NCBI GenBank assembly: GCA_050174575.1 | Contig: JBFXJT010000007.1 | Location: 6,648-70,647, forward strand | Direction of reading: 5' to 3' | DNA from: Bacilli bacterium | GTDB taxonomy: Bacteria > Bacillota_I > Bacilli_A > ML615J-28 > CAG-698 | DNA: 64,000 nt | Shown: positions 1 to 64,000 of the stretch, piece by piece | Numbering within the stretch: the stretch's first letter is position 1 | Layout of the letters: each line of letters begins with the position of its first letter | Position numbers and translations under genes: made by a program | Notes under the pieces: model-generated | Told to the model about the DNA's origin: nothing | Seen by the model: only the letters and a program-made list of their open reading frames with translations | Database searches by the model: none

Positions 1-1048
1 TTTGAAAATCAAAAACATCAATACCAAGACTAATAGAAATGGTAAACGGTAATTGATTTGCTTTATTAAAATTATCAATGTTGGTTAATAGTCTATTTTG
101 AAAAATCGATATATCTTCCTTCAAAGATAAATCAAAAAAGACAGCAAACTCATCTCCCCCAATCCTTGCCAATAAATCATTTCTACGGAAACTTTGTCGT
201 AAAATATTCCCCATTTCCCGTAAAATAAAATCCCCCATTAAGTGACCATATTTATCATTTATTTGTTTAAAATTATCCAAATCAAACATCAATCCAGCAA
301 GTTTTCGATGACGGTAGTTATTTTTATTTATCGAAGATAAATAGTTCTCGAATTCACGTTTATTGTATAAACCTGTTAGATAATCAGTGATAACACTCTC
401 TGATTGAACAAACAAAAAGACCATTAAAATTGATAAAGCAATTGTTTGCCAAGTTAATAATACCCCATAAACAAGGATTTGGAGCACCCCTCCAATAATT
501 GGTGGAATACTAAATAAAAGCATGGGGATAAAATTTGATTTGCGAATTTGTTTTCGTTTTGCCAATGTGACAATCAAACTAATTATTAAATAAAAATACG
601 AAATAAAGGCATATATGATGAAAAATTTCCCTCGATGGTAAACATTATTGCTATCAATATAAAAAATCGAATTTCCAAACAAACTATAGAATGATAAAAT
701 CATATTGATAAATAAGGGTATAAAATAAATTAGATGTCTCTTTTTAAATTTAATTGGTTTCTTATTGATAAAAACATTAACAAAATGGAACCATAACAAT
801 CCGATTGTTGGAGCAACTGAAAAACTTATGATTTGAAAACTATAATTTAAAATAAAAAATAAGAGCCCCGGTTGTCCATCAAGCAAATAATTGCTTGCAT
901 CTAAAATCATTAAAAAGATGTCAATGAGAATAATTGATTTTAAGATTTTATTTACTGTTTGATAAGATTCTTTATGATGATTTAAGCTAATAAGGACGAT
1001 GATCATAATGATAATGCTATAAATGTTTGCTTGCAGTGAATAAATCAT
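1..1048 (-). CDS. Membrane-anchored diguanylate cyclase (GGDEF), 3' end outside window
   Basis: Reverse-strand ORF starts at ATG (complement of 1046-1048) with RBS AAAGGAGTGA upstream. The N-terminal ~200 aa are hydrophobic; the GGDEF-domain motifs YNKREFENYL and RIGGDEF are readable in the translation. The ORF runs off the window start. Confidence 0.8.
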   Translation of the reverse strand, partial: MIYSLQANIYSIIIMIIVLISLNHHKESYQTVNKILKSIILIDIFLMILDASNYLLDGQPGLLFFILNYSFQIISFSVAPTIGLLWFHFVNVFINKKPIKFKKRHLIYFIPLFINMILSFYSLFGNSIFYIDSNNVYHRGKFFIIYAFISYFYLIISLIVTLAKRKQIRKSNFIPMLLFSIPPIIGGVLQILVYGVLLTWQTIALSILMVFLFVQSESVITDYLTGLYNKREFENYLSSINKNNYRHRKLAGLMFDLDNFKQINDKYGHLMGDFILREMGNILRQSFRRNDLLARIGGDEFAVFFDLSLKEDISIFQNRLLTNIDNFNKANQLPFTISISLGIDVFDFQ

Positions 1049-1125
1049 TTAATCACTCCTTTCTAACTAAGTTATGTTTATTATAACACAATTTTATTAA
1101 ATGTTATAAATATTTAAAAGACAAA

Positions 1126-3408
1126 TCAAAGTAAATCCGCAATTACCCATAAAAATTTTGCTGTAGTATGGCCCCATACTTCTTTATAAACAGCATTATT
1201 TACCACTGGCCAAAATGGCATATCAAAAGATCCTTTTGTTTCAATCCCCACAGGCAATGAACCAATGAGTTGTTGTGAAAAAGCGACGTACAACGGATGA
1301 TAATTATGTCCTTCCCCATATTGAGTCGATGAAGCAAACGGATTTTTCCCTAAAATCCATTCGATTTGGTTAAAGGCGACTTGTTTTAAAATGGGGTCTT
1401 TAAAAAACGATCCAATGGAACTTGCTGCTTTTGCTTTACTTAATAGCGTTGCATGAAAACCGCGTCTTTGGATAGCAATTGGAAATCTTCTTAAAAAGAC
1501 ATTTTTATCAAGACTAATTCCTTCTTTAATCTGTTCATCTAATTGGTTTTTGTAAAAATCAAGAGGCTCACGGCTTGGGATTGTAAAACGGTCCAAATTG
1601 ATTTTATCTGTTTCATAAATATGGGCGGGTAACAGCCCATAAGGAGCTATAACATCTTTTGTTTGCATGATGTATTCTTGATACAATGTCAATGCTTGTT
1701 TCCATTTTTCATAGTTTGGATGGTTTGGAGCAACTTCCATCAGCTTGACAATTCCTGTAATTGGTGATTGTTCATGTCCACGATGTTCATAAGTTAAATA
1801 TGTCTTATGGCTTGGATCTTCATAGAAAAAACCTCTAATGGGCTTTTCCCAAGTCGGATAACTGATTTGTTGACATGCCATTACTTCATCAGCATATTGG
1901 ATGGAAGTTTCCAGATATTGTTCTTCTTTGGTAATTTCATATAATTGACTGGCAGCTAAAACAAGCGCCCCGCTAACTTGCGCAATTGGTCCCTTCCCCC
2001 ATCGCTTTGTATAAAGACCTTGTTTTAAACCTTCTAGACCAAAAGTAAAATCAGCTTTCGCAATTCTTAAACAATAATGTGCAAAAATATCATCGTTGTT
2101 TTGAAAAGCTTTGGCACAAGCAGATAATGCCATTGAAGCTAGAAAATTTTCAAATGGACCGTTTTCTGCAATATTTTTGATTGATGACGCAGAATCTAAT
2201 TTCAATAAATCACTTGATTTCATTTGATTACTTGTCCAAATGGAATACAGCACGGCTAAAGCTCGGTAACCATCACCAAAATGTGTTTTAAGTAGCCACT
2301 GTGCTCCCCATTTAGCTTCATCTAAAAGTCTCTTTGCAAGTTCATCATCATAATTCACAACCTTCTCATAACAGTCAATAAGTGAATGGCATATTTCAGC
2401 TGTACAGATGGCAAATTGAGATACATCTCCTGCATCATGCCAACCTCCGTGATCACTTACAAGTCGACCATCAATTGGATGGATTGTATGATGAACTAAG
2501 TGGCAGGGGCTATGAACGCCTAATACTTCGCAACCACAACGTAAGCTATGCAAAAAATCAACACTTTTAGAAATGACGTTTCGATAAGGAAAAGAAGAAA
2601 TCTCAAAGAGAGGTGTTTTCTGTTTGCCAATTTGTAATCGAAAAAGACCTGATTGTGTCCATTTAGAAAAATCCATTTCCCAAAATTCACCGTAATCATT
2701 GGTGATTTGGTGCAGTTTATCTTGAAAAACAAACTCATTTTGTTCGTTTAATAGTGAAAAATGGTCTTGATCGGTATTGCCTATAAGCGCCTTTTTTTCC
2801 GAATCAGTAAAATAACCACTATGGCAATAGGCGATTCTATCCTTTAAATGCCAACCAAAATCATCATCAGGTTCGACTTCTTCTAAAACAAGATTACTAA
2901 AATAAAATAAAACTTCCGGAATTGCTTCAGGTGGACATCCCATCAGCAGGGGTCCCATGCTAACTCTAATGATATCTTCGCGATTAAAGTTAGGCATCTC
3001 AAAAAAAACATGATTCCAAACATTAGGAATTAAGCTTGGCGCATGAACAATATTTTGATTAGCAGCATTTGTAATTGATGCATGAAAATAAAAATTTATA
3101 AATCCTTCGGCCCTCGGAAATACCCAAACCGACAAACGGTTAAATTCCTGCCAGTTTTCATGATTAATCGCTATCGAAAAACTACAAGAAGGGCGAGGAC
3201 GAATATCTTGAATATCTGTATTTGCTTTAATTAGCAAACTTGTTGACCCTTGATTTTCTTGGACAATTTCTTTTGAATAATTAATTTCTCCACTACCATT
3301 AAAAGAGGCATGTCGCATCGTATCACAATCATAGATGACTTTTGATTTAATGACCTTTTTTTGTTCCCAGCGCCAAGTAGCACTGTTTTTGTCTACACGA
3401 TTATTCAT
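1126..3408 (-). CDS. GH9-family glycoside hydrolase, cytoplasmic (no signal peptide), with a ~300-aa N-terminal domain
   Basis: Carries GH9 signature 1 (HGGWHDAGDVSQF; consensus GGWYDAGD) and a signature-2-like FKDPILKQVAFNQIEWILGKNP (D-x-Y/F-x3-E-x5-NP). 760 aa with no signal peptide. Has its own promoter region downstream of the amylase terminator. Confidence 0.7.
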   Translation of the reverse strand: MNNRVDKNSATWRWEQKKVIKSKVIYDCDTMRHASFNGSGEINYSKEIVQENQGSTSLLIKANTDIQDIRPRPSCSFSIAINHENWQEFNRLSVWVFPRAEGFINFYFHASITNAANQNIVHAPSLIPNVWNHVFFEMPNFNREDIIRVSMGPLLMGCPPEAIPEVLFYFSNLVLEEVEPDDDFGWHLKDRIAYCHSGYFTDSEKKALIGNTDQDHFSLLNEQNEFVFQDKLHQITNDYGEFWEMDFSKWTQSGLFRLQIGKQKTPLFEISSFPYRNVISKSVDFLHSLRCGCEVLGVHSPCHLVHHTIHPIDGRLVSDHGGWHDAGDVSQFAICTAEICHSLIDCYEKVVNYDDELAKRLLDEAKWGAQWLLKTHFGDGYRALAVLYSIWTSNQMKSSDLLKLDSASSIKNIAENGPFENFLASMALSACAKAFQNNDDIFAHYCLRIAKADFTFGLEGLKQGLYTKRWGKGPIAQVSGALVLAASQLYEITKEEQYLETSIQYADEVMACQQISYPTWEKPIRGFFYEDPSHKTYLTYEHRGHEQSPITGIVKLMEVAPNHPNYEKWKQALTLYQEYIMQTKDVIAPYGLLPAHIYETDKINLDRFTIPSREPLDFYKNQLDEQIKEGISLDKNVFLRRFPIAIQRRGFHATLLSKAKAASSIGSFFKDPILKQVAFNQIEWILGKNPFASSTQYGEGHNYHPLYVAFSQQLIGSLPVGIETKGSFDMPFWPVVNNAVYKEVWGHTTAKFLWVIADLL

Positions 3409-3588
3409 ATTTCTTCTTCTTTCCTTTGATAATCTAATTATACATAAACTTTTAATTTAAATAAATGATTTCTTTTATGTAATGATGAATCTTGCTTTGT
3501 TTGACTATATTTCGTCTATAATTTGGTCTGTAATCGCTTTTGGATAATCATCTAATAAGAATAAGTAAAATTAAATAAGTTATCTTAA

Positions 3589-3620
3589 AAGAAAAAACGA
3601 ATCAACAGCATTGATTCGTT
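3589..3620 (-). terminator. Rho-independent terminator after the GH13 gene
   Basis: Minus-strand RNA AACGAAUCAA-ugcug-UUGAUUCGUU followed by UUUUUU, starting immediately after the stop codon at 3621. Confidence 0.75.
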
Positions 3621-5477
3621 TTACTTCAATTTAATTATTTTTGCCGATTTTCTAGGAACATTGATTTTTTTTACAATCCAAATGTCATCAATCAAATCAA
3701 AACCTTCATTCAATTGATATTGAATTTCATGATTATTGTTGTTAATTATCGTTAATATTTTATCATTTCCCTTGCTTCTTGAGAAAGCAAAGATGTTGTT
3801 GGCTGTCGATTCTTCACAGTAATTACCATCAACAAAAATGGGATCTTTTCTAATAGCACCTAGTTTTTGATACCAACTTAAGATCTCTTGATTAATATTA
3901 TCCCAGTTGATTGTTTTACGGCAGAAAGGATCTCTGAACCCTTCAAGACCTGTTTCATCGCCATAAAAAATGGAAGGAACACCAGGGAGAGTAAACTGGA
4001 TGGCTGTTGCCATTTTCAATTTCATGATGGCATTGGAATAATCATTTTGATTCATATAATAATAGGCTTGCTCTTCTTTTGATAAATGGTCACCGTTTAC
4101 AAAAGCAAAATTAGTTAATAAACGAACTGTATCATGGGTTCCCAAATGGTTCATTAAACAATCCACTACTTGCTTAGGATAATTATTGATAAGATGACGT
4201 ATTTGAATAACCAACCCTGTTAAATTGTCATGGTTTAAAAAGTCGATAATTGCATTTTTTAAGGGGTAATTCATGACACTATCCATTTGTCTTCCCAATA
4301 AATATTTTCTTCTTTGGTCATAAGCCAATTTTGTGGATGCATCCTCCCAAACTTCACCGATTACAATGTTTTCAGGATTGTTTTTTTTCACTGAATTATA
4401 AATTTTCTCTAAGAAAGCATTATTTAGTTCATCAACAACATCTAGTCGAACACCTTTTGCTCCTTTCGTTAACCATTTATCTAAAACACCATATTTCCCA
4501 GTAATAAATTGTTGAAAATTGGGATCTTCTTGATTAACAGCTGGAAGTGTCTTAAAGCCCCACCAACAAATATATTGGTTTGGCCAATTAGTAAATTTAT
4601 ACCAACTGTAATATTTTGATGAACGTGACTGATAAGCACCAAGTTCTTGGTAATGGTTGTATTTGTTAAAATAAAGACTATCATCACCTGTATGATTAAA
4701 AACACCATCAAAAATAACTGAGATACCTTTTTCTTGGGCTTTTTGACACAATAATTGAAAGTCTTCTTCTGTTCCAAACATGGAATCAATCTTTCGGTAA
4801 TCACTTGTATCATACTTATGATTTGAAAAAGCTTCAAAAATCGGATTAAGATAAATAATGCCAACATTTAGTGATTCTAAATAGTCTAATTTGTCAATAA
4901 TACCTTGTAAATTACCACCAAAAAAATCATTATTTAAAACTGATCCATTAACAGGTTGATAATTGGGAACATCAAGCCAATTTTCATGCAATAGGGTACC
5001 AGTTTTGGGTGTCGTTTGTCCATGTTTATAAAAGCGGTCCACCATTATTTGGTACATTATTTTCCCTTTAAACCAGTTAAGATTACCAATTAGTTCTTGA
5101 TAAACTAACAATTGCCAAGATGTTGGATAATAATCCGTTAAAACACCATCCAAATCCCGATTTGAACCAATAAAATGTGTTCCATATGTGTCACTAAATT
5201 GAAAATAATACCAGTATAAACCAACTTGTGGCAACGAAAAAGAAACCGAATAAGCTTGATAGTTATTTTCGATTTGTTTTTTGACCAATCCTAATCGTTT
5301 TATTTCTTGATTCTTATCATCTTTGATAACCAAATCTAAATGGAACAGTTGATAGGCTTCTACGATATAAATAGTGATAATTACATTATCACTGATAATT
5401 ACATTATCACTATTTTTGATTGCCCCTTGAGGTGATTTAAAATGTTCAAAGAAAGGGTTGAATAAAATATTTTTCAT
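3621..5477 (-). CDS. GH13 neopullulanase / cyclomaltodextrinase-type alpha-amylase (intracellular)
   Basis: The four GH13 conserved regions are present: FNHTGDDS (I), GVRLDVVDE (II), IGEVWED (III), MNHLGTHDTVR (IV). N-terminal neopullulanase-type N-domain and no signal peptide. Overlaps malP by 4 nt. Confidence 0.85.
   Translation of the reverse strand: MKNILFNPFFEHFKSPQGAIKNSDNVIISDNVIITIYIVEAYQLFHLDLVIKDDKNQEIKRLGLVKKQIENNYQAYSVSFSLPQVGLYWYYFQFSDTYGTHFIGSNRDLDGVLTDYYPTSWQLLVYQELIGNLNWFKGKIMYQIMVDRFYKHGQTTPKTGTLLHENWLDVPNYQPVNGSVLNNDFFGGNLQGIIDKLDYLESLNVGIIYLNPIFEAFSNHKYDTSDYRKIDSMFGTEEDFQLLCQKAQEKGISVIFDGVFNHTGDDSLYFNKYNHYQELGAYQSRSSKYYSWYKFTNWPNQYICWWGFKTLPAVNQEDPNFQQFITGKYGVLDKWLTKGAKGVRLDVVDELNNAFLEKIYNSVKKNNPENIVIGEVWEDASTKLAYDQRRKYLLGRQMDSVMNYPLKNAIIDFLNHDNLTGLVIQIRHLINNYPKQVVDCLMNHLGTHDTVRLLTNFAFVNGDHLSKEEQAYYYMNQNDYSNAIMKLKMATAIQFTLPGVPSIFYGDETGLEGFRDPFCRKTINWDNINQEILSWYQKLGAIRKDPIFVDGNYCEESTANNIFAFSRSKGNDKILTIINNNNHEIQYQLNEGFDLIDDIWIVKKINVPRKSAKIIKLK
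5376..5411 (-). repeat. Perfect 18-bp tandem duplication inside the GH13 CDS (in frame)
   Basis: The unit gataattacattatcact occurs twice back to back, encoding SDNVII-SDNVII near the N-terminus. Confidence 0.9.
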
Positions 5478-7885
5478 TTTTTAAAAGACCTTAAATGCCA
5501 AATATTTTTTACATATTCATCAATACTTCGATCCGCAGAAAAGATACCTGCATTTGCAATATTGACCAAAGCCATTTGTTGCCATAATCGACGGTTTTTA
5601 TAGACTTGATCTAAATAATGATATTCCTTCATGTAGGAGTCAAAATCTGCTAAACACATATAAGGATCGGAAACAGGGAAATTATTTAATAAATAACGAG
5701 TAATGTTGTCAAAAGTCTTTCCATTGAAGCCACGGTTAAGTCGATTGATGACTTTTTTTATTAATGGATTGTTTTCATAATACATTGAGGGATTATATCC
5801 TTTTTTCCAAAGATTATTAACTTCTTCGGCGCTCATCCCAAATAAGAAAATATTATCTTTACCAACTGCTTCCGTAATTTCTACATTGGCTCCATCAAAA
5901 GTACCGAATGTTAAAGCACCATTAATCATGAATTTCATATTTCCCGTTCCACTAGCTTCTTTGCCAGCTAACGATATTTGTTCACTAATATCGCTAGCAG
6001 GTATAATTTTTTCAGCCATGGTAACATTGTAATTTTCAACAAAAACAACATTTAACTTCTCACGAATCAGTTGATTTTTATTAATGTCTTGAGAAATTGC
6101 ACAGATTAACTCGATAATTTCTTTCGCAACAAAATATCCCGGTGCAGCTTTTGCACCAAAAATATAAGTTTGTGGAGTAACATCTGCGTGAGGGTTTTCT
6201 TCTAATTCGATTAATAAAGCAACAATTTTAAGTGCATTTAACAATTGTCTTTTATATTCATGGAGACGTTTTATTTGCACATCAAATCTTGTTTTCGGAT
6301 TGATATTGATGCCTGTTTGTTTAAACAAATATTTCGCAAATTCAACTTTATTGTAGTTTTTTATCAATTCAAGTTGTTTTAATGTCTCATCATCTTCTTT
6401 AAAAGTTAATAACTGACGAAGTTCACTTGCATCGGTTAAATAGCCTTTTCCGATTGTTCGGTCCAACAATTCAACAAGTTTTGGGTTTGCTTGATAAAGC
6501 CAGCGGCGGTAAGCAATTCCATTGGTCACATTGGTAAATTTTTCTGGCCAAATTTGTGCAAAACCTTTAAATAAGTCATTTTTAATAATATCACTGTGTA
6601 ATTTGGAAACACCGTTAACTTTATGAGAAGCAATGACTGATAAATTAGCCATTCTTATTTGGCCTTGATGGATAATTGCTAAGTTGGCGATTTGTTGTTC
6701 GGACAATTGCCACTTTTCGCATGTCTTCACAAAAAGATTATTTATTTGCTTTAAGATAATATAAATCCTTGGCAATAATTTTTGAATTAATTCTTCGGAC
6801 CATTTTTCTAGTGCTTCTGCCATGACGGTATGATTGGTATAGCTGATGGTTGTTTGCACGATTCCCCAACTTTCTTCAAAACTTAAATCATATTCATCAA
6901 TTAAAATACGCATTAATTCCGGAATACATAAAGCTGGATGAGTATCGTTGATGTGAATAGCCACATACTTAGGAAGACTATGGATATCGCCATAATAACG
7001 AAGATGATCGGCAATAATGTTTTGCATTGAAGCACTTACTAAAAAATACTGTTGTTTTACACGGAGAGCTTTACCTTCATAATGATCATCCGAAGGATAA
7101 AGTACTTTAGATATTAAATCAGCTTCATTGTATTCTTTCATGGCTTCCATATAATCGCCTTGGGAAAACAATTTTAAATTGAAATCTTGAATATTTCGAC
7201 TACGCCATAATCGAAGGACACTGATGGCTTCACTATTAGCACCCGAAACCATCATATCGTAAGGAACAGCTTCAATCGCTTTATAGTTTAGGTAATCATA
7301 TATGATTTTATCGCCAACATGTTTTTCGATTACTTCACCATTAAACTTAACTTGGTAAACTTTGTCTCCGCGAAGCGTTAACCAAACTTCACCACCTGGT
7401 AACCAAACATCCGGTAATTCTGTTTGCCAACCATTGACTATTTTTTGTTTAAACAAACCATATTCATAACGGATGGAAAACCCCATGGCTGGATAGGCTT
7501 GTGAAGCTAAAGCGTCTAAGTAACAAGCGCCTAATCGCCCTAATCCACCATTGCCTAAACCGGCATCCGGTTCATGCTCATATAAATCTTCCAAAGTAAA
7601 CCCAATGCTCTCAAGGATGCTAGAAAACTCGTTAACTAATCCAAGATTATATAAATTATTTTTAAAAGAACGACCCATGAGAAATTCCATGCATAGATAA
7701 TAAACACGTTTCCCTTGGTTTTCTTTTACAATATTATTATAAACCTTGCGTTTTTTGCGAAGAATATCATTGATAGTTACCGCTGAAGCTTTATATAATT
7801 GTTCAATATTGGCATCAGCAAGGGCAACTCCGTACATTTTGGATAAATTGTCTTCAATGATATCTCTTAATTCCATTTTATTCAT
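5474..7885 (-). CDS. glgP: Alpha-glucan (maltodextrin/glycogen) phosphorylase
   Basis: 803 aa. The pyridoxal-phosphate lysine motif EASGTGNMKFMINGALTFGTFDGANVEI is present, with GT35-like sequence throughout. Confidence 0.92.
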   Translation of the reverse strand: MNKMELRDIIEDNLSKMYGVALADANIEQLYKASAVTINDILRKKRKVYNNIVKENQGKRVYYLCMEFLMGRSFKNNLYNLGLVNEFSSILESIGFTLEDLYEHEPDAGLGNGGLGRLGACYLDALASQAYPAMGFSIRYEYGLFKQKIVNGWQTELPDVWLPGGEVWLTLRGDKVYQVKFNGEVIEKHVGDKIIYDYLNYKAIEAVPYDMMVSGANSEAISVLRLWRSRNIQDFNLKLFSQGDYMEAMKEYNEADLISKVLYPSDDHYEGKALRVKQQYFLVSASMQNIIADHLRYYGDIHSLPKYVAIHINDTHPALCIPELMRILIDEYDLSFEESWGIVQTTISYTNHTVMAEALEKWSEELIQKLLPRIYIILKQINNLFVKTCEKWQLSEQQIANLAIIHQGQIRMANLSVIASHKVNGVSKLHSDIIKNDLFKGFAQIWPEKFTNVTNGIAYRRWLYQANPKLVELLDRTIGKGYLTDASELRQLLTFKEDDETLKQLELIKNYNKVEFAKYLFKQTGININPKTRFDVQIKRLHEYKRQLLNALKIVALLIELEENPHADVTPQTYIFGAKAAPGYFVAKEIIELICAISQDINKNQLIREKLNVVFVENYNVTMAEKIIPASDISEQISLAGKEASGTGNMKFMINGALTFGTFDGANVEITEAVGKDNIFLFGMSAEEVNNLWKKGYNPSMYYENNPLIKKVINRLNRGFNGKTFDNITRYLLNNFPVSDPYMCLADFDSYMKEYHYLDQVYKNRRLWQQMALVNIANAGIFSADRSIDEYVKNIWHLRSFKK

Positions 7886-7911
7886 ACTAAACTCCTTTGG
7901 AAAAAGTATCC

Positions 7912-9375
7912 TTATCGACGGTATACTTTAACCCAATAATTAATTTTGGTGGCTAATTTTTCTGTTGTGGCCTGTTTTTGCATTCGCCATATCCAATTAC
8001 CACCTAAAAATGAAGGACGATTGATGCGGGCTTCTTCTTTTAATCCTAAATAATCTTGCATCGGAATAATCGCAATATCACATACAGATTTCAGGCATTC
8101 CAATATTGCTGCAAATCCAGCATCTTTTCGATTCTTTATATGCATATAGTCCATTAAATACTGATAATCTTCAGGTTTTAAACTATCAATCCAAGCTTCA
8201 ATCGGTAAATTATCATGTGTTCCTGTATAAACGATTGCATTTTTAGTTAAATTGTGAGGTGAGTACTCACTATCACCATGAGCATCAAAGCCAAATTGGA
8301 AGATTTTCATTCCTGGATATCCACAGTCATGTAGGAGCTGATAAACTTCTTCGGTTAGAAAACCTAAGTCTTCCGCAATGATATGAACTTCCCCTAAAGC
8401 TTCTTTGACTTTAGAAAACAACTTCATACCCGGACCTTTTATCCATTTGCCATTTTCTGCTGTTTTGTCAACAAATGGAACAGAATAATAAGCTTCAAAC
8501 CCACGGAAATGGTCGATTCTAACAACATCAAATAGTTTTAAACTTTCTTTAATCCGTTTGATCCACCATGCAAAACCTTCTTTTTCCATTAAAGCATAAT
8601 TATATAAGGGATTGCCCCATAGTTGACCAGTTGTTGCGAAATGATCTGGTGGAACTCCCGCAACGCTTACGGGATTAAGTTCAGAATCGAGTTGCCAATA
8701 TTCGGGAGTTGCCCAAACATCACTTGAATCATATGCCACATAAATCGGCATGTCACCAATAATTTGGATTCCATTTTCATTGGCATAAATTTTTAAAACT
8801 TGCCATTGTTCAAAAAATTTAAATTGAATAAATTCCCAAAAAGCAATATCATCTTTGTGCTTTGTACAAAATTCATTTAAAGCCTTTTTTTCTCTTGTTT
8901 TCAATTCAACCGGCCAAGAGCTCCAATTACCTTCTGGCGCATTATCTTTGATTGCCATAAACAAAGCATAATCATTAAGCCAATTGGCATTTTCCAAAAT
9001 AAATTGTTGATAATTCTCGTTTTGTACAAAACGTTTAAATGCTTTTTTCAATATTGGGAAGCGATGTTGATATTGAAAGGCAAAATCGACGGCATTTGTT
9101 TGCTTGGATTTTAAAGCTTGTATTTCGCTTTTTTTAAGCAATTGTTCTTTAACCAATATTTCAAGATTAATAAAATAGGGATTTCCAGCAAAAGCGGAAA
9201 AGGTTTGGTATGGAGAATCTCCATATGAAGTTGGACCTAGTGGTAAAACTTGCCAATATTTTTGCCCAGCTTTTTTTAAGAAATCAACATATTGATAAGC
9301 TTCTCTTCCAAATGTTCCAATGCCATAAGCATTGGGTAAAGAAGAGATATGCATTAAAATGCCACTACCTCGCAT
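7912..9375 (-). CDS. malQ: 4-alpha-glucanotransferase (amylomaltase, GH77)
   Basis: N-terminus MRGSGILMHISSLPNAYGIGTFG is the classic MalQ start; 487 aa. RBS AGGAGG upstream. Confidence 0.9.
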   Translation of the reverse strand: MRGSGILMHISSLPNAYGIGTFGREAYQYVDFLKKAGQKYWQVLPLGPTSYGDSPYQTFSAFAGNPYFINLEILVKEQLLKKSEIQALKSKQTNAVDFAFQYQHRFPILKKAFKRFVQNENYQQFILENANWLNDYALFMAIKDNAPEGNWSSWPVELKTREKKALNEFCTKHKDDIAFWEFIQFKFFEQWQVLKIYANENGIQIIGDMPIYVAYDSSDVWATPEYWQLDSELNPVSVAGVPPDHFATTGQLWGNPLYNYALMEKEGFAWWIKRIKESLKLFDVVRIDHFRGFEAYYSVPFVDKTAENGKWIKGPGMKLFSKVKEALGEVHIIAEDLGFLTEEVYQLLHDCGYPGMKIFQFGFDAHGDSEYSPHNLTKNAIVYTGTHDNLPIEAWIDSLKPEDYQYLMDYMHIKNRKDAGFAAILECLKSVCDIAIIPMQDYLGLKEEARINRPSFLGGNWIWRMQKQATTEKLATKINYWVKVYRR

Positions 9376-9524
9376 AATATTTTTCCTCCTGTACTTCTAC
9401 AACGATTGCCTCATATGGTTAAAATGATATATTTTTTTGAAATGGTGAATTTTATCTTTGTTCTATTTTTTTAATTATACTAAATTTTAAAGATTAAAAA
9501 AGACGATTACTCGCCTTTTATTAA

Positions 9525-9776
9525 TTATTGTTTTTTTGTAAGACTTCGAGTGATTCGTAATGCAAATAAAATGATGATGCCAAAGAAACCAATAGCTCCT
9601 GGGATAAGAATAACTTCGAGTCCATCTAAAACAGCCTGTAATCCGAGCAATAAAGATATAAAAGCAAAAATTGCTAGAAAAATACAAAACGCTCCACCAA
9701 TTAAAGCTAGCATATCTATAATAATATTAAACTTACTTTCAAACCAATCCAAAAAACGATTAAATTTATTTTTCAT
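9525..9776 (-). CDS. Small two-TM membrane protein (hypothetical)
   Basis: ORF in the malQ-upstream gap with two hydrophobic helices. The likely start is the second ATG, preceded by AAAGGA. The overlapping ORFs on the other frames lack such features. Confidence 0.4.
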   Translation of the reverse strand: MKNKFNRFLDWFESKFNIIIDMLALIGGAFCIFLAIFAFISLLLGLQAVLDGLEVILIPGAIGFFGIIILFALRITRSLTKKQ

Positions 9777-9837
9777 CTTATGTCCTTTCATGAACTTGAT
9801 TGATTATATCTTTTTTAAAACCTTTTTACAAGTTATT

Positions 9838-10734
9838 TTATAAACTATTTTTCTTGAAAACAATGACGATATTTCCAGTCGATGTTTTAGCGGTAATATT
9901 TTTTGTTCCTTGTGGATTTAAAACTTGGCTGGCAATTTTTAATCCTTGATAAGTAATATCACCGGTGGAAACAGATACGTCAACACGATAATCATCTTCT
10001 TCTCCCAATAAGTCAATATAGACTGATCCGGTTGAAGTACTACTCGTAACGTCATCACTAGTTATATCATTTAAATCAATTGTTCCTGTTGATGATGTCC
10101 CAGATATTGTCGGAGCACTTACGACATTCATTTTGATTTTACCTGTTGAAGTGCTGGCTTTGATCTCTTGTGCTTGAATAGTGTCGAGATTAACCGATCC
10201 TGTTGCCGTTTGCGCCGTCAATTTGTTAATAATGGAACAATTGCTCACTGTTACATCACCGGTGGATGTTGTTAATTTTAAAGACGGAAGTTGCGTAAAA
10301 CCATCAATTTCTAACGAACCAGTATCTGTCTCGCCTACAATTAACCCATTATAGTTGACTGGAAGAACAACCTTAATTAGCGAAACCGCTTGACTTTTAT
10401 AACCCCAAATAAAGAATAATTGGCGACTTGTATTATCTAATGTTAATACTCCATCTACTAAAGAATAGCTAAAATAATCATATTCTGATTCATAATAGGT
10501 TAAGGTATATGTACTATCAAGTGATTCTTCAAAGATTATATTATGAGTTGATCCTTCAATATACACTTCAGTGATGGCTTCATTGCCTGTTTTTTGAACT
10601 AAAGTAAAATCGTCATCCCGTGAAAACGCTTCGTAAATGACTGTAATATCACCTTTTGTACCAATAAAACCCCAGGTTGCTAAACCAAATCCAACAACAA
10701 GGATGAGTATTAAGATTGTTTTGATTGTTTTCAT
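9838..10734 (-). CDS. DUF4097 / putative adhesin (LiaF-like beta-helix) domain protein with N-terminal TM anchor
   Basis: Repetitive STSTG...T.SGS beta-strand repeats typical of DUF4097. Start taken at the internal MKTIKTILIL (hydrophobic anchor), which abuts the DUF1700 stop. Confidence 0.6.
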   Translation of the reverse strand: MKTIKTILILILVVGFGLATWGFIGTKGDITVIYEAFSRDDDFTLVQKTGNEAITEVYIEGSTHNIIFEESLDSTYTLTYYESEYDYFSYSLVDGVLTLDNTSRQLFFIWGYKSQAVSLIKVVLPVNYNGLIVGETDTGSLEIDGFTQLPSLKLTTSTGDVTVSNCSIINKLTAQTATGSVNLDTIQAQEIKASTSTGKIKMNVVSAPTISGTSSTGTIDLNDITSDDVTSSTSTGSVYIDLLGEEDDYRVDVSVSTGDITYQGLKIASQVLNPQGTKNITAKTSTGNIVIVFKKNSL

Positions 10735-10735
10735 T

Positions 10736-11317
10736 TTATTTTTCCTCTGTTTTTCTTTTAATTCGTTTTGAAAAGTATGTATTAATGGCAGCAAGTGCTT
10801 TTTTCCCTAACTGGAATGTGACTAAAGACAAGTATCCAATCATAGCAAGAGCTATCATTGCAAGACCAATTGTTAATAATATGATTGGCAGTTGAACACC
10901 TGAAATAACCATGGATATCGCCATCGGAATTAAACTAACTAAAATAGCGACTGCCGATGCCACAAATGAAATCAGTAATGATAAAACAACTACAACTAAA
11001 GCAAAGGCAACTGCGCCAAGAGCGATGCCGATAGGAATTAAAATTGGCGAAGCACAAATACCCAAAATAATCCAAAAATTTTTGAGAGGGCTTGATGTTT
11101 GGTTGTTACTTCGGTTGATAACCAAATCAGCTGTTGTCTTACTTATAATGTTTTCGATAGTCCCGAATGATTCAATTGCTGCTTTTTCATCCAAGCCGTT
11201 TTCTTTTTTTTCTTCGATTAATTCGTCATAAAAGGCTATTATTCCGTCAACCTCTTCTTTTTTAAAAGCCTTTAACCGGCTTTTTAAAACCAATAAAAAT
11301 TCATTTTTGTTCATCAT
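10736..11317 (-). CDS. DUF1700 membrane protein
   Basis: N-terminal MNKNEFLLVLKSRLKAF...EEKKENG followed by a C-terminal TM bundle. Sits in the conserved PadR-DUF1700-DUF4097 arrangement. Confidence 0.6.
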   Translation of the reverse strand: MMNKNEFLLVLKSRLKAFKKEEVDGIIAFYDELIEEKKENGLDEKAAIESFGTIENIISKTTADLVINRSNNQTSSPLKNFWIILGICASPILIPIGIALGAVAFALVVVVLSLLISFVASAVAILVSLIPMAISMVISGVQLPIILLTIGLAMIALAMIGYLSLVTFQLGKKALAAINTYFSKRIKRKTEEK

Positions 11318-11624
11318 TAAATCTCCCTTTTATAAATTGATAAACCTTATCGATATCCTGCCATTCATCCAAAAAATCTTTAATTTGTTTTTGACCTTGA
11401 GGCGTGATTTGGTAATATTTTCGCAATCTCCCCTGATGTTCTAAAGAATAAGACCGCAAATATTCAGCTTTCTCTAATCGACGTAAAATGGGGTACAATG
11501 TTGATTCAGAAACTTGAACCAAGGCTTGTGTATCTTGTAAAAGCTTATACCCATAACTATCATCTTCGATTAAAGACGCTAAGACGCAAATGTCTAATAA
11601 TCCCTTTTTTATTTGAGTTTTCAT
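11301..11624 (-). CDS. PadR-family transcriptional regulator
   Basis: 107 aa. LLDICVLASLIEDDSYGYKLLQD...LYPILRRLEKAEYL is a PadR winged helix. Confidence 0.85.
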   Translation of the reverse strand: MKTQIKKGLLDICVLASLIEDDSYGYKLLQDTQALVQVSESTLYPILRRLEKAEYLRSYSLEHQGRLRKYYQITPQGQKQIKDFLDEWQDIDKVYQFIKGRFNDEQK

Positions 11625-11635
11625 TATATCACCTT

Positions 11636-11673
11636 ATGTATGGTATTATACATTACATAGTATTGATTGTCAA
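11636..11673 (-). promoter_or_regulatory. Sigma70 promoter of the padR operon with overlapping inverted repeat (candidate PadR operator)
   Basis: Minus strand reads TTGACA (11668-11673), a 17-nt spacer, then TATAAT (11645-11650). The inverted repeat ATGTA(11636-11640)...TACAT(11654-11658) brackets the -10 element. Confidence 0.6.
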
Positions 11674-11708
11674 GCATATATGCAAAATATTTTTGTTTTA
11701 CATATAAA

Positions 11709-11738
11709 AAACCTCCTATAAACAATAAAAGGAGGTTT
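11709..11738 (-). terminator. Hairpin after the LRR gene (weak terminator)
   Basis: AAACCUCC / GGAGGUUU stem of 8 bp with a 14-nt loop, 15 nt after the stop. The U-tract is modest. Confidence 0.35.
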
Positions 11739-11752
11739 TAATTAATAAATTG

Positions 11753-13435
11753 TCACTTTCTAATTTTTATATGGTCTACTAAATTGTCATGAAAAACATA
11801 CTTATTGTCAATTGGCATATCACCCCATCGACTTATACACTGATCATAAATTTCTTCATAAACGTAAATCGACAAATCTTCATTTAATTTTACATCAATT
11901 TTTTGTTGTTCATTCAAAATATTGGAAATATAAATAATAAAATTTCCGGAAAAAAGTCTTACTATTTCGCCTTGTCTTAAATCATAATAAACATGAACTA
12001 AGTTGTGGCACTGGATAAAAGCTCCTGTTTCAACGGATTTAATCGTTGAAGAAAGGTATATTGTCTCTAAATCAAAACAATTTGCGAAAGCGGAAGCTTT
12101 TATTGTTTCACAACCTTCACCAAAAACAATTTCCAATAGACAATCTACATTGTCAAAAGCTCCAGTACTGATCTCCTTTGATGAAATGGTTAACTTATTA
12201 ATTGATGCATAATTAAAAGTTTTTGTTAGAACGACTTTTGCAGCAATATTTGCTTGATTTATTTTTGCATTAAAAAAGGCAAATTCAGAAATAGTATCAA
12301 CATGATTCCCGATAATCAAATTATCAAACGTTCGGCCAGCACATGAATATTCGCCAATTTTGTAAAAAACTTGAAAATCAGTTATGTCTGCATTACTTAG
12401 AATTAAATGATTTTGATTGTTTTCATTTACTACCAAAGAACCTTCTATTACATTATAAATGCTTTCATTACTAACTGTCATATTTTTTAGAGGGCAGCCA
12501 ATAAAGGCTTCTGCATTAACAAGAAGATTAGTTCCAAAAAAAACATTATTTAAATTAGAACAATTGAAAAAGGCATTTCTACCAAAAACGATATTTTGGT
12601 TGGGGAAGTTAATTTCTAAAAGATTAATACAGTTACTAAAGGCATTATCACCTATTTCTTTCATATTTGAAGTAAAATCAATTTTCGTTAATCCTGAATT
12701 TTCAAAAGCTTGGCTATTGATTATTTCAAGTGTTTCAGGAAAATTGATACTCGTTAATGAAGTACATCCAAAAAAGCAATTCCTACCAATTTCAGTTAAT
12801 TGTAAGGGAAGAGTAACGTTTGTTAACTGTAAACAATCATAGAATAAGTAGTCAGGAATAGTTGTGAAATTGTTTAAAAAAGTTACAGATGATATATCCG
12901 TGCTAGCGAAAGAAGAATCGGAAACTTCTACATCTTCTAGAACAATATTGCCTGATAATTTTGTACTCTGATATGCTCCAATCCCAATAAACTTAATATT
13001 TTCTGGGAGATTAATGACCGCTTCATTGTCATAAAACGCTTCTTGGCCTATATATTCAACACTATCAGCAATATTTACATTAAGCAGACCACTTTCAAAA
13101 AAAGCTTGATCTTCAATGATTTTTAGTCCCTCTTCGATAGTAAGGGATTCAATCGGTAAATTAACATCAGCCCCCCAGATACCATGATTCATCTTAAAAG
13201 CTTCACTTTTGATGGTAGAGACTTGTTTATTATTATGATAGGCAGGGATAAGGATATCTTTTACATAAAGCCCCGAAAATCCAGTCACTGCATAAGTATC
13301 ATCATCTAGGAGTTCAAACTCTAAATAATCATGGGGATTGGTACTTTTACTATAGCGCCCACCACATGCTGTCAACATTGTCAACAAAAAAAATATACTA
13401 ATAAAAAATGTAAAAAATAAAGTGACTTTCTTCAT
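11753..13435 (-). CDS. BspA-type leucine-rich-repeat (LRR_5) surface lipoprotein
   Basis: Signal peptide with lipobox LLTMLTAC. Tandem ~22-aa repeats of the form I...AF..C..L..I.FP... Confidence 0.75.
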   Translation of the reverse strand: MKKVTLFFTFFISIFFLLTMLTACGGRYSKSTNPHDYLEFELLDDDTYAVTGFSGLYVKDILIPAYHNNKQVSTIKSEAFKMNHGIWGADVNLPIESLTIEEGLKIIEDQAFFESGLLNVNIADSVEYIGQEAFYDNEAVINLPENIKFIGIGAYQSTKLSGNIVLEDVEVSDSSFASTDISSVTFLNNFTTIPDYLFYDCLQLTNVTLPLQLTEIGRNCFFGCTSLTSINFPETLEIINSQAFENSGLTKIDFTSNMKEIGDNAFSNCINLLEINFPNQNIVFGRNAFFNCSNLNNVFFGTNLLVNAEAFIGCPLKNMTVSNESIYNVIEGSLVVNENNQNHLILSNADITDFQVFYKIGEYSCAGRTFDNLIIGNHVDTISEFAFFNAKINQANIAAKVVLTKTFNYASINKLTISSKEISTGAFDNVDCLLEIVFGEGCETIKASAFANCFDLETIYLSSTIKSVETGAFIQCHNLVHVYYDLRQGEIVRLFSGNFIIYISNILNEQQKIDVKLNEDLSIYVYEEIYDQCISRWGDMPIDNKYVFHDNLVDHIKIRK

Positions 13436-13569
13436 TAAAAATAAACTCCAATACTTTGAGAAATTTTTATACTTTCGATTTTTATATCATAATTGTTTTT
13501 AATCCATTTTATTTTTTGAAAAAAAGCTTTAATACAAATTAATTTTGCATTAAAGCGTTTGTCTCTAAA

Positions 13570-13644
13570 TGGTGGAATCAGAGGGGTTTGAACCCACGAC
13601 CCCTTGCACGTCAAGCAAGTGCTCTCCCGCTGAGCTATGATTCC
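13570..13644 (-). tRNA. tRNA-Val (anticodon GAC)
   Basis: 75 nt: GGAATCA-TA-GCTC-AGCGGGA-GAGC-A-CTTGC-TTGACGT-GCAAG-...-TTCAAAC-...-TGATTCC-ACCA. The acceptor, D and anticodon stems pair perfectly; there is one T-stem mismatch; CCA is encoded. Confidence 0.85.
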
Positions 13645-13702
13645 AAGCAAAGTAATTATACTAAAATGAAAAGCAAATTGCAATCCTAATTTAATTACTC
13701 AT

Positions 13703-13727
13703 CAAAAAATGGCACCTTTTGGTGCCA
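13703..13727 (-). terminator. Rho-independent terminator of the lysine-fermentation operon
   Basis: UGGCACC-aaaa-GGUGCCA followed by UUUUUU, located between the kamE stop (13732) and tRNA-Val. Confidence 0.8.
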
Positions 13728-13731
13728 CTTT

Positions 13732-14469
13732 CTATTCATTCAATTGCTTTCTTCTAATTAATTCTAAAACAGCAAAAGATGCTACATCTTCGGCATATTT
13801 CTTTTGACCGAATCCAGCATCATACCCCAATTCTTTTGCAAGTTCATGAGTTATTCTGGCTCCTCCGGCAATCAAAAGGACTTGATCTCTAATCCCTTCC
13901 GCTTCTAACATTTCCACAAGTTCTAATAAATTTTTCAAATGAACGTCTTTTTGTGTTACTGTTTGGCTAACAAGCAAAACATCCGCTTTAACTTCTTTAG
14001 CTTTTTTCACAAAAGCTTCATTGGAAACTTGACTACCTAAATTGTAAGTTTTGATGTTTTTATAGCGTTCTAAACCATAATGACCAGCAAAACCCTTCAT
14101 GTTCATAATGGCATCGATCCCAACAGTATGGGCATCAGTTCCTGTAGAAGCACCAATAAAAACAATTTCTCTTTTCAATTCGTTTTCAATCATTATTTCT
14201 ATTTCTTCTTTTGTATAAGTCGGAGTTGTGACATCACTAACATGAATAAGATTAGGATCAACAGAAAAAGGAATGGATCCATAAATAACATAAAAGCTAA
14301 AATTATCGCCCAAGGTCTCAGCTGCAACAACTTGAGGATCAATCAAACCCATTTGTTTTGCAAGAGACTTAGCGCATTCAATTCCTAGCGTGTTATTAAC
14401 AAGCGGTAAAGAAAAACTTATTTGGACTTTACCATCATTTGATGTATCGCCATAAGGTTTAATCAACAT
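13732..14469 (-). CDS. kamE: Lysine 5,6-aminomutase beta subunit (B12-binding)
   Basis: 245 aa. B12-binding Rossmann domain with DxHxxG motif (GTDAHTVGIDAI). Overlaps kamD. Confidence 0.85.
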   Translation of the reverse strand: MLIKPYGDTSNDGKVQISFSLPLVNNTLGIECAKSLAKQMGLIDPQVVAAETLGDNFSFYVIYGSIPFSVDPNLIHVSDVTTPTYTKEEIEIMIENELKREIVFIGASTGTDAHTVGIDAIMNMKGFAGHYGLERYKNIKTYNLGSQVSNEAFVKKAKEVKADVLLVSQTVTQKDVHLKNLLELVEMLEAEGIRDQVLLIAGGARITHELAKELGYDAGFGQKKYAEDVASFAVLELIRRKQLNE

Positions 14470-16015
14470 GTTCTTCCTCCTCTAAAGCATCCATAACAAC
14501 ATTAACATAATTGTGGTGCTTTAAAAAAACGCCTTCTAATCCTTTTCCTCCAGTAAAACTGCGTTTGATGTCCGCAAATACGCCGTTTTCTAAAGCTTTG
14601 AATAGCGACATTTGTTCGATTTCTTGCAATAATTGATGAGCTTCGTTCAAAACATTTTTAGCTCTTTTTGCCATGATTCCATTTTGTTTATATTCAATTT
14701 CATCACCGAATGACTTCATCGAATTAGCAATCAATTTTGCATTTTCAATTGCTAAGTAGCGATCAGACATAAATGGTGTATGAATGGCTTCCGTCATCAT
14801 CCCCAACAGATGAATTGATTGATTAGAGATGATTGTTGCCATATTGAACATTGTGTTTTGCATATAAGCTCGGAAAATATTCCCAGTTATATGTTTTGTT
14901 GGTGGCATATATTTTAAAGGAGCCTCAGGGAAAATTTCTCTAGCCATTTGAGCTTGGGCTAATTCATACAAAAAACTATTTTCAATTGTCGGATCAATTT
15001 CAAAAGCATGGCCTAAACCCATTAAATTTTTTGGGAGGTGAGCTTTTATGGCGAATTGTTCATTAATAAATTGTGAAGCTAAAACGGTATGAGCTTGCGA
15101 ATAGGCATCAGCTGTTGTTAAGTAATTATCTTCACCGGTATTAATGATGATTCCCGCTAAAGCATTAATCCTTCTTGAAAAATTTTGATCAATTAGCGTT
15201 CTTTGCATATTAATATCACGGAAAATTATGCCATAAAGACTATCATTGAGTAAAACGTCGAGCCTTTCCAAAGCAGCCATTGCGGCGATTTCCGGCATAC
15301 ATAAACCCGATGCATAATTGACTAATTTTATATACCTTTTTTCCTGATGAGAAACCTGATCAAGTGCTTCACGCATAATGCGAAAGTTTTCTTGGGTGGC
15401 ATAAGTTCCGCCAAATCCCTCAGTTGTCGCCCCAAAAGGAACAAAATCTAATAAAGACTGCCCTGTTGACCTAATAACGGCAATAATATCAGCACCAGCC
15501 TTGGCAGCAGCTTTAGCTTGGATGACATCTTCATAGATGTTACCCGTTGCTACAATAACATAAATTTCAGTTGCTTTAGGTGGATATAGAGTAAACAAAG
15601 CTGCTCTTTTTTGTTTGTTTTGTTTAATTTTTTCTATTTGTTTTTGAACATATGGCTGTAAACTTAATTTAATATTTTTAGGAGATGCTAACGGAAAATC
15701 CGTTAATTTCATATCACCATTTAGGACGCTAGCCACCAAATCATTTAATGTTTTTTTAGTAGCAATCAAGGCACTCCCTAGATAACTGGAAACACCCAAA
15801 GTCAAATCGCCACTTTCTTTAACTTGGTTGACTAGTACATTAGGGATTGGCACGTCGAAGTCATCGACGCCATCAATTCCTAATAATCGAACAACAGTCC
15901 GCTCAATGGCAACGGTCGTGCGTTCGTTGATAAAGTTCTGAACATCATCAGCAATATGCAAGGCACATTGGCGACATTCATTGATAATATTTTGATCTAA
16001 ATGGAATTTATTCAT
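14459..16015 (-). CDS. kamD: Lysine 5,6-aminomutase alpha subunit
   Basis: 518 aa, the size and composition of the KamD/OraE-type TIM-barrel alpha subunit. Sits between the embedded P-loop gene and kamE. Confidence 0.8.
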   Translation of the reverse strand: MNKFHLDQNIINECRQCALHIADDVQNFINERTTVAIERTVVRLLGIDGVDDFDVPIPNVLVNQVKESGDLTLGVSSYLGSALIATKKTLNDLVASVLNGDMKLTDFPLASPKNIKLSLQPYVQKQIEKIKQNKQKRAALFTLYPPKATEIYVIVATGNIYEDVIQAKAAAKAGADIIAVIRSTGQSLLDFVPFGATTEGFGGTYATQENFRIMREALDQVSHQEKRYIKLVNYASGLCMPEIAAMAALERLDVLLNDSLYGIIFRDINMQRTLIDQNFSRRINALAGIIINTGEDNYLTTADAYSQAHTVLASQFINEQFAIKAHLPKNLMGLGHAFEIDPTIENSFLYELAQAQMAREIFPEAPLKYMPPTKHITGNIFRAYMQNTMFNMATIISNQSIHLLGMMTEAIHTPFMSDRYLAIENAKLIANSMKSFGDEIEYKQNGIMAKRAKNVLNEAHQLLQEIEQMSLFKALENGVFADIKRSFTGGKGLEGVFLKHHNYVNVVMDALEEEEHVD

Positions 16016-16016
16016 A

Positions 16017-17000
16017 TTAATTACTCTTTTCTAAAACATCGTATATCGGTAAAGTTATTCTATCTTCTATTTTATTACGAAAATTTGCTAAAGAAATGAC
16101 ATTTCCAGTAGGAGAGAATGGATTAAAAGTTAAGGCAACAAGATTTATTGGTTGAAGTACAAAAATTTTTTGTTTTAAAAGCAACAAATGTTTTAACAAA
16201 ATATCATCAGCTAATAAATGTGTAGGACTATTAACGATTAAATCACAATTTAAGTTTTGACGATTGTCAATTAAGGCTTTTAAAAATGATGGACTAACCG
16301 CTTTAGGAACATATACATAACGAATATTTTGCTTAATTTGGGAAATTATGTCTGCTCCACAATCTAGTGTTGTCGTTCTTTTTAAGAATGACATTTTATT
16401 TTGATCATCAATTAAAACAATGTCATCCCATTCTTTTAAGTCAAGTGTCCCATTATATTTTGGCAAATTGAATAATTTGATGGTGTTTAAAGTATGTAGA
16501 ACAATTTTGTCAAGTTGATAGGAAAAACTAGAACCAACACAAAAAATCGTGGCATCACAAATTTGTGCAAGGGTTGTTCGGGAAAAAGCTCCATCAATCA
16601 ATATTTTTTGACATTCATATTCTTTTAATTTATCAATAATCATCCGCATTGATTGAATTGTCGATGGTCCCCCAACAAGACAGTTGCCGGCTTTGGTAAT
16701 TTTGATTAACACAATGGGACCTAATGCGGTCACAATCTTTGTTTCTTCGATAATGTCATATTGGGCTTCACATTCATCCAAACAATTTTTAGCGGTTGCA
16801 ACAATGGTGTTTGTGGAAGTAAAAATCCTTGGTTTCGGCAAGAAAGTGATTTGATCAATTTTTTCGCCATCAAGGCCAATAGAAGAAATACCCGTTGTAA
16901 TCGATTGATATTGTGTTAACAAAAAATTTAAAACTGTTGTTTTCCCTGCATTTTTTGCATTGCCAACTGTACAAATTACTTGATAATCTTCAAGTAATGA
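16017..17000 (-). CDS. CbiA/CobQ-like P-loop ATPase embedded in the kam operon (candidate aminomutase chaperone/reactivase); start codon unresolved
   Basis: The first canonical start (TTG, complement of 16920-16922) lies downstream of a Walker-A-like segment VICTVGNAKNAGKTTVLNF. That segment is in frame and stop-free back into the kamA 3' end, and the only in-frame initiator candidate there is ATT. Coordinates include the upstream extension. Confidence 0.55.
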   Translation of the reverse strand, partial: SLLEDYQVICTVGNAKNAGKTTVLNFLLTQYQSITTGISSIGLDGEKIDQITFLPKPRIFTSTNTIVATAKNCLDECEAQYDIIEETKIVTALGPIVLIKITKAGNCLVGGPSTIQSMRMIIDKLKEYECQKILIDGAFSRTTLAQICDATIFCVGSSFSYQLDKIVLHTLNTIKLFNLPKYNGTLDLKEWDDIVLIDDQNKMSFLKRTTTLDCGADIISQIKQNIRYVYVPKAVSPSFLKALIDNRQNLNCDLIVNSPTHLLADDILLKHLLLLKQKIFVLQPINLVALTFNPFSPTGNVISLANFRNKIEDRITLPIYDVLEKSN

Positions 17001-17002
17001 AG

Positions 17003-18259
17003 TTAATGCTTTAATGCTCGTTCTCGTCTTTCTAAATGTTTGGGTTCGATTGCTCTTTGTTTGCCGGCAAGTAATCCACTAACACCTTCAGCTTCTTTAC
17101 TAGTACTGCAATTTGGATTTTCATGATAATCAGTTGGTTCATTGTAAGTGGTAATAACACCTTCATAATTTCTCAAAACAACTTTTCCCGGTGCTTGTGA
17201 AATTACATAGTTAGGCATAACGGGGATTTTACCTCCACCACCAGGAGCATCAACGACAAATGTCGGAACGCATAACCCACTAATGTGACCACGTAAACCT
17301 TCGATAATTTCAATACCTTTACTAATTGGTGTTCGGAAATGCTCAATACCAAGAGAAAGATCACATTGGTATAAATAGTATGGGCGAACACGCATTTGCA
17401 CTAAGCACGTGCATAATTTTCGCATTGTATCGACACAGTCATTAACGCCTCTTAAAAGAACACTTTGATTTCCCAAAGGAATTCCGGCATCAGCCATTTT
17501 CGCAATAGCCTTGGCACTTTCTTCAGTTATTTCATCATAATGGTTAAAATGAGTATTTACCCAAATAGGATGATATTTTTTTAACATTGAAACAAGTTCG
17601 TCCGTAATTCTTTGAGGCATAACAACGGGTGTCCTTGTGCCAATGCGGATAATTTCTACATGGTCAATTGCTCTTAAACGAGAAATGATTGATTCCAATT
17701 TCGCATCACTCATTAATAAAGCATCACCACCGGATAACAAGACATCTCGAACAGCAGGTGTTTTGCGAATATACTCAATTGCTTGTTCAATGCGATCACT
17801 TGGTAAATCATGGTCTGTTTGTCCTGCAAAACGTCTTCTTGTACAATGACGGCAATACATACTACACATATCCGTAATCAAAAACAAAACACGGTCAGGA
17901 TAACGATGTGTTAATCCAGGTACAGGTGAATCCTTATCTTCATCAAGCGGATCAACAAGATCGTTCTTGCCAATGATCATTTCATTAATGCTCGGGATAG
18001 CCTGTTTTCTAATTGGGCAATCAACGTTGTCTGGATCGATTAAACACAAAAAATAAGGTGTAATGGCCATCCGAAAACGTGATAGTACTTCAGTAATCTG
18101 TTGTTCTTCTTCGCTCGTTAAATTGATATATTTTTTAAGTTGCAAGACATCGGTAATCCGGTTTCGAACCTGCCAATGCCAGTCTTGCCAATCTGTTGAA
18201 GAGACATTAGGAAAATACTTTTGTTTTCTTTCTAAATATCTTTCATTTACTATTAACAT
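17003..18259 (-). CDS. kamA: L-lysine 2,3-aminomutase (radical SAM)
   Basis: 418 aa. Radical-SAM cluster motif CSMYCRHCTRRR (CxxxCxxC) with KamA-like flanks. Confidence 0.92.
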   Translation of the reverse strand: MLIVNERYLERKQKYFPNVSSTDWQDWHWQVRNRITDVLQLKKYINLTSEEEQQITEVLSRFRMAITPYFLCLIDPDNVDCPIRKQAIPSINEMIIGKNDLVDPLDEDKDSPVPGLTHRYPDRVLFLITDMCSMYCRHCTRRRFAGQTDHDLPSDRIEQAIEYIRKTPAVRDVLLSGGDALLMSDAKLESIISRLRAIDHVEIIRIGTRTPVVMPQRITDELVSMLKKYHPIWVNTHFNHYDEITEESAKAIAKMADAGIPLGNQSVLLRGVNDCVDTMRKLCTCLVQMRVRPYYLYQCDLSLGIEHFRTPISKGIEIIEGLRGHISGLCVPTFVVDAPGGGGKIPVMPNYVISQAPGKVVLRNYEGVITTYNEPTDYHENPNCSTSKEAEGVSGLLAGKQRAIEPKHLERRERALKH

Positions 18260-18262
18260 AAT

Positions 18263-19303
18263 TTACTCCTTCGGTTGATATCTTTTTACAAATAGATCAT
18301 AAAGCGGTTTTGATTCCCTTAAAAGGCTCAAGGTTAAATCGGCGTGTCCCGGAGTATAACCGTTACCGATAATCATGGTAGCTTCACTGGCAATGCCTTC
18401 AGCACCTAAAGCAGCTTTTGTGAAAGAAGTTGCCATACTGAAGAAATAAACAATACCGCTTGGTTTGGTTGCTAAAATCGATGTCATTTCTGTATTTGGA
18501 ACATTAACGACATTAATTGTGACATCAACTTGTTGATTATTATTGACTCGCATGATTTCTTGATAGACTGCCATCGGATCTCTAGCATCTGCTACAATGA
18601 TTTCGTCACAGACTCCGAGTGATTGCAAATCTTCAAGTTTATTGGTATTACTTATTAGCGCTATGATTTTGCCATTTGGACCGGCGTTCTTGTGAGCTTG
18701 ATAGCAGCATAATACACCACTTTTACCAGCTGCCCCTAGCACCAAAACAGTATTGTTAGGTTTAACCAATTTTTCAACTTGTGCAGGTGCACCAGCAACA
18801 TCTAAAGCAGATAATACTAAATGTTCACTTAAGTCATTGGGGATTTTCGCATAAATGCCCGTAGCAAATAAGATTGCTTCTGCTTCAACATCAACTTGAT
18901 CTTTATGCAAATGAATTTGTTTGATCGCTTTTATTTTTAATGGTGTTAGTGATAAAGAAACTAAAGTCACAATTTTATCACCAATTTTTAAATCGCATTT
19001 TAAGTCTTTTCCTATTTGTTTAATAACACCTAAAAGCATTCCCCCACTACCTGTTACAGGGTTTTGCATTTTTCCGCGTTTATTGACAATATCCATAATC
19101 ATCGTTTTCATGGCTTCCACATCACTATTAGTTGCTTGTTTAATTTGGGTAAAAGATGCGGAATCGATATTTAATGTTTTTACATCAATTAAAATTTCAT
19201 TGTCTTGGCAAATCATCGTATTATCTAATTGATCTGCAGCTTGAGGGAGAACACCTACCGGACTAATGACACGGTGAGTTCCATAAGGGCATGGCTTTTT
19301 CAT
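18263..19303 (-). CDS. kdd: L-erythro-3,5-diaminohexanoate dehydrogenase
   Basis: 346 aa NAD(P)-dependent dehydrogenase in the canonical position between kamA and kce. Rossmann GAAGKSG. Confidence 0.7.
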   Translation of the reverse strand: MKKPCPYGTHRVISPVGVLPQAADQLDNTMICQDNEILIDVKTLNIDSASFTQIKQATNSDVEAMKTMIMDIVNKRGKMQNPVTGSGGMLLGVIKQIGKDLKCDLKIGDKIVTLVSLSLTPLKIKAIKQIHLHKDQVDVEAEAILFATGIYAKIPNDLSEHLVLSALDVAGAPAQVEKLVKPNNTVLVLGAAGKSGVLCCYQAHKNAGPNGKIIALISNTNKLEDLQSLGVCDEIIVADARDPMAVYQEIMRVNNNQQVDVTINVVNVPNTEMTSILATKPSGIVYFFSMATSFTKAALGAEGIASEATMIIGNGYTPGHADLTLSLLRESKPLYDLFVKRYQPKE

Positions 19304-20127
19304 ATTTTCTTCTCCATTCTTAATATTTTTCTAGTTTCTTCGGGATTGGCAATTTCCCGATTGTATTTTTTTGCAATTTGAACGACTTTCGCTACTAAAG
19401 CGGCATTCGATGGAGCTAATACTCCTTTGTCAATGTAAATATTGTCTTCTAAACCAACGCGAACATGACCACCATGCATAATGGAAAGTTCTGCAAGGGA
19501 AAATTCAAAACGACCGATTCCGGCAACACTATATGTCGCATCATTTGGAATGCTGTCCTTTAAAAACAGAAAATCCCGTTCTTCTCCAGTCATTCCACCG
19601 TTAACTCCTAAAACAAAACTAAAATGGTAGGGTGGATTAATAAAGCCTTTTTTCGCAAGTCTTTGTATCATATCAATATGACCTTTTTCAAAGCATTCAA
19701 GTTCTTTATAAATATGACGACTTTCCAAAACATTGGCAAAATACTTAATATCGTTTTCTGTATTAACAAAAATATCATCACCACCAAAGTTTAATGTTCC
19801 ACAATCAAGCGTCGCCATTTCAGGATTTAGAGTAACCGGACCTAAACGCTCATCACGGCTCATGCCAACGGCTCCTCCAGTTGATACTTGAACGATGACA
19901 TCGGGACATTTAGCTTTGATTGCTGTAATGATTTCTTTAAAACGTTTGGCATCTTGCGTCGGCGTTCCATCATCAAAACGGGCATGCAAGTGAATGATTG
20001 ATGCTTTCGCCAAATAAGCCTGATAAGCACTTTCAGCCATCTCTGAAACAGTATAGGGAACATTGGGATTATGGTCTTTAGTAACTTCCGCACCAGAAAT
20101 AGCACAAGTAATGATTAATTTTTCCAT
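19300..20127 (-). CDS. kce: 3-keto-5-aminohexanoate cleavage enzyme (BKACE/DUF849)
   Basis: ~275 aa TIM-barrel DUF849-type protein. The likely start is the internal [14 protein letters not shown]. Sits between kal and kdd. Confidence 0.7.
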
Positions 20128-20507
20128 GTTTTCCTCTGAAGAGCTTTTGGTACAACACAAGTACCCTTTGCAGAAGCAACCAAAATTGGTTCATCTAAAA
20201 AATCAGCTGCTGAAGGAACAATATTTGGTTTAGCTTCGATTACTTTGTAACATGCAAAAGTCATTTTTCTTGAAGTGTTTCCCACTTCAACAATTTCACC
20301 ATGCACTTCCAAAAAGTCACCAGCATAAACCGGAGCCAAAAAATCTACTTGCTCGTAAGCCCGAAATAATCCTTCATCTCCATCATGGCGAATGAGCAAT
20401 TCTGTCGCAACATCGCCAAATAAAGCTAAGATTCGAGCTCCATCCACAAGATTTCCTCCATAATGGGCATCGCTTAAGGACATTCGTAAACGGATTATTG
20501 TTTTCAT
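20115..20507 (-). CDS. kal: 3-aminobutyryl-CoA ammonia-lyase
   Basis: 130 aa hot-dog-fold protein of the size characteristic of Kal, between the CoA-transferase genes and kce. Confidence 0.65.
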
Positions 20508-21151
20508 ATTGAAACTCCTTTCATTGGCAATACTTGATCAATAATTAAAGTTGCTTCAGTTACAGCGACAACTTCATCAATCGAATAATTAGGATGAACT
20601 TCTAATAGATGTAACCCATCGTCACGAACCTCCATAACGGCCATTTCTGTAACGATTAAGTTAGCTTGTTTATAAGCAGTAAGTGGTAAAACACAACGTT
20701 TTAATATTTTTGATTTTCCATTATTTGTATGTTGCATCGCAATAATAACCTTTTTAGCACCAACAACCAAATCCATGGCACCACCCATTCCCGGAACTTT
20801 CTTTCCTGGAATAATCCATGAAGCAAGGCTACCTTCTTCATCAACTTCAAGAGCACCTAGGACAGTGACATCAACATGACCACCACGAATAAACATAAAG
20901 GAAGTTGCAGAATCAATAAACGATCCTCCCGGCATAATCGTTGCTTTCATTCCTCCGGCATTAACGATATCACTTTGTTCTTCTGTTAATGGGCCAATAC
21001 CAATTATTCCATTTTCTGATTGTAAAATGACATGTTTGGTCGGAGGAATAAAATTTGCCACTAAAGTAGGAGTACCAATACCCAAATTGACAATATCGCC
21101 ATCTTTAAGTTCTAAAGCTATTCGACTAGCAATAATAAACTTTTCGTCCAT
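20504..21151 (-). CDS. atoA: CoA-transferase subunit B (acetoacetate:butyrate/acetate CoA-transferase)
   Basis: 215 aa 3-oxoacid CoA-transferase beta-subunit-like protein. Overlaps both neighbouring genes. Confidence 0.8.
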
Positions 21152-21798
21152 TATTCCACCTCCATAACGATGTAATCAACTAACGGAAAAGGTGTAATGA
21201 CTGCTTCAGGATCTATTTCTTCAAGTTTTTGCTGGCATACAGCAATCACTAATGATGCAGCTGTAGCCATGATTGGATTAAAATTACGCATTGTTTTGCG
21301 ATATGCAAGATTTCCATATCGATCGCAAATCGCTCCACCAATTAAAGCTAAGTCAGCAAATAACGGTTCTTCTAGCAAATAATCAATCCCTTGAACCTGG
21401 ATTACTCTTTTCCCTTCTTGAACAATTGTTTTTAGTCCAGTTGGGGTCAAAACACCACCTAGTCCCGCACCTGCAGCACGGATTTGTTCGACCAATGTCC
21501 CTTGAGGAACTAAAACAACTTCTAGTTTACCTTCTTGCATCAACTTCCCGACAGTTGGATTTGTTCCAATATGGGATGCAATCAATTTTTTAACCCGATT
21601 AGCAACAATCAATTTTCCAACTCCTCGGTCTTCAAATCCTCCGTCATTACAAATGATTGTAAAATCGGTAAAACTTGTTTCTAAAATTAAATCAATTAAG
21701 TAATCAGGACTTCCGTTTGCTAAAAAACCACCAACCATAATCGTCATGCCGGATTTAAGGTGACTTTTAAAATTTTCCTTACAAATAAAACCTCGCAT
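21151..21798 (-). CDS. atoD: CoA-transferase subunit A
   Basis: 215 aa 3-oxoacid CoA-transferase alpha-subunit-like protein (GGF..NGSP...). Confidence 0.8.
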
Positions 21799-21807
21799 AT
21801 TTCCTCC

Positions 21808-22224
21808 TTACTTAGGGGGCATAATAGTCGCTTCACCGACTATCACCACTTCGTTTTTGTCGTTTTTTGCAACGCAATCAAAAACAACACGATTTTTTTC
21901 CATAATGATTTCTTTTACAGTCACAAAAGCCGTTATTGTATCATTCAAATAAACTGGCTTAATAAACTTTAAACTTTGGAAAGTATAGATACTTCCTAAA
22001 CCAGGTAATTCAGTACCTAAGATGGCACTAAAAAGAGAGCCAACAAGCATACCATGAACTATCCTCGTTTTAAAAATCGTTGTTTTTGCATAATCTTCAT
22101 TTACATGAGCGGGGTTAAAGTCACCAGAAACTGAGGCAAAATTGTTAACATCAGTTTCTGTAAAACTCTTTGTTATTGAACTTGTTTGTCCAATAAACAA
22201 TTCGTTAATTGTCAATTTTTTCAA
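21808..22224 (-). CDS. MaoC-like (R)-specific enoyl-CoA hydratase / hot-dog protein, first gene of the lysine operon
   Basis: The MaoC dehydratase domain begins at KKLTINELFIGQ. The probable start is TTG (complement of 22222-22224), 8 nt after RBS AAAGGAG. The longer ATG-extended ORF would run through the terminator hairpin and riboswitch. Confidence 0.6.
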   Translation of the reverse strand: MKKLTINELFIGQTSSITKSFTETDVNNFASVSGDFNPAHVNEDYAKTTIFKTRIVHGMLVGSLFSAILGTELPGLGSIYTFQSLKFIKPVYLNDTITAFVTVKEIIMEKNRVVFDCVAKNDKNEVVIVGEATIMPPK

Positions 22225-22241
22225 GAAATAACTCCTTTCAT

Positions 22242-22273
22242 AAAAAAAGCTGTTGTCTTTTAAAGACAACAGC
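22242..22273 (-). terminator. Riboswitch expression-platform terminator
   Basis: GCUGUUGUCUU-uua-AAGACAACAGC followed by UUUUUUU, immediately upstream of the RBS of the first operon gene. Confidence 0.8.
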
Positions 22274-22435
22274 GCTCCATTTCCCAAATGGCAGTGGATA
22301 AGGCATTCCTTGTCCACCAAGACTTTAATGAATGAACTCATTAAATCTTTCGGCGATATTTCCCTTTATTTGTCACATTGGGAGTTCATTCCCTTAGCAT
22401 TGACAAATTACCCTAAATAACGCACCTCTGTGTAT
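22262..22435 (-). promoter_or_regulatory. Lysine riboswitch (L-box) aptamer in the 5' leader of the lysine-fermentation operon
   Basis: Leader begins ACAGAGGUGCG (L-box AGAGGUGCG) and contains AAAGGGAAAUAUCGCCGAAAG (L-box GGGGAGCGUCGCCGAAG), the UUUGUCA...UGACAAA helix, CCAUUUGGGAAAUGG and the 3' GGAGCGCUGU (L-box GGAG(G/C)GCUAUC). About 170 nt, matching the length and order of the B. subtilis lysC element. Confidence 0.75.
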
Positions 22436-22446
22436 TAACTAATACT

Positions 22447-22475
22447 ATTATACCGAAACAAAAATGGCTTGTCAA
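22447..22475 (-). promoter_or_regulatory. Consensus sigma70 promoter of the lysine-fermentation operon
   Basis: Minus strand TTGACA (22470-22475), a 17-nt spacer, then TATAAT (22447-22452). The transcript start is predicted ~10 nt upstream of the aptamer. Confidence 0.8.
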
Positions 22476-22492
22476 GAGCCACAAAGTTAAAC

Positions 22493-22516
22493 AAAAAAAC
22501 ACTCCAATTGGAGTGC
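22493..22516 (-). terminator. Rho-independent terminator of the speD-speE-GGDEF operon
   Basis: CACUCC-aauu-GGAGUG followed by UUUUUUU, directly after the stop at 22517. Confidence 0.75.
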
Positions 22517-24157
22517 TTAATCGTTTTGTTTGGTAAGATAGAAATATTTAGTATCCGCTTCAGCCATATGACCAACAATAAAATTATCTACTAAAAACGA
22601 TGCTAAAACGATACTTTTTATTTCACCATTTTGATATTTCTTTTTCATATCATTTGCTTTTAAAATAATGTCGCGATGCAGAGCACAATGTTCATCATAA
22701 TTAGGATAATCTAAATTATACATTACTTTTTCTTCAAAATAAAAATGTTGAGAAATGTGTTTGATGATTTTTTCAATTTGATTGATAATTTTTTCATAGG
22801 GAACATTTGTTTGAAACATAAAAATTAAGTTGTTTCCCAATTCAATAATCTCTCGATGTTGATTATCTATATCAACATTGCCACTACTCCATTCATTATG
22901 CCATTCAAAATACGGTGAAGTTGATAAAGATTCCATGGAGAGGCTCTCTGAAGAGCTTGCCACACGGTTACGTCCCTGTTCTTTTGCACAGTACATTGCA
23001 TCATCCGTACGTTTATACCAACTTCTTAATGACTCGTTAGGAATCATTTGGGCAACACCAAAACTTGCCGTTAATTTGGAAATAATGGGAAACCTGAAAC
23101 CTGCAACAGCAATTCGAATTTTATCAGCAACTTTTACAGCATCTTCCACTTTTGTATCTGGCAATACGATAACAAATTCTTCGCCTCCAAGACGAGACAA
23201 ATAGTCTGTTTTTCTAATTGATGATTTTAACAGTTGGGAAAAACTTACTAAAATATCATCACCAACAGGATGGCCCCAAGTATCATTTACAAATTTAAAA
23301 TGATCAATATCAGCAATAATCATTGATAAAGGCAAAGCTGTATTGTTGGCTTTTTCCATTGTTTCATTAGTAATTTTATGAAAGAAGTGACGATTGTAAA
23401 GTCCGGTAAGGTTATCAATTGTCATTTCAAATTCAAGACGGTTAGCTAATTCTACTGTTTTAGTGATATCGCGTGCAGACGCATAAATAAATCTTCCAAA
23501 TTGTTTTGCCCGCCACTCTAAAAAATGATATTGTCCATTTTTATCTTTATAACGATTAACAAAATTATTAATTTCTTCACCCTTAAGTAAATTTTTCATC
23601 ACTTCTCTTGTAGAAGAAATATCTTCCTCATGCATAAATTCAAAAAAAGTACGGGTTGTTAAATCAGCAAAGTTGGCTCCAACTAGGTTTTCAAAATAAT
23701 CATTTGTTTTAATAAAATGACCATCCATATCTGAGACCACTAAAAGGTCAAGGTTAACATCGATTAATCCTTTTAATAATTCCTCTTCTTTCATGGTTTT
23801 AGTGATATCTTCATAAAAGCAACCAAAGTGATGACAATCAATGGGAAAGATGGTTGCTTTAACCCATGAATGATTAATAGGTAAAAAGCAATTGCATGTT
23901 TTAACCTCTTTTTGATTTACTGCTTTCCTAAAGTTTTGATACCATTCATTGTTAAAATGATTATTAACATTTGCTGTTGATAAATAACTTTTTCCTATTA
24001 ATGCTTCTTTTGGAAGTGGAATAAACCGTTCAAACGCTTCGTTTACTCCGGAAAAATAGTAGTCAACAGGTTCTTGTTTTTCGTTAAAGATAATTTCATG
24101 AAAAGAACAAGGAATAGGAGATTCTTTAAAAAAGTCTAAAAAATTACAGTTATTCAT
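22517..24157 (-). CDS. Sensory diguanylate cyclase: PAS - GGDEF - C-terminal hemerythrin-like domain
   Basis: GGDEF core (RLGGEEF, active-site type) and an N-terminal PAS-like region. The C-terminal ~130 aa carry hemerythrin-type H/E/D ligands (HREIIELGN..., HCALHRDI..., GHMAEAD). It lies 11 nt downstream of speE. Confidence 0.75.
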   Translation of the reverse strand: MNNCNFLDFFKESPIPCSFHEIIFNEKQEPVDYYFSGVNEAFERFIPLPKEALIGKSYLSTANVNNHFNNEWYQNFRKAVNQKEVKTCNCFLPINHSWVKATIFPIDCHHFGCFYEDITKTMKEEELLKGLIDVNLDLLVVSDMDGHFIKTNDYFENLVGANFADLTTRTFFEFMHEEDISSTREVMKNLLKGEEINNFVNRYKDKNGQYHFLEWRAKQFGRFIYASARDITKTVELANRLEFEMTIDNLTGLYNRHFFHKITNETMEKANNTALPLSMIIADIDHFKFVNDTWGHPVGDDILVSFSQLLKSSIRKTDYLSRLGGEEFVIVLPDTKVEDAVKVADKIRIAVAGFRFPIISKLTASFGVAQMIPNESLRSWYKRTDDAMYCAKEQGRNRVASSSESLSMESLSTSPYFEWHNEWSSGNVDIDNQHREIIELGNNLIFMFQTNVPYEKIINQIEKIIKHISQHFYFEEKVMYNLDYPNYDEHCALHRDIILKANDMKKKYQNGEIKSIVLASFLVDNFIVGHMAEADTKYFYLTKQND

Positions 24158-24168
24158 ACTTTGCCCCT

Positions 24169-25011
24169 CTATTTACTTAGTATTTGTTTGACATAATTAG
24201 GCAATACCAAGGAAGCTTGGTGAATAGAAAAATTATAATACTTTAAATTTAATGAGTCAATAAAGGATTGACTTCCCTTAATAATCTGAGGATTTTCTGT
24301 ATTAGAAGCAAATCCAAACAACCAATGGCCGCTTGGATAAGTGGGGATGAATGCTTGGTATACTGTTGCTGTGTGAAAAATCTCTCTAAGTTTTTCATGT
24401 GCTCGTAACATTTCTTGGCGCGTTTTTTCAAAGTAGGGACTTTCGTGCTGATTAACAAGAATTCCATTCGGCTTTAAAATGTTAGCACAATTTTTGTAAA
24501 ATTCACGGCTGAACAATCCTTCGCCTGGTCCTATGGGATCAGTCGAATCGATTACAATTAAATCATAAGTCTCGTGTGTTTGCTTAACAAATGCACTTCC
24601 ATCTGTAAATATTAATTTTACTCGAGGATCCGTTAATTTTGCTGCTGTTTGTGGCAGCAGCTCTTGGCATTTACGAACAACTATTTCATCAATTTCCACC
24701 ATAGTAATGGACTTGATAGTTGGGTATTTGCATAATTCTCGGACTGAACCACCATCACCACCACCAATCACCAATACATTGGAAATGGATGGGTTAACTG
24801 ACAAAGGAAAATGAATCATCATTTCATGATAAATAAATTCGTCTTTTTCGTTGGCCATCATGATGTCATCAAGAGTAAAAAAACGCCCCAATTCATAAGA
24901 ATCATAAAAATCTATTTTTTGGAAGGGGGTCTTTTGAGAAAATAAATGCTCTTTTATTTTTATCGAAAACTGAATATTATCCGTCCAGTATTCACTAAAC
25001 CATTTATCCAT
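24169..25011 (-). CDS. speE: Spermidine synthase (polyamine aminopropyltransferase)
   Basis: 280 aa with VLVIGGGDGGSVRELCKYP, the SpeE signature region. Confidence 0.9.
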   Translation of the reverse strand: MDKWFSEYWTDNIQFSIKIKEHLFSQKTPFQKIDFYDSYELGRFFTLDDIMMANEKDEFIYHEMMIHFPLSVNPSISNVLVIGGGDGGSVRELCKYPTIKSITMVEIDEIVVRKCQELLPQTAAKLTDPRVKLIFTDGSAFVKQTHETYDLIVIDSTDPIGPGEGLFSREFYKNCANILKPNGILVNQHESPYFEKTRQEMLRAHEKLREIFHTATVYQAFIPTYPSGHWLFGFASNTENPQIIKGSQSFIDSLNLKYYNFSIHQASLVLPNYVKQILSK

Positions 25012-25814
25012 TATTTCTCCAACTTCATTCGCGGAATATTCATTCCATAAAATATTTCTGCCATTTCAGCGTTAATTTCTTGTCTGATTTTCGCAACTTC
25101 TTCTTCTGTCAAATCCGTACTTTTGATATTGAATAAATAATTATCTAATATAAGGGTATTTAGCATCATTTTTGTGTGAAAAATATTGGTATAAGCCAAA
25201 TTCACATCGTAAGTTGTATACTTTGATAAAACCTCATCGGGGATAAAGTCTTGAATAGAATCAATGTCATGATCAAGGAAATGCTTTTCACCGTTTAAAT
25301 CTCTAGTAAACCCACGAATGCGATAATCAATTGTAATTATATCCGAGTCAAATTGATTAATTAAGTAATTTAATGTTTTTAATGGAGAAATTTCTCCACA
25401 TGTGGAAACATCAATATCAACTCGAAAAGTACTGATGGGACTGCCGGGATAACTTTCAGGATATGTATGAACAGTCAAATGACTTTTATCTAAATGGCCA
25501 ACAACGGATTCTTTTGCGGGAATTTCGACTTGTTCGTTTTTCCCATGATACTCGGAAATTAAAACAGTAACGCTTGCCCCTTGGGGTTCATAATCTTGGG
25601 TCGCTACGTTTAAAATCTTCGCATCAATCATTTTAGTAACTTCGGTTAAAATCTTTTTTAAGCGGGTACTATTGTACTGCTCATTGATATATTCAATATA
25701 AGCTTTTCTTTCAAGGTCATCTCTAGTATAGCAAATATCATATATATTAAAACTCAATGTTTTTGTAAGATTGTTAAAACCATAAAGTTTTATTGGATGA
25801 CGTTTTCTTACCAT
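25011..25814 (-). CDS. speD: S-adenosylmethionine decarboxylase proenzyme (E. coli SpeD type)
   Basis: 267 aa with HLDKSHLTVHTYPE, the self-processing/pyruvoyl region of class 1B AdoMetDC. Confidence 0.85.
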   Translation of the reverse strand: MVRKRHPIKLYGFNNLTKTLSFNIYDICYTRDDLERKAYIEYINEQYNSTRLKKILTEVTKMIDAKILNVATQDYEPQGASVTVLISEYHGKNEQVEIPAKESVVGHLDKSHLTVHTYPESYPGSPISTFRVDIDVSTCGEISPLKTLNYLINQFDSDIITIDYRIRGFTRDLNGEKHFLDHDIDSIQDFIPDEVLSKYTTYDVNLAYTNIFHTKMMLNTLILDNYLFNIKSTDLTEEEVAKIRQEINAEMAEIFYGMNIPRMKLEK

Positions 25815-25864
25815 TTTTGGGCCTCCTAAAAAAGAAAAGTAATTTTCTACAATTTACTTATCAT

Positions 25865-25893
25865 ATTATAATATAGTTGTCTCCTTTTTTCAA
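25865..25893 (-). promoter_or_regulatory. Sigma70 promoter of speD
   Basis: Minus strand TTGAAA (25888-25893), a 17-nt spacer, then TATAAT (25865-25870). RBS UUAGGAGG lies before the ATG. Confidence 0.6.
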
Positions 25894-25998
25894 CATTAAT
25901 AATCAGGAATCTATTTATTAATTTTTATGATCAAAATTTAATTTCTCAAATCATTTATAAAAGAACGTTTTTTCTTTCTTTAATTTTATATGTTTTTT

Positions 25999-26007
25999 TG
26001 CTATAAT
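25999..26007 (+). promoter_or_regulatory. Extended -10 promoter element (TGcTATAAT) for the S8 protease gene
   Basis: TGCTATAAT lies ~65 nt upstream of the ATG; RBS AAGGAGAAG; no good -35. Confidence 0.45.
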
Positions 26008-26072
26008 AAATTAAGAAAAACTGGCAAAAGCTATTTTAAAATTGTTATATAAATATAGAAAGGAGAAGAAAC

Positions 26073-28757
26073 ATGAGGCAATCAATAAAACTTATTTTTA
26101 TCCTTAATTTGTTTTTTATCCTTGCTTTGGGAGCAATCTATCCAAACCCTTCTTCGAAAAATTACGAAATCAATTCATCTAATAATCTCCACCTTTTAAT
26201 GGAAATTGATGAAAATGAGGCAAATGAAATTGCAAAAACATATAATCTAGATTTTCTTGATTATTCAAATTATGGTTATGCTACTTTCGTTGCCCAAGAT
26301 GATGAACAATATAAATCATTACTAAATGATACCGATCTATCCTTTATTCCTAATAACCTGTCTATTACTGATGCTAGACCACCAATAAATCAGGAAGACT
26401 TAACAAAATTATATGCTTTATCCTTAATTGATACCTATGATGCTTGGCAATTGACAATGGGAAGCAGTAGTGTTTTAGTGGCTATCATCGATACTGGAAT
26501 AGATATTTATCATAGTGAATTTACAGGGAAGATTTCTTCACTATCTTACAATTCGAAAACAAAGACAGTCGGTTTAACACAAGTCATTGATGATCAAGGT
26601 CATGGAACAATGGTAGCTGGTGTAATCGCCGCAACAAAAGGCAATAACATTGGGATTGCTGGTGTTGCACCTTCCTCTTCATTATTGGTTATCAAAGCAA
26701 ATGAGCCAAACGAAGGATCTTTTCTTGATAGTTCCGTCATTGAAGGTATTTATTATGCTGCTGACCATGGTGCTGATGTCATTAACATGAGTTTAGGAAG
26801 TCCTTATGCCAACCCATTAACAAAGACAGCATTAGAATATGCACGAAGTAAAGGCGCACTCATTGTTGCTGCTGCTGGTAATGATAGTGTTAGTACCCCT
26901 TACTATCCTGCAAGTTTTGACACAACAATTTCTGTATCTGCTGTTGATCAAACACAATTATTAGCCACGTATTCAAATTTCGGTTCAAATATTAGTGTTG
27001 CCGCTCCTGGAACAAACATTTATACAACAGTTAAAGGAAATACCTACGGCTATGGGTCCGGTACTTCTTTGGCTGCCCCACAAGTATCGGGTGTTTTAGC
27101 TTTAATGCTTGCATATTTAAATATGTCCGATGAGGAAATTTTGTCAAGAATTTTACTAACAGCAACTGATTTGGGAAATTTAGGCAAAGATGATTCATAT
27201 GGTTATGGACTTGTTAATAGTTATGATGCCTTAGTTCATCCTTTAGTTACCGTTTCGTTTGAAACTTTCGGTGGAACAGTTCTAGAGCCAATTCAAGTAG
27301 CGGCTAATCGTCCATTTATATGCACTCAAATTCCTGAAAAAGAATTATCCATTTTCGAAGGATGGTACAAGGATAGTTTATTGATGACACCTTGGGTTAT
27401 GGGAACAAGTGTAACCAGCACAAATATTACTTTGTATGCGAAATATACTAAAAGTTCATATTTAGTGTCTTTTGTAACATCTGGTTCTTATGTAGAAGAT
27501 ATGATTGTCGCAGCAAATGGTTCTTTTACCCTTCCAACTACATCCCTTGATCAATATCAATTTATTGGATGGTTTTTAGACAGTCAATATTTAGAACCAT
27601 ATGTTTCTGGACCAGTTACCGCAGATTTGACGCTGTATGCAAAATTTGAAAAACTTGATACTTATTATAATATTTTCTTTGTAACACAGGGATCGGCGAT
27701 TGATCCGATTCAAGTAAAAGAAGGCGAATCTGTTTCACCACCACCTTCCTTGTTAACTGGTTATACTTTTCATGGATGGTATTTAGACAGTAATTATTCC
27801 ATTCCCTATCAAAATGAACCTGTTACTTCATCGATGACACTGTATGCTTTGTTTGATATCAATGATTATGATATTTCCTATTTTATTGATAACGAACTTT
27901 ATGATACCATCACTTTGCCGTATAATAGTGAAATTCCTAATCTTGAACCTGCCAAAGAAGGATATACTTTTAGTGGTTGGTATTTAGATGATAGTTTCAC
28001 AACCCCACTTGATGATGGTGGTTTAGAAAACAATCTGTCCTTATTTGGTTTTTTCACAATCCAAACATTTGAAGTAATTTACTTAGTAGATGATACAATC
28101 ATCAGTCAACAAACCGTCAATTATGGGGAAAATGCTACTCCGCCTTCATCTTATACAAAACCAGATTCAATAAGCTTTTTCTATGAATTTATCGGTTGGA
28201 GTGAAGAAGCATTAAACGTTACCTCTAATTTAACAATAATAGCAATATTTAATAAAACATTCAAACCAACAAGCATTGCTTTACAACCGGGAATTGATAC
28301 AATCTATCAAAATGAAGAATGGATTGATGCCGGGTTAATCATTTCTAATTCAAATATTACTTATACAACTCAAAGTCAAGTCGATACTCATTTTATTGGT
28401 CGTTACCTTGTTTTATACTTTATATATGAAGAAGCAAATTTGGTGTACGAAAAAACAAGAGTGGTATCTGTTATAGAAAAACCACCTGTTGTCCAAATAA
28501 CTCTTAATGATGATGTAACAACAATTTTTGAAGGAAATGAATACCTAGATGCCGGAGCAAATACAAATGTTGGAACAATTACAACAAAAGGAACCGTAGA
28601 TTACAATCAGGAAGGCACTTATGTAATTGTTTATGAAGTTGTTGTCCAAAATATTACCTATCAAAAACATAAATATGTCTATGTTGTGAAAGAAGTTGAA
28701 CCAACTTCAACCGTAGCTTTTATTGTAAACGATAAAAAAAGGTGGTATGAAGTATGA
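26073..28757 (+). CDS. Secreted subtilisin-like serine protease (S8) with Listeria-Bacteroides repeat (Flg_new) and DUF5011 Ig-like C-terminal domains
   Basis: Signal peptide present. Catalytic triad contexts VAIIDTGID / HGTMVAG / GTSLAAPQVSG. Four G-W-Y/F-x-D repeats (FEGWYKDS, FIGWFLDS, FHGWYLDS, FSGWYLDD). Two C-terminal DUF5011-like modules. Confidence 0.85.
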   Translation: MRQSIKLIFILNLFFILALGAIYPNPSSKNYEINSSNNLHLLMEIDENEANEIAKTYNLDFLDYSNYGYATFVAQDDEQYKSLLNDTDLSFIPNNLSITDARPPINQEDLTKLYALSLIDTYDAWQLTMGSSSVLVAIIDTGIDIYHSEFTGKISSLSYNSKTKTVGLTQVIDDQGHGTMVAGVIAATKGNNIGIAGVAPSSSLLVIKANEPNEGSFLDSSVIEGIYYAADHGADVINMSLGSPYANPLTKTALEYARSKGALIVAAAGNDSVSTPYYPASFDTTISVSAVDQTQLLATYSNFGSNISVAAPGTNIYTTVKGNTYGYGSGTSLAAPQVSGVLALMLAYLNMSDEEILSRILLTATDLGNLGKDDSYGYGLVNSYDALVHPLVTVSFETFGGTVLEPIQVAANRPFICTQIPEKELSIFEGWYKDSLLMTPWVMGTSVTSTNITLYAKYTKSSYLVSFVTSGSYVEDMIVAANGSFTLPTTSLDQYQFIGWFLDSQYLEPYVSGPVTADLTLYAKFEKLDTYYNIFFVTQGSAIDPIQVKEGESVSPPPSLLTGYTFHGWYLDSNYSIPYQNEPVTSSMTLYALFDINDYDISYFIDNELYDTITLPYNSEIPNLEPAKEGYTFSGWYLDDSFTTPLDDGGLENNLSLFGFFTIQTFEVIYLVDDTIISQQTVNYGENATPPSSYTKPDSISFFYEFIGWSEEALNVTSNLTIIAIFNKTFKPTSIALQPGIDTIYQNEEWIDAGLIISNSNITYTTQSQVDTHFIGRYLVLYFIYEEANLVYEKTRVVSVIEKPPVVQITLNDDVTTIFEGNEYLDAGANTNVGTITTKGTVDYNQEGTYVIVYEVVVQNITYQKHKYVYVVKEVEPTSTVAFIVNDKKRWYEV

Positions 28758-29284
28758 AAAAAATAATATTATTCCTCCTTTTTGTTAGTTTACTTGCTAT
28801 CGTTGGTTGTACAATTGGTGAAAACACAACTGTTAAAATGTCTTTAAAGTCTGGTATCGATACAGTTGAAATTAATAGCGAATATGTTGATCCAGGTGTC
28901 AAAGCAACTTTTGGTTTATTGAGCCTTGATGTCAAGGTCGTTTCTTCAACCGTCAACACCCAAATGCTCGGGGCTTATGAAATTGTTTATGAAGCTAGTT
29001 ATAACGGTATTTTTAAAACAATTACACGAATAGTGACTGTAATTGATGATACTGCCCCTATTATTTACTTAAATCCTGGTGTTGACACTATTTTAATCGG
29101 TGAAAATTGGGTTGACGCTGGTGTTACGATAACCGACAATAGCAATGTTGTGATTGACCCCATCATAACTGGAGAAATTAACAATCAAGTTGTTGGTGAT
29201 TATGAAATTGTTTATCAAGCAAAAGACTCAAGCAACAATATTAATCAAATTATCCGTATAGTTCATGTTATTGATAACGAATAA
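28754..29284 (+). CDS. Lipoprotein with two DUF5011 (Ig-like) domains
   Basis: Lipobox LLAIVGC. Two ~65-aa modules of the pattern VD.G..A.......G.YEIVY.A.D..G......R.V.VID. Start overlaps the protease stop (ATGA). Confidence 0.7.
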   Translation: MKKIILFLLFVSLLAIVGCTIGENTTVKMSLKSGIDTVEINSEYVDPGVKATFGLLSLDVKVVSSTVNTQMLGAYEIVYEASYNGIFKTITRIVTVIDDTAPIIYLNPGVDTILIGENWVDAGVTITDNSNVVIDPIITGEINNQVVGDYEIVYQAKDSSNNINQIIRIVHVIDNE

Positions 29285-29310
29285 AAAAAGGTCCGATTTT
29301 CGGACCTTCT
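29283..29310 (-). terminator. Terminator of the fructan operon (after the fructokinase gene)
   Basis: GGUCCGA-aaa-UCGGACC followed by UUUUUUU on the minus strand. The same hairpin follows the convergent plus-strand gene, but with a poor U-tract. Confidence 0.75.
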
Positions 29311-30254
29311 CACATTAAATTATTTATTTCATCTAAGGTAGGAAGGGCATCAATTGCCCCTTTTTTTGTTGTCACTAACGCGCCTGAAATATTACCAAAC
29401 CGTAAAATTTGTACAATTTGCTCATCAGTTAAATCATCAATATCTAATTTGTCTAAATTGACTAAAACACCAGCATAGAAAGCGTCTCCTGCACCCGTTG
29501 TATCAATTGGTTTTACAATAATTGATGGTACTTTGAGCAAGCGCCCATGGTGAAAAAAAACAGAGCCATCTTTTCCCAAAGTCAAAAAGACTATTTGGTT
29601 TTTTGTTGTGAGTTTCATCAATCCTTTTTCTAAATCTGTTTCACCAGTAAATAAAATTAATTCGTCTTGAGATATTTTTAAATAATCTGCCTTTTTTGCG
29701 TAATATGTATAAATGTTAATTGCTGTTTGCGCATCAACGAATAAATCATCGCGATAGTTAACATCAAAACTTAATGATTTATGGCTTTTTTTCACAAGTT
29801 TAATAATGTGATTTGCAAGTTCTCTTCCTTTTGGTTCGCTTAACAGTAATGAACCAAGATGAACAATATCAGCTTGTTTGATGGCTTCTAAGCTGGTTTT
29901 GGGGATATGAAAATCCGCTTGGTTTTTGTGATAAAAACTAAAGTGGCGTTCGCCATCATCGTCATTCGCAACAAATGCTAAAGTAGTATTGTGAAATGGA
30001 TCTTCCGTAATTAATGTTTTAGAAAAAGGAATTTTAGATGCAAAATCAATTAAAAATTGACCCATCAAATCAACTCCGACATTTCCAACGAACTGAACAT
30101 TTCCTCCATACTTAGCAATGCCACAAGCAACATTAAAAGGAGCTCCACCCGCAAATGTTTGATAAGACATCGTGTTATTAACTTTTTGACCTATTAAATC
30201 AACAAGGATTTCGCCAATACAGACTATCATTTGTTTCTCCTTAAGTTGTTTCAC
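29310..30254 (-). CDS. scrK: Fructokinase (PfkB/ribokinase family)
   Basis: 314 aa with the PfkB signature DTTGAGDAFYAG. Position at the end of the fructan locus, overlapping the lacI-family gene, supports the fructokinase call. Confidence 0.75.
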   Translation of the reverse strand: MKQLKEKQMIVCIGEILVDLIGQKVNNTMSYQTFAGGAPFNVACGIAKYGGNVQFVGNVGVDLMGQFLIDFASKIPFSKTLITEDPFHNTTLAFVANDDDGERHFSFYHKNQADFHIPKTSLEAIKQADIVHLGSLLLSEPKGRELANHIIKLVKKSHKSLSFDVNYRDDLFVDAQTAINIYTYYAKKADYLKISQDELILFTGETDLEKGLMKLTTKNQIVFLTLGKDGSVFFHHGRLLKVPSIIVKPIDTTGAGDAFYAGVLVNLDKLDIDDLTDEQIVQILRFGNISGALVTTKKGAIDALPTLDEINNLM

Positions 30255-31203
30255 CTAAAATTAAATTAGTTGGAACAAAAATGAATTCTTCCGATGTTTC
30301 ATGATTAATTCGTAATATCAGTTGATTAACAATGGCAACGGCAAGAGCTTCAATATCTTGTTTGACAACAGTAAATTTAGGATGTTGTAAAATCTCATCC
30401 ATGACTCCATCAAATGCAATGATTTTGATTTCTTCAGGAACTTTTTTTCCAAGTTGAGTAGCTATCTGAAAGCAAGTATTGGCAAAGGTATCACTTTGGG
30501 CAAAAATTCCGTCCAATGTTGGGTTCTCTTGCATAAATTGTTTTGCAACAACAAATTCTTCACCATGATATACATTCTTATAACAAGAAGTCGGAACCAT
30601 ATTATATTTTTGCATTACATCCAAATAAGCAAAGTAACGTTTTTGTGTTTCTGAAGGAGCAGTGGACATACCACCAATATAGCCAATGTGATGACACCCT
30701 TTTTGGACAAGATGCTCAATGGCTTTAAAAGTACTTTCATAATTATCACTTGTAACACAAGGAACGTTGTCGAGATGACGATCCAAAGTCACTATGTTTA
30801 GCCCTTTGAAATCAACATCCTGATATAAGTGATTGGTGATGAAAATAATCCCGTCGACTTGTCCTGTCTTAATCATATTCAATAAATGAACTTCTTTATC
30901 TCTTTTTCCTTGAGAACTGACAATAATCATTTTGAAACCTTTTTTATACAAGTAATCCTCAATGTAAAAAGCAATTTTACTAAAGAAAACGTGACTAATG
31001 GTTGGAACAAATAGGGCAACTAATCCAGATCTTTGTGCCTGTAGATTTCGCCCTAATTGATTAGGAATGTAATTGAGTGCTTTAATTGCATCTTCTATTT
31101 TTTTTCGCGATTCTTCAGATACATAACCGTTTTTATTAATGTATCGCGAAACAGTTCCCATGCCAACCCCAGCTCGTTTTGCAACTTCTTTCATTTGGGC
31201 CAA
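30241..31203 (-). CDS. LacI-family transcriptional regulator (probable repressor of the fructan operon)
   Basis: N-terminal HTH MAQMKEVAKRAGVGMGTVSRYIN and a C-terminal periplasmic-binding-protein-like sugar-binding domain. Confidence 0.85.
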   Translation of the reverse strand: MAQMKEVAKRAGVGMGTVSRYINKNGYVSEESRKKIEDAIKALNYIPNQLGRNLQAQRSGLVALFVPTISHVFFSKIAFYIEDYLYKKGFKMIIVSSQGKRDKEVHLLNMIKTGQVDGIIFITNHLYQDVDFKGLNIVTLDRHLDNVPCVTSDNYESTFKAIEHLVQKGCHHIGYIGGMSTAPSETQKRYFAYLDVMQKYNMVPTSCYKNVYHGEEFVVAKQFMQENPTLDGIFAQSDTFANTCFQIATQLGKKVPEEIKIIAFDGVMDEILQHPKFTVVKQDIEALAVAIVNQLILRINHETSEEFIFVPTNLILGETT

Positions 31204-31283
31204 GGTAGTCGCCTCCTAACATGTTTTCATAAACTATATTATATCACTACGTACTACTATTTTTTAACCGTTTTTCGAAATAT

Positions 31284-31344
31284 TGTAATGAAAGTAGTTC
31301 TTTCATGGATGATTAACATCATTTTGAAAGAACTACTTTATTAT
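31284..31344 (-). repeat. Long inverted repeat / RNA hairpin between the 914-aa gene and lacI
   Basis: Arms TAATGAAAGTAGTTCTTTCA (31284-31303) and TGAAAGAACTACTTTATTA (31326-31344) are about 19 of 20 complementary, with a ~20-nt loop. Each arm is itself a GAAAG...CTTTC mini-palindrome. Confidence 0.7.
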
Positions 31345-31353
31345 TAAACAACC

Positions 31354-34098
31354 TTATCCCATTTGATTAGTAATTGTTTGCCATGGAATATTGTGTGTTC
31401 GTTCGACAGTCCATTGATCGCTCGTATCTTTACTGTAAAGAGTTACGGTATCAAAGCCATTAGCAATATCTGGAGTAACTGCATAGTATGTTACAACTTC
31501 ATCAAAGAAGGCAACAGCCCAACCAGCTACTTCAATATCACAAAGTTCCAAATACAATTCCTGGCCTAAGTAAGCACTTAAATCAATAAAATATGTCCCC
31601 ATATCTGCCCATGATCCACCTAAATCTACACTTGGGAAATTGGTATCGCTAAAACGATTTTGTTTATATAAACCAATTTGTGTCCCGTCAGCTAAATAAA
31701 CTTTTACAGCTGCAGCATTAGCACCCATTTTTAAAGAAATAAAGCCTGTTCCGTGAAGAGTAAAATTGGTTGAGCGTAATGAATATTGCTCGCTTTCCGC
31801 AACACCTGAAGTCCATCCGTCAAAGTGATAATCACCGCTTTGGTTATATGGTAATTTTTCATTCCAATAATGTGTTTGACTTATAACAGCATTAACTGTA
31901 ACTTTTTCAGAAGTCCAACCAGTCATATCACCAGTTTCAAAACCTCCATTGATAATTAAACCATTATTGCCCATTTCCCATTCGATATTAACATCTGGTT
32001 CTTGGACACTGTCTTTTGTAGAACCAGCAACAGTATCAAAGCCATTTGCAACATCAGGAACAGTTGTATGATAGAAATTAATATCATCAAAGAAAGAAAC
32101 TGCCCAACCAGCTGTAGCTGGATCATCAATCAATTCAACATAAACTTTTTCGCCTAAATAAGCCGATAAGTCCGCAAAGTAACGTGTCATGGTCGCTAAA
32201 CGTCCACCATTAGCAAGGTATGGGAAATCAAAATCTTTGAAACGATAATTTGTGAAATAACCGATGACTGTTCCATCTTCTTTTACAACACGAACAGCGG
32301 CAGCTTTTCCACCCATCATGAAGGAAACCCAACCAGTACCAGATAATGTAAATAATCCAGAGCGTAAAGTATAACCAGCTGATTCCACGCTTGTTGCTGT
32401 CCAACCATCAAAATGGTAATTTCCTTGTTGGTTATAAGCAATCATTTCGCCCCAGAAAGTTTCTGCGCTTAAGGCACCATTAATTATATCGCCAAAAACA
32501 ACACTCCAACCAGTCATATCACCTGTTTCAAATCCACCGTTTGCGACATTGGTATCGGCAGAAACGACAACATTGAATGTGCTCGTAACTGTTTCGCTTT
32601 CATAAGTTGTCCCATAATGAACAACATATGTTCCTTCTTGATCAAAATCAAAAGCATCAAATCCTGTTGTAAACTCTGTTTCGCCTAAAACAACTTTTGT
32701 AATGACAGCTGGTACAGCCGTTTCGCCATAAGTTATCACGACATCAGCCATTAATGCTGTCAAGTTGTAATCATTTACCATCGCCGTTACAAAACCTTCT
32801 GCTTCAGTTTCAATCATTAAGGCAGGTAATTCAAATGGATAATCATAATTTGTATAGTATTCTTGTAAATGAGCTAGCGAATTATATGAATCGGTGTATG
32901 TTTCTGCCATAATTGCTTGGAAAGTAGATTTCATTAAAGCTTTTACTTCAACTTCCGTCATACTAACACGGAAATCATCAGCATTGATGAAAGCAAATCC
33001 GCTACTTGGATTGTTGTCCACAATCGAGATGTACAACACATCGCCAAGGTATTCGGATGCATCAACATAAACGCGACGTAATGTCAATGGTAATCCTGGA
33101 TCGTTAAATGTTGTATTAGTGACTTGGATTAATTCTGCATCTGTTGTTCCGTCATTAATAGAAATATAACAATTTGTTGGCCCAGAACCAATCATAAAGG
33201 AAATCCAACCATCACCGGCTAATGTGAATTTTGTAGAACGGATTGCTCCAACTGCTGATTCGGCAGTAGCTGCATTGTTATTTCCGTCTAAATAATAATC
33301 ACCTTCACCATAAACCATACGATCAGTCCAATAAAATTGTGATGTTGGAACGACAACTGTTCCACCAAATGCTGTACCGCTTAATTGTTTCCAACCAGTT
33401 AAATCACCTGTTTCAAACCCACCATTTGTAATCGTTGTTGATGTTGGGTCTTCTTCAAATTCTGGTTCTCCATAAGCTTCAATTTGGGCATCACGTTCTG
33501 CTTGCATAGCTGTAACTTCTGCTTCAGTCAAACAAACTACAAAATCATCTAAATTGACATAGCCATAATCATCGGTGTTATCACTGTCAGTTACTCTGAT
33601 ATAAATGATTTTATTCAAATGTGCTGATAAATCAACAACTCTTCTGATCATTTGATCAGTAATAAATGGTTCATCATAATCAGTATTCGTTATTTTTAAC
33701 AAAGCCGTGGCATTGTCTTTTTCAAAGAACTCAACAAAAATCTTATCTTGATTTTTTGCAGCTCCCATTTTAAAAGCAATTTTACCAGTTCCAGTTAATT
33801 TAAAGAAAGAAGATGTTAGTGTACCAACCATTTGTTGAGTACCACCATCCGTTCCACTGAACCAAAATTCTCCTGTTTTATCTACAGTAATTCCATTTAC
33901 TTTTAGATCATTAACGATACCGCGAGGACTAAAAGCCGTTTCTGTTTTTGTCCATCCCGTCCAAACTTCTGCTGTTCCAACTTCAAATCCACCGTTTGTA
34001 ATTTGGGTTGGATACTCTTCTTCTTTACCACATGCTGCTAACAATAATAAAGAGAGTGCTAGCATAAATACAAAGGTAAAACGCCATGTTTTTTTCAT
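31354..34098 (-). CDS. Surface lipoprotein made of four tandem CBM-like (ConA-like/CBM66-like) beta-sandwich modules; putative fructan-binding protein
   Basis: Lipobox LLLAAC. Four ~190-230-aa repeats each open with NGGFE.G...GW (ITNGGFEVGTAEVW, ITNGGFETGDLTGW, VANGGFETGDMTGW, IINGGFETGDMTGW) and end with ...Y..(V/I)(N/D)DF. The N-terminal module of the adjacent GH32 enzyme is homologous. Confidence 0.6.
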   Translation of the reverse strand: MKKTWRFTFVFMLALSLLLLAACGKEEEYPTQITNGGFEVGTAEVWTGWTKTETAFSPRGIVNDLKVNGITVDKTGEFWFSGTDGGTQQMVGTLTSSFFKLTGTGKIAFKMGAAKNQDKIFVEFFEKDNATALLKITNTDYDEPFITDQMIRRVVDLSAHLNKIIYIRVTDSDNTDDYGYVNLDDFVVCLTEAEVTAMQAERDAQIEAYGEPEFEEDPTSTTITNGGFETGDLTGWKQLSGTAFGGTVVVPTSQFYWTDRMVYGEGDYYLDGNNNAATAESAVGAIRSTKFTLAGDGWISFMIGSGPTNCYISINDGTTDAELIQVTNTTFNDPGLPLTLRRVYVDASEYLGDVLYISIVDNNPSSGFAFINADDFRVSMTEVEVKALMKSTFQAIMAETYTDSYNSLAHLQEYYTNYDYPFELPALMIETEAEGFVTAMVNDYNLTALMADVVITYGETAVPAVITKVVLGETEFTTGFDAFDFDQEGTYVVHYGTTYESETVTSTFNVVVSADTNVANGGFETGDMTGWSVVFGDIINGALSAETFWGEMIAYNQQGNYHFDGWTATSVESAGYTLRSGLFTLSGTGWVSFMMGGKAAAVRVVKEDGTVIGYFTNYRFKDFDFPYLANGGRLATMTRYFADLSAYLGEKVYVELIDDPATAGWAVSFFDDINFYHTTVPDVANGFDTVAGSTKDSVQEPDVNIEWEMGNNGLIINGGFETGDMTGWTSEKVTVNAVISQTHYWNEKLPYNQSGDYHFDGWTSGVAESEQYSLRSTNFTLHGTGFISLKMGANAAAVKVYLADGTQIGLYKQNRFSDTNFPSVDLGGSWADMGTYFIDLSAYLGQELYLELCDIEVAGWAVAFFDEVVTYYAVTPDIANGFDTVTLYSKDTSDQWTVERTHNIPWQTITNQMG

Positions 34099-34115
34099 TT
34101 TTTTCTCCTTTTCCT

Positions 34116-36164
34116 CTATTTTACAATAATGTCATATTTGCTTATTTGCTTTAATATAGAACTTCCCCCAACAGTGAAAAATTCAATACCAGTGTCATTT
34201 AAGCCTGGGTAAACATTTCCAGTCATCGTAATATAACCATCATTAATAAAGACTTCAACACTGGAAACGTCTAAAAAGATTCGTAATTTTAAAATCCCAT
34301 TATTTAAGGAAACGTCAGCACTCCTAGTTTGACGGTTGATTTCCGCACCACTGATTGTTTCACCTGAATTTCCTCGATCAAAGATAACTGTTTGTGAAAG
34401 AGCATCATAATAAACTAATGTTTCGTTTTCTGTTCCTTTAAACAGTTTCACCCCAACTTTAGATGCAGATCCAACTTCAATTTCAAGTTCCAGTTCAACC
34501 GTCTTACCAGAAATTTGTGGGAGGACTAAGTTTCCATTAATCGTTTTATTTTGATAACTGACTTCATTTTGACGATAATTTTCGATTTCTCTAACTGGGG
34601 CTTGATAAATATGGCCATCTTTATAGGTCAATTCTCTTGGCAAGGTATAAGCACCAACCCAGTTATGCGCTTGTGTGACTAAAGTACGATCCCACATTTG
34701 CATCCATGCTAGCATAATTGTTCGTCCATCAGGCGTTATCATCGTTTGAGCAGCATAGAAATCAAATCCACCGTCAAATTCTTGAAATTCATCATAATTG
34801 AATTTCCCCGTTTGATAATCAATTCCACCAACCATATAAACTACCGAGTGAATATTTTCAAATTTCGTCTTGTCTCTTGGTAAATTTTGTGGACTAACAA
34901 TTAAAATCTCTTGATTATTTAACTCAATAAAATCTGGGCATTCATAAACACCATTTAACTGTAAGAAATTTGGTGCTTGAGGATTGTTATTGTTCATGAC
35001 TTTGCCAACATAATCCCAACTAGTTAAATTGCTCGAACGATAAAGGACAACCATGCCATAGCCATTTGCTTTCGTACCGATCAAACAATAATAATATCCA
35101 TCATGATAAAACACTTTTGGATCACGAAAATCAGCTGTTGATACACCGATTGGTACCTCAATTGTAGAAATAACTGGATTACGGGTTAATTTTTCAAAAT
35201 TAATCCCATCTTCGGACACTGCTAGATTTTGTGTTTGTTGATTATTGGCTACGCCAGTATACATGAGGTATAATTTCCCATCTTTTTCAATAGCCGTCCC
35301 ACTAAAGCACCCAAAATCTTGATCATATTTTTGATCGGGAGCTAAAGCTACAGGCTGTAATTCCCACTTAACAAAATCCTTCGTTGTTTGATGCCCCCAA
35401 TGCATTGGGCCCCAACTGCTGGCATAAGGGTTAAATTGGTGAAACAAATGACCTTCACCATTAAACCAAATTAATCCGTTGGGATCATTACTCCATCCTA
35501 TTGGAGATGCAGCATGATAAGTATGACGGTAAGTTGGGTTTACAGTATTAAGATTTTCAAGAACATATTGATATGCATCGTGTACTTTTCCCACTTGATC
35601 TTCAACTCCTTGATAATTAACGATAAAATCGTCAACATTGATGTAATTATAGTTATCGGTATTATTATCATTATCAATAATTTTTATTTGAACTGTTTTT
35701 CCAATATGACTACTTCCATCCAATATGACCCGATGGAGAGTATTTGGACTGCTTTCATCAAAATTTAAATTAGCGCGTGTTGCTAATTCATTCCCTCTTG
35801 AGTCAATTAAAGAAACATAACATAAGTCGACATTTGCTCCACCGCTAATCAAAAATCCGATTTTTCCATTCCCTTTTAATTGAAATTTTTCACTTAACAT
35901 AAAACCGGTTTTACTTAAGCCTGCTTTTTTACCATAAAAGAGAAATTCTCCCGTTTGGTTAAAGCGATTGCCATTTTCATCTTTGTCATTAAGAACAACA
36001 CCAGCATCAGTAAAAGCATCACCGTCTTCTTCCCAGTTTTTTAAGGTACCACTTTCAAAACTAGCGTTTAAAAAGGAATATTCGCCATCCACAGTTTGAT
36101 TACATCCTCCTAATATCATGATGAAAGAAAGAAGGATAGCAATCAAAAGCCATTTATTCTTCAT
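34116..36164 (-). CDS. GH32 beta-fructofuranosidase/levanase lipoprotein with N-terminal CBM-like module (canonical active site)
   Basis: Lipobox ILGGC. GH32 motifs WSNDPNGL (nucleophile), FSGTAI, RDPKVF and YECPDF are all present. Confidence 0.85.
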   Translation of the reverse strand: MKNKWLLIAILLSFIMILGGCNQTVDGEYSFLNASFESGTLKNWEEDGDAFTDAGVVLNDKDENGNRFNQTGEFLFYGKKAGLSKTGFMLSEKFQLKGNGKIGFLISGGANVDLCYVSLIDSRGNELATRANLNFDESSPNTLHRVILDGSSHIGKTVQIKIIDNDNNTDNYNYINVDDFIVNYQGVEDQVGKVHDAYQYVLENLNTVNPTYRHTYHAASPIGWSNDPNGLIWFNGEGHLFHQFNPYASSWGPMHWGHQTTKDFVKWELQPVALAPDQKYDQDFGCFSGTAIEKDGKLYLMYTGVANNQQTQNLAVSEDGINFEKLTRNPVISTIEVPIGVSTADFRDPKVFYHDGYYYCLIGTKANGYGMVVLYRSSNLTSWDYVGKVMNNNNPQAPNFLQLNGVYECPDFIELNNQEILIVSPQNLPRDKTKFENIHSVVYMVGGIDYQTGKFNYDEFQEFDGGFDFYAAQTMITPDGRTIMLAWMQMWDRTLVTQAHNWVGAYTLPRELTYKDGHIYQAPVREIENYRQNEVSYQNKTINGNLVLPQISGKTVELELEIEVGSASKVGVKLFKGTENETLVYYDALSQTVIFDRGNSGETISGAEINRQTRSADVSLNNGILKLRIFLDVSSVEVFINDGYITMTGNVYPGLNDTGIEFFTVGGSSILKQISKYDIIVK

Positions 36165-38544
36165 CCAGTGTTACCTCTTCATAAATTGATTTCATTGTTT
36201 TGACAGTCATTTGGTTTATGTTGACTTCACCATTTTCTGAAAACAAGAGTAACCCTAAAGATGAAGGATCGGGATAAATACGGGCAGAAATAGCTTTTTC
36301 ATTGTTGAAAAAAGCTTCAATTAAAGAACGGTCGAGGTAAATATCCATGACTAAAATATTATTATCTAAAACAAATGAGCCATAGAAATTTCCTGAAATG
36401 TTTTGGTTATCGCTTAATGCACCACTTAAACCTGTTTTTACTCCTAAGGTTTTTAATGTCTCATTAAAATAAAGCGTTGTTTCTTCTAACGTAGTGGCGT
36501 TCTTGCGAACTTTTATTCCAAACAAAGTAGCATTAATGTTTTCAAATTCTACGTGAATATAAAGCATGTCACCCTTTACATCAGTTAATAGGGTGTTGGC
36601 TTCACTGATGGACTTATTGCTCATTGTGACTAATGTCTCTTGGTAATAGTCTTCTAGTGCGGATACTGGGCGAATCATTAAATCCGTTCCGTCACTGTTT
36701 AAATAAACTTCTCTAGCCAGTCCAACACAGTTTGCCCACCCAGATAAATAGACATCCGATGGTTTCCTTTGATCCTGCATGATACTGAAAAGATAAGTTT
36801 TTTGGGAAACTGGATCAATAAAACCTGAAGGGCCAGTAAAAACATTATTACCATAATCAAGTAGTCTTGGAGTCGTCCCAAAAGCAGGATCGGGAATAAA
36901 ACGACCAGCAGTTTTATCGAAAGTACCAAGCCAATAATAAATATCATTATCGGCACTGTCAGCAGGAGCAGGACTAATAATCAACATATATTTTGTAATT
37001 GTTTTACTTTCGTTTGTTACGGGAAGCATAATCGGAAGTTCCCAAACAGGCCCTAAATCGGCAGGTTGATTGACTTGTTCGTACAATTGCCCTTTGTAGG
37101 TCCAATTATTAAACGAGTCATCCTTTGTTGTATAAAGTAAAGCTGTCCCACCAGTATTGATTTTGGTACTTGATGATCCAATTAGTAAAAACCAAGTATC
37201 TTCTTCTTGCCAAACATGGGCATCACGAAATTGTCCCGATGCTCCTTGACCAGCTACTTGTTTAATAGCTAATTCATCATCGATTACCCATTCTGTTAAG
37301 TAGGGATCGGTTGGATCTTTGGGCCTAGCAATACCAATGTTTTGATTGCTTATCAAACCATCTTTTTGATAAGAGTCATTTCCAGCAGTAAATAGTAAGA
37401 CGGGAATGCCTTCATTATCATAAGTTACACCACCGCTCCATACACCATCCGGACAAACGGAATCAGCTGTTGGGGTGATAACTTCTTTTAATGGACGCCA
37501 ATTAACCATATCATCACTGATTAAATGCCCCCATCCAATATTGCGAAAATAAGGGCCAAACATATTGAATTGGAAAAATAAGTGATAATACCCATTGTAA
37601 TACATTGGAGCATGAGGTTCATTCATCCAGTGTTGATAAGGACCACCATGATATTGTGTTTTATAAAAATCATCTGTCAGAATATTTTGTAACCAAATAT
37701 CCTCAAAAGCAATTTCCGGAACTGTCTTACTTTCGTAAACTTGCTTTACATCATTTGCTTGTAAACTGGCTTCATAGACTTTTAACTCATCAATCAATCC
37801 ACTTACCATATTTAAAGTTGCCGTAGCATTCGAACCTGGATAACTATTACGAGCAATGAGGAAGGGTTCGCCCGACGCTCCCATAATGGTTGCCCCTTCG
37901 AAAAAATAATCAATGTTGACTAATTCGCCATTTAAATATATGGCCATTTCGCCTTGATCACCATCGAAGGTTGCCACAATATGATTCCATTCATATTTTT
38001 TAAGGGGATTACCTTCATCCCATAAAGTTAACCATCGGTCACCAAGACCTACTTGAAAGCTCCAAGAACCATGGCGTTGATAGCCAAGAATAAATCCTTG
38101 GTTTTCACTTTTATTGTGTTGAGAAACAATCGCTGTTAATTTATCAGTTCCATTGTCTTTGGCATTGGGATCGTCCCACTCAAAGGCCCTTGGAGCAATC
38201 CAAACACTAATTGATAATTTTGAACCGCGAATTTTTAAATCTTCTTCTTGATAACGGATAAAATTAGAATATCCATCAAACAATAAGGAGCCATTATTGA
38301 TCCCTGTTGCGCGCCACTGTGGATCCTCAGGATTTTCCATAAAGCTAGGGTTTGTGAAAACATAAGCAACAGTCGCTGGAGCTTCGTTTTTCGAAGCATC
38401 ATTCACTTTGTTGCCCTGACCTTCATCAAAAGTTAAATGTAACAATAAATCTTTTGTATAAGGGTCGCTCTTTCCACATGCATATAAACTTGAAACAATG
38501 AATAATAGGAAAAAAATAGTCAATAGTTTTTTTGTTATCATCAT
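36154..38544 (-). CDS. GH32-like lipoprotein with N-terminal LamG-like domain; variant active-site motifs
   Basis: Lipobox LYAC; N-terminal ConA/LamG-like domain. The GH32 block reads WMNEPHAPMYYNGYYHLFFQFN...WGHLISDDMVNW, but the canonical NDPNG is NEPHA, RDP is RDA (FRDAHVW), and EC is EL (WELPIM). Confidence 0.75.
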   Translation of the reverse strand: MMITKKLLTIFFLLFIVSSLYACGKSDPYTKDLLLHLTFDEGQGNKVNDASKNEAPATVAYVFTNPSFMENPEDPQWRATGINNGSLLFDGYSNFIRYQEEDLKIRGSKLSISVWIAPRAFEWDDPNAKDNGTDKLTAIVSQHNKSENQGFILGYQRHGSWSFQVGLGDRWLTLWDEGNPLKKYEWNHIVATFDGDQGEMAIYLNGELVNIDYFFEGATIMGASGEPFLIARNSYPGSNATATLNMVSGLIDELKVYEASLQANDVKQVYESKTVPEIAFEDIWLQNILTDDFYKTQYHGGPYQHWMNEPHAPMYYNGYYHLFFQFNMFGPYFRNIGWGHLISDDMVNWRPLKEVITPTADSVCPDGVWSGGVTYDNEGIPVLLFTAGNDSYQKDGLISNQNIGIARPKDPTDPYLTEWVIDDELAIKQVAGQGASGQFRDAHVWQEEDTWFLLIGSSSTKINTGGTALLYTTKDDSFNNWTYKGQLYEQVNQPADLGPVWELPIMLPVTNESKTITKYMLIISPAPADSADNDIYYWLGTFDKTAGRFIPDPAFGTTPRLLDYGNNVFTGPSGFIDPVSQKTYLFSIMQDQRKPSDVYLSGWANCVGLAREVYLNSDGTDLMIRPVSALEDYYQETLVTMSNKSISEANTLLTDVKGDMLYIHVEFENINATLFGIKVRKNATTLEETTLYFNETLKTLGVKTGLSGALSDNQNISGNFYGSFVLDNNILVMDIYLDRSLIEAFFNNEKAISARIYPDPSSLGLLLFSENGEVNINQMTVKTMKSIYEEVTLDEE

Positions 38545-38555
38545 CTTTTTCCCTC

Positions 38556-40904
38556 CTAGATTGTTTTCATTTTAATTACTTGCAAAACATCAACCATAAT
38601 TTGACCATCAGCAAATAACGACATTTCCGATGCATTGTTATAAACCATCGCCGTCAATGTTTGATACCCATTGATGTATATTTCAATCATTGCTCCATCA
38701 ATAAATATTTCTAAATCTAATACTTCCCCAGGAAGAAGAGAAATTCCTCCCCCAAAGATTCCTTTCACAACACTATTTCCAGAATTAGTTGTATCAATTG
38801 AAATAAATTGATCGATTGCGTTATAATTTAGGACTGTCTTTCTCCCTAGTTGATCTTCTTTTAAAGTAAGTCCAAAATTTTGAGAATTTTCATTAGTTAA
38901 TTGAACATGCAAGTATAACTGATTGCCGACCACTGATGCTAAAGCTTGGTTTGCAAATTCAATATTAGTATCTTTTTTATCAACAATGACATCAGTTTTT
39001 AAATTATTTAATTCGTTTAAAGGGGTAATTTTTAAACTGCCGGCATCATCAAGTGACAATTGACGAGGAATACCAGCAGTATGGGCCCATCCTGCATCAT
39101 AATCTTGATGACCATTTCGTTGGCCTTGAATAATGCTACAAATTAAAACACGTCCTGTTAGGGGATCCGTCGAAACCGTTGGCCCCGTAAACACATTGTT
39201 CCCAAAATCCATTAATTTTGGATCTTCATGTTCAGGAATAAAAGTCATCGTTGTTTTATCGAAGTCCCCCAAATAATAGTAAATATCATTATCCGCACCA
39301 GAACCCGCGGGAGAAAACGCAAATATATACTTAGAAACTGTTTTATTAGCGTTCGTTATTTTCGCAAGATTTACTAATTCCCATGTCGTACCCATATAAT
39401 TATGATAAACAGAAGGCATGAACAGTTCGCCTTGATAATCCCAATTCAAAAAAGAATCGTCTTGAGTTGTAAATACTTGGGCAGTTCCTTTATTATCATA
39501 ACGAGCAGATCCGACAAACATGTAGTAAGTTCCATCTTCAAAATAAATATTTGGATCACGAAATTCGTTTGTTTTGGCCATTGATGGTGTTGAGACGGCT
39601 ACTAATTGATCGCTTACATCCCACTCCGTTAAATCAGGATCGCTTAAATCTTTCGGTATTGCAATGGCGATATTTTGATTGCTCCATTGCCCAAAGCTTT
39701 TGGCATCATCACCGGCTGTAAAAAATAATACGGGTGTTCCATCAGCTTTGTATGACGCTCCTCCCGACCAAATACCATCAGGACAAACAGAATTTTTCAT
39801 AAGAATAATGGCTTCTTTCACATTGCGCCAATTGACCATATCAGGACTTACCCAATGACCCCATGCAATTTGCCGCCAGTATGGCCCAGTAAGATTAAAT
39901 TGATAAAACAAATGGTAATTTCCATTGAAATAAAACAAAGCATGTGGTTCATTCATCCAATGTTGAGGTGGTGAAGCATGATATTGAGGTTTGTATATAT
40001 CATCATCTAGCAATTCGTCATTAAGCCAAGCATCTTTAAAATCAATGGCTTTCATGCGGTTTTTTTGTACAAAACTGTTGTGATAGGCTATTATATCCTC
40101 TTCTTTAATTGATGCTTGGTAAATTTTAAGTTCGTCCATTAAACCATTGAACATATTAATTTCATAAAGGCCTGTTTTTTGGGGAACCTGGCTTTTTCCG
40201 ATATACAAAGATGTATTCGCAGCAATAATCTCGCCAAATACATCATTGTGAAAATTAATTATTTCCCCGTTTTTGTATATCCCCATAAATCCGTTTGTTC
40301 CATCAAAAACAAAGGTAAGATGATTCCAAGTATAACGGTCAAGATCATTCCACTCATTCCAAAGTTTAACCCAGCGATCGCCAAGTCCTATTTGAAAGGA
40401 ATATTCACCATATTTATGCATGCCGATAACAAAACCTTGATTTTCTGACATGATGTATTGCCCTAAAACAACTTGCAAATGCTCCGTTCCGTTAACAACT
40501 GCTCCTGGAACATCCCATTCAAACATCCTTGGGCTAATGAATAAATCAATAGTTAAGTTAGGACCGCTAATTTGAATATCCTGATAATCATATTTTATAT
40601 AATTCGAATAACCATCAAAGGCTAAACATGCACCACTAATTGCTGAATTTGTAATCCAAGTTGGATCAATCGATTGCTTGTATTCAGCATCCGTGAAGAC
40701 ATATTCAATCGTGGCTTTTGTCATTGTTGTTTGTTCAGTAAGTTCGTTACCTTCATTTTCATCAAAAGAAGTTGCAAATATTAATTTATCTTGATAAGGG
40801 TCATGATAATCGTGATAATAAATTGCATCCTCCTCTGTTTTTGCACAACCAATAAAGGCCATCATTAAACAAAAAACTGTGATAATTAATAAACCTTTTT
40901 TCAA
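38556..40904 (-). CDS. GH32-like lipoprotein with N-terminal LamG-like domain; paralog with NEPHA motif
   Basis: Lipobox FIGC. WMNEPHALFYFNGNYHLFYQFN...WGHWVSPDMVNW; RDP retained (EFRDPNIYF); EC replaced by EL (WELVNL). Confidence 0.75.
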   Translation of the reverse strand: MKKGLLIITVFCLMMAFIGCAKTEEDAIYYHDYHDPYQDKLIFATSFDENEGNELTEQTTMTKATIEYVFTDAEYKQSIDPTWITNSAISGACLAFDGYSNYIKYDYQDIQISGPNLTIDLFISPRMFEWDVPGAVVNGTEHLQVVLGQYIMSENQGFVIGMHKYGEYSFQIGLGDRWVKLWNEWNDLDRYTWNHLTFVFDGTNGFMGIYKNGEIINFHNDVFGEIIAANTSLYIGKSQVPQKTGLYEINMFNGLMDELKIYQASIKEEDIIAYHNSFVQKNRMKAIDFKDAWLNDELLDDDIYKPQYHASPPQHWMNEPHALFYFNGNYHLFYQFNLTGPYWRQIAWGHWVSPDMVNWRNVKEAIILMKNSVCPDGIWSGGASYKADGTPVLFFTAGDDAKSFGQWSNQNIAIAIPKDLSDPDLTEWDVSDQLVAVSTPSMAKTNEFRDPNIYFEDGTYYMFVGSARYDNKGTAQVFTTQDDSFLNWDYQGELFMPSVYHNYMGTTWELVNLAKITNANKTVSKYIFAFSPAGSGADNDIYYYLGDFDKTTMTFIPEHEDPKLMDFGNNVFTGPTVSTDPLTGRVLICSIIQGQRNGHQDYDAGWAHTAGIPRQLSLDDAGSLKITPLNELNNLKTDVIVDKKDTNIEFANQALASVVGNQLYLHVQLTNENSQNFGLTLKEDQLGRKTVLNYNAIDQFISIDTTNSGNSVVKGIFGGGISLLPGEVLDLEIFIDGAMIEIYINGYQTLTAMVYNNASEMSLFADGQIMVDVLQVIKMKTI

Positions 40905-40916
40905 ATTACCACTTCC

Positions 40917-41843
40917 TTACTTCAATCCAGTAAAAGCGACACCTTCAATAATATATCTTTGAGCAAAAATATAAACTAAGGCGATCGGAATCGTACTAAA
41001 TGTTAAGGATGCCATAACTAAAGAAATATCTTTCGGATTAAAATTATTAATCAACTGTAAAAATACTTGCAAAGGTTGTTGCACTGGATTAGAGAACATT
41101 AATTGTGCAAACACATATTCGTTCCAACTTCCCATAAATGTAAAAATAGCGACTGTTGCAAATACTGGCAATGATAGAGGAACAATAACCTTAAAGAAGG
41201 TTGTTAATTTACTAGCACCATCAACATAAGCTGCTTCTTCTAATTCTTTAGGAATTCCCAAGAAAAAAGCCCGAAACATGAAGATATAAAAGGGACTAAC
41301 AATACCTGGTAATAAATAACCAATGACTCTCAATTCTGCTGTCAATAATCCCAAATTTTTTAAAATAACATACAAAGGAACAATAGAAGTCTCAACAGGA
41401 ACAATTAATATTAAAATAATGATACTAACGATGGTTTTATGACCAGGAAAAACAAAACGAGACAACGCATAACCGGCAAGTGAGTTAACTAATAAAACAC
41501 CTGTAATCGAAATTGTTGCATAAATGACACTGTTAAGAATGGATCTTCCAAAATTATCAAAAGTTGCAAATAAATTTTGATAAGATAAAAACCATTTGCT
41601 GATATTCCAAGTAGCTGGTAAAAAGGTTTTTATGGAATTGATGGAGGCATACACTTCTGCTTGAGTTTTAAAACTATTCGAAAGCATCCATACTACAGGA
41701 AATAAAAAGATAATGCATAGCACGATTAAAAAAATTCTAAATAATGTTTTCGCAATTATTTCACGAACTGAGTAATGTCTTTTTTGTTTTTTAGGCAATT
41801 GTAGTATTGATAATGGAATGTTTTTTCGCTTCTTTTTCATCAT
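40917..41843 (-). CDS. Carbohydrate ABC transporter permease (MalG-like)
   Basis: EAA loop EAAYVDGASKLTTFFKVIVPLSLP and six TM segments. Start placed at the internal MMKKKRK, since the long-ORF start overlaps the upstream permease by 23 nt. Confidence 0.8.
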   Translation of the reverse strand: MMKKKRKNIPLSILQLPKKQKRHYSVREIIAKTLFRIFLIVLCIIFLFPVVWMLSNSFKTQAEVYASINSIKTFLPATWNISKWFLSYQNLFATFDNFGRSILNSVIYATISITGVLLVNSLAGYALSRFVFPGHKTIVSIIILILIVPVETSIVPLYVILKNLGLLTAELRVIGYLLPGIVSPFYIFMFRAFFLGIPKELEEAAYVDGASKLTTFFKVIVPLSLPVFATVAIFTFMGSWNEYVFAQLMFSNPVQQPLQVFLQLINNFNPKDISLVMASLTFSTIPIALVYIFAQRYIIEGVAFTGLK

Positions 41844-41850
41844 TATCACC

Positions 41851-42783
41851 TCAAATTGTGTTATCTTTCTCAAAGACTTTTCTTAAGGTTAAAGCAATCG
41901 TAGCCATAAAGATGGTATAAATTAAAGCGATGGCACTTGAATAACCAACATCCCGGAAATTAATACCTTGCAAATAAATATAATAAGACATCGTTAAGGT
42001 CCGGTCAATCGGACCTCCTCTTGTCATAATCATTGGTTGGGTAATCAACCTAAATGCCCCAATCATCATTGTAATCAGCACAAATGAGAATGTAGGCTTG
42101 ATGCTAGGAAGGGTAATCCGCCAGAATTGTTGGAATTTATTCGCTCCATCGATGCTTGATGCTTCATACAGCTCTTTTGGAATATTTTTTAGTGCTGACA
42201 AGAAAATTAACATTTGGTAACCTGCTCCCTGCCAAGCAGAAATCATGACAATTAAATCCATGGCTTGTTCGGGATCGCTTAAGAAAAGTTGTCTCGATAA
42301 ACCAATAGTTTCAAGGAGGGCATTTATCAATCCATCTTGCTCATTCAATAAGTTAATCCATAACATCGATGTGACCGCCAATGACAACATTGTTGGCACA
42401 AAGAATGCCCATCTAAAAAAGGTATTTCCCTTCATTGGCTTATTTAAAATCAAGGCTAACAAAAGAGCTGCACCAAGTTGTAACGGAATAACTTTTAAAA
42501 CAAATTCCATTGTGTTTTTAAATGCTTGAAGAAGAATTTTATCTTGAAAGGCATTTTTAAAGTTTGCAAAACCAATAAAAGTTGTATTATTTAACTCTAA
42601 TAAATTGGCATCTGTAAACGAATAGGCTAGAGAAATAACAATGGGCATAATGACAAATATAATTCCTAAAATAACAGCAGGAAGCAAAAAACTCCAACCT
42701 ATAATCGTATCAGAAGTTCGGTATGTTTTCCCAAATAATTTAAAATACATTCGGGTATTTGGTTTTTTTACAGATCCTACCAT
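41851..42783 (-). CDS. Carbohydrate ABC transporter permease (MalF-like)
   Basis: EAA loop EASSIDGANKFQQFWRITLP and six TM segments. Confidence 0.8.
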   Translation of the reverse strand: MVGSVKKPNTRMYFKLFGKTYRTSDTIIGWSFLLPAVILGIIFVIMPIVISLAYSFTDANLLELNNTTFIGFANFKNAFQDKILLQAFKNTMEFVLKVIPLQLGAALLLALILNKPMKGNTFFRWAFFVPTMLSLAVTSMLWINLLNEQDGLINALLETIGLSRQLFLSDPEQAMDLIVMISAWQGAGYQMLIFLSALKNIPKELYEASSIDGANKFQQFWRITLPSIKPTFSFVLITMMIGAFRLITQPMIMTRGGPIDRTLTMSYYIYLQGINFRDVGYSSAIALIYTIFMATIALTLRKVFEKDNTI

Positions 42784-42793
42784 TTTTCACCTC

Positions 42794-44134
42794 TTAATTG
42801 TCAATTTGAACGACTTGAGTGTCAATGTAATCTTCTAAATTGTATTCTGTTGTTCCATTCATTGTTTCGATGTATTCAATAATTTTACTGTAGCTACTAC
42901 TTACTTTAGGATAGTTGATCATTTTTGGTCGGGGAGTAGCAATTTCTTGTAAAATAGTTGCTAATGAACCTAAAGCTCCCGTTTGGAATCCTGTTAAATC
43001 ATTCAAAAGTGATTTATGGGTTGGAAATGTTCCAATTGATTCATACATTAATTGGCTTCCAGTAACTCCTGTTATATAAGCAACAGCAATCGCTGCTGAA
43101 GCAGGATCGGATGAATTAACCGTTACTCCAAATCCCCATGAACCACAACCAGCAACCGGCGTTCCTTTTGTAGTTTCGTCTTCATAAACAGGCATCGGCA
43201 TAATTCCATAACTTGGAATAAAAGTATTATAATTTTTCTTAATCGTCGAAATATTCCATGGTCCGTGAATTTCAAAAGCGCATTCTCCACCTGCTAAAGC
43301 ATCTGTATTGCTGCCATTGTAAACCCAAGGTTCGCCATCATCATCGGGGTTGAAGAACATTTCTAACATTTTAATTCCTTTAATAGAATTAGAAGAGTTA
43401 AGGGCACCATCAACGACTTCATTGGCGCCAAAGAAACTCCCACCTGAAGAATATATTAATGATGAATATAAATACATGACACCTTCATCGCCACCAAATC
43501 CTAAGTTCAATTTAATTCGATATTCAAGGTTGGCAGCTTTTAGGGCAACCATTGCTTCCATAACATCAAGCCAAGACCAAGGATTAGTAACTGTCCCAAA
43601 ATCTTCTTCATCATAACCAACTTGCTTTAATAAATCCTTATTAAAATACATTCCAGTTGGCGCATCCATACCGGATAAAGCATATAATTTTCCATCAATC
43701 GTACTTTGTTCGATGACGCTGTCAACATAACTCGAAGTAATATCAGTTGTTAAATATTGATCAATCGGTGCTAAAATGCCCGCATCAGCATAAGCAGCTA
43801 TATTAGGGGCATCAACAGCAACAATGTCAGGAAGTCCTCCTGATAGAATTTCCGCGTTGATTGCTGTTTGTAAAGTATCAGAACTGTTTTTAAATTCTAA
43901 TTTCATTTTTAAAATTCTTGTTCCATCAGCAGTTTTTAATTGTTGTTCATTAAACAATTCAGCAATTGTGGAATAAACAATCCCTTCATCTTCTGCTTCG
44001 GATTTATGAACCCAAACCTTAATTACTTTTACCTCGTCCGTATCTTCATCTTCTGCTGGACCACAACCAACAAACACCAAGAAACTAAGCAAAAGTACCA
44101 TAACACTTAAAAAAAGTTTTCCAAAATTTTTCAT
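42794..44134 (-). CDS. Extracellular solute-binding lipoprotein (family 1, CUT1 sugar ABC)
   Basis: Lipobox FVGCGP; 446 aa SBP_bac_1-like. It is the first gene of the fructan operon. Confidence 0.8.
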   Translation of the reverse strand: MKNFGKLFLSVMVLLLSFLVFVGCGPAEDEDTDEVKVIKVWVHKSEAEDEGIVYSTIAELFNEQQLKTADGTRILKMKLEFKNSSDTLQTAINAEILSGGLPDIVAVDAPNIAAYADAGILAPIDQYLTTDITSSYVDSVIEQSTIDGKLYALSGMDAPTGMYFNKDLLKQVGYDEEDFGTVTNPWSWLDVMEAMVALKAANLEYRIKLNLGFGGDEGVMYLYSSLIYSSGGSFFGANEVVDGALNSSNSIKGIKMLEMFFNPDDDGEPWVYNGSNTDALAGGECAFEIHGPWNISTIKKNYNTFIPSYGIMPMPVYEDETTKGTPVAGCGSWGFGVTVNSSDPASAAIAVAYITGVTGSQLMYESIGTFPTHKSLLNDLTGFQTGALGSLATILQEIATPRPKMINYPKVSSSYSKIIEYIETMNGTTEYNLEDYIDTQVVQIDN

Positions 44135-44223
44135 TTTCGTTCATCCTTTCTTATTATTGTTGAAAATGTGAAAATAGTTTGTTTTATAAAGTGAAAAAGA
44201 GATCTAGAAAATACAAATTTAAG

Positions 44224-44237
44224 TGGAATCGTTTCCA
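44224..44237 (-). promoter_or_regulatory. LacI-type operator O2 (TGGAAtCGtTTCCA)
   Basis: 14-bp near-palindrome matching the LacI-family/cre consensus TGnAAnCGnTTnCA, ~50 nt downstream of the predicted TSS of the SBP gene. Confidence 0.65.
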
Positions 44238-44279
44238 TGTTTTGCTAAAAAAAAGAAAAAATCTTATTTTTTTAAAATG

Positions 44280-44293
44280 TGGAAACGATTCCT
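44280..44293 (-). promoter_or_regulatory. LacI-type operator O1 (AGGAATCGTTTCCA on the minus strand)
   Basis: Second copy, 13 of 14 identical to O2, immediately downstream of the -10 element and overlapping the TSS. The two operators are 56 bp centre to centre. Confidence 0.65.
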
Positions 44294-44305
44294 CTAGTTG
44301 CTTTT

Positions 44306-44334
44306 ATTTTAAACCACCCCGTTTTTTTTGTCAA
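44306..44334 (-). promoter_or_regulatory. Sigma70 promoter of the fructan operon
   Basis: Minus strand TTGACA (44329-44334), a 17-nt spacer, then TAAAAT (44306-44311). Confidence 0.6.
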
Positions 44335-44361
44335 GCGTTTTCTTTTATTATTTTTTAAAAA

Positions 44362-44391
44362 TAAAAAATACTATGGCGTTTCCCATAGTAT
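44362..44391 (-). terminator. Terminator after tRNA-Ser(CGA)
   Basis: AUACUAUGG-gaaacg-CCAUAGUAU followed by UUUUU on the minus strand. Confidence 0.7.
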
Positions 44392-44436
44392 CTAAAAACT
44401 GATTGTTATTCTCTTCTTATTTTCTTAATAATTTAA

Positions 44437-44527
44437 TGGCGGAGGAGAAGGGATTTGAACCCTTGCACCGTTTTACCGATCTGCTCGCTTTCGAGACGAG
44501 TCCCTTCAGCCGCTTGGGTACTCCTCC
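44437..44527 (-). tRNA. tRNA-Ser (anticodon CGA)
   Basis: 91 nt: GGAGGAG-TA-CCCAAGCGGCTGAAGGG-A-CTCGT-CTCGAAA-GCGAG-(19-nt variable arm)-AAGGG-TTCAAAT-CCCTT-CTCCTCC-GCCA. The long variable arm is characteristic of Ser. Confidence 0.85.
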
Positions 44528-44533
44528 AAATTT

Positions 44534-45331
44534 CTAGTCATTTTTTGTTTTTAAAAATTCATAAAAGTCGTTAACAACCTGTACTAATTCCCAATCTAAA
44601 TACTCTAAAGCCTGAATTTTTAAATCGTCTGGAATACCATAGTATGCTTCCGCAAGATTACCTGTAATTGCTCCTAGTGTATCACTATCACCACCAATGG
44701 AAATGGCATTTCGAATGGCATCTTCAAAAGAATATGATTCAAAAAAAGCAACAATTGCTTGAGGAACAGTTCCTTGGCAAGTCTCATCAAAAGTGTAATT
44801 GTCCCTTATTTGATCCAAAGTAAAATTAAGAGCATAATAATGAGCTTTAATGAATGCTCGCATTACTTCAATGGATGTTTTCTTTTTCGCAAGCACCATC
44901 AACCTTGCGATTGCTTCTGCACCCTTCATTCCTTCAGGATGGTTATGAGTGATAGCAGTTACTTTCTCGGATAAACTGATGGCCTCTTCTTCCGTTCTCG
45001 CAATCAATCCTACCGGACCAATGCGCATTGCTGCACCATTACCATAACTACCGTATGGTTCAGGTTTCGAAGTAAAAAGCCAACGAAAAAAATTACCCCC
45101 ATAACCCACATCAGGGTATAAGTTTCCAAAATAACGCATTTGTTCAATAGCCCTTGCTGATAATTTTTGATAATCACCTTGACAATCCATCAAGGCTTTT
45201 CCGATAGCTATTGACATTACTGAGTCATCAGTAAAAAAACAATTGGGTGTGAATAATGAAAATTCTTTACTTTTATTATTATCCCACTCAAATCTAGAAC
45301 CAACAATATCACCAATTATGGCTCCTAGCAT
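44534..45331 (-). CDS. ADP-ribosylglycohydrolase family protein (DraG-like)
   Basis: 265 aa with MLGAIIGDIVGSRFEW at the N-terminus and GGDSDTLGAITG at the C-terminus, the ADP-ribosylglycohydrolase metal-binding regions. Its stop lies 6 nt from the tRNA-Ser 5' end. Confidence 0.8.
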   Translation of the reverse strand: MLGAIIGDIVGSRFEWDNNKSKEFSLFTPNCFFTDDSVMSIAIGKALMDCQGDYQKLSARAIEQMRYFGNLYPDVGYGGNFFRWLFTSKPEPYGSYGNGAAMRIGPVGLIARTEEEAISLSEKVTAITHNHPEGMKGAEAIARLMVLAKKKTSIEVMRAFIKAHYYALNFTLDQIRDNYTFDETCQGTVPQAIVAFFESYSFEDAIRNAISIGGDSDTLGAITGNLAEAYYGIPDDLKIQALEYLDWELVQVVNDFYEFLKTKND

Positions 45332-45357
45332 GTTTTTTCTCCTTACTAATTATTTTA

Positions 45358-46074
45358 TCATATTTCCGAGCTTTTTTCAAGATTTTGTCCGTTTTTCCCT
45401 AGTTTTCCATCGGCCCAACTAAGGACCCAAACAATGCCCAAAAGAATAATTAAAAGTCCGATGGCATTGATAATTACCGAATTCCATCCCAATACATCAA
45501 CATCTAAGAATGGATAAGGATAATAAGTTGTCACTTCTTGGCCCATGTTTTGCAAAGGTTCTCCGACCTTTGCCCGAATCATTATAAAGATAAAGTAGGC
45601 AAACGGATAAGAAAGCCACAAAATGGCTTTCTTAAAAGAAACCTTTCCTTTTGCACAAAACAACATATAATCAGCAACAGTCAGTAACGGAACGATATAA
45701 TGAAGTAAAATATTACCAAAAGCAAATTTAATTCCTTCCCATTCATACCCTTCGGAAAAAGTATAATCATTTAATAAAGTTGCATAAACTAAAAAAGTAA
45801 CTAAAATGATAAAAACATTTCCTAGTTGAATGATAGGGGAAATTGTCGCGGGTTTACCTTTTTCACCATGGAAAGTAAATAATCTTATGTCTTTCAAAAG
45901 TAAAACGAAACTAATTAAAATCGTAATAATATTACTTTGAATAGTATAAAAAACAAACATTTCCATCGGAAAAGAAACCTTTTCGCTCATAATAACTAAA
46001 TTGATACCTAACAATCCAAAAGCAATAATTGCTAAACGCATAAATAATGAATACATTCTGTTTTCGATAAGCAT
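45358..46074 (-). CDS. Integral membrane protein of unknown function (6 TM)
   Basis: 238 aa, hydrophobic throughout, no recognised motifs. Confidence 0.45.
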   Translation of the reverse strand: MLIENRMYSLFMRLAIIAFGLLGINLVIMSEKVSFPMEMFVFYTIQSNIITILISFVLLLKDIRLFTFHGEKGKPATISPIIQLGNVFIILVTFLVYATLLNDYTFSEGYEWEGIKFAFGNILLHYIVPLLTVADYMLFCAKGKVSFKKAILWLSYPFAYFIFIMIRAKVGEPLQNMGQEVTTYYPYPFLDVDVLGWNSVIINAIGLLIILLGIVWVLSWADGKLGKNGQNLEKSSEI

Positions 46075-46126
46075 ATAGGGTTCCTCTTAACCATTATTAT
46101 ATCAAAAGCCCCAACATAACTCAACA

Positions 46127-46149
46127 ATGAAAAAAGCCCCCAAACGGGG
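46127..46149 (-). terminator. Rho-independent terminator after the leucine dehydrogenase gene
   Basis: GCCCCC-guuu-GGGGGC followed by UUUUUU on the minus strand. Confidence 0.8.
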
Positions 46150-46188
46150 GCAATATTAATTGTTATTTCCTTAATGACAAACCATTAA

Positions 46189-47268
46189 TTATAAATGTTT
46201 TTCTTTAGGGATAAAATTGCTTCGAATCTTACCAATCAAGGCGATTCTTTCTTCAGCAAATTTATTAGCAGCCAGTTGCGTATTAATCTTATGCTTCTTC
46301 GAATAATCAAAAATGATTAATAAGCGATCATATATTTGTTTAATTACTTTCAAAGTACGTTCACGATTATAAGGAGGTGTAAATTCTTGGTAAACATTGA
46401 CTACGCCACCAGCATTGATCACGTAATCAGGAGCATACAAAATACCTCGATCCATTAACATATCACCGTGTTTCTTTTCATCTAGTAAAACATTATTAGC
46501 AGCACCAGCAATTATTTCACAATTCAATGTTGGGATTGTATCATCATTTAAAATTGCTCCAACAGAATTTGGTGAGAAAATATCACATTTTACGGCATAA
46601 ATATCTTCACATTTTACAGCTGTAGCCCCAAAATCTTTAACTGCTCGTTCAACACGGTCTTTCTTGATATCGGTAACAATCAGTTTTGCACCTTCTTGGT
46701 ACAAGTATTCACAAAGAGTATAGCCAACGGCTCCTAATCCTTGGACTGCTACAACTTTTTCTAGTAAACTATCATTTCCCCATTTTTCTTTTGCACAAGC
46801 TTTAATTCCCCAATAAACTCCATAGGCTGTTACAGGTGATGGATTACCCGACATGTCAGCACGTCCGTTGACATAGTTTGTTTCCATCATTAGATAATCA
46901 ACATCATATTCGTTAATATTCATATCTTCGCCGGTGAAAAAGCGTCCGCCTAAAGATTGAACATAACGACCGTAAGCTCGCAAATAAGCCTCCGTCTTTA
47001 CTTTTTGTGGATCACCAATCAAGACTGTTTTTCCACCACCGCAATTTACACCGGATGCAGAGCACTTATAAGTCATTCCTCTTGAAAGACGAACAACATC
47101 AAATAATGCATCATCTTCGCTCTCGTATTTAAAAAGACGAGTTCCCCCAATGGCTGGGCCTAAAACGGTGTCGTGGATAGCAGTGATTCCTTTTAATCCT
47201 GTTGCTTTGTCATAAAAATAGATAATTTGTTCGTGTCCATACTTTTCCATGTAATCAAAAACTTTCAT
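46189..47268 (-). CDS. Leucine dehydrogenase (Glu/Leu/Phe/Val dehydrogenase family)
   Basis: 359 aa. Near-collinear with B. subtilis Bcd (MKVFDYMEKYGHEQ...GGTRLF...GGGKTVLIGDP); family signature GGGK present. Confidence 0.85.
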   Translation of the reverse strand: MKVFDYMEKYGHEQIIYFYDKATGLKGITAIHDTVLGPAIGGTRLFKYESEDDALFDVVRLSRGMTYKCSASGVNCGGGKTVLIGDPQKVKTEAYLRAYGRYVQSLGGRFFTGEDMNINEYDVDYLMMETNYVNGRADMSGNPSPVTAYGVYWGIKACAKEKWGNDSLLEKVVAVQGLGAVGYTLCEYLYQEGAKLIVTDIKKDRVERAVKDFGATAVKCEDIYAVKCDIFSPNSVGAILNDDTIPTLNCEIIAGAANNVLLDEKKHGDMLMDRGILYAPDYVINAGGVVNVYQEFTPPYNRERTLKVIKQIYDRLLIIFDYSKKHKINTQLAANKFAEERIALIGKIRSNFIPKEKHL

Positions 47269-47284
47269 GCAAATCCTCCTTTTG

Positions 47285-48358
47285 TTAATAAGTTTTCGGT
47301 TGTTCTTCTTTGTTTAAGACTCGTAAGGCTCCTAATGCAAGTGATAACATTTCGTTTTCACCGGGATATACGAGTACTTCTCCAAGAAACTTAATTCTTT
47401 CGATTAAGTGCGTGACTAGATATGGTTCATATGCTAGTCCTCCAGTTAATACAATAAAGTCAAAATTGCCTTTGAAAACAGTCGCACATGCTCCTATTTC
47501 TTTCGCAATTTGATAAATCATGGCATCATAAATAAGCTTTGCATACTCATCATGCTGCTCAATCCGTTTTACAACCTCTTTTGCATCATTCGTTCCTAAA
47601 TAAGCTACTAACCCTCCTTTTCCATAATTCATTCGTTTGATGTCTTCAAGAGAATATTTACCAGAAAAACATAAATTATATAAAGGGCCTAAAGGAACAG
47701 TTCCGCTTCGCTCAGGAGACATTGGACCATCCCCATCTAAGGCGTCATTCACATCAATGACTCGACCTTTTTGGTGAGCAGCAACACTAATTCCTCCACC
47801 CAAATGGACAATAATCATATTCAAGTCTTCATATGATCTTCCCTTATCTTTAGCTACTTGCCGACCAATTGCTTTATGATTTAAAGCGTGAAAAATGCAT
47901 TGGCGTTCAATTATTGGCATCCCAGATATCCGAGCAATGGGAGCCATTTCATCGACAGCAACAGGATCAACGATAAAAGCCGGGATCTTGTACTGTTCGC
48001 CAATTTCAAAAGCAATTAAAGCTCCTAAGTTGGAGGCGTGTTCACCACGTCTTGCTTCTTTTAAAAAAGTTATCATTGCTTCGTTGACCAAATATGTTCC
48101 GCTTTCAAGCGGTGCAAGCATCCCTCCACGGCCACAAACGGCCGTTAATGTTTTTAAATCAAATCCATGAACTTCTAAGTTATCAAGAATTACTTTTTTC
48201 CGAAATTGGAATTGGGAAGCAACATTTGGAAAAGACTGGATGACATCGGTCGGATGACTTATCTTTACTTCAAGAATACTTTGGTCGTTTTTAAATACAG
48301 CGATTTTTGTTGATGTTGAACCAGGATTAATTATGAGAATAAAATTCTCCAAGGACAT
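47285..48358 (-). CDS. buk: Butyrate (branched-chain acyl) kinase
   Basis: 357 aa. N-terminus ILIINPGSTSTKIAVF in the acetate/butyrate kinase family. Confidence 0.85.
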   Translation of the reverse strand: MSLENFILIINPGSTSTKIAVFKNDQSILEVKISHPTDVIQSFPNVASQFQFRKKVILDNLEVHGFDLKTLTAVCGRGGMLAPLESGTYLVNEAMITFLKEARRGEHASNLGALIAFEIGEQYKIPAFIVDPVAVDEMAPIARISGMPIIERQCIFHALNHKAIGRQVAKDKGRSYEDLNMIIVHLGGGISVAAHQKGRVIDVNDALDGDGPMSPERSGTVPLGPLYNLCFSGKYSLEDIKRMNYGKGGLVAYLGTNDAKEVVKRIEQHDEYAKLIYDAMIYQIAKEIGACATVFKGNFDFIVLTGGLAYEPYLVTHLIERIKFLGEVLVYPGENEMLSLALGALRVLNKEEQPKTY

Positions 48359-48392
48359 CCCTCCTTTTTAGATTATAATAAAAGAAACCGCT

Positions 48393-48421
48393 TCCATAGA
48401 TATTATACTTGAAGAATGCGA
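48393..48421 (-). promoter_or_regulatory. Sigma70 promoter of buk
   Basis: Minus strand TTGAGA (48416-48421), a 17-nt spacer, then TATAAT (48393-48398). RBS AAAGGAGGG. Confidence 0.6.
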
Positions 48422-48448
48422 AATTCTCAATGAATATTTGCAGATAAT

Positions 48449-48481
48449 TAAAAAAGGATTTGTTTCCTAAATCCTTTTTTT
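48449..48481. terminator. Bidirectional rho-independent terminator
   Basis: AGGAUUU-guuuccu-AAAUCCU flanked by A-run and T-run, so it is followed by a U-tract on both strands. It terminates the amidohydrolase gene. Confidence 0.75.
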
Positions 48482-48491
48482 AATTAATCTA

Positions 48492-49664
48492 TTAAGCTTG
48501 AAAAACAATCGCACCATTGACAAAAACATGGGTTGGTGTTGATAGATAATGAAGCGGGTGGCCCGACCAAACAACGATATCGGCATCTTTTCCAACCTCA
48601 ATACTGCCAACGCGATTGGAGATGCCAATAATCTTGGCAGCATCAATTGTGACAGCTTTGAAAGCATCTAACTCACTTAATCCATTTCGGACAAACAACC
48701 CAACCTGAGTCAAAGTGTTGGAACAATGGATAACGGGATGATCCGTCATAATCGCAAATTCGATTCCATGTTCTTTTAAAACTTGCGCCGATTTAAACGA
48801 TTTATTACGCAATTCATATTTAGACTTGGAACCTAAAGTTGGGCCAATAATAACTCTTTGATGATGTTTTTTTAAATAATCAACAATAAGATAACCTTCA
48901 GTGGCATGTTCAATGGTTGCGTTTAAACCAAATTCTTCAATAATGCGAATGGCAGTTACGATATCATCTTGTTGGTGAGCGTGGATTTTAACCATGAAGC
49001 CATCAAAAACGCGGGATAAACTTTCCCATTTTAGATTGATTTCCGGTTTTGGAACATCTTTTCCTTCCGAAATATCTTTTAAATATTTGTCTTTTTTAGC
49101 TTTATATTCTTTGGCTTTCATTAAAGCTTCACGCATAATGGCTGCTGAAGCCATTCTTGTAGTCGGACTTTGATTTTTGGAATTAAAAGCTCTTTTCGGA
49201 TTTTCTCCTAAAGCCATTTTAATAGCCGATTCAGGAACAACTACCATATCGTCAATTGTTTTCCCAAATGTTTTGATAATGCAAAAAACACCGCCAATAA
49301 CATCGGCACTACCCGGCCCCGTCGCAACAGTTGTGACGCCTGCTTCTAGAGCATCTTTAAAAGCAACATCTTGCGGCTTAATTGAATCGATTGCTCGAAG
49401 TTCGGGAAAAACAGGAGCTGTCGCTTCATTAAAATCTGCACCTTCAAATCCAATCGCTTCTTCATACAAACCTATATGGCAATGGGGATCAACAAGACCC
49501 GGAGTGACATAAGCACCCTTCACATCAATGACTTCCGCATTCGGATAATCCTTTTTTGCAATTTTCCCAACAGCTCTAATCGTGCCATTGTCTAATAATA
49601 AATCGCAAACTTCATAATTGATGTCTGCCATACTGATTAAATTAGCATTTTTTAATAAATACAT
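48492..49664 (-). CDS. Metal-dependent amidohydrolase-family protein
   Basis: 390 aa. VDPHCHIGL metal-ligand motif and TIM-barrel amidohydrolase layout; substrate not inferable. Confidence 0.6.
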   Translation of the reverse strand: MYLLKNANLISMADINYEVCDLLLDNGTIRAVGKIAKKDYPNAEVIDVKGAYVTPGLVDPHCHIGLYEEAIGFEGADFNEATAPVFPELRAIDSIKPQDVAFKDALEAGVTTVATGPGSADVIGGVFCIIKTFGKTIDDMVVVPESAIKMALGENPKRAFNSKNQSPTTRMASAAIMREALMKAKEYKAKKDKYLKDISEGKDVPKPEINLKWESLSRVFDGFMVKIHAHQQDDIVTAIRIIEEFGLNATIEHATEGYLIVDYLKKHHQRVIIGPTLGSKSKYELRNKSFKSAQVLKEHGIEFAIMTDHPVIHCSNTLTQVGLFVRNGLSELDAFKAVTIDAAKIIGISNRVGSIEVGKDADIVVWSGHPLHYLSTPTHVFVNGAIVFQA

Positions 49665-49756
49665 AAATCCTCCTCTAAATTAAGTTAATTAAGTATACTA
49701 AAGATTGATTATAATTGCAAACTTATAAGAAAAAATGCCTATTTAAAGGCATTTAA

Positions 49757-50452
49757 TTAAATCGGACGATTTGTTAGGTCTAAGTTAATTCGTCCATCTT
49801 TTATTTCAATAATACGGTCGGCTTTTTCAGCAATCTTTCGGTCATGAGTAATAATGATAAAAGTAGTTCGGTATTTTTGGTTGATTTGGCGAAGTAGATC
49901 ATACACCTGCTCCGTCGTATCACTGTCAAGATTCCCTGTAGGCTCATCCGCTAAAATAATTTTGGGATTGTTAATTAAGCTTCTAGCAATGGCAACACGT
50001 TGTTGTTGACCACCACTAATGTTGGTTGCTAAGCTGTTTTTAACTTTATTTAACCCAACAAAATCAAGAAGTTCATTTGCACGATCAATAATTTCATCAC
50101 TAATCGGTTTTTTGGAAATGCGGAAAGGCATTAAAACATTTTCTAGCACAGTAAATTCCGGAAGCAAATAATGAAACTGAAAAATAAAACCAATGTCTTC
50201 ATTCCGTAATGTTGATAATTCCGGATTTTTCATTGTTTTTGTATTCTTCCCATTAATAATAATATCGCCATCGGTCGGACGGTCTAAAGTCCCTAAAATA
50301 TTTAATAAGGTCGACTTACCACTACCTGACTGCCCGATGATGGAATTAAATGACCCTTCTTCAAAAGCTAAATCAATTCCAAAAAGCACTTGTGTTTTTA
50401 TCTTTGAGCCATAAAATTTAGTTATGTTTTTTAGTTCCATAATCTTAGCCAT
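49757..50452 (-). CDS. ABC transporter ATP-binding protein (MacB/LolD-type)
   Basis: Walker A GQSGSGKST, ABC signature LSGGQQQRVAIARSL, Walker B ILADEPTGNLD. Confidence 0.9.
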   Translation of the reverse strand: MAKIMELKNITKFYGSKIKTQVLFGIDLAFEEGSFNSIIGQSGSGKSTLLNILGTLDRPTDGDIIINGKNTKTMKNPELSTLRNEDIGFIFQFHYLLPEFTVLENVLMPFRISKKPISDEIIDRANELLDFVGLNKVKNSLATNISGGQQQRVAIARSLINNPKIILADEPTGNLDSDTTEQVYDLLRQINQKYRTTFIIITHDRKIAEKADRIIEIKDGRINLDLTNRPI

Positions 50453-51614
50453 TGCGAATCACCTCAATAACACTTAATTTTGACGATTTTCGAGCAGGAA
50501 TGATGGATGCTCCAAGAGCTGCTAAAACAGCGATTGCGGCGGAAACAGCGATAAACTGTCCATCAATATATAGCGGAACAACTGGCGTACCATCTGGTTT
50601 TAAAGCAAAAGTTACAAAAGAATACGATAAACCAAGTCCTAGCATAACCCCAAATATCGCTCCAAGAAGTCCTAAAATTAGCCCTTCAAACAAGAAAATG
50701 AAACTAGCATCACCATTTTGGATACCCATAGCTTTTAAAATGCCAATTTGTTTCGACTTTTGTAAAACGATGATTGCTAAAACACTGGCAATTCCTAGGA
50801 CGACGGAAATCATAACAAATACTTGAATCATCGTGCTAGAAATACTTTGTCCTTGCAATCCGCTCAATAACTCCTGATTGTTATCAATCCAATTAGTTAA
50901 TTTTAAATTGTCGGGAACACTTGGGGCAATTGCTTCTGCAATACTAACGGCATCAAAAATTCTGTCATCATCTATTTGCATTTCAATGGCATTGACTTGA
51001 TTGGGAACATTAAGCAATGTTTGCACCATGGTTAATGAAGTCATTCCCCAACCGGCATTAACTGCCGCAACTCCAAAATCAAAGAAGCCCACTACTTTAA
51101 CGTTTTGGCTGTCCACCTGAGGAATATCAACCATAATTTGCTCTTCTAAAGAGATGTTTAATAACCCTTTAAGGTCTTTCCCTAAAATAATTTCATCATC
51201 GCTTGATGGCATTCTTCCTTCAATCAGCTTTTCATTAAAACGATATATCGTATTAGGAAGAAGATAATTATTACTACTGTCAAAACCTCTTAATAATAAA
51301 GGAGCTGTATTTGTTCCGTTGATGGCAAATCCATTAATGCTAAGAGCTGGAGACACGGCTTTAATGCCATCAGCATTTTCAATATCAGCAATAATTTGAT
51401 CATATTGAGTAATATATTCCGTTACTGGTGCCGAAATGGTGATTTGGGATGAATTACCAATGGTCTTATCAACTAAACTTTTTTGTAATCCTGAAATCAA
51501 AGATCCAATAAAGACTTGAACGGAAACACCAACGGCAATACCCAGAATAATAAACAAGGTTTGTAGCTTACCGGATTTCAAAAAGCGAACTGCGATACTA
51601 AATGCTAACTTCAT
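50445..51614 (-). CDS. ABC transporter permease, FtsX/MacB-like (4 TM + large extracytoplasmic domain)
   Basis: 389 aa: N-terminal TM, ~230-aa extracytoplasmic domain, then three C-terminal TM segments. Translationally coupled to the ATPase gene. Confidence 0.8.
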   Translation of the reverse strand: MKLAFSIAVRFLKSGKLQTLFIILGIAVGVSVQVFIGSLISGLQKSLVDKTIGNSSQITISAPVTEYITQYDQIIADIENADGIKAVSPALSINGFAINGTNTAPLLLRGFDSSNNYLLPNTIYRFNEKLIEGRMPSSDDEIILGKDLKGLLNISLEEQIMVDIPQVDSQNVKVVGFFDFGVAAVNAGWGMTSLTMVQTLLNVPNQVNAIEMQIDDDRIFDAVSIAEAIAPSVPDNLKLTNWIDNNQELLSGLQGQSISSTMIQVFVMISVVLGIASVLAIIVLQKSKQIGILKAMGIQNGDASFIFLFEGLILGLLGAIFGVMLGLGLSYSFVTFALKPDGTPVVPLYIDGQFIAVSAAIAVLAALGASIIPARKSSKLSVIEVIRNG

Positions 51615-52255
51615 TTGACATCTCCTTTCGCAAGTTCAAAAACACTGCTCGGAGATGATAAATAAAAATCGTGATCAACTTGCTCTAAAGCATCCTTTTG
51701 GGAAAAAGCTTGGCCCCCAACAATGATTTTCACATTAGGAAATTGTTCCCTTATGGTCTTGGTGATTTGTTTTGTGACAACTAAATTGTAATAATTGGTA
51801 ACACTTATAGCTACATAATCAGGTTGAAAAACACTTACCGCCGAAATAACGTCATGTTTTGGGGTGTTCGCACCAATATATTGGCTTTGATAACCCGCTA
51901 ATGCAAAGTAATTGGCTGCCATAATGGCTCCGATTTCATGAAATTCTTCCGATGGTGTGAAAACAACAATTTTCTTGTTGATTGCTGGTCGCTCTTGTTT
52001 TCTTTGAATAATTTGAGAATAAGTGGCTTCTAAAATAGTGCGAATAATCGATGTTCTTGTGTGCTCTTTCCAAATACACACTTTTTGGTCCGGTTCTTGG
52101 CAATGGAAGTTCCATAGCGTTGGTCCTAGAATGTTTTCATAAAGTTGCTCAATAGTAACTTTTTGATCATTCAGTAAACTAAGAACAAACATTAATGCTT
52201 GATCTTTGTCTTCTTTGTCTAAGAATGCGAGTAGTTGTTCGTAATACTGATTCAT
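51611..52255 (-). CDS. Stand-alone cobalamin (B12)-binding domain protein (B12-binding_2 cap + Rossmann B12-binding)
   Basis: 214 aa: an N-terminal ~90-aa helical domain, then KIVVFTPSEEFHEIGA...IIVGGQA, a DxHxxG-type corrinoid-binding Rossmann fold. No HTH or catalytic domain. Confidence 0.65.
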   Translation of the reverse strand: MNQYYEQLLAFLDKEDKDQALMFVLSLLNDQKVTIEQLYENILGPTLWNFHCQEPDQKVCIWKEHTRTSIIRTILEATYSQIIQRKQERPAINKKIVVFTPSEEFHEIGAIMAANYFALAGYQSQYIGANTPKHDVISAVSVFQPDYVAISVTNYYNLVVTKQITKTIREQFPNVKIIVGGQAFSQKDALEQVDHDFYLSSPSSVFELAKGDVK

Positions 52256-52270
52256 TTTTCCTCCTCTAAA

Positions 52271-53521
52271 TTAAAATGCGAAAAAGTATGATTGTAATAA
52301 ATAGTCAATATTTTCTTCAAGTGCCAAATTAAATAAATAGTTTTTGAAGGCATTTAATGATAAAGAGCCTTCTCTAAACCTTTCTAGACGCTTTTGAAAA
52401 ACAATTTTTTCATGTTCTCGGTGTTTGAAGTATCCCCAAATATGCATAATGGCATTTTCTTCATGACCTCTTTTTGGTTCTTGATTGATTGCAAAATCAA
52501 CTAAGCGATAAAAATTAAGAGGCAGGGGGTTTTGTTTATCTTTTAATAATTGACGAATTTGCAGGTAAAGTTTAGGAGACATTTCAAGCACTTTATATTT
52601 GTATTTTTCCCAAGATTTTTCTAAATCTCTCATTTTGAGATGATCGTTTAAACAATGAGTAATTTTTATTGCGGAAATATTTTTGTCTTTCACTTCTAAC
52701 ATTACATCTAAATCGTCCCGTTTGAGTTCTTTAAACCAAGCTATAAAAGTATCTGGGTTGATAATAAATGAGTGCGACCCTGCTTTTTTAATAGGATCTT
52801 GTTCAGAATAATGGATTTTTTGATTGCCATCTTGTGATTTCCATGTATATTTGCATAAGTTAATCCATTCTTGATCAGTTAAGTATTTTTTGGGTGGATT
52901 TAAAAAGTGATGAAGATTATCAAAAACAACGGGGATATTAATTTGTTCACTTATTTCTAAAACATCTTCGATATTATAACTTTTGTCATCATTTTCAATA
53001 ATCAGTCTTTGTTTTACAGACTGTGGAAGTAATAGAAAATTTTGTACAAATCGTTTTTTTGCTTCTTCTTTATTTCCGTATATTCCTCCAATGTGCAAAA
53101 CAATTTTTGAAGAACTGGCGGTTCCCAAACTGCTCAAAATTCTTTCATGATAGATTAAATCATCAAAAGCGCGATTAACCACTTCTTGACTTGGCGAATT
53201 TATCACCGTATATTGCCCTGGATGACAGGAAACGCGGATGTTGTGATTACGGATCTTTTCGCCGATTCGATTAAAATCATCTTTAAAAAGATCCCACCAT
53301 AAGAGAGAGTTGACACTGTTCGACCCAAAAGGGATTAAATCTGAACTAATCCGAAACAAATGAAGGTCATTTTTAATGTTATAGTCAATGATATTTTCGA
53401 ATGATGTCAAATTGTATTTAATTAATGTTATTAAGTTTTCTTTATTGGCATTGTTGATTCTACAAGTATGATAATCTGTATGTAAAACACCCAATGCTAA
53501 GCAAGCATATCCAATATTCAT
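52271..53521 (-). CDS. uvsE: UV-damage endonuclease (UvsE/UVDE) with ~100-aa C-terminal extension
   Basis: MNIGYACLALG... start and UVDE TIM-barrel sequence through HIGGIYG...IENDD. The start is placed at the internal Met that begins the conserved domain. Confidence 0.75.
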   Translation of the reverse strand: MNIGYACLALGVLHTDYHTCRINNANKENLITLIKYNLTSFENIIDYNIKNDLHLFRISSDLIPFGSNSVNSLLWWDLFKDDFNRIGEKIRNHNIRVSCHPGQYTVINSPSQEVVNRAFDDLIYHERILSSLGTASSSKIVLHIGGIYGNKEEAKKRFVQNFLLLPQSVKQRLIIENDDKSYNIEDVLEISEQINIPVVFDNLHHFLNPPKKYLTDQEWINLCKYTWKSQDGNQKIHYSEQDPIKKAGSHSFIINPDTFIAWFKELKRDDLDVMLEVKDKNISAIKITHCLNDHLKMRDLEKSWEKYKYKVLEMSPKLYLQIRQLLKDKQNPLPLNFYRLVDFAINQEPKRGHEENAIMHIWGYFKHREHEKIVFQKRLERFREGSLSLNAFKNYLFNLALEENIDYLLQSYFFAF

Positions 53522-53625
53522 ATTTTTAAAAATAAAACACCCATTTTTCAATAGATGTTTATTCCTTCCATTATTCAATTATAACATTTTTATAAAAAAG
53601 CACAAGTTTAATGCAAAATGTTCTT

Positions 53626-55254
53626 TTAAATCGTCAATTGTCGGCGGAACATTGGGATCGTGATAGTTAGATTGATTCCTAAAATGACAAGGAGTGCCAA
53701 TAATCCACCAACAGTTAAAGCTAAAAATAAGGAATAGAGAATCGGTACTAATAATAGCACATTCCAGATGATGTTCTGACTTAAAATCAGGCACCTAATA
53801 ATTTTATTTTTCATAAAGGTTTCACTTAACAAAGAAATTGTTCCCCAAAAAGCTGGAATAAAAAAGAGAAATGATGCTCCACTTAAAACAAAACCAGTCA
53901 AAAGTGCTAATAATAAATTTAAGAAAACACCTGCTAGCCCAAATGACCACTTTGTTTCTTCTTTTTTTATGGTTGAATAATAAATAAAGCCAAGACCAAC
54001 AACGATAACTAAGATGATAATTAACGTCGGTAACTCTGTATTATCCATTCGAACATAGGTTAATGACCAAGGAACTTTCCCGAAAAACGCCATTATTTTG
54101 CTGATTACAAAACCAATGAAGCCTAATACAGCAAGCAAACCAACATCAATCCCTAAATATTTGATAAAGGACAAAATCGTTATTTTCTTTTTTAAGATAA
54201 GGTATATAAATAATCCAATAAAGATAACTAATAAAATGATGTGTAGAACAACAGCAAAATTCTCTTTATATGTTACTAAAACATTAGGAAGTAATGTGAA
54301 AAAGATTTGATCTTGCTCACCAACAAAGTAATTGAGATCTTGATATTTATCATTACTTGTAAATTCATCAATCAATGGGACAATTTGTGATCCATAGTGT
54401 TGAATACTACTCAAATTAATGTTTGTATAGTTATCAAGTGGTGTGTGGTAATAGTATAAATTATCTAAGACAGCAAAATTGATACCTGTTTTGCCAATTT
54501 TCAAAAATTCCGTAAAATCCGTATAATTGGGCATGACGGAATAAACGGCAGTTGCTAAACTATATGATACGGGCAAATCGGCATGCTTATAAAAATCGAT
54601 AACTTTTTCGTTATTAGGACTAGTCTCAAACATATAGCTTGGGCCTTTGATTCCCCTTGCTTCCACATTAATCACAAAACTTATTTTATCCATGAGATTT
54701 GCATCTAATACAGCTTGTTTTGCGCCAAGTAAACCAACTTCTTCCGCATCAGTAAGCAAAAAATATAAACTTGTTTTTAAATTTTTGCCAGCATAAAGTC
54801 TTGCTATTTCTAACATTGTTCCAATGGCATAGCCATCATCTGCTGCTCCATATGAACGACCTAATTCTCCATAACGGCCAATATGGCCACGTGAATCATA
54901 ATGACCAACCAATAATAACCCTGTTTCACTTTCTCCAGGAATGGATCCAATAAGATTTTTAACAGGGTAATCTTCATTAACCGCTTCAGCAGTATAATTC
55001 ATTTCATAGACATTTGCTAATCCTAAGAGAGCTTCTAGTTCTTGTTTAAGGTATTTTCTGACTTCTTCATGTGCTTCTTCGTCAAAGACGGAATGGGGTT
55101 CCCGAGAAATCACTTCAATTGTTTGTGCAACATTGACGGCACTGAATTCTTGAACATCTCCACCGGCAATTGGTTGGGGAGTATACAAAACAAAGAAACT
55201 CAAGATTAAGCTAAATAGTAAAACTAATAAAACAACAATAAAACGATGACGCAT
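53626..55254 (-). CDS. M28-family metallopeptidase with C-terminal polytopic membrane domain
   Basis: Signal/TM N-terminus. M28 zinc-ligand regions GHYDSRGHIG and TDAEEVGLLGAK. The C-terminal ~230 aa are multi-TM. Confidence 0.75.
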   Translation of the reverse strand: MRHRFIVVLLVLLFSLILSFFVLYTPQPIAGGDVQEFSAVNVAQTIEVISREPHSVFDEEAHEEVRKYLKQELEALLGLANVYEMNYTAEAVNEDYPVKNLIGSIPGESETGLLLVGHYDSRGHIGRYGELGRSYGAADDGYAIGTMLEIARLYAGKNLKTSLYFLLTDAEEVGLLGAKQAVLDANLMDKISFVINVEARGIKGPSYMFETSPNNEKVIDFYKHADLPVSYSLATAVYSVMPNYTDFTEFLKIGKTGINFAVLDNLYYYHTPLDNYTNINLSSIQHYGSQIVPLIDEFTSNDKYQDLNYFVGEQDQIFFTLLPNVLVTYKENFAVVLHIILLVIFIGLFIYLILKKKITILSFIKYLGIDVGLLAVLGFIGFVISKIMAFFGKVPWSLTYVRMDNTELPTLIIILVIVVGLGFIYYSTIKKEETKWSFGLAGVFLNLLLALLTGFVLSGASFLFFIPAFWGTISLLSETFMKNKIIRCLILSQNIIWNVLLLVPILYSLFLALTVGGLLALLVILGINLTITIPMFRRQLTI

Positions 55255-55355
55255 TTAATAACTCCTTAATTTACTTTGATAATCAAAGTATTCTGCTCAT
55301 AATAATAACATAATTAAAAATCAAAAGCAACAAAAAAGTAGGGAAGCTAGTTTCC

Positions 55356-55730
55356 CTACTTATTGTAATGGTTATTTTCTTCATCAACCCGGTACTTAAC
55401 AATGGATTTGATTAATTCATGAGGAAGAGGTTCATTTAAAGGAAATTGAATGGAACCTTTCCCAAAATGGTATCTTTTTAACTCTTCTTTAAAATGCTCA
55501 ATCCCACTACTTCCAGGATAAAACCCAATATGATGAGGAAAAGCTGCAAAATGAACGAGGTTGTGATGCAAAAATAGTGTTGGCATCTGATAGCTGATTT
55601 TTTCATAAGCTTCTTGAGCATTTTCATGGATGATTCTTCTTAATTCTTGTAACTTTGTTTGAACTTCTTGAGGAAATTTTTCAATGTATTGATCGACTAA
55701 AAAACTATATTTTGGATGATTGGAAATCAT
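55356..55730 (-). CDS. DUF1801 (YdhG-like) domain protein
   Basis: 124 aa with the DUF1801 layout. A terminator hairpin (AAGUAGGGAAacuagcUUCCCUACUU + U-tract) overlaps its stop at 55335-55360. Confidence 0.6.
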   Translation of the reverse strand: MISNHPKYSFLVDQYIEKFPQEVQTKLQELRRIIHENAQEAYEKISYQMPTLFLHHNLVHFAAFPHHIGFYPGSSGIEHFKEELKRYHFGKGSIQFPLNEPLPHELIKSIVKYRVDEENNHYNK

Positions 55731-56200
55731 AATAATTTTATTATATGGCTTTCCATTTTTTCAGGAGTATCTGTCGGTGCAAATCTTTTCACAACTTCAC
55801 CTTGGCGGTTAATAAGGAATTTTGTGAAATTCCATTTGATGCTTTCGCCAAAAAAGCCTTTTTTCTCTTTCTTTAAGAAACTATATAGCGGTGCTTCATT
55901 GGGACCGTTGACCTCAATTTTCGCAAACAATGGAAAAGTTGTGTGATATTTCAAAGTACAAAACTCATGGATTTCTTCGATTGTCCCTGGTGCTTGATTT
56001 CCAAATTGGTTACAAGGAAAATCTAAAATTTCCAACCCTTGAATTTGATATTTCTGATATAATTTTTCCAATCCTTCATATTGTGGAGTAAATCCACATC
56101 CAGTTGCTGTATTAACGATTAATAATACGTGATTTTGATACTTCGATAAACTAATTTCATTTCCCGAAGAATCTTTAACTTTTAAATCATATATTGTCAT
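55727..56200 (-). CDS. Glutathione peroxidase
   Basis: 157 aa with LIVNTATGCGFTPQYEGLEKLY, the GPx active-site region. Confidence 0.9.
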   Translation of the reverse strand: MTIYDLKVKDSSGNEISLSKYQNHVLLIVNTATGCGFTPQYEGLEKLYQKYQIQGLEILDFPCNQFGNQAPGTIEEIHEFCTLKYHTTFPLFAKIEVNGPNEAPLYSFLKKEKKGFFGESIKWNFTKFLINRQGEVVKRFAPTDTPEKMESHIIKLL

Positions 56201-56322
56201 AATGTTCTCCTATCTTTTTTATTATATCTTATTTTAAAAATTTAAATAACAATTTGATAAATTATTTTTTTGCCATTGCTTTCTTTGTTTTAATTAGTAT
56301 AATTAACTTTGAGGAAATTGCT

Positions 56323-57015
56323 ATGATAATAAATTTTATGACTTTTAATATCCAACATTGTAAAAACTACATGACGAAAGAAATCGATATTGACATCATG
56401 GTGAAAACCATTAAAGACTGCCATGGTGACATAATTGGACTAAACGAAGTTTTTGGAGCATCAGAAACAGAACCATCACAAGCCGAAATGATTGCAAAAG
56501 CCCTTGGTTATCATTATTATTTTGGGCAAGCTATCTTATACCATGGCAGGCCGTATGGCAACGCCATTATTTCAAAATATCCCATCACCAAAGTCGAAAC
56601 AATCATGATTCCCGATCCAATTAAAAATGATATTGAATTTTTTGAATCACGTTGTTTTATAAAAGCTCTTTTCCATAGTTTAAATTTTACTCTATTTACA
56701 AGTCATTTCGGACTTGCAAAGGGTGAAAAAATTAATGCCGTGAATACATTATTATTACTAATGAAAAATGAAACTAATCCTCTTGTTTTTATGGGAGATT
56801 TAAATATGGAACCAAATGATGCCATATTACAACCTCTATTTTCACATTTAGTAAATACTTTACCGAGCAATGAACCAACTTTTCCTTCTATAAATCCAAA
56901 TAAAAAGATTGATTATATTTTTGTTTCCAAAGAAATAGATGTATTAAAGGCCACGATCCCCAACATTGTTGCTTCCGATCATTTTCCTCTTTTAGCAATG
57001 TTAAAGATAAAATAA
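56323..57015 (+). CDS. Endonuclease/exonuclease/phosphatase (EEP) family protein
   Basis: EEP motifs FMTFNIQHC...GDLN...SDHFPL. Start placed at the ATG with RBS GAGGAA 6 nt upstream. Confidence 0.75.
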   Translation: MIINFMTFNIQHCKNYMTKEIDIDIMVKTIKDCHGDIIGLNEVFGASETEPSQAEMIAKALGYHYYFGQAILYHGRPYGNAIISKYPITKVETIMIPDPIKNDIEFFESRCFIKALFHSLNFTLFTSHFGLAKGEKINAVNTLLLLMKNETNPLVFMGDLNMEPNDAILQPLFSHLVNTLPSNEPTFPSINPNKKIDYIFVSKEIDVLKATIPNIVASDHFPLLAMLKIK

Positions 57016-57028
57016 TCCCTATAAGGGA

Positions 57029-58156
57029 TTATTTATTTTCTAGGGTGCTTGCTAAATCGAAAGTTGCCTTCTGTAAATAAACTTGAGCATTAGTGATTGC
57101 ATCTTCAATCGACTGGCTATAATCTGTTAATGCAATAATTTTTGTTAATCCTTTAGGAATGAGGGCTTTTTGTAGGTTTTCTGTTTGGCCAACAATAGCA
57201 TATAAAGGAATTTGAGCCGATTGAGCGTATTGTGAAATGCCATCAATGACTTTCCCCGTCATACTTTGGGAATCGAATCTTCCTTCCCCAGTTATAATCA
57301 TATCAGCATTTTGAATGATATTTTGAAATTTGATTAATTCTAAAAAAGTATTGATGCCTGATTTGATTTCTGAATTAAGGAATAATTTTGCACTAACAGT
57401 CATTCCTCCAGCTGCTCCAGCTCCAACAAAATTGGCATTAAACTGGAATTTTTTATATAACAAATCAGCCAGTTTCTTCATGCTTTCATCAAGTTTTATG
57501 ATATCTATTTCACTAGCACCTTTTTGTTTGGCATAGACAAAAGCTGCTCCGTTTGGTCCGTAAAGAGGATTCCTTACATCACATAATGTAGTGAATTTTG
57601 TTTTTAAAATTTGGGGATCAACTTTATCAATAAAAATATCGGTAATATCACCCAATGTTTCTCCGACAGGAAGAAAGGTGGTGTTATTTTGATCAACAAA
57701 CAAAACACCCAGACTATTGGCCATTCCCACGCCCATATCATTTGTAGCACTTCCGCCTAAACCCAGGATTATTTTTTTTGCTCCCCTTGCCACTGCATCT
57801 TTGATAATTTCCCCAACCCCATAAGTCGTTGTTAGGCAGGGGTTCTTTTTGTTCTTGACAAGCAACAACCCAGCACTAGCTGCCATTTCTACAATGGCTG
57901 TTTGCTCATCAATCATTCCATAAAAACCATCGATTTCTTCCATGTAAGGGCCTTTTGTTTTTAGAGTGATCTTTTCACCACCAACAGCAGCCAAATAACT
58001 GTCCACAAAACCATCTCCACCATCGGAAACAGGTATTTGAACAATCTTGGCATCAGGAAAAATTTCGTTTAGCGTTTTTCCAATAATAGTGGCGACCTCT
58101 TTACTTGTTAAGCATCCTTTATAAGAATCAGGTATTACAACAATTTTTTTAACCAT
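57029..58156 (-). CDS. Glycerate kinase (GarK/GlxK family)
   Basis: 375 aa. N-terminus MVKKIVVIPDSYKGCLTSKEV is typical of glycerate kinases. Confidence 0.85.
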   Translation of the reverse strand: MVKKIVVIPDSYKGCLTSKEVATIIGKTLNEIFPDAKIVQIPVSDGGDGFVDSYLAAVGGEKITLKTKGPYMEEIDGFYGMIDEQTAIVEMAASAGLLLVKNKKNPCLTTTYGVGEIIKDAVARGAKKIILGLGGSATNDMGVGMANSLGVLFVDQNNTTFLPVGETLGDITDIFIDKVDPQILKTKFTTLCDVRNPLYGPNGAAFVYAKQKGASEIDIIKLDESMKKLADLLYKKFQFNANFVGAGAAGGMTVSAKLFLNSEIKSGINTFLELIKFQNIIQNADMIITGEGRFDSQSMTGKVIDGISQYAQSAQIPLYAIVGQTENLQKALIPKGLTKIIALTDYSQSIEDAITNAQVYLQKATFDLASTLENK

Positions 58157-59411
58157 TGTTCCGTTCCTTAAAATCGGTCATAAAAACATTGTTACCAAGG
58201 CTTGGCATCTTTTTTTGCCATAATTTAGGTAAATAACGATAGTCTTGTTTAATAATATCGATTTCCTTTTTAAAACTATCAACAAAAGCTTGCTCGATAT
58301 TTGAGCACTTGCTTGCAAAGGCCACCAATTGATCTTTTGTCGGCTCTTTCGCAAATAAAGCTTCTTCTTCTTTAATAAATTGTTCTTGAATGTCATGCGC
58401 TTTTTGGAGGTATTGATCCTTTGCAATCAGTCTTCCAAAAATAGCTCTTGCTAATAATTCTCTTTCTAACCAATATTGATAACTGCTTTCTTTATCAACA
58501 AAAACAGGTGGAACATTGATTCCTAAAAAACAAGGTTTATAAATTGATAGGCAAGGAGAACTAGCTCCCGTTAGCCAAATGGTTGGAAGATGCTTGTGAA
58601 AATGAACAATCATGCTTGATGTTGTATGATCACCTAATAAACTTTGGTGCATGCAGACACTTCGAATGCTTCCTTTAGTAAATAAACGTTTTTCATCTTT
58701 TGGATGATGCGATGTTAAAATACCCATAATGTCTCTCAGGTCATTCGCTTGTTTCAGGCTTTCATAAACCGTTTTTTGACGGGTTTTTGCTTGAGAAAAA
58801 TAAGTTACAACTGGTTCCGTGTTTTGCTTTCTAAAATTTGAATATGTTTTGGACCCTTTTATATAATCCTTTTCAATTGTTAAGCGGTTACTAATATTCC
58901 CACTATCGGTTATTTCTTTTAAAACCCAATTTTTTACTACTGTTTCTAAAATATAGGAGTTTTCTCCATCTGTAATTAAATAAGAATTATCGTAATAAAA
59001 ATGTTTATCAAAACCACAGTTTCCGCCTTGACCATACTCATCAAGATAGTGAATAATAGTATCGACGGCCTCTTTCGCATTACTACTTTGCTCTAACCCT
59101 AGCCGTAGCAAATCCATTCCAAGCAGATGTTCGTCCTTTTTATTAGATGATTTTGTGAAGGTGGCTTCGTTCCCGATAACAACACCACAATCATTGATTC
59201 CCATTTCCCCGCCCCATATCCAACTCGGTTGGATTAAAAGTAGACTATGGATGCTGTTGGCATTCCCAATGGAAATGTATGTGCCTTTTTCGTTTATTTT
59301 CCTTTCATATTGTGGATAATATAAACACAAATTTGGTTCATTGGCACTTCGATCGCTATTTTTCCCAAAAAAAGCAGTTGTTTTAGTTTTTTTAAATAAT
59401 GTATCACACAT
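58149..59411 (-). CDS. C69-family (secernin-like) Ntn-hydrolase dipeptidase
   Basis: MCDTLF...FFGKNSDRSANEP matches the secernin/C69 N-terminus, with Cys as the N-terminal nucleophile. Start therefore placed at the Met immediately before Cys rather than the longer ORF start. Confidence 0.7.
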   Translation of the reverse strand: MCDTLFKKTKTTAFFGKNSDRSANEPNLCLYYPQYERKINEKGTYISIGNANSIHSLLLIQPSWIWGGEMGINDCGVVIGNEATFTKSSNKKDEHLLGMDLLRLGLEQSSNAKEAVDTIIHYLDEYGQGGNCGFDKHFYYDNSYLITDGENSYILETVVKNWVLKEITDSGNISNRLTIEKDYIKGSKTYSNFRKQNTEPVVTYFSQAKTRQKTVYESLKQANDLRDIMGILTSHHPKDEKRLFTKGSIRSVCMHQSLLGDHTTSSMIVHFHKHLPTIWLTGASSPCLSIYKPCFLGINVPPVFVDKESSYQYWLERELLARAIFGRLIAKDQYLQKAHDIQEQFIKEEEALFAKEPTKDQLVAFASKCSNIEQAFVDSFKKEIDIIKQDYRYLPKLWQKKMPSLGNNVFMTDFKERNNG

Positions 59412-59467
59412 GTTTTTCTCCTTACTTAATAATAAAATTAAGTGAAAACACAATCGATATAATTTTA

Positions 59468-59938
59468 TTAGTTATTAATATATAATTTTAAAATCTCTTC
59501 ATCATCGTCTTTTTCGTTTGTATCAATAAATCCATATTTTATGTAAAATTGATAAGGTTGTTCTCCGATCATCTCACAAGATGCATAAAGTGTTTTGATG
59601 TGTTCTTCTTTACATTTTTGGACAATTAAATCTAGGACTTGCTTGCCATAGCCTTTTTGCTGATATTGGCCCCCAATCATAAAACGCCAAAGATAATAGG
59701 CTGGCTGATCCTGTTTAATGGCATCTGGTTCATCAAGGGAAATCATGACAAATCCAATGGGTTGATCATCTAAATAAATGGCTCTAGGCCACGCTTTTAA
59801 AGGATTAACATATGCTTCCGCAATCGAAAAAACATTGGGAGCAACACAGCGCTTTTGGTAATCACTTAGTGTATTTGATAGGGATACTACTTCTCTTAAG
59901 TTGTCTTCGTTAATTATTTCTAAGGATATTTTGCCCAT
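59468..59938 (-). CDS. GNAT-family N-acetyltransferase
   Basis: 156 aa with the acetyl-CoA binding motif QQKGYGKQVL. Confidence 0.8.
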   Translation of the reverse strand: MGKISLEIINEDNLREVVSLSNTLSDYQKRCVAPNVFSIAEAYVNPLKAWPRAIYLDDQPIGFVMISLDEPDAIKQDQPAYYLWRFMIGGQYQQKGYGKQVLDLIVQKCKEEHIKTLYASCEMIGEQPYQFYIKYGFIDTNEKDDDEEILKLYINN

Positions 59939-60096
59939 ATTATTCTCCGTTTTAAAATCATTACACGGATTTCATCCGATGTTATTTTAGCAAAATTACA
60001 AGAATTTGTAAATTGATATTTTATAACTGGTTAATAATGCTAATAATTTTTATGGAACAAAAAAACCAATCAAAATCTATTGATTGGTAGTAAATA

Positions 60097-60987
60097 CTAT
60101 TTTTTTCTTACGGGAATCCAAATACCGCTTTCGTAATTGGCTTCTTGGGTTTTGTCACTGCTATACCATTCGATATTAGCACCTAAAGCTATTTCATAAT
60201 CGGGATTATTCGGTAACCATTCTTGGAATATTTTTGCATTAACCGCTTGAATTGCCCCTGGCATTGGTCCAACTACTTTAAACTTAGCCCACTCAACATC
60301 TTCAAAAGTGAATACCGTAAGTTCTTTCGGAGTTTCTTTGCCACGATAGAGGCCTGCAATGAGATATCGAAATGATGTAGGATCATCCTTAATCTCAATA
60401 CAAACACCAAATTCACCAATACAATTATCAATTACCACTTTTTGAAGAGTCGCAAACGAAGCTTCTTTTTTAAAAGGTTTTGCACAATACATTTGACGAA
60501 AGGTATCCCAAAACTTGGGAATTTCCTGATGGGCAGTATCAAATTTAAATATTTTTTCAAACCCAACAACAGTAAAACTTTCCATTTTTTCAACAATAAA
60601 ATCCATTTCTTCTCCTCCTTGAATTTCAATTCTTATTTTTAAAGGTAAGAAAACTTTTATTTTGTTAGCATCCGTCTTTACTTGATGCGGAGTGTAATTA
60701 TGGAACCTAGAAAAAGCTTTTGTGAAACTCTCCGGTGTTTCATAACCATACTTATAAGCAATATCAATTATCTTATCATTTCCATTGCAAATATCAAGTG
60801 CTGCTAAATAAAGTCGTCGATTTCTAATGTAATCTGATATTGAATACCCTGTCATTATCCTAAATCCTTTTTGTAAATAAAAAGAAGATACACAAACATT
60901 GTTTGCTACATCCTCGGCGCCAATAAAGTTGTGCAAGTTTGTTTCAATGTATTCTAAACTCTTCTTAATACAAGTCATCCACTCCAA
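60097..60987 (-). CDS. AraC-family transcriptional regulator with C-terminal GyrI-like effector-binding domain
   Basis: N-terminal AraC HTH (two helix-turn-helix units) and a C-terminal ~150-aa GyrI-like domain. Confidence 0.75.
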   Translation of the reverse strand: MEWMTCIKKSLEYIETNLHNFIGAEDVANNVCVSSFYLQKGFRIMTGYSISDYIRNRRLYLAALDICNGNDKIIDIAYKYGYETPESFTKAFSRFHNYTPHQVKTDANKIKVFLPLKIRIEIQGGEEMDFIVEKMESFTVVGFEKIFKFDTAHQEIPKFWDTFRQMYCAKPFKKEASFATLQKVVIDNCIGEFGVCIEIKDDPTSFRYLIAGLYRGKETPKELTVFTFEDVEWAKFKVVGPMPGAIQAVNAKIFQEWLPNNPDYEIALGANIEWYSSDKTQEANYESGIWIPVRKK

Positions 60988-61201
60988 GTCATTGTCCTCC
61001 TTACCTTTGTATTCATTATATTCTTCTTTGGCAATTTTATCTTGTCATAATTTGCTTTGTTTTGTCCGACATAATGTTATTTATAACTAATACTATAGAT
61101 TAAATAAAACATTAAAAAAGTGTAACATAATTTTAAAAAAAGTAGTCGCTATCAAAAACAATATTGTCTACTTTTTCTATCAATTTTTACATTTTAAAAT
61201 A

Positions 61202-61292
61202 TGGCGGAGGAAAGGGGATTTGAACCCCTGCGCCAGGTTAATGGCCTACTAGCTTTCCAAGCCAGCCCCTTCAGCCACTTGGGTACTCCTCC
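61202..61292 (-). tRNA. tRNA-Ser (anticodon GGA)
   Basis: 91 nt: GGAGGAG-TA-CCCAAGTGGCTGAAGGGG-CTGGC-TTGGAAA-GCTAG-(long variable arm)-GGGG-TTCAAAT-CCCC-T-TTCCTCC-GCCA. Confidence 0.85.
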
Positions 61293-61318
61293 AAATAAAG
61301 TATCACAAAGTGATACTT

Positions 61319-62113
61319 TTATAAAGCTCCATCAATAATCATCATTAATAAAAAACCAGCAATAAAGGACAAAGTTCCCAAATGCGAATGAGCATCAAGT
61401 TGTGCTTCAGGAATTAATTCTTCCACAACTACATAAATCATTGCACCAGCAGCAAATCCCAAAAACCATGGCATTATGGAAACCATTTGACTTGCCATCA
61501 ATAACCCCAGCGCTGCAAAAACTGGTTCTACAAAACCACTTAATGAACCAAAAAAGAATGATTTCTTTTTAGAAAGTTTATAATCCCTTAATGGAAGCGA
61601 TATTGCTGCTCCTTCAGGGAAGTTTTGAATACCAATACCAATAGCTATACCCAAGGCAGAACCTAATAAAACAGGATCATTTAGTTTTAAAGCATAACCA
61701 AAAGCTAAACCAACTGCCAAGCCTTCAGGAGCGTTGTGTAAAGCAACTGCTAAGATGAGCATTGTTGTTCGTTTGAATTTTGATCTTAAGCCTTCAGGTT
61801 GATCTTCATGAAGATGTAAATGCGGTAACAAATGGTCAACTAACAATAAGAAAATAACTCCAGCTAAAAACCCTATTGTTGGTGGAATCCAACTGGCTAG
61901 TCCACCATTAGATGAATCTTCCATTGCAGGAATCAATAATGACCAAACGGCTGCTGCAATCATAACTCCAGCTGCAAAACCTAAAAAAATTTGATTGAAG
62001 GAAACAGATAATTGTTTTTTTACAAAAAATACTAATCCTGCTCCTAAAGTTGTCATTATAAAAATAAAGGCAATACCAAAAATTGCGATTACTTCAGGTG
62101 AAAATCCGAACAT
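61319..62113 (-). CDS. zupT: ZIP-family metal transporter
   Basis: 264 aa, 8 TM, with HNAPEGLAVG and HNFPEGAAI metal-binding motifs. Confidence 0.85.
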   Translation of the reverse strand: MFGFSPEVIAIFGIAFIFIMTTLGAGLVFFVKKQLSVSFNQIFLGFAAGVMIAAAVWSLLIPAMEDSSNGGLASWIPPTIGFLAGVIFLLLVDHLLPHLHLHEDQPEGLRSKFKRTTMLILAVALHNAPEGLAVGLAFGYALKLNDPVLLGSALGIAIGIGIQNFPEGAAISLPLRDYKLSKKKSFFFGSLSGFVEPVFAALGLLMASQMVSIMPWFLGFAAGAMIYVVVEELIPEAQLDAHSHLGTLSFIAGFLLMMIIDGAL

Positions 62114-62114
62114 A

Positions 62115-62651
62115 TTATCTTCCTTTCAGAAATTTCTTCTTATAAACAGTCATTGATTTTTTAATTATATCAGTGGCCTTTTCTTTTCCATATACTTCAA
62201 ATCCCGTTGTCTCACGATGCTCCAGGTTTTTATAAACCATGAAGAAATGTTTAATTTCATCGGTAATATGTGGTGGTAATTCCTCTAAATTATGATAGTA
62301 ATTCCAAGTAGGGTCTTTAAAAGGAATTGCAATTATTTTATCATCAGTTTCTTCGTTATCAAGCATTCTAACAACACCGATTGGATAACACCTTACCATA
62401 CTCATTGGTTCTAATTCTTCACTGCAAAGAACTAAAACATCAAGTGGATCGTGGTCTTCCGCATATGTTCTTGGAATAAATCCATAATTGGCTGGATAGT
62501 GGGTTGAAGTGTAAAGAATACGATCAAGAATAATCAAACCGGTTTCTTTATCCATTTCATATTTCTTTTTGCTTCCTTTTGATATTTCAATCACCGCAAT
62601 AAAGTCTTCGATTTGAATTCGATCTGCACTAATATCATGCCAAATATTCAT
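62115..62651 (-). CDS. ppa: Inorganic pyrophosphatase (family I)
   Basis: 178 aa with the DHDPLDVLVL signature. Confidence 0.9.
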   Translation of the reverse strand: MNIWHDISADRIQIEDFIAVIEISKGSKKKYEMDKETGLIILDRILYTSTHYPANYGFIPRTYAEDHDPLDVLVLCSEELEPMSMVRCYPIGVVRMLDNEETDDKIIAIPFKDPTWNYYHNLEELPPHITDEIKHFFMVYKNLEHRETTGFEVYGKEKATDIIKKSMTVYKKKFLKGR

Positions 62652-62806
62652 TTTATTCCCCCTTATAATGATTAATTTCCATATAATATTCTACTATAAA
62701 ATGATTCATTTTCCAAGTAATTTCGGTAAAAAGAAAAAGATACTTTTACAAGTATTAAAAGTATCTTCTGAAGATTATAATTTATTATTAAAAGCATTCA
62801 TTAAAT

Positions 62807-64000
62807 TTAGATGGTATTGTTAATTAATGGTTCTTTAAAACGGTAAGTCATAACTATAAAGGCTAACAAAGCTGCAGTGAAGCCCATAATACCACCAAAA
62901 ATAAATGGTGCTGAACCACCGAACCAACTCCACAAACCGCCCGCCAACAACGAAGCAAATAATAAACCAATGCCCTGACATGTTCCATATAACCCAATAA
63001 TGGTTCCTTTTGCTTCTTTTGGTGCATACTCCGTAATAAAGGCTTTCTCAGCTCCCGTTATGATGGCTTGATACAGCCCATAAATCCCAAACAAAATCAT
63101 CAATGATGTTTTTGATGTGAAAAAAGCAAAACCTAAGTAAACTATGCCATATAATAAATATCCTGGAACGACAAGTTTCCGACGTCCAATTTTATCGGAC
63201 AGTTTACCCATTGGTAAAGAAAAGATTGTTGAAACTAAATGATATACCAAATAAAGAAGTAAAACTGAACTAGCACTGTAACCAGCATCAGTTGCTTTAA
63301 GTAATAAAAAAGCATTGCTCGAATTGCCTAGACTAAATAACAACACGACAACCAAATACCAAGTGATCCTTGGGTTTAATTTAAGACCTTTTAAAGAAAG
63401 CCGATTTCCCCATTTCTTGTGGTCCTTCTTCTCTTTTACAAGTAATAAAAAGATTAACCCAATGACTGCAGGAATGATTGACAAAAGAAAGATTGTTTTA
63501 AAAGCGTCTATATCAATAATCGAATTGTCGTTGACTAATTGTTGATATAATAAATAAGCAACCAAAAGACCCAAACCAGCTCCGAACATGTCGAGCATCT
63601 TGTGGAGCCCAAAAGATTTACCTAATGTTGTTGTATCGCCTGATTCAGCAACCAAAGCATCACGCGGTGCCGTCCTAATACCTTTACCAATGCGATCGAT
63701 TAATCGTGCAATCATAATGCCAATCCAACTTCCGGAGAAAAAGAGAATTATTTTATAAAAAATGGCACTTGAATAACCTAAAAAAGCTAATCGTTTTTTG
63801 TTTTGATATTTATCACCAATATAGCCCGAATAAACCTTAAGTAAAGCTGCTGTGCTTTCAGCAAACCCTTCAATAACCCCAACGATGGGAACGGATGCAA
63901 AGGTCTGCAAATAAATTGTTACAAGGGGATAAACCATTTCTGTCGATAAATCAATAAAAAAACTGACAAACCCCAAAAAAAGAATATTGATAACTCCTCG
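62807..64000 (-). CDS. MFS transporter (5' end beyond window)
   Basis: 12-TM-type hydrophobic profile. The reading frame stays open upstream to the window end (…GVINILFLGFVSFF), so the N-terminus is truncated by the window. Confidence 0.75.
   Translation of the reverse strand, partial: RGVINILFLGFVSFFIDLSTEMVYPLVTIYLQTFASVPIVGVIEGFAESTAALLKVYSGYIGDKYQNKKRLAFLGYSSAIFYKIILFFSGSWIGIMIARLIDRIGKGIRTAPRDALVAESGDTTTLGKSFGLHKMLDMFGAGLGLLVAYLLYQQLVNDNSIIDIDAFKTIFLLSIIPAVIGLIFLLLVKEKKDHKKWGNRLSLKGLKLNPRITWYLVVVLLFSLGNSSNAFLLLKATDAGYSASSVLLLYLVYHLVSTIFSLPMGKLSDKIGRRKLVVPGYLLYGIVYLGFAFFTSKTSLMILFGIYGLYQAIITGAEKAFITEYAPKEAKGTIIGLYGTCQGIGLLFASLLAGGLWSWFGGSAPFIFGGIMGFTAALLAFIVMTYRFKEPLINNTI

Follow-up and report, generated by a model that had tools for sequence, protein, structure and literature searches.

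The window analysed here is a stretch of 64,000 nucleotides from a Bacilli bacterium (contig JBFXJT010000007.1). At positions 31354..34098 of its minus strand, on which all the features described below also lie, an ORF beginning with ATG encodes a protein of 914 aa. Its ribosome-binding site, AGGAG, is found 17 nt past the stop codon of the upstream GH32 gene, and the 914-aa gene closes an operon of seven genes, which encode a substrate-binding protein, two permeases, three GH32 proteins and the 914-aa product. The first three genes specify an ABC sugar importer (40917..44134), made up of the lipoprotein substrate-binding protein (42794-44134) and the permeases (41851-42783 and 40917-41873), as recognised from translations, NCBIfam and homologous loci.

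Two of the GH32 genes encode LamG_3-GH32 lipoproteins. The first, of 796 aa (36154..38544), resembles endo-inulinases and CFTase (cycloinulo-oligosaccharide fructanotransferase) cores, carries a WMNEPH motif and aligns with the core of the B. circulans CFTase at 39% identity (782 aa). The second, of 782 aa (38556..40904), was identified by Pfam and sequence comparison. Compared with CFTase cores, both enzymes showed 35-39% identity over ~770 aa. The third GH32 lipoprotein, of 682 aa (34116..36164), combines an N-terminal CBM38 module (aa 29-200; nt 35565-36080), assigned by homology, with an exo-type beta-fructofuranosidase domain recognised by the Pfam GH32 N and C domains and by TIGR01322 (428 bits, exceeding its cut-off). 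Each of the operon's five exported products carried a lipoprotein-type signal.

The best promoter-like site of the operon, TTGACA-17-TAAAAT (44306..44334), is a consensus match only and is situated downstream of a tRNA-Ser gene and its terminator. Directly 3' of the stop codon of the 914-aa gene, a hairpin with a 15-bp stem (31291..31339; -23.7 kcal/mol, z-score -6.3, none of 200 shuffles as stable) likely marks the end of the operon transcript. Beyond it, a LacI-family regulator (30241-31203) and a fructokinase (29310-30254), both identified by NCBIfam (29310..31203), form a pair with its own promoter-like site (31238-31267) and terminator (29285-29311).

The N-terminus of the 914-aa protein, MKKTWRFTFVFMLALSLLLLAAC followed by GKEE, forms a hydrophobic helix in the AF2 model (residues 4-21), succeeded by the lipobox L-A-A-C with Cys23 and a disordered stretch, which together indicate a lipoprotein signal peptide (aa 1-23; 34030..34098). 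The lipobox is kept in at least 37 of 41 homologues and its Cys is nearly invariant in the family alignment, in agreement with the first-pass annotation, which had described a surface lipoprotein.

Four modules follow, with NGGFE motifs at aa 35, 225, 520 and 717: M1 (aa 31-190; 33529..34008), M2 (aa 221-381; 32956..33438), M3 (aa 517-712; 31963..32550) and M4 (aa 713-914; 31357..31962). When compared with each other by blastp, M3 and M4 were 50% identical (E 1e-63), M2 and M3 35% (E 6e-27), M1 and M2 30% (E 6e-22) and M1 and M4 27% (E 2e-9). These alignments indicate that the four ~170-aa modules, whose kinship had been claimed from the motif, are mutually homologous, far above chance. The N-terminal module of the neighbouring 682-aa GH32 also matched M1 (35%, E 1.5e-24) and M2 (E 2.8e-19), as had been proposed. 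The view that the protein is composed solely of four repeats has to be amended: the modules are there, but a helical linker (aa 191-220; 33439..33528; AF2 helix at residues 192-209) separates M1 from M2, and an insert of ~135 aa, called X (aa 382-516; 32551..32955), lies between M2 and M3. In the AF2 model, X consists of two helices and an Ig-like beta-sandwich of ~85 aa. It showed no similarity to the modules by blastp, is not a CBM38 repeat, and recurs in homologues in the arrangement M-M-X-M.

The AF2 model of the whole protein (pLDDT 90.1, pTM 0.71) predicts beta-sandwich modules with the fold of a CBM-type beta-jelly roll. Searched against PDB sequences, neither the full protein nor either of two module profiles had a significant match, and no CBM38 structure turned up that could have served as a template. 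When the full-length model was submitted to Foldseek, mostly multi-repeat jelly-roll proteins were returned (reelin, Cry protoxins, Vip3 and MAM proteins) at TM below 0.2, which is informative on the fold class only. Two sub-threshold matches at the NGGFE motif, to CBM_4_9 (Pfam, E 0.009) and to NTTRR-F1 (NCBIfam, 52 bits for a cut-off of 70), were discounted.

To identify the modules, an HMM was made from the five modules of the window (the four of the 914-aa protein and that of the GH32 N-terminus) and run against CFTases. In the P. polymyxa enzyme (AAL82574.1, 1333 aa), it matched residues 76-247 (3e-45), 261-397 (9e-15) and 1169-1331 (3e-30; domain E-values), and in the B. circulans enzyme (BAA24360.1) it matched four repeats. 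In both cases, the matches coincided with the terminal repeats of the CFTase. Between the window modules and those of the CFTases, identities ranged from 31 to 46%, with domain E-values of 1e-12 to 1e-45. M1, only ~30% identical to CFTase modules, gave 31% with module 77-237 (E 1e-17), M2 gave 39% with module 78-237 (E 3e-25), M4 gave 37% (E 6e-34) and M3 gave 46% over 172 aa with residues 77-245 of the P. polymyxa enzyme (E 3e-41).

CBM38 has been defined on the P. macerans CFTase (1333 aa) as the region of residues 32-389, in which two beta-sandwich domains bind inulin and levan with low micromolar affinity (PMC10076258). The link to this experimentally tested module (AAG47946.1) is made through the P. 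polymyxa and B. circulans CFTases and the residue range given in that paper. On sequence grounds, the repeats of the 914-aa protein are therefore CBM38, the inulin-binding module of CFTases: they are predicted beta-sandwiches of ~130-170 aa, similar to the founding CFTase inulin-binding repeats and associated with GH32 both in cis, as in the 682-aa neighbour, and in trans. M3 can be regarded as the module nearest to the experimentally defined inulin-binding region, and M1 can be assigned to the subtype of the GH32 N-terminal module and the CFTase C-terminal module. Furthermore, a Defluviitalea raffinosedens protein has been annotated with dbCAN as CBM38x3-GH32-CBM38 (PMC7355431). The protein P0140 has the same layout, M-M-M-GH32-M, and the HMM finds four modules at near-identical positions. 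A two-sequence profile search of genome contigs returned Paenibacillus CFTase-like loci only, and neither D. raffinosedens nor P. macerans was retrieved by it.

CBM38 was one of two families put forward for checking in the first-pass annotation. The other, CBM66, was rejected: no SacC CBM66 entry appeared when the PDB was searched by sequence and by profile, using the protein and its modules. LamG_3 was the sole concanavalin-like Pfam match in the locus, and it occurs in the two other GH32 proteins and not in the 914-aa protein.

The family of the 914-aa protein comprises more than 400 sequence clusters, all annotated as 'hypothetical' and all from MAGs, which belong to Lachnospiraceae, Clostridia, Acholeplasmatales and Bacilli. 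Its core architecture is M-M-X-M, of ~720 aa. M4 is an additional copy missing from this core, with an occupancy of 0.39 in the family alignment. M2 is the most conserved part, with 71 of 160 columns conserved at 90% or more from Lachnospiraceae to Bacilli. Such conservation is unusual for a CBM and could reflect an additional constraint, for instance a protein-protein contact.

Members from distant Firmicutes share ~50% identity, and several Asp and Glu residues are invariant in M2 in the family alignment. With this degree of conservation, one or more modules might be imagined to be a cryptic fructan-modifying enzyme, whether lyase, transferase or hydrolase, with the jelly roll as its scaffold. 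We consider this extremely improbable: as previously claimed, the 914-aa protein has no catalytic domain that Pfam, NCBIfam or PDB searches could match to a catalytic family, and all CBM38 modules share both the invariant NGGFE Glu and the C-terminal Asp. These two residues presumably fit a putative structural metal site of the CBM superfamily.

The genomic surroundings of the family were examined in 41 related loci. In each of the 32 loci whose flanks were usable, a GH32 gene was found in the same cluster, mostly as a directly adjoining LamG-GH32, and LacI, PfkB (fructokinase) and ABC-transporter genes were present in the related clusters wherever the flanks reached. Together with the GH32, ABC, LacI and fructokinase genes of the window, this upholds the description of the region as a fructan locus. 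In addition, the module was fused to (LamG-)GH32 in 23 of the best 150 module-bearing representatives. One such fusion, P0203 (M-X-M-LamG-GH32), is 37% identical over 535 aa to residues 206-708 of the window protein (E 1e-91).

These data also bear on the nature of the ligand. Within this superfamily, the ligands of beta-jelly-roll CBMs are diverse glycans, and a distinct class of CBM38-like multi-module proteins without GH32 exists, with the layout [N-term]-M-[~275 aa]-M-M-M. The protein might thus recognise a plant cell-wall, microbial or host glycan, or be a general adhesin, with its place in a fructan locus reflecting co-regulation only. The synteny with GH32 in every locus with usable flanks, the repeated fusion to GH32 and the 37-46% identity of M2-M4 to the CFTase inulin-binding region make this very unlikely.

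Thus, the 914-aa product is probably a lipid-anchored, non-catalytic and multivalent surface fructan-capture protein that retains plant fructan for the neighbouring GH32 enzymes. The CBM38 homology, the fold, the lipobox, the membership in the operon, the conserved synteny and the gene fusions support this reading, and all the computational tests were consistent with it. Exposed at the outer face of the membrane, the four CBM38 modules, spaced by the helix and Ig-like segment, would bind soluble beta-2,1 (inulin-type) fructan, and possibly levan, in a multivalent manner. As for inulin versus levan, a presumed preference can be drawn only from the CBM38 precedent and from WMNEPH, the endo-inulinase-like motif found in the partner enzymes. 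The bound polymer would be concentrated beside the three co-anchored GH32 lipoproteins of the same operon, namely the two LamG-GH32 enzymes of endo-inulinase / CFTase-core type and the exo-type GH32 with its own CBM38. The resulting oligosaccharides or fructose would be imported by the ABC importer of the operon, and the adjacent fructokinase, controlled by LacI, would phosphorylate the fructose. In this way, CBM38 targeting, which is built in cis into Paenibacillus CFTases and many other GH32 proteins, would be provided in trans by the 914-aa protein.

The cooperation with the enzymes could also be closer than this. The protein may be an obligate partner or scaffold, binding one or more LamG-GH32 enzymes as a two-subunit 'split' endo-inulinase/CFTase or within a surface fructan-degrading complex, and serving mainly to organise or activate the enzyme and less to capture glycan independently. 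In the ~720-aa family, the LamG-GH32 gene is indeed a neighbour on the same strand, typically at a gap of ~100-200 nt, and there are fusion proteins with exactly the order M-X-M-LamG-GH32. Conservation is unusually high in M2 and in the helical segment that follows, and the pTM of the model suggests a fairly rigid multi-domain body. However, neither cohesin/dockerin nor any other known interaction module was detected by Pfam or NCBIfam, and co-anchoring by lipid tails already provides proximity, so that a complex is not needed. The gene order also varies with the lineage, the gene coming after three GH32 genes in the window and in loci of the L005 type, and the CBM38 modules of CFTase bind inulin unaided (PMC10076258). 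An obligatory partnership is therefore judged unlikely. From the conserved adjacency, the exact M-X-M-LamG-GH32 fusions and a conservation of M2 above that expected of a simple CBM, a further proposal can be drawn, which we regard as doubtful: the CBM38 lipoprotein and the adjacent LamG-GH32 might form a physical complex (a Gram-positive 'fructan utilisome', or a split endo-inulinase/CFTase) docked through M2 and its flanking helices, in which the M1-type modules and the M3/M4-type modules might each recognise another region of the polymer, such as chain ends as against internal beta-2,1 helices.

If the fructan-capture function is correct, the family would be a genomic marker of fructan use at the level of the polymer, and not only of FOS, in uncultured Gram-positive bacteria. 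Few prebiotics are used as widely as inulin-type fructans. By cell sorting, inulin binding was found to be common in Lachnospiraceae (PMC10721620), but no binding protein has been named; the present family offers a concrete candidate. Isolated CBM38 modules, for a first CBM38 structure and for the study of specificity, would also have a natural source in it.

The novelty claimed for such a component holds in part. The CBM38 module itself is already known, as are non-catalytic multi-CBM surface proteins of Gram-positive bacteria, for starch. In the searchable literature, no description of a Gram-positive fructan-binding surface protein was found, the matches being mostly old antibody papers. 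What is new, with respect to the literature searched, is a free-standing CBM38-only lipoprotein as a fixed part of Gram-positive fructan loci, a form shared by many uncultured Firmicutes of the gut.

Among known systems, the CFTases of Paenibacillus macerans, P. polymyxa and Bacillus (Niallia) circulans share with the window the module family, the predicted jelly-roll fold, the tandem copies and the LamG-GH32 cores. Their modules are covalently attached to the enzyme, in the order M-M-(M)-LamG-GH32-M, whereas the 914-aa protein is a separate, enzyme-free lipoprotein. CBM66, known from Bacillus subtilis SacC and Anaerostipes butyraticus AbFEH (PMC12678895), is likewise fructan-directed and attached to GH32, where it potentiates activity on the polymer; it is a different family, with no sequence match to the modules described here.

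Ruminococcus bromii Sas6 (CBM26+CBM74) is a non-catalytic starch-binding protein (bioRxiv 10.1101/2022.11.20.514607). Like the 914-aa protein, it is Gram-positive, extracellular, built of CBMs and spacer domains only and assists separate enzymes; its substrate is starch instead of fructan and its CBMs are of other families. Where the 914-aa protein has a lipid anchor, Sas6 has a dockerin that joins it to the amylosome.

Finally, the protein had been likened to the SusE/F-type proteins of Bacteroidetes. The surface glycan-binding proteins (SGBPs) of Bacteroides include SusE and SusF, for starch, and BT1761, the SGBP of the B. thetaiotaomicron levan utilisome (PMC7782687, bioRxiv 10.1101/2022.08.15.503959). 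The functional description applies: SusE/SusF, BT1761 and the 914-aa protein are lipid-anchored, non-catalytic proteins with tandem beta-sandwich binding domains, encoded in the utilisation locus of the substrate beside an endo-acting surface enzyme, and capture of the polymer is presumed. A relationship in sequence, however, was not found, since the SusE and SusF_SusE Pfam domains gave no match in the 914-aa protein up to E 1, and neither the window locus nor the related loci contain SusC/SusD, an ABC importer being present. With its CBM38 modules, its anchoring in the cytoplasmic membrane of a monoderm instead of the outer membrane, and an ABC importer in place of SusC/D, the 914-aa protein resembles SusE/F by analogy only. 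The family would illustrate how monoderms split surface binding from catalysis, as Bacteroidota do with their SGBPs.

The 914-aa lipoprotein is the product of ORF 31354..34098 (minus strand), whose start follows an AGGAG ribosome-binding site located 17 nt past the stop codon of the preceding GH32 gene. The N-terminus of the protein (MKKTWRFTFVFMLALSLLLLAAC, continued by GKEE) displays a hydrophobic helix and then an L-A-A-C lipobox, and NGGFE motifs were found at aa 35, 225, 520 and 717, defining modules M1 to M4. When these four segments were compared pairwise by blastp, M3 and M4 shared 50% identity (E 1e-63), the weak end of the range being M1 versus M4 (E 2e-9). By blastp, M1 also matched the neighbouring 682-aa GH32 in its N-terminal 170 aa (35% identity, E 1.5e-24). 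These E-values therefore place the repeat structure and the tie to the neighbouring GH32 far beyond chance, and with the four motifs they confirmed the tandem modules, homologous to the N-terminal module of this enzyme, that the first-pass annotation had described. Its statement that the protein consists solely of four repeats has to be amended: the four modules are homologous, but in the AlphaFold2 model the non-repeat stretch X, between M2 and M3 (aa ~382-516), consists of two helices plus an Ig-like sandwich of ~85 aa, and the M1-M2 junction is a helix.

No match above threshold was obtained for the protein in Pfam, NCBIfam or PDB sequences. A profile of five window modules was searched against 1.84 billion representative proteins and retrieved 1620 of them at E<1e-3 and 689 at E<1e-10. 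The module and a GH32 were combined in one chain in 23 of the best 150 matches, the usual layout being M-M-(M)-LamG-GH32-M. Homology search from P0140, a module-GH32 protein, returned two named, characterised cycloinulo-oligosaccharide fructanotransferases (CFTases), those of B. (Niallia) circulans (BAA24360.1 / O52973, 1503 aa) and P. polymyxa (AAL82574.1 / Q8RLU3, 1333 aa). The window-module HMM matched four repeats of the former and residues 76-247 (domain E 3e-45), 261-397 (9e-15) and 1169-1331 (3e-30) of the latter. M3 was 46% identical to CFTase residues 77-245 (E 3e-41); identity to the CFTases was 37% for M4, 39% for M2 and 31% for M1, and the N-module of the neighbouring GH32 was 37% identical to the CFTase C-terminal repeat.

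The former X39, or inulin-binding module, is CBM38; in the 1333-aa P. macerans CFTase it covers residues 32-389, comprises two beta-sandwich domains and binds inulin and levan with low micromolar affinity (PMC10076258). This published range spans both N-terminal CFTase repeats. Furthermore, the module coordinates of P0140 mirror those of a Defluviitalea protein annotated by dbCAN as CBM38-CBM38-CBM38-GH32-CBM38 (PMC7355431). Because of the CFTase matches, the published range and the Defluviitalea layout, the repeats are, as judged from sequence, CBM38 modules. CBM38 is one of the two families named for checking in the first pass; the other, CBM66, was rejected as the module identity, as PDB sequence and profile searches with the protein and its modules gave no SacC CBM66 entry. 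That the protein binds a different glycan, or is an adhesin, appears quite improbable.

The AlphaFold2 model, built from 41 homologues, had a mean pLDDT of 90.1 and a pTM of 0.71. The fold matches listed include MAM domains, reelin repeats, CBM22, CBM11, CBM29 and CBM70; catalytic jelly-roll families were absent among them, and a cryptic enzyme is considered very improbable. No solved CBM38 structure was found by a profile of 11 CBM38 modules.

An identical protein, AB7V00_02605, is annotated as 'hypothetical protein' in a Bacilli MAG. At E up to 1e-3, 444 clusters matched, most of them ~720 aa long, with ~50% identity across 78% of the query; the source organisms were Lachnospiraceae, Clostridia, Acholeplasmatales and Bacillota MAGs, with no named isolate or functional name among the members inspected. 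The core architecture is M-M-X-M; a fourth module extends it in the window protein, and up to three more in other members, some with extra X domains. Of 41 aligned members, at least 37 have the lipobox Cys. M2 (aa 221-381, nt 32956-33438) is the most conserved region, conservation across the family reaching 90% or more in 71 of its 160 columns, and the Ig-like domain is the least conserved. The conservation of M2, well above that of M1, M3 and the Ig-like insert, is unusual for a CBM. A second large CBM38-like class (P0162, P0169, P0189, P0190, P0127 (3900 aa), P0147, P0155) has the layout [200-1600-aa N-terminus]-M-[~275-aa domain]-M-M-M, lacks GH32 and has almost no Pfam matches (Big_2 / FIVAR only); the ~275-aa insert is recurrent.

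The gene closes a run of seven closely spaced genes in the window, all read in one direction, which encode a lipoprotein SBP, two permeases, two LamG-GH32s (782 and 796 aa), the 682-aa CBM38-GH32 and the 914-aa protein with its four CBM38 modules. A promoter-like site lies upstream, behind a tRNA-Ser terminator, and all five exported products carry lipoprotein-type signals. The stop codon of the 914-aa gene is followed directly by a very stable hairpin (31291-31339, minus strand; -23.7 kcal/mol, z -6.3), a perfect AT-rich inverted repeat of 15 bp that encloses a mini-hairpin. The terminator scan did not flag it, owing to its low GC content and the lack of a clean T-run. Lying ahead of a LacI promoter-like site, it may act as a terminator or as an mRNA-stabilising/processing element. 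Beyond it are a LacI regulator and a fructokinase with a promoter-like site of their own.

Both LamG-GH32 lipoproteins (36154-40904, minus strand) align over ~770 aa with the LamG and catalytic core of CFTases at 35-39% identity, and have WMNEPH for the usual WMNDPNG. This motif also occurs in P0253 (named endo-inulinase at NCBI) and in partner enzymes of related loci, and is absent from the true CFTases examined. The operon (34116-44134, minus strand) has three exported GH32s and no cytoplasmic ~500-aa GH32; in the Lachnospiraceae-type loci compared (L001-L004, L045, L052, L054), such an enzyme always stands beside the ABC importer. Its absence suggests fuller extracellular hydrolysis, or an intracellular GH32 elsewhere in the genome.

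Forty-one related loci were examined, six by exact look-up and 35 by metagenome scan. GH32 was present in the cluster in 32/32 loci with usable flanking sequence, the other nine ending at or just beyond the CBM38 gene. In most of the 32, a LamG-GH32 gene directly adjoins the CBM38 gene, and wherever flanks extend to them LacI, PfkB and ABC-permease genes are found, with cytoplasmic GH32 genes in addition in Lachnospiraceae-type clusters. In P0203, P0159, P0161, P0173 and P0200, M-X-M stands N-terminal to LamG-GH32 in one chain (P0203 versus window aa 206-708: 37% identity over 535 aa, E 1e-91); such chains are Rosetta-stone fusions, joining exactly this unit to exactly this partner. The adjacency to LamG-GH32 and the high conservation of M2 would also fit a protein that is obligately and physically part of that enzyme, as a subunit or scaffold. 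The varying gene order and the lack of interaction modules in the window protein argue against this reading, which is considered unlikely. In locus L007 (GCA_900175155.1, FWWL01000059.1; an isolate-type assembly), the CFTase-like P0140 gene lies in a multi-GH32 fructan island, next to two further LamG-GH32 genes, an MFS transporter, LacI and an ABC system.

The protein probably serves in lipid-anchored multivalent fructan capture, supplying CBM38 targeting in trans. The observed basis is CBM38 homology, a CBM fold, a conserved lipid-anchor signal, operon membership, synteny in all informative loci and partner-enzyme fusions. The protein would be located on the outer side of the membrane, hold inulin-type fructan, possibly levan, at up to four sites with a gain in avidity, and pass the polymer to co-anchored endo-type and exo-type GH32s, whose products would be taken in via the ABC importer. 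CBM38 would thus act in trans, as it does in cis in CFTases and many GH32s. The four-repeat observation of the first-pass annotation is real, and its fructan-capture interpretation is supported in silico.

Elsewhere in the window, a lysine riboswitch (22262-22438, minus strand; Rfam RF00168, 81 bits, E 1e-19) overlaps ORF 21808..22341, as called mechanically, in its first ~80 nt; the true start of this gene probably lies further downstream. A glucan-metabolism cluster (1126-9375, minus strand) encodes a GH9 with CelD_N domain (1126-3408), a GH13 alpha-amylase (3621-5477), a glycogen/maltodextrin phosphorylase (5474-7885) and a GH77 4-alpha-glucanotransferase (7912-9375), all on the minus strand. 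A BspA-type leucine-rich-repeat lipoprotein (11753-13435) and a PAS-GGDEF-hemerythrin protein (22517-24157) are encoded on the minus strand. The plus strand (26073-29284) encodes a subtilase bearing four Flg_new (Listeria-Bacteroides) repeats and, after it, a small Ig-like lipoprotein.

In the searchable literature, CBM38 appeared only as a GH32-attached or inserted module or, in CAZyme tables, as a count, and it goes unmentioned in a 2026 review of gut CBMs. That literature yielded no account of a free-standing CBM38 surface protein; CAZy may list such proteins. The earlier claim that such a component is not described would hold for the stand-alone form only: the CBM38 module and the general strategy are already known, and what appears to be undescribed is the lipid-anchored CBM38-only architecture that stands alone as a constant component of Gram-positive fructan loci. 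By sequence, the window protein belongs to CBM38; to Bacteroides SusE/F and the levan surface glycan-binding lipoprotein BT1761 it is analogous rather than homologous, and it has a conceptual parallel in Sas6, the non-catalytic starch-binding protein of R. bromii.

Follow-up and report, generated by a model that had tools for sequence, protein, structure and literature searches.

Two adjacent genes, ORF A and ORF B, on the reverse strand of this 64,000-nucleotide stretch of DNA (the window) encode lipoproteins that, judging from their sequences and gene context, most probably act at the surface as endo- or oligosaccharide-releasing inulinases, feeding an ABC importer, an exo-acting GH32 enzyme and a fructokinase under LacI control. 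Both belong to a LamG-GH32 clade with Glu at the position of the catalytic nucleophile, and I consider it somewhat better than an even bet that they are active, membrane-anchored surface enzymes that cleave internal inulin bonds. The substrate, the endo mode and hydrolysis over transfer are what I infer for the two proteins from the evidence set out below.

ORF A (36154..38544, minus strand; 796 aa, ATG start) and ORF B (38556..40904, minus strand; 782 aa, TTG start) share 40% identity from end to end, and each combines a LamG-like domain, a GH32 beta-propeller and a GH32 C-terminal sandwich, matched in Pfam by Laminin_G_3, Glyco_hydro_32N and Glyco_hydro_32C with E-values between 1e-13 and 1e-57. 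The LamG-like (Laminin_G_3) beta-sandwich of A covers residues ~33-270 (37735..38448, minus strand), and the AF2 model of the protein has a pLDDT of 94.1 and a pTM of 0.91. Database protein P0001 is identical to A; the database copy of B (P0121) begins 13 aa later and lacks the signal, while the TTG start, preceded ~8 nt upstream by an AAGGAAG Shine-Dalgarno sequence, opens an MKK...FIGC lipoprotein signal. A signal peptide and lipobox Cys stand at the N-terminus of both proteins (LYAC in A, FIGC in B), the lipobox sequences assigned purely by pattern matching being MMITKKLLTIFFLLFIVSSLYAC for A and (M)KKGLLIITVFCLMMAFIGC for B, and the same kind of pattern match finds a lipobox-like motif in 110 of the 120 matches to A and in 18 of the 23 closest matches to B.

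The initial annotation had described two paralogous GH32 lipoproteins carrying WMNEPHA where the canonical ORF C has WSNDPNG, and translation and Pfam searches confirm the reading frames, their coordinates and the motifs. The block occupies residues 306-312 of A (37609..37629, minus strand; E309 codon at 37618-37620) and 316-322 of B (39939..39959, minus strand; E319 codon at 39948-39950), and its Glu pairs, in a phmmer search against the PDB, with the nucleophile Asp of WMNDPNG in the Arabidopsis cell-wall invertase 2AC1, bearing out the proposed Asp-to-Glu exchange at the true nucleophile position. In the same alignment RDA pairs with RDP and WEL with WEC, so that D441 of A (FRDA; 37222..37224, minus strand), the transition-state stabiliser, lies on the RDP Asp of 2AC1 and E502 (WELP; 37039..37041, minus strand), the general acid/base, on the WECP Glu, both residues being kept. 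The predicted triads are E309/D441/E502 in A and E319/D450/E509 in B, with stabiliser blocks FRDA and FRDP and acid/base blocks VWELP and TWELV, respectively, and YHLF(F/Y)QFN, WGH and DMVNW common to the two proteins. The further claim that all three signature blocks are altered is right for the letters but not for the catalytic residues, as the RD-x Asp and the E-x Glu are invariant; a single catalytic residue of the three differs in A and B, the nucleophile Asp having become Glu. The triad that defines GH32 (a carboxylate in WMN(D/E)PN, the RDP Asp and the EC Glu) is present in both, and the loss of catalytic carboxylates known from dead GH32-like binding proteins is seen in neither, all three being kept.

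The Glu is also a property of the clade. Searches with A and B gave 205 homologues of 700-830 aa, and WMNEPH[ASGV] is present in 195 of them (the remaining 10 failed the search pattern), far above chance; across 69 diverse members E309, D441 and E502 are invariant, as are W306, M307, P310, H311, Q325, W338-G339-H340, W369 and G371, with N308, R440 and S370 at least 90% conserved. Among the best 150 cluster representatives at 50% identity, 138 of the ~150 catalytic domains that align have Glu in the nucleophile column, and where Asp stands instead it mostly belongs to a canonical GH32 domain that comes second in a fusion protein. With NEP[H/Y] kept in ~200 homologues as well as in these 138 domains, and with low dN/dS values (0.052 for A and 0.062 for B, next to 0.057 for the canonical C), the motif is not decay, and the suggestion of a distinct subfamily stands: A and B belong to a LamG-fused group under purifying selection. 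Degenerate members of the wider clade do occur (P0315 and P0343, with nucleophile and acid/base replaced and the RD block altered), and A and B are unlike them. A genome scan of a collection with one genome per species confirmed at least 530 stretches encoding a relative, and a single variant accounts for ~1,500 indexed blocks in the assembly collection. Under the name 'InuG', a Thermoanaerobacter italicus member of the family exists as a deposited synthetic construct. Database annotation of the clade reads only 'sucrose-6-phosphate hydrolase SacC' or 'GH32 C-terminal domain-containing protein'. The bacteria that carry these genes come largely from the rumen and the guts of herbivores, whose diets also include levan-type and mixed grass fructans, a point against the inulin reading.

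In the literature, the GH32 nucleophile motif is written WMN(D/E)PN, with WMNEPNG regarded as the hallmark of endo-inulinases and WMNDPNG as that of exo-inulinases, and the endo-inulinase hallmark, Glu at the nucleophile position, is present in A and B as WMNEPHA. The idea that a Glu nucleophile is unusual for GH32 therefore has to be given up, because Glu is established in the Aspergillus ficuum endo-inulinase INU2 (Glu43) and in the Arthrobacter sp. S37 endo-inulinase EnIA (Glu323). Of the two observations that the initial annotation had named as counting against it, one applies, since active characterised GH32 enzymes with NEP exist, but the nucleophile does not turn out to be another Asp of blade 1. 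For INU2, E43 is the experimentally established nucleophile and the E43D mutant keeps ~5% of the activity with product size unchanged, so Glu itself is not what sets the endo mode. Its acid/base block is EVPDM, the neighbouring P and C positions varying among active GH32 enzymes. INU2 (PDB 3RWK/3SC7; EC 3.2.1.7) is fungal, secreted and soluble, has no LamG domain and carries PNG in place of PHA, and with only 21-24% identity it is no closer to A than invertases are; by sequence and Foldseek, 3RWK and 3SC7 rank 16-17 as matches to the catalytic domain, with invertases and exo-enzymes no more distant; the Glu of the clade may thus have an independent origin, and between Glu and endo action there is a correlation. 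Some authors also hold that the fungal 'endo-inulinases' are really F3/F4-releasing enzymes. EnIA, in which mutagenesis identified Glu323, Asp460 and Glu519, resembles A (309/441/502) and B (319/450/509) in triad spacing as far as published residue numbers tell; its gene of 2439 bp gives ~812 aa, and the triad positions imply an N-terminal extension of ~300 residues. Its motif is reported as WMNEPNG, in contrast to WMNEPHA, and the 'RDF' variant of RDP reported for it is also carried by B-type homologues.

Canonical exo-GH32 enzymes (ORF C, Thermotoga maritima invertase, Bifidobacterium longum beta-fructofuranosidase and Arabidopsis CWINV1) have the fold, the sequence blocks, the RD-Asp and the acid/base Glu in common with A and B, but their nucleophile is Asp (W[MS]NDPNG) and they lack the LamG domain; A and C are 25% identical. 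The endo-levanases, Bacteroides thetaiotaomicron BT1760 and Bacillus licheniformis LevB1 (PDB 9H8I), likewise have Asp, unlike A and B, and the characterised Glu-type enzymes compared here (INU2, EnIA and CFTase) all act on inulin. The literature searched contains no activity report for A, B or any relative more than 40% identical.

The closest characterised relative found is the cycloinulo-oligosaccharide fructanotransferase (CFTase) of Niallia (Bacillus) circulans (UniProt O52973), a GH32 member whose residues 557-1312 align by BLASTP with residues 30-790 of A at 39% identity (E 1e-170) and which is 35% identical to B (E 8e-151), the two alignments spanning ~760-780 residues. The core of LamG, GH32N and GH32C is contiguous and homologous over its full length in all three proteins, and the CFTase blocks are WMNEAHA, FRDP and WELP, again with Glu at the nucleophile position, so that the block reads N-E-x-[H/Y]-[A/G], with NEPHA in A and B and NEAHA in CFTase. 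Pfam PF13385 is recorded for protein P0478. CFTase is, however, a secreted multi-module protein of 1503 aa with repeats, classed as CBM38 in CAZy, fused on both sides of the core, whereas A and B are lipoproteins of ~790 aa without repeats. Its main reaction is cyclising transfer, and a transferase as the nearest characterised homologue found, rather than a hydrolase, counts against A and B being hydrolases. All six long proteins of the Paenibacillus/Niallia type (~1460-1560 aa), CFTase included, carry WMNEAHA, and if a CFTase proper is defined as a single chain of ~1300-1500 aa with repeats flanking the core at either end, A and B fall outside the definition. The CFTase clade lies close to that of A and B in a neighbour-joining tree without support values.

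The repeats are found in this locus on separate proteins. ORF C (34116..36164, minus strand), which shares its first 11 nt with the end of A, encodes a canonical GH32 lipoprotein (WSNDPNG/FRDP/YECP), presumed to be an exo-fructosidase, with an N-terminal repeat-type domain homologous to the CFTase accessory repeats, and ORF D (31354..34098, minus strand) encodes a lipoprotein of 914 aa with four repeats (NGGFETGD..GW), presumed to be a surface inulin-binding protein. Pfam and PDB sequence searches with D returned no match; its repeats have their homologues in the non-catalytic ones that flank the CFTase core, D being 37% identical to CFTase residues 53-442 over 417 aa (E 1e-67), and in 29 of the 81 fetched loci a sequence aligns with D over 400 aa or more. 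On the other side of A and B lies an ABC importer (40917..44134, minus strand), composed of a solute-binding lipoprotein (42794-44134) and permeases (41851-42783 and 40917-41873), and beyond D follow a LacI-family regulator (30241-31203, minus strand), a PfkB-family sugar kinase, presumed to be a fructokinase (29310-30254, minus strand), and a terminator-like hairpin (29285-29311). The operon is conserved: its solute-binding protein is 57% identical to that of a related gut locus (L079), and at least one gut organism of high prevalence has the Glu-type gene beside a solute-binding protein, a pair of permeases, PfkB, LacI and a D-like protein. The control region (44225..44334, minus strand) contains a promoter-like TTGACA-17-TAAAAT at 44334-44306 and inverted copies of TGGAAACGATTCC, a LacI/cre-type palindrome, at 44280-44292 and 44225-44237; the palindrome occurs twice in the 64 kb against 0.1 expected, and its core, GGAAACGNTTCC, recurs, mostly paired, upstream of those related loci that have it. 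The 64-kb window contains no cytoplasmic GH32 to process imported oligosaccharides, which speaks against the favoured reading.

Taken as a surface system for inulin, these parts suggest the following route. Lipoprotein processing would tether A and B to the outer face of the membrane, where the LamG-like sandwich and the repeat protein D, a separate chain, may jointly bind polymeric inulin-type fructan while the five-bladed propeller cuts internal beta-(2,1)-fructosyl bonds by a retaining double displacement, with E309 (A) or E319 (B) as the predicted nucleophile, D441 or D450 as stabiliser and E502 or E509 as acid/base. The short inulo-oligosaccharides so released could be trimmed by the canonical exo-GH32 C, imported by the ABC system, or both, fructose would be phosphorylated by the PfkB kinase, and the LacI repressor would control the operon through its pair of palindromic operators. 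Glu, with its longer side chain, may suit a -1 subsite holding an internal, O1-substituted fructosyl unit rather than a buried terminal one.

Other readings of the same evidence can be made, and the one nearest to the homology is that A, B or both are CFTase-like transfructosylases that pass the fructosyl chain intramolecularly (to give cyclofructans) or to acceptors other than water. The initial annotation had mentioned transfructosylation, and the suggestion does match the closest characterised homologue and its neighbouring clade, with all CFTase modules (repeats, LamG and GH32) represented in the locus, though such an activity of A and B is a prediction; it seems unlikely, as the long CFTase-type proteins have WMNEAHA and CFTase itself has the repeats fused, in contrast to A and B, and the locus looks purely catabolic (exo-GH32, importer and fructokinase), with no enzyme that opens cyclic or anhydro-fructans evident in the operon. 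I would give a similarly low weight to A and B being endo-fructanases for levan-type or mixed-linkage fructans (graminan, phlein, agavin), between which the paralogues may split beta-2,1 and beta-2,6 bonds, because the characterised endo-levanases use Asp, the Glu-type enzymes compared act on inulin and the accessory repeats have their homologues in an inulin-acting enzyme. It is only a minor possibility that the LamG-GH32(Glu) lipoproteins of gut and rumen are transfructosylating or cyclising enzymes, or that A and B form a pair with different linkage specificities (beta-2,1 as opposed to beta-2,6 or branched); if so, very common gut Firmicutes would make unusual surface fructan products, such as cyclofructans or defined oligomers, importable only by their own ABC system.

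Rather less probable still is that A and B are ordinary exo-acting beta-fructofuranosidases in which the Glu is irrelevant to the mode of action, a reading that would accord with the intact GH32 active-site blocks and with the top ranking of exo-enzymes and invertases by sequence and Foldseek, but would place three surface exo-enzymes in one operon and would set A and B apart from the characterised Glu-type GH32 enzymes, which are not simple exo-hydrolases. In the fetched loci the Glu-type gene nearly always adjoins a canonical WMNDPNG GH32, and natural fusions of canonical GH32 to LamG-GH32(Glu) were found; such pairing suggests complementary roles and argues against purely exo-acting enzymes. 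It is very improbable that A and B are GH32 derivatives which bind fructan without catalysis, as had also been proposed: a surface lipoprotein anchor, a fused lectin-like domain and the replaced canonical nucleophile would suit such a role, but the triad is complete and invariant, as are the conserved GH32 blocks surrounding it, with competent carboxylates at all three catalytic positions, nothing in them recalls the degenerate P0315 and P0343, and Glu is a proven nucleophile in GH32.

Internal cleavage of inulin at the surface thus remains the reading I favour, and since the Glu substitution is already known from inulin-cutting enzymes, the Glu-type LamG-GH32 proteins are a widespread, poorly annotated branch of a known family and not a new mechanism, leaving our understanding of GH32 catalysis unchanged. 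Inulin is the most widely used prebiotic, yet which gut Firmicutes attack the long polymer extracellularly, and by which enzyme, is poorly known. Recognition of the clade as the inulin-acting, Glu-nucleophile branch to which CFTase belongs provides a sequence marker for primary fructan degraders (LamG plus W-x-N-E-x-[HY]-[AG]), a defined and conserved locus (solute-binding protein, permeases, enzyme, exo-GH32, repeat protein, LacI, kinase and operator) and candidate enzymes for the production of inulo-oligosaccharides.

The GH32 enzymes with an altered nucleophile block are encoded by two adjoining minus-strand genes, ORF A (36154-38544, 796 aa) and ORF B (38556-40904, 782 aa, with AAGGAAG upstream of a TTG start), and the next gene after A, ORF C (34116-36164), encodes a canonical GH32 with WSNDPNG, FRDP and YECP. 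Both A and B carry an N-terminal lipoprotein signal (ending in LYAC and FIGC, respectively), then a Laminin_G_3 (LamG) domain and the N- and C-terminal domains of GH32; they are 40% identical to one another over their full length, while A shares only 25% identity with C. WMNEPHA is present in both, accompanied by FRDA and WELP in A and by FRDP and WELV in B, and on checking ORFs, domains and motifs, every statement about these sequences in the initial annotation proved correct. The publicly available version of B, P0121 (769 aa), begins at an internal Met and has no signal peptide (window 40866-40904); with the TTG start at 40904 and its Shine-Dalgarno sequence, a normal lipoprotein signal is regained.

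It had also been proposed that all three catalytic blocks are changed, and of this the Asp-to-Glu exchange at the nucleophile stands, while the other two blocks keep their catalytic residues. In a phmmer comparison with the PDB, the Glu of WMNEPHA fell on the Asp that serves as nucleophile in Arabidopsis cell-wall invertase (WMNDPNG), the Asp of RDA paired with that of RDP, and the Glu of WEL paired with the acid/base Glu of WEC. Since the latter two align with canonical residues, the nucleophile is the sole catalytic difference, and the P-to-A and C-to-L changes affect non-catalytic neighbouring positions. Another conserved Asp elsewhere in blade 1 is unsupported as the nucleophile, given that the Glu sits exactly on the canonical Asp. 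In an alignment of 69 family sequences the predicted triad of A (nucleophile E309, stabiliser D441 and acid/base E502) is invariant, as are W306, M307, P310, H311, Q325, W338-G339-H340, W369 and G371, with N308, R440 and S370 conserved in at least 90%; the AlphaFold model of A (pLDDT 94.1, pTM 0.91) matches only GH32 structures in its catalytic part. Relative to the orthologues in locus L001, dN/dS was 0.052 for A, 0.062 for B and 0.057 for the canonical C, figures that are rough as dS is saturated. Intact ORFs, dN/dS of ~0.05-0.06 and invariant motifs rule out random decay or a pseudogene, as the initial annotation had held, and the distinct subfamily it suggested is real and under selection, putatively with an altered reaction profile.

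What did not survive is the notion that a Glu nucleophile is unusual: inulin-acting GH32 enzymes are documented to have it, the literature gives the family motif as WMN(D/E)PN, and A and B are new, uncharacterised members of this group. In the Aspergillus ficuum endo-inulinase INU2 (YWMNEPNG, with EVPDM as the acid/base block), Glu43 is the established nucleophile, and the E43D variant retains ~5% activity with product sizes unchanged. Mutagenesis of EnIA, the endo-inulinase of Arthrobacter sp. S37 (gene of 2439 bp), identified Glu323, Asp460 and Glu519, a spacing like that of A (309/441/502) and B (319/450/509), and the published numbering implies an N-terminal extension of ~300 residues, a lead towards a possible likeness in architecture. 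In the open literature we found nothing on the WMNEPHA LamG-GH32 subfamily, the matches being WMNEPNG endo-inulinase papers only; the clade is not recognised in a bioinformatic census of bacterial inulinases (PMC10390659), and a study of human butyrate producers (PMC7833758) contains no Glu-type LamG-GH32, its extracellular GH32 enzymes carrying CBM66 and NDPNG.

The nearest characterised relative of A and B that we found is a transfructosylase, the cycloinulo-oligosaccharide fructanotransferase (CFTase) of Niallia (Bacillus) circulans (P0478, UniProt O52973), which was reached by searching from a Streptomyces protein of the clade. Its residues 557-1312, with the motifs WMNEAHA, FRDP and WELP, share 39% identity with residues 30-790 of A (E 1e-170) and 35% with B, and the non-catalytic repeats that flank this core (~53-550 and 1325-1490) show homology both to the operon's protein D, with its four repeats, and to C in its N-terminal domain. 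Protein D (31354-34098, minus strand) is a 914-aa lipoprotein with no Pfam match and no PDB sequence match, and only the CFTase comparison (37% identity over 417 aa, E 1e-67) indicated what it is; it also shows homology to C's N-terminal domain. We take the CFTase repeats to be inulin-binding CBM38 modules as classified in CAZy, and D to be CBM38-like. From this homology D is probably a surface inulin-binding protein, and in 29 of the 81 loci fetched a stretch of at least 400 aa aligned with it.

A neighbour-joining tree without support values places A-type and B-type proteins as sister clades, next to Thermoanaerobacter, Vibrio and the CFTase clade, followed by further Bacillales and Actinobacteria (a Streptomyces rochei protein among them), with a WTNEP branch outermost. 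The Thermoanaerobacter italicus member is deposited as a synthetic construct, "InuG", for which no paper was found in the open literature. An S. rochei protein (P0423, P0424; 977 aa) combines LamG-GH32 and WMNEPHA with a C-terminal repeat domain, and might be the inulotriose-producing, inulin-degrading enzyme reported from S. rochei E87.

A and B lie within a nine-gene minus-strand operon comprising a solute-binding lipoprotein (SBP, 42794-44134), two ABC permeases, B, A, C, D, a LacI-family regulator (30241-31203) and a PfkB kinase (29310-30254), with a terminator-like hairpin at either end. Between a near-consensus promoter-like site (44334-44306) and the SBP gene are two inverted exact copies of the LacI/cre-type palindrome TGGAAACGATTCC (44225-44237 and 44280-44292), which occurs nowhere else in the 64 kb, where 0.1 copies would be expected; its core GGAAACGNTTCC is found again, mostly paired, ahead of the SBP gene region in 16 related loci (L001, L003-L011, L025 and L079-L081 among them), and these palindromes are likely the operator of the operon's own LacI regulator. 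All three GH32 proteins, D and the SBP are lipoproteins (window 29310-44134), and the operon has neither an ABC ATPase gene nor a cytoplasmic GH32 that could hydrolyse imported oligosaccharides. In the neighbouring DNA (26073-29284, plus strand, and 22517-24157, minus strand), an S8 subtilase with Ig-like surface domains as well as four Listeria-Bacteroides repeats, then a small Ig-like protein, converges on the operon's end, and a PAS-GGDEF-hemerythrin protein lies beyond them.

A Glu-type enzyme adjoins a canonical WMNDPNG GH32 in the majority of the 81 loci (L079-L081 included), with the order B-A-C kept in three and A-C-B in another three. One variant, P0067, is 56% identical to A and is indexed in ~1,500 blocks of the assembly collection; in its locus the gene order is SBP, two permeases, PfkB, LamG-GH32(Glu), GH32, D-like protein and LacI, and this GH32 has 499 aa and no signal peptide. 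In the related gut locus L079 no signal peptide precedes the canonical GH32. In Priestia, Neobacillus and several cluster representatives the two enzymes are fused in one open frame of ~1800 aa, the canonical WMNDPNG GH32 preceding LamG and the WMNEPHA GH32 (L068 7331-12790, L070 7391-12790, L071 7331-12790 and L077 6846-12305; also P0224, P0227, P0228, P0245 and P0251), which argues that canonical and Glu-type GH32 work together.

Given these sequence comparisons, we lean towards A and B being endo- or oligosaccharide-releasing hydrolases, active and tethered at the surface, that would begin polymer breakdown by cleaving inulin-type fructan held by D and the LamG domain. The oligosaccharides would be finished by C, or in other species by a cytoplasmic GH32, and the products would enter glycolysis through the ABC system and the kinase. 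The longer Glu may compensate for a -1 site that has to accommodate an internal, O1-substituted fructose, and it would accompany the endo mode rather than cause it, since INU2 E43D lost activity without a change in product size.

The initial annotation's suggestion of altered mechanism or specificity is partly right, and its transfructosylase variant agrees with the CFTase relationship; that A and B themselves perform CFTase-like transfer nevertheless strikes us as rather improbable. We are similarly doubtful of a specificity for levan or mixed linkages, possibly split between A and B, the documented Glu-type enzymes being inulin-acting. A plain exo action of A and B would be a long shot. Some authors question whether the fungal "endo-inulinases" are truly random endo-enzymes. 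A purely binding, non-catalytic role is very hard to credit beside an invariant triad.

The clade of A and B is not rare. Each of the 120 top-scoring homologues of A, all with at least 53% identity, has WMNEPH[A/S/V], and of the 205 proteins of 700-830 aa homologous to A and B, 195 have WMNEPH[A/S/G/V]. When 1.8 billion cluster representatives were searched in full with an HMM, the best 150 matches were mostly LamG-GH32 module proteins, and in their aligned catalytic domains the nucleophile column holds Glu in 138, Asp in 10 (mostly the second, canonical domain of fusion proteins) and degenerate residues in 3; the block reads N-E-[PSTA]-[HY]-[AG] throughout, WMNEPHA dominating, with WTNEP[HY]G in a distant branch that has one member named Balneolales. 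Two cluster representatives of the wider LamG-GH32 clade, P0315 (WTGRPMA/FQDP/WVAP) and P0343 (WVGQPFA/FNAP/WVAS), have lost the catalytic carboxylates and are candidate non-catalytic derivatives, and a Cohnella frame of 1471 aa (L067 14755-19167) is a long multi-module Glu-type GH32 with WQNEPGG, similar in size to CFTases.

At least 530 matching stretches that encode a relative were confirmed in a collection with one genome per species, and the 78 loci retained belong to Clostridia of gut and rumen (Lachnospiraceae, Oscillospiraceae, Christensenellaceae, Faecalibacterium MAGs, Agathobacter ruminis and Pumilibacter muris) and to Bacillales of soil (Priestia megaterium, Neobacillus, Paenibacillus, Cohnella and Fontibacillus). 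The Firmicutes-type locus also appears on contigs labelled as Bacteroidales, Muribaculaceae or Staphylococcaceae MAGs (L001, CAZYFI010000002.1, syntenic and 84% identical to A; L021, L034 and L032), bin labels that look unreliable. The importance of A and B rests mainly on their belonging to a clade that is widespread and badly annotated in gut Firmicutes, with a clean and conserved locus.

Follow-up and report, generated by a model that had tools for sequence, protein, structure and literature searches.

The window, by which we mean the whole 64-kb stretch of DNA analysed, carries on its minus strand a fructan operon, a gene for a LacI-family regulator and a fructokinase gene (Table 1). The operon promoter, TTGACA-17-TAAAAT, matches the consensus at 11 of 12 positions in the promoter scan. 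JGI gives homologues of the first gene product the name 'fructooligosaccharide transport system substrate-binding protein'; an exact look-up of the window's own binding protein gave no match. A gene for a MalK-type ATPase, which could have supplied a third operator, is absent from the fructan operon and from the 64-kb window as a whole. The 914-aa lipoprotein (31354-34098) consists of internally repeated modules, which recur, with about 30% identity, in the N-terminal part of the third GH32 enzyme (35619-36164). Its sole family match is a weak hit to the NTTRR-F1 domain, and it possibly serves in surface fructan binding.

Table 1. Regulatory elements and genes of the fructan locus, in the order of transcription. 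Positions refer to the window.
Feature	Position	Strand	Basis or remark
Terminator of the upstream tRNA-Ser(cga) gene	44393..44366	-	Upstream limit of the regulatory region
-35 hexamer, TTGACA	44334-44329	-	Promoter scan; conserved in L087; TTGACA-type at orthologous loci
-10 hexamer, TAAAAT	44311-44306	-	Promoter scan; 17-nt spacer from the -35 hexamer
O1, promoter-proximal predicted operator, AGGAATCGTTTCCA	44293..44280	-	Starts 12 nt after the -10 hexamer
O2, distal predicted operator, TGGAAACGATTCCA	44237..44224	-	56 bp downstream of O1
Ribosome-binding site of the binding-protein gene, GAAAGGA	44142..44149	-	Read from the sequence; conserved in L087
ABC solute-binding lipoprotein, fructo-oligosaccharide type, first operon gene	42794..44134	-	Pfam SBP_bac_1/8
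Two ABC permease genes	40917..42783	-	Pfam BPD_transp_1
Three GH32 fructan hydrolase genes	34116..40904	-	Pfam Glyco_hydro_32N/C
914-aa lipoprotein gene	31354..34098	-	Conserved in essentially all orthologous loci
lacI promoter-like site, TTAAAA-18-TATAAT with TG extension (TGaTATAAT)	31267..31238	-	Without a nearby operator
LacI-family regulator, 317 aa from ATG, candidate repressor	31194..30241	-	Pfam LacI and Peripla_BP
PfkB-family fructokinase gene	29310..30254	-	Overlaps the end of lacI

Two 14-bp sequences are found between this promoter and the first gene, TGGAATCGTTTCCA at 44224-44237 and TGGAAACGATTCCT at 44280-44293 (both given on the + strand), exactly where the first-pass annotation had placed a pair of LacI-type sites. 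A direct sequence check confirmed both. We refer to the promoter-proximal site as O1 and to the distal one as O2. Their centres are 56 bp apart and lie 152 nt (O1) and 96 nt (O2) before the ATG of the binding-protein gene. Relative to the predicted transcription start, O1 covers roughly +7 to +20 and O2 about +63 to +76. Hence, O1 does follow the -10 hexamer, as had been noted, but its position is slightly past the likely start site, which it does not overlap.

Both sites are of the form TGGAA-WCGW-TTCCA, an even-length palindrome with a central CG, in which six of seven pairs (O2) or five of seven (O1) are self-complementary. Even palindromes with a central CG are one mark by which LacI/GalR-family operators are recognised (PMC4052901), and O1 and O2 have it; a second mark, a position within the promoter or leader of the operon under control, is likewise found here. 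As in the LacI/GalR repressor systems surveyed in that study, the palindromes lie between promoter and start codon, and a regulator is encoded in the regulated locus. We also observe that O1 and O2 are inverted copies of one another, the asymmetric centre included.

The pair is rare. When at most one mismatch to TGGAAWCGWTTCCA is allowed, O1 and O2 are the sole matches in 64 kb, and none of 100 shuffles gave two matches at this threshold. With two mismatches allowed, the signal merges with the background of the 64-kb window, and matches to the loose pattern TGNAANCGNTTNCA are likewise at background level there. Short palindromes are common in an AT-rich sequence such as this one (34% GC), and a chance similarity without function could be invoked. 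However, two sites occur within 70 bp where 0.04 matches are expected in the whole window, and the motif is conserved over many loci, which effectively refutes this reading; we give it practically no probability.

The conservation was established on 60 genome loci retrieved via the regulator, and on 25 metagenome loci and four contigs retrieved via the binding protein. The second route was used because most of the lacI-centred loci missed the operon promoter, the operon being about 13 kb long. Perfect 5-N4-5 palindromes of every kind were counted without bias in 16 non-redundant stretches that precede the binding-protein gene. TGGAA-N4-TTCCA was present in eight of these, while the next-best palindrome was present in two of the 16 and the maximum reached in 500 shuffles was three. 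In addition, about 1.2 Mb of related loci were scanned for sites with perfect TGGAA-N4-TTCCA arms, or with one arm mismatch and a central CG. This gave 48 sites, nearly all of them intergenic and positioned 13-215 bp upstream of genes for the binding protein, GH32 enzymes, 914-aa-like proteins, LacI or MalK-type ATPases (Pfam); two of the 48 fall within coding sequence (L038:19921 and L025:10989). The palindrome count and the locus scan are the independent tests of the motif. The site matrix was built from arm-selected sites, and the arm conservation that it displays is partly circular.

TGGAA-N4-TTCCA recurs at orthologous loci of distant uncultured Bacilli and Clostridia, and with a common layout: a TTGACA-16/17-TAxxxT promoter comes first, then a site whose start is 7-17 nt past the -10 hexamer, and in most cases another site downstream of that one. 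At least 11 loci show this layout; they come from MAGs of Bacilli, Clostridia, Christensenellaceae and Erysipelotrichaceae. The operon order is also widely conserved among the loci, with a LacI orthologue at 37-91% identity. Overall, in the sequence scanned, the motif is conserved before, and specific to, orthologous operons with an orthologous regulator.

In the closest relative, L087, the regulator and the binding protein each share 91% identity with those of the window, and the upstream neighbour is another gene. There, O1 is exact and lies inside a 26-nt block of complete identity. O2 also persists, at an unchanged distance of 56 bp from O1; both W positions at its centre are flipped, the same change that inversion of the site would produce. 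The spacer and the flanks, in contrast, have diverged around the conserved sites. At the level of sequence, this comparison is a clear phylogenetic footprint. Between the ribosome-binding site and O2, a further block, AAACAAACTATTTTCACATTTT (44163-44184), is almost unchanged in L087, although the sequence around it has diverged. The contig of this relative (L002/L087, CAZYFI010000002.1) was deposited as 'uncultured Bacteroidales bacterium', though the locus is Firmicutes-type; the label is probably a taxonomic mislabel or the result of a binning error.

Variant palindromes, TGGGAACCTTCCCA, TGTGGTATCGATACCACA, TGGTAACGGTCCCC and GGGAACGTTCCC, occupy the same position in the distant loci L088:1925-1985, L062:130-150, L079 and L082. 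In the regulator of the L088 genome, VSKTTVSR replaces GVGxGTVSR in the recognition helix. These observations, with one example of each only, hint at co-variation of regulator and operator.

The regulator of the locus is the only LacI-family protein encoded in the 64-kb window, and its gene lies in the same locus as the sites, another mark of LacI/GalR-family operators; it has a LacI helix-turn-helix and a Peripla_BP domain. Its 317-aa sequence is identical to that of an annotated protein from a 'Bacilli bacterium' MAG. The exact look-up matched this ATG-start version and returned nothing for a version starting at TTG, and the ATG start is therefore preferred. Orthologues of the regulator at 41-60% identity all come from uncultured organisms. 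Its best structural relatives are 3ctp, CcpA and PurR, proteins of 330-340 aa, of which CcpA and PurR are dimers. Scored against the CcpA model, the regulator reaches 144 bits for a cutoff of 442; it is not CcpA. The hinge region, YIPNQLGRNL, contains a leucine typical of LacI-family members that read a central CG.

The first-pass annotation had put this regulator at the far end of the operon. It is indeed at the far end of the locus, but lacI and pfkB appear to form a transcription unit of their own. Between the 914-aa gene and lacI (region 31238-31335), a hairpin with a 15-bp stem is followed by the extended -10 promoter of lacI. A search for an autoregulatory operator before lacI in the window found none, only the TGnTATAAT promoter. 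With a promoter of its own, no operator and a hairpin in front, the regulator is therefore probably made constitutively, and not as the tail of the operon. In seven relatives (L014, L016, L020, L031, L033, L034 and L048), a motif-like site is located just upstream of lacI, and the lack of one in the window counts against the local repressor as the protein that binds O1 and O2.

The same palindrome and layout, recurring at orthologous loci that encode orthologous regulators, nevertheless bear out the earlier proposal that the local LacI-family protein is the obvious candidate to bind the pair. We consider it likely, with good confidence, that O1 and O2 are operators of the repressor encoded in the same locus (30241-31194).

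Tandem sites as such are not exceptional, being present in about 20% of LacI-family-regulated operons (PMC4052901, Ravcheev et al. 2014). How two sites might act together is a separate question. The first-pass annotation had seen in the pair the 'classic' arrangement for looping, in which a repressor tetramer binds both operators at once and loops out the intervening 56 bp. Two good operators at one promoter, and a 56-bp spacing retained in the 91% relative, speak for such a mechanism, and the orthologue spacings of 31-33 bp fit a reported 32-bp peak that is ascribed to cooperative binding of two dimers (PMC4052901). However, the regulator lacks an equivalent of the C-terminal four-helix segment that serves tetramerisation in LacI: its residues 3-314 of 317 align to residues 8-326 of the 360 of E. 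coli LacI, the protein ends at the equivalent of LacI residue ~329, and nothing matches the segment at about 340-357. In addition, the spacings at orthologous promoters (31, 33, 33, 55, 56, 56, 77, 79 and 100 bp) share no common helical phase, with offsets from about 50 to 340 degrees. Those of 55-56 and 77-100 bp lie outside the reported peaks of 13, 22 and 32 bp (PMC4052901), and the window's own spacing is thus off the cooperative-dimer peak. The distance of 56 bp had been correctly given, but at 10.5 bp per turn it amounts to 5.33 turns and not to about five, so that the two sites differ in phase by about 120 degrees. Finally, some promoters of this regulon have one site only (L022, L026, L025:2850, L045 and L071). 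The locus does resemble the E. coli lac system, with its O1, O2 and O3, in that several operators for a single LacI-family protein surround one promoter. The lac repressor, however, tetramerises by means of a C-terminal helix, which the regulator described here lacks, and, unlike in lac looping, the spacing is neither conserved nor in phase. With no tetramerisation segment and with spacings that are variable and out of phase, looping by a tetramer is improbable.

From the sites, their rarity, their promoter context and their conservation, and from the family of the regulator, all of which are shown here, we infer how the repressor might bind and act, what might induce the operon and what O2 might contribute. 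Promoter occlusion at O1, with O2 in an auxiliary or roadblock role, is likelier than looping. Without inducer, a repressor dimer would occupy O1, inside the footprint of RNA polymerase, and would block polymerase binding or promoter escape at a strong sigma-70-type promoter. A second dimer on O2 would be auxiliary, acting as a transcription roadblock and/or raising the local occupancy by the repressor. A fructan-derived sugar, such as fructose, sucrose or short fructo-oligosaccharides, would then release the repressor.

The sites themselves might serve another protein. The first-pass annotation had named cre sites bound by CcpA as an alternative. Together with HPr-Ser-P, CcpA would impose glucose repression on the operon in place of fructan-specific control, acting instead of, or beside, the local repressor. 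The pattern TGNAANCGNTTNCA is common to cre and LacI-family operators, and the recognition helix of the regulator (GMGTVSR) resembles that of CcpA (SMATVSR). O2 is one mismatch away from two published cre forms (PMC2329647), and confirmed cre sites may be 1-2 nt off consensus (PMC5986886). In Lactobacillus plantarum, FOS clusters are under both CcpA and local LacI-type repressors (PMC5986886, PMC7419226). In the window, a similar sequence, TGGAAGCGGTTTCT, lies 5 nt after a TATAAT hexamer, before a non-sugar operon. On the other hand, neither O1 nor O2 is an exact match to any of five published forms (Table 1 of PMC2329647). The 1-4 mismatches always include G3 and C12, which the experiment-based Firmicutes form excludes and which hardly vary among the orthologous sites, a set that was, however, arm-selected. 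Moreover, the motif is confined to fructan-locus promoters in the window and in about 1.2 Mb of related loci. In L020, the sites TGGAATTATTTCCA and TGGAATCAATTCCA keep the arms while the central CG, the most conserved part of cre, is replaced. Lastly, L088 and L090 carry in the promoter a separate cre-like element of the AAGCGCTT type beside the TGGAA-type site, which suggests that the two are distinct motifs. Thus, the caveat about CcpA still stands but is disfavoured by the mismatches and by the confinement of the motif to fructan promoters, and we assign a low probability to O1 and O2 being cre sites. The local repressor could nevertheless have company, in that CcpA could make additional use of O1 and O2.

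Several cre-like sequences were noted. The palindrome TGGAAGCGGTTTCT (48383-48396, minus strand), of cre-like/LacI type, follows a promoter TTGAGA-17-TATAAT and precedes a butyrate/acetate-kinase-family gene (48358..47285), after which comes a Leu/Val/Phe dehydrogenase gene (47268..46189). This palindrome is an exact match to the Firmicutes cre form WGNAASCGNWWNCA, and its TGGAA half-site is also that of O1 and O2. It may be a true CcpA site, or else a third, weak site of the fructan regulator. Canonical cre-like elements, AAAGCGCTTACA, TGAAAGCGCTTTGA and TGACAACGCTTACA, are found in or beside the fructan promoters of L088:1935-1950, L090:1905-1925 and L071:2099, where they adjoin the TGGAA-type site; none of this kind is evident in the window's promoter. 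The flanks of the related loci held too few non-fructan LacI-type sites to define a local cre form.

O1 and O2 are also mutually complementary over 13 bp and could act in the RNA, pairing in the leader transcript as a long 5' hairpin through which the mRNA would be stabilised or expression attenuated. The 176-nt leader does fold with an O1-O2 stem (-32 kcal/mol, z = -3.97), none of 200 shuffles being as stable, and weak hits to hairpin-type (miRNA precursor) families were obtained in Rfam. However, two copies of any palindrome necessarily complement each other. Among the deviations from the motif over 11 loci, eight break the pair and five still pair, some through G-U wobble only, and double-sided compensatory changes number zero. 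In L087, the central flip of O2 cuts the pairing to 11 of 14 (hand count), and the single-site promoters are unable to form an O1-O2 hairpin at all. A search of Rfam with region 43900-44700 found no riboswitch or leader family, and nothing at gathering score except the neighbouring tRNA. Despite the strong fold, the hairpin was rejected as the explanation of the pair on the lack of covariation and the reduced pairing in L087; we regard it as very improbable. It is best treated as a by-product, which could have an effect on mRNA stability.

A combination of DNA- and RNA-level effects may also be envisaged. The repressor, although devoid of the tail, would couple out-of-phase operators 55-56 bp apart through a hitherto unrecognised dimer-dimer contact or an accessory DNA-bending protein, and the 13-bp complementarity would in addition give the mRNA a protective 5' hairpin. 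The GalR-HU repressosome is a precedent for operator coupling by an accessory DNA-bending protein. If this were true, one sequence pair would work at both the DNA and the RNA level; we hold the combination to be quite improbable.

The predicted system, a local repressor on O1 and O2, has counterparts among known sugar operons. In the msm FOS operon of Lactobacillus acidophilus, the LacI-family regulator MsmR reportedly stands beside an operon for an ABC transporter and a GH32 fructosidase, and cre-like palindromes are said to occur in the promoter-operator region. Unlike the locus described here, the msm operon reportedly has the regulator first, includes the ATPase and contains a single GH32 gene. 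The SacR1/SacR2 system of L. plantarum is similar in that local LacI-family repressors control fructan/FOS genes through promoter palindromes centred on AACG..TT (PMC7419226, PMC5986886); one of its promoters has two sites, and CcpA and cre are layered over the same promoters. In contrast to the fructan locus analysed here, the L. plantarum clusters use PTS uptake and their operators have other arms (for example AATGTCAAACGATTGACATA). Binding was proven there by EMSA and ChIP, whereas it is predicted here. Loci Eub-3 and Eub-4 of Eubacterium rectale, a gut Firmicute, likewise combine GH32, ABC transporter and LacI genes (PMC5320581). They are smaller, with one GH32 each, and are presented without defined operators in the part of that source considered here.

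The first-pass annotation had suggested that the motif could seed a regulon search, and in relatives it is indeed present before extra GH32 genes, MalK-type ATPase genes and lacI. MalK/MsmK-type ATPase genes have the motif upstream in four of them (L041:362, L044:5082/5224, L045:5484 and L081:3463/3522). A transporter that lacks an ATPase gene, together with the motif before the MalK genes of relatives, predicts a third target elsewhere in the genome. The ATPase is thus probably a distant member of the regulon.

The four exact 14-mers, the motif TGGAAACGTTTCCA and the orthologous group of regulators were sought in the searchable literature, and no paper on them was found. The kind of system is a textbook one, and the understanding of LacI-family regulation is unchanged by it. 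What the analysis provides, for a LacI-family group that is uncharacterised, is a defined operator motif, TGGAAACGTTTCCA, together with a predicted regulon. This regulon would comprise a fructan ABC transporter, several GH32 enzymes and a large lipoprotein, joined in relatives by a MalK-type ATPase and by lacI. The motif may aid in annotating fructan loci and in predicting which genomes would respond to inulin or FOS, and the promoter region is a possible source of a fructan-inducible promoter-operator cassette. In uncultured Bacilli and Clostridia of gut type, the regulator group is predicted to control large loci for fructan utilisation.

Follow-up and report, generated by a model that had tools for sequence, protein, structure and literature searches.

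The photoreceptors CarH/LitR and CtMerR (5C8D, 8JBS) join a helical cap and Rossmann cobalamin module to a MerR DNA-binding domain, and E141 and H142 of CarH are key adenosylcobalamin contacts (PMC11796333). In photocobilins (8J2W, 8J2Y) and photoglobin-B12 proteins, one polypeptide combines a B12 domain, with canonical Wx9EH motif, and additional chromophore or output domains, and the B12 domain is the input module for non-transcriptional outputs such as GGDEF. AerR is a stand-alone B12 domain acting as an antirepressor; AerR/PpaA are found with photosynthesis gene clusters in Proteobacteria, and the partner of AerR is CrtJ/PpsR. Among ABC systems, LolDF and LolCDE consist of a separate ATPase and a four-TM permease with a MacB-type outer domain. 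BceAB-BceS (a type VII transporter with a sensor), MetNI and ModBC may serve as models for coupling a transporter to a ligand sensor; to our knowledge sensing in these systems falls to a histidine kinase or to fused C-terminal domains, and a cobalamin protein has this role in none of them. The literature searched yielded no description of a B12 domain paired with, or controlling, a transporter, and a cobalamin-dependent transporter subunit, as proposed below, would if true be a new combination of known parts.

Gene layout and the transporter

The window, the 64,000-nt stretch of DNA analyzed here, carries four consecutive ORFs on its minus strand: a uvsE-DUF1722 fusion (52271..53551), a 214-aa B12-binding protein (51611..52255, ribosome-binding site AGAGGAGG upstream), a 389-aa type VII (MacB-fold) ABC permease (50445..51614) and a 231-aa LolD-like ABC ATPase (49757..50452). 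The spacings from first to fourth gene are 15, -4 and -8 nt, as the first-pass annotation had reported and as the ORF coordinates confirm; 4 nt are shared between the end of the B12 gene and the start of the permease gene, and 8 nt between the permease and ATPase genes. A candidate promoter, read directly from the sequence, lies on the minus strand (53578..53605) between an M28 peptidase gene and uvsE, with a -35 of TTGTGC (53605..53600), a 16-nt spacer and an extended -10 of TGtTATAAT (53586..53578), although this exact pair is absent from the output of a simple consensus scan. On the 3' side, a terminator-like hairpin with a T-run (49733..49754, minus strand) begins 2 nt past the ATPase stop codon, and beyond it lies an amidohydrolase gene with its own promoter-like site and ribosome-binding site. 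The hairpin therefore closes a single promoter-to-terminator unit of four genes, bearing out the co-transcription suggested earlier. We conclude that the region is a single operon, with the B12 protein, permease and ATPase as its conserved core.

The transporter genes were correctly called MacB-type: the permease matches FtsX (6e-15) and MacB_PCD (9e-10) and the ATPase matches ABC_tran (4e-32), all above Pfam cut-offs. Four hydrophobic segments are found in the permease (14-44, 257-288, 301-338 and 345-375), the first two flanking an extracytoplasmic domain of ~210 aa, and the ATPase translation shows Walker A (GQSGSGKST), signature (LSGGQQQR) and Walker B (ILADEP) motifs. The best solved relative of the permease is LolF (E 9e-28, full length), and the best PDB match of the ATPase is LolD (5.5e-64); the window transporter has the architecture described above for LolDF and LolCDE. 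Permease and ATPase nevertheless fall below the NCBIfam Lol cut-offs (LolC/E, 119 bits vs 362; LolD, 271 bits vs 307.75). As there is a single permease gene, the permease probably acts as a homodimer. Unlike Lol systems, the transporter is found in single-membrane hosts with no outer membrane or LolA for delivery, and the Lol pathway is reported absent in monoderm Terrabacteria (PMC11784454).

Relatives of the B12-binding protein

The 214-aa protein is cytoplasmic, with no hydrophobic or transmembrane segment. It matches Pfam B12-binding (7.5e-17, above cut-off) and carries no other Pfam domain, DNA-binding domains included, so the earlier description as a stand-alone B12 domain stands; of the two families proposed for its classification, the other, B12-binding_2, was undetected at E<=0.01. 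An AF2 model (pLDDT 93.8) predicts a helical cap and a Rossmann fold. The window protein carries E104-x-H106-x-x-G109, S151 and G180-G181, and the residues invariant in the alignment are C52, C60, W62, E64-H65, E104xH106ExxG109, G128ANTP132, S151 and G180G181, with E64-H65 invariant across the family.

By both sequence and fold, the nearest solved relatives are CtMerR (8JBS; 3e-11, residues 34-207), photocobilins (8e-8, residues 8-182, spanning cap and Rossmann fold) and CarH, in agreement with the earlier view of a sensor-type domain, and photoreceptor B12 domains alone give a significant alignment to the helical cap. Shared with CarH/LitR and CtMerR are the helical cap and Rossmann module, the ExHxxG histidine lower ligand, the EH pair of the cap helix and GxxxP. 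Of the four published elements of the light-sensor signature, however, two are absent, the Trp of GxxW (Wx9EH) and the Gly of GxxH; in their place is a family-specific motif, C-x7-C-I-W-x-EH-x-RTSIIRT. Judging from these missing residues, the upper ligand may be other than adenosyl. The window protein also lacks the MerR DNA-binding domain, scores 35.8 against the CarH NCBIfam cut-off of 400, and has a transporter rather than an operator as its genomic partner. In contrast to the photocobilins, the membrane complex that is its putative output consists of other polypeptides.

The fold search did not tell photoreceptor domains and methyl-transfer corrinoid proteins apart: MtmC (3EZX) matches with a TM of 0.78 and E of 1e-9. 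A role as an MtaC/MtbC/MtgC-like methyl-transfer protein also has in its favor the JGI annotation ("methanogenic corrinoid protein MtbC1"), MtgC as best NCBIfam match (E 5e-10) and an MTTB-family gene upstream in one metagenome locus (L138). However, methyltransferase and MetH proteins align over the Rossmann half only, and the NCBIfam scores of 22-39 bits are far under the cut-offs of 215-450. Methyltransferase genes are nearly absent from the neighborhood (none of 80 genome loci and one of 35 metagenome upstream contexts; one of ~50 different contexts). The methyl-transfer role is thus close to refuted and very improbable, and the earlier separation of this protein from the MtaC type holds.

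Conservation of the three-gene cassette and its possible function

The trio of B12 protein, permease and ATPase genes is present, among 160 related loci (80 genome and 80 metagenome loci), in every one that has enough sequence, so the link between B12 protein and exporter noted in the first-pass annotation is very strongly conserved. Among genome loci, the permease is next in 79 of the 79 having downstream sequence and the ATPase follows in 74; the metagenome loci, whose B12 proteins are 34-50% identical to the query of that set (P0316), carry the trio in every case with enough downstream sequence. Seven distant members were spot-checked: the full trio is recorded in three (an Anaerolineaceae-cluster contig, Clostridium grantii and a Saccharofermentanales MAG), a permease orthologue lies directly downstream in two, and the remaining two are uninformative. 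The full trio occurs on one further contig too. The taxa comprise Acholeplasmatales, Izemoplasmatales, Clostridia and Anaerolineae; many hosts are wall-less and anaerobic, and some trio members originate from anaerobic digesters.

The tight spacing is not due to chance, because the overlaps recur in related genomes (-4 nt between B12 and permease genes in 61/71 loci; -8 nt between permease and ATPase genes in 56/68). Such conserved start/stop overlaps are typical for subunits produced in a fixed ratio. The three genes are co-inherited across phyla: between the window and the Anaerolineaceae-cluster contig, identity is 34% for the B12 protein, 53% for the permease and 64% for the ATPase, against just 31% (58 aa) and 39% for an unrelated FtsX/ABC pair of an Acholeplasma genome. 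The cassette is self-contained, as shown by its ~50 different upstream neighbors, the promoter-like site of its own in most loci inspected and a terminator between the trio and recA. Transporter pairing is specific to this B12 subfamily, since a stand-alone protein with canonical Wx9EH (P0345) does not adjoin a transporter. Searches found no fusion of the B12 protein and transporter genes (longer proteins look like frameshifts or extensions) and did not locate where, among permease orthologues, the B12 gene drops out.

Given the observed gene order, domains, conservation, coupling and co-inheritance, we tentatively propose, at slightly less than an even chance, that the B12 protein is a cobalamin-dependent sensor or regulatory subunit of the type VII transporter. 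The steps that we infer run from cobalamin binding and its form, through contact with the transporter, to the direction of control and the signal. In the holo form, the cofactor would probably be adenosylcobalamin, bound base-off and His106-on, with its upper ligand beneath E64-H65, and the protein would dock on the ATPase/permease from the cytoplasmic side and set ATPase activity. Any change to the upper ligand of the cobalt would alter conformation or oligomeric state, on the model of CarH-type domains, and so switch the transporter. Candidate triggers are photolysis, redox chemistry with the frequent Cys pair, and lack of the cofactor; light is only one candidate signal because most host lineages are anaerobic, which weakens it as a general one. 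If LolCDE, MacB and HrtBA are a guide, the transporter would work on a target at the cell surface or in the outer leaflet and would not carry a solute across the membrane. Control by the B12 protein is likely post-translational, since it has no DNA-binding domain and a search of the window and 10 further loci revealed no cobalamin riboswitch. D-lysine 5,6-aminomutase genes (KamDE) in the same window indicate that the host uses adenosylcobalamin.

The protein resembles AerR/PpaA in being a stand-alone B12 domain of ~200 aa that would act through protein-protein contact, and since domains such as AerR act on separate partners, it might be a free antirepressor or sensor whose DNA-binding or signaling partner is encoded elsewhere, the exporter being unrelated though co-transcribed. 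A MarR-family gene lies directly upstream of the trio in two metagenome loci, and in Peloplasma a canonical B12 protein and GGDEF pair lies 1.5 kb from it. Universal adjacency, fixed order and 4-nt overlaps across phyla are, however, hard to explain without a shared function of B12 protein and transporter, and the genome and metagenome neighborhoods hold no conserved regulator gene, CrtJ/PpsR-type partner or photosynthesis cluster. We consider a free antirepressor improbable.

Corrinoid handling would instead have the transporter take up, salvage, release or expel cobalamin or a cobalamin-carrying surface protein, with the cytoplasmic B12 protein as acceptor or donor, or, in a variant recalling MetNI or ModBC, as an adenosylcobalamin-loaded feedback subunit inhibiting its own uptake system. 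This is unlikely, if worth serious thought: the host requires adenosylcobalamin (KamDE), small-genome lineages carrying the trio are unlikely to make it, and a CobW-like gene lies upstream at one locus. A BtuE-like glutathione peroxidase gene immediately precedes the trio in 7-8 metagenome loci from two clades, and in the window one lies 2 kb upstream; this recalls E. coli btuCED, where BtuE is encoded within the B12 importer operon. E. coli BtuE is a peroxidase (PMC3018469). BtuCD, however, is a type II importer with a BtuF binding protein and no cytoplasmic B12-binding subunit; beside the trio there is no conserved substrate-binding lipoprotein gene. Bacillota B12 uptake genes usually lie behind cobalamin riboswitches, of which none was found in the window and the 10 further loci, and a capped His-on domain with invariant EH is the design of a tightly held cofactor, not of a cargo binder. 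We know of no characterized MacB-fold transporter, MacB and LolCDE included, with a transmembrane substrate path, and without one a cytoplasmic protein could not pass on a water-soluble corrinoid.

The link to UV repair

The four-gene arrangement reported for the window is not conserved. Of the 80 genome loci, 3 carry uvsE-DUF1722 immediately before the trio and 3 others carry DUF1722 alone. The uvsE-DUF1722 gene takes this place in none of the 80 metagenome loci, and it recurs there in one distant Clostridia locus; ~150 of ~160 loci have neither neighbor. Either arrangement is limited to the clade of the window and that one unrelated Clostridia locus. In the synteny comparison set beforehand, the B12-transporter part of the first-pass proposal thus persists, whereas the "welding" to UV repair largely fails. 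The UV-repair gene is a local addition, and under the sensor-subunit proposal its placement at the 5' end in this lineage would co-express UV-lesion repair.

A light- or UV-defense operon, in which a B12 photoreceptor, UvsE-DUF1722 and the exporter jointly counter photodamage, for example by DNA repair and expulsion of photosensitizers or photo-oxidized lipids, is distinctly unlikely. It would account for uvsE-DUF1722 in two seemingly independent lineages, the window clade and the Saccharofermentanales locus, whose B12 protein is 35% identical to that of the window and equidistant from all others and whose operon ends with an HhH-GPD DNA glycosylase gene; by rough estimate ~0.03 such cases are expected by chance in ~56 contexts. 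Three loci without UvsE retain a stand-alone DUF1722 gene 2-19 nt ahead of the trio, 4 metagenome loci have photolyase genes at a distance of 2.6-4.3 kb from it, and other Acholeplasma contigs have an operon that combines GSHPx and UvsE-DUF1722 with a different FtsX/ABC pair. DUF1722 proteins are typical of light-responsive operons with photolyase and B12-dependent LitR (PMC11417400). Against this, besides the rarity of the arrangement, these genomes are very densely populated with FtsX/ABC pairs (3 pairs in 11 kb of L081), and in the 24-30 loci with recA next to the trio, the cassette has inserted into the housekeeping pgsA-recA-rny-ymdB block and is separated from recA by a terminator. A search for a LexA box found none, the hosts are mostly anaerobes, and the adenosyl-contacting Trp of proven photoreceptors is missing.

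The uvsE-DUF1722 product matches UvdE (5e-65, aa 33-278) and DUF1722 (7e-16, aa 327-434), both above Pfam cut-offs, and scores 202.8 bits against the NCBIfam UvsE (TIGR00629) cut-off of 124.45; the C-terminal DUF1722 had gone unmentioned in the earlier reading. The mechanical ORF (53578..52271) starts at TTG 53578, which coincides with the final base of the -10 box (TGnTATAAT, 53586..53578), and the real start is therefore TTG 53551 or ATG 53521. The former is likely, being preceded by GGAAGGA and agreeing with the NCBI call of 426 aa. UvsE-DUF1722 fusions of ~417 aa are common in Clostridium and Acholeplasma.

The window operon and its three-gene core

The sequence confirms four minus-strand ORFs at window positions 49757-53578, and the first-pass annotation gave their spacings correctly (15 nt, -4 nt and -8 nt). 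They encode a UvsE-type UV-damage endonuclease (UvsE-DUF1722, 52271-53551), a 214-aa B12 protein (52255-51611) whose sole Pfam match is B12-binding (7.5e-17, residues 95-195), a 389-aa permease with Pfam FtsX and MacB_PCD matches (51614-50445), and a 231-aa ABC ATPase (50452-49757). The endonuclease matches Pfam UvdE (5e-65) and, at its C-terminus, the previously overlooked DUF1722 (7e-16), and it scores 202.8 bits against the NCBIfam UvsE equivalog TIGR00629 (cut-off 124.45). The gap after the M28 peptidase gene contains a promoter-like site with an extended -10 element (TGtTATAAT, 53586-53578) and TTGTGC 16 nt upstream. Because this -10 element overlaps the TTG start of the mechanically called ORF, uvsE most likely starts at TTG 53551, which sits behind GGAAGGA and equals NCBI's 426-aa call. 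A terminator-like hairpin with a T-run (49754-49733) follows the ATPase stop codon, and the gene beyond it is served by a separate promoter-like site and ribosome-binding site. Bounded by the promoter-like site before uvsE and the hairpin after the ATPase gene, the four genes plausibly make one transcription unit.

SOS control of the trio (B12 protein, permease and ATPase genes) was dropped as a candidate, since the 220 nt upstream contain no LexA box (GAAC-N4-GTTC), either in the window or in any locus scanned. No cobalamin riboswitch was detected at the Rfam gathering threshold in the window and 10 loci, which places the trio in these sequences outside the riboswitch-controlled B12 transport operons. 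A shared operator was also discarded, as only -35/-10-like elements recur upstream of the trio among loci.

A pattern scan of 185,579 species genomes returned 169 loci encoding relatives of the B12 protein; 80 of these were fetched and their neighbours examined. The permease gene follows the B12 gene in every genome locus with downstream sequence, and the ATPase gene comes next wherever the contig continues. In the neighbour census the trio genes alone are universal (79, 74 and 69 of 80, the remainder being contig ends), and the gene overlaps are kept as well, 61 of 71 loci sharing the -4 nt and 56 of 68 the -8 nt spacing. An HMM search of 1.8 billion representative proteins gave 121 clusters (50% identity) at E<=1e-30, nearly all of them stand-alone proteins of 205-225 aa with an I/V-W-x-E-H motif; proteins with the canonical Wx9EH motif, often carrying extra domains, appear only at lower HMM scores. 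Seven distant members were spot-checked for the trio. It is complete in an Anaerolineaceae/Chloroflexota-named cluster, Clostridium grantii, a Saccharofermentanales MAG and a further contig (L086); two more contigs have the permease orthologue directly 3' of the B12 gene and then end, and one stops at the B12 gene. P0345, a stand-alone protein with canonical Wx9EH, is without the trio. Identity between the window and the Anaerolineaceae-cluster contig is 34% for the B12 protein, 53% for the permease and 64% for the ATPase, compared with 31% (over 58 aa) and 39% when an unrelated FtsX/ABC pair of an Acholeplasma contig is taken.

In 80 metagenome loci, collected as a second set around the distant members, the trio is present wherever sequence suffices, with 35 different upstream contexts in 56 loci. 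We conclude that the trio is a self-contained, co-inherited three-gene cassette, and the tie of the B12 protein to an exporter proposed in the first-pass annotation is borne out by synteny in genome and metagenome loci alike. Relatives of the B12 protein occur in at least 169 species genomes and the cassette in two phyla, with Paracholeplasma vituli, Peloplasma aerotolerans, Clostridium grantii and Proteiniclasticum among the cultured carriers. Candidate Rosetta-stone fusions of the B12 protein with FtsX/ABC components were rejected, the longer family members being N-terminal extensions or frameshift products. Current annotations of the trio are generic or misleading ("B12-binding domain protein", "MtbC1", "lipoprotein-releasing permease").

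Classification of the B12 protein and the transporter

Alignment of 30 relatives showed E104-x-H106-E-x-G109, G128-A-N-T-P132, S151 and G180-G181 to be invariant, a residue set that matches the classical base-off/His-on cobalamin motifs; at the His-ligand motif the window protein reads E104-F-H106-E-I-G109. A family-specific cap motif is also invariant in this alignment (C52-x7-C60-I-W62-x-E64-H65-x-R-T-S-I-I-R-T), and its Cys pair (C-x6-7-C) is frequent, not universal, across the wider family. The AlphaFold2 model (pLDDT 93.8) has four or five N-terminal helices, which form a helical cap over the first 90 aa, followed by a Rossmann domain, and the protein contains no hydrophobic segment. It thus has the helical-bundle cap, the Rossmann domain and the His within E/DxHxxG of CarH/LitR proteins, and lacks their MerR-type N-terminal DNA-binding domain. 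The first-pass view of a stand-alone protein without a DNA-binding domain agrees with this, B12-binding being its only Pfam match.

The best PDB matches of the B12 protein are photoreceptor B12 domains. By sequence it matches CtMerR (8JBS; 2.5e-8 as a single sequence and 3e-11 as a profile, with cap and Rossmann domain covered) and photocobilin (8J2W; 8e-8, residues 8-182); with methionine synthase and the methyl-transfer corrinoid proteins the alignment is confined to the Rossmann half. Foldseek ranks CtMerR, photocobilin and CarH (8JBS, 8J2W, 8C73) at the top with E about 1e-10, and MtmC and MttC follow so closely that fold alone is not discriminating. The light-sensor signature consists of GxxW, EH, GxxH and GxxxP (SignatureFinder, PMC11796333), and W131, E141, H142 and H177 of CarH are proven adenosylcobalamin contacts (PMC11796333). 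Two of these four elements are present, EH at 64-65 and GxxxP at 128-132. GxxW aligns to H51-C-Q-E54 and GxxH to E103-E-F-H106, so that the His is kept and the Trp and Gly are replaced. E64-H65 is invariant and the W131 equivalent, E54, is variable in the family; canonical Wx9EH occurs only in relatives scoring below about 135 bits.

Scores against all NCBIfam corrinoid-protein and CarH models are 10-fold under the cut-offs (35.8 bits versus 400 for the CarH equivalog NF052513, at best 39.2 versus 370 for MtaC/MtbC/MttC/MtgC, and 30.8 versus 215 for TIGR02370). These scores and the partial light-sensor signature place the protein outside both CarH/LitR and the MtaC type, and on sequence grounds it is a divergent stand-alone relative of photoreceptor-type B12 domains. 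Its sensor-like character, as first annotated, is upheld by its nearest PDB relatives. AerR/PpaA-type proteins offer another precedent; neither a CrtJ/PpsR partner nor a photosynthesis cluster was found in 160 loci or the window. A methyltransferase neighbour was seen in a single one of about 50 upstream contexts, the metagenome locus L138 (133-2100), where a methyltransferase gene of the MTTB superfamily precedes the B12 gene by 129 nt.

The permease scores 55.8 bits for FtsX (cut-off 25.5) and 39.6 bits for MacB_PCD (cut-off 27), as expected of type VII ABC transporters, and contains four hydrophobic segments, the first two being separated by an extracytoplasmic stretch of about 210 residues. 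In the ATPase, the translation shows intact Walker A, Walker B and signature motifs. Acinetobacter LolF is the best solved relative of the permease (9e-28, full length), followed by LolE, LolC, YtrF and MacB, and the ATPase is closest to LolD (5.5e-64). Both score below the LolCDE/LolDF equivalogs (TIGR02212, 118.9 versus 362.45; TIGR02211, 271 versus 307.75). The transporter is a type VII ABC machine in which the one permease probably forms a homodimer with two ATPases. The lineages that carry it, Acholeplasmatales, Izemoplasmatales, Clostridia and Anaerolineae, are single-membrane bacteria, and the Lol pathway has been reported absent from monoderm Terrabacteria (PMC11784454).

Upstream neighbours and a possible DNA-damage theme

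The gene upstream of the trio varies among the 80 genome loci, with recA in 24-30, a divergent Asp/Asn-tRNA ligase gene in 19, and many others. uvsE-DUF1722 is directly upstream in L001, L002 and L010 only, and a stand-alone DUF1722 gene, without UvsE, in L004, L005 and L012; all six loci belong to the window clade, their B12 proteins sharing 57-71% identity with that of the window. Neither UvsE nor DUF1722 was found upstream in the 80 metagenome loci. Counting the UV-repair gene as part of the module, as the first-pass annotation did, was therefore an overstatement (3 of 80 genome loci).

The same linkage recurs in a Saccharofermentanales MAG (L095, 2659-8116), where genes for a tocopherol-cyclase-like protein, UvdE/DUF1722, the B12 protein, permease and ATPase are followed after 15 nt by an HhH-GPD DNA glycosylase gene. 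The B12 protein of this locus is 30-40% identical to every other member, the window's included, and its UvsE is 50% identical to the window's, no closer than Clostridium UvsE (55%). Since neither protein is nearer to the window's, the linkage looks to have arisen independently of that in the window clade, and the UV-repair link, while rare, is probably not pure chance. In the s4U desulfidase RudS, DUF1722 is the domain that binds tRNA. Proteins with this domain are typical of light-responsive operons with photolyase and B12-dependent LitR (PMC11417400). UvsE-DUF1722 fusions (about 417 aa) are widespread in Clostridium, Alkaliphilus, Acholeplasma and others, in many gene contexts, and are labelled simply UvsE in annotation (window 52271-53551, L081-L085, L095). 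In the Acholeplasma-type contigs L081 (2679-6254), L082 (2761-6254) and L083, overlapping genes for glutathione peroxidase, an FtsX permease, an ABC ATPase and UvsE-DUF1722 form an operon whose permease (356-359 aa) belongs to a subfamily unrelated to the trio's. This operon is a second, independent co-operonic tie of UvsE-DUF1722 to a type VII ABC transporter. Against the UV link count the very high density of FtsX/ABC pairs in these genomes and the many contexts in which the UvsE-DUF1722 fusion is found.

In L027, L031, L036 and about 25 other Acholeplasmataceae loci, the trio lies between recA and rny in a gene block that is conserved apart from this insertion, comEC-holA-exonuclease-pgsA-recA-...-rny-ymdB. 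We rejected recA as a second DNA-repair link, as recA is followed by an intrinsic terminator, the B12 gene is preceded by a TATAAT promoter of its own, and the arrangement pgsA-recA-[trio]-rny-ymdB points to one insertion event into a housekeeping block.

Other damage-related neighbours are scattered. BtuE-type glutathione peroxidase genes are upstream of the trio in 7-8 loci of two clades (L096-L099, L103, L134, L135), and the window has one at 55727-56200, 2 kb upstream. MsrAB is a neighbour in two loci of one clade and SRAP in six loci, and four metagenome loci of two clades (L113, L147, L130, L142) have a DNA photolyase gene 2.6-4.3 kb downstream on the opposite strand. More than 90% of loci have no damage-related neighbour. 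General enrichment for damage genes was considered and rejected, the contexts counted being UvsE/DUF1722 (two clades), glutathione peroxidase (two), MsrAB (one) and recA (one); about 6 in about 56 contexts is suggestive but weak. We treat the UV link as a lineage-specific recruitment, not as a defining part of the system, with hints of a photo-oxidative or oxidative theme.

Possible roles of the cassette and host physiology

The cassette couples a capped, His-on type cobalamin domain without an output domain, by overlapping frames, to a permease and an ATPase, and its genes are co-inherited across phyla. Of the light- or cobalamin-responsive module in the first-pass annotation, the sensor-like B12 protein and the exporter link stand, and the UV-repair component falls away. 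The reading we favour is that the B12 protein would serve as a cobalamin-dependent sensor or regulatory subunit of the transporter, with light, redox state (through the Cys pair) or cofactor supply as the signal it may perceive.

The main rival reading is corrinoid handling, possibly feedback on an uptake or release system, and the host's need for B12 gives it some support. The window encodes an adenosylcobalamin-dependent D-lysine 5,6-aminomutase (KamDE) within a complete minus-strand lysine-fermentation operon (13732-22438), from which we conclude that the host is an anaerobic fermenter needing adenosylcobalamin. Among the operon's genes are those for a MaoC-like dehydratase, two CoA-transferase subunits, a thioesterase, BKACE/Kce and a Kdd-like dehydrogenase, together with KamA (lysine 2,3-aminomutase), a 301-aa ORF without Pfam match, and KamD/KamE. 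Some support also comes from glutathione peroxidase beside the trio, an echo of E. coli btuCED (PMC3018469). BtuE-type peroxidase genes lie directly upstream of the trio in two clades, which recalls the position of btuE inside that B12 importer operon.

Several features argue for the sensor-subunit reading. The cap is of photoreceptor type with invariant EH adenosyl contacts, and the B12 protein has diverged more quickly than its partners, a frequent trait of accessory subunits. To our knowledge, none of the type VII transporters characterised to date offers a transmembrane route by which a cytoplasmic protein could exchange a corrinoid. The lack of a riboswitch in the loci searched and of a DNA-binding domain points to post-translational control. 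Light is unlikely to be the sole signal, since many carriers live in anaerobic, partly dark habitats. We tentatively suggest, as a possibility we hold with some doubt, that the B12 protein is a cobalamin sensor (of light, adenosylcobalamin level or redox) directly gating the ABC machine by protein-protein contact, on a cassette dispersed across at least two phyla in single-membrane anaerobes. In a bolder variant, the cassette would control corrinoid release or capture at the cell surface. The gating idea is directly testable because several trio carriers are cultured.

The known outputs of B12 sensor domains are transcription factors and, as recognised more recently, enzymes, diguanylate cyclases among them. 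The trio's parts are of known kinds; the pairing of a CarH-like B12 domain with a LolDF-like ABC transporter is new to the literature searched, which contained no description of a B12 sensor domain paired with a transporter. If the B12 protein gates the transporter, it would represent a new output class for cobalamin sensors, the first with a transporter output, and would offer both a way into what LolDF-like machines do in bacteria that lack an outer membrane and a possible green-light or B12-controlled switch for membrane transport. The surface-corrinoid variant, if true, would bear on B12 exchange in anaerobic communities.

Conventional B12 sensors also appear in trio lineages. In Peloplasma aerotolerans (L046, 9992-12042, minus strand), a gene for a 362-aa canonical Wx9EH B12 protein lies 1.5 kb downstream of the trio and overlaps a GGDEF diguanylate cyclase gene, likely forming a conventional B12 photoreceptor pair, which suggests that such lineages hold both kinds. 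In the window, a lysine riboswitch (22262-22438, 81 bits) precedes the lysine-fermentation operon, and its position before a catabolic operon implies ON-type or otherwise unusual logic. Just upstream of it, a minus-strand gene (22517-24157) encodes a PAS-GGDEF protein with a C-terminal hemerythrin domain, possibly an O2- or iron-sensing diguanylate cyclase. A 914-aa minus-strand ORF (31354-34098), without a Pfam match at E<=1e-5, clusters with three GH32 fructan hydrolases, a sugar ABC system, a LacI regulator and a PfkB kinase.
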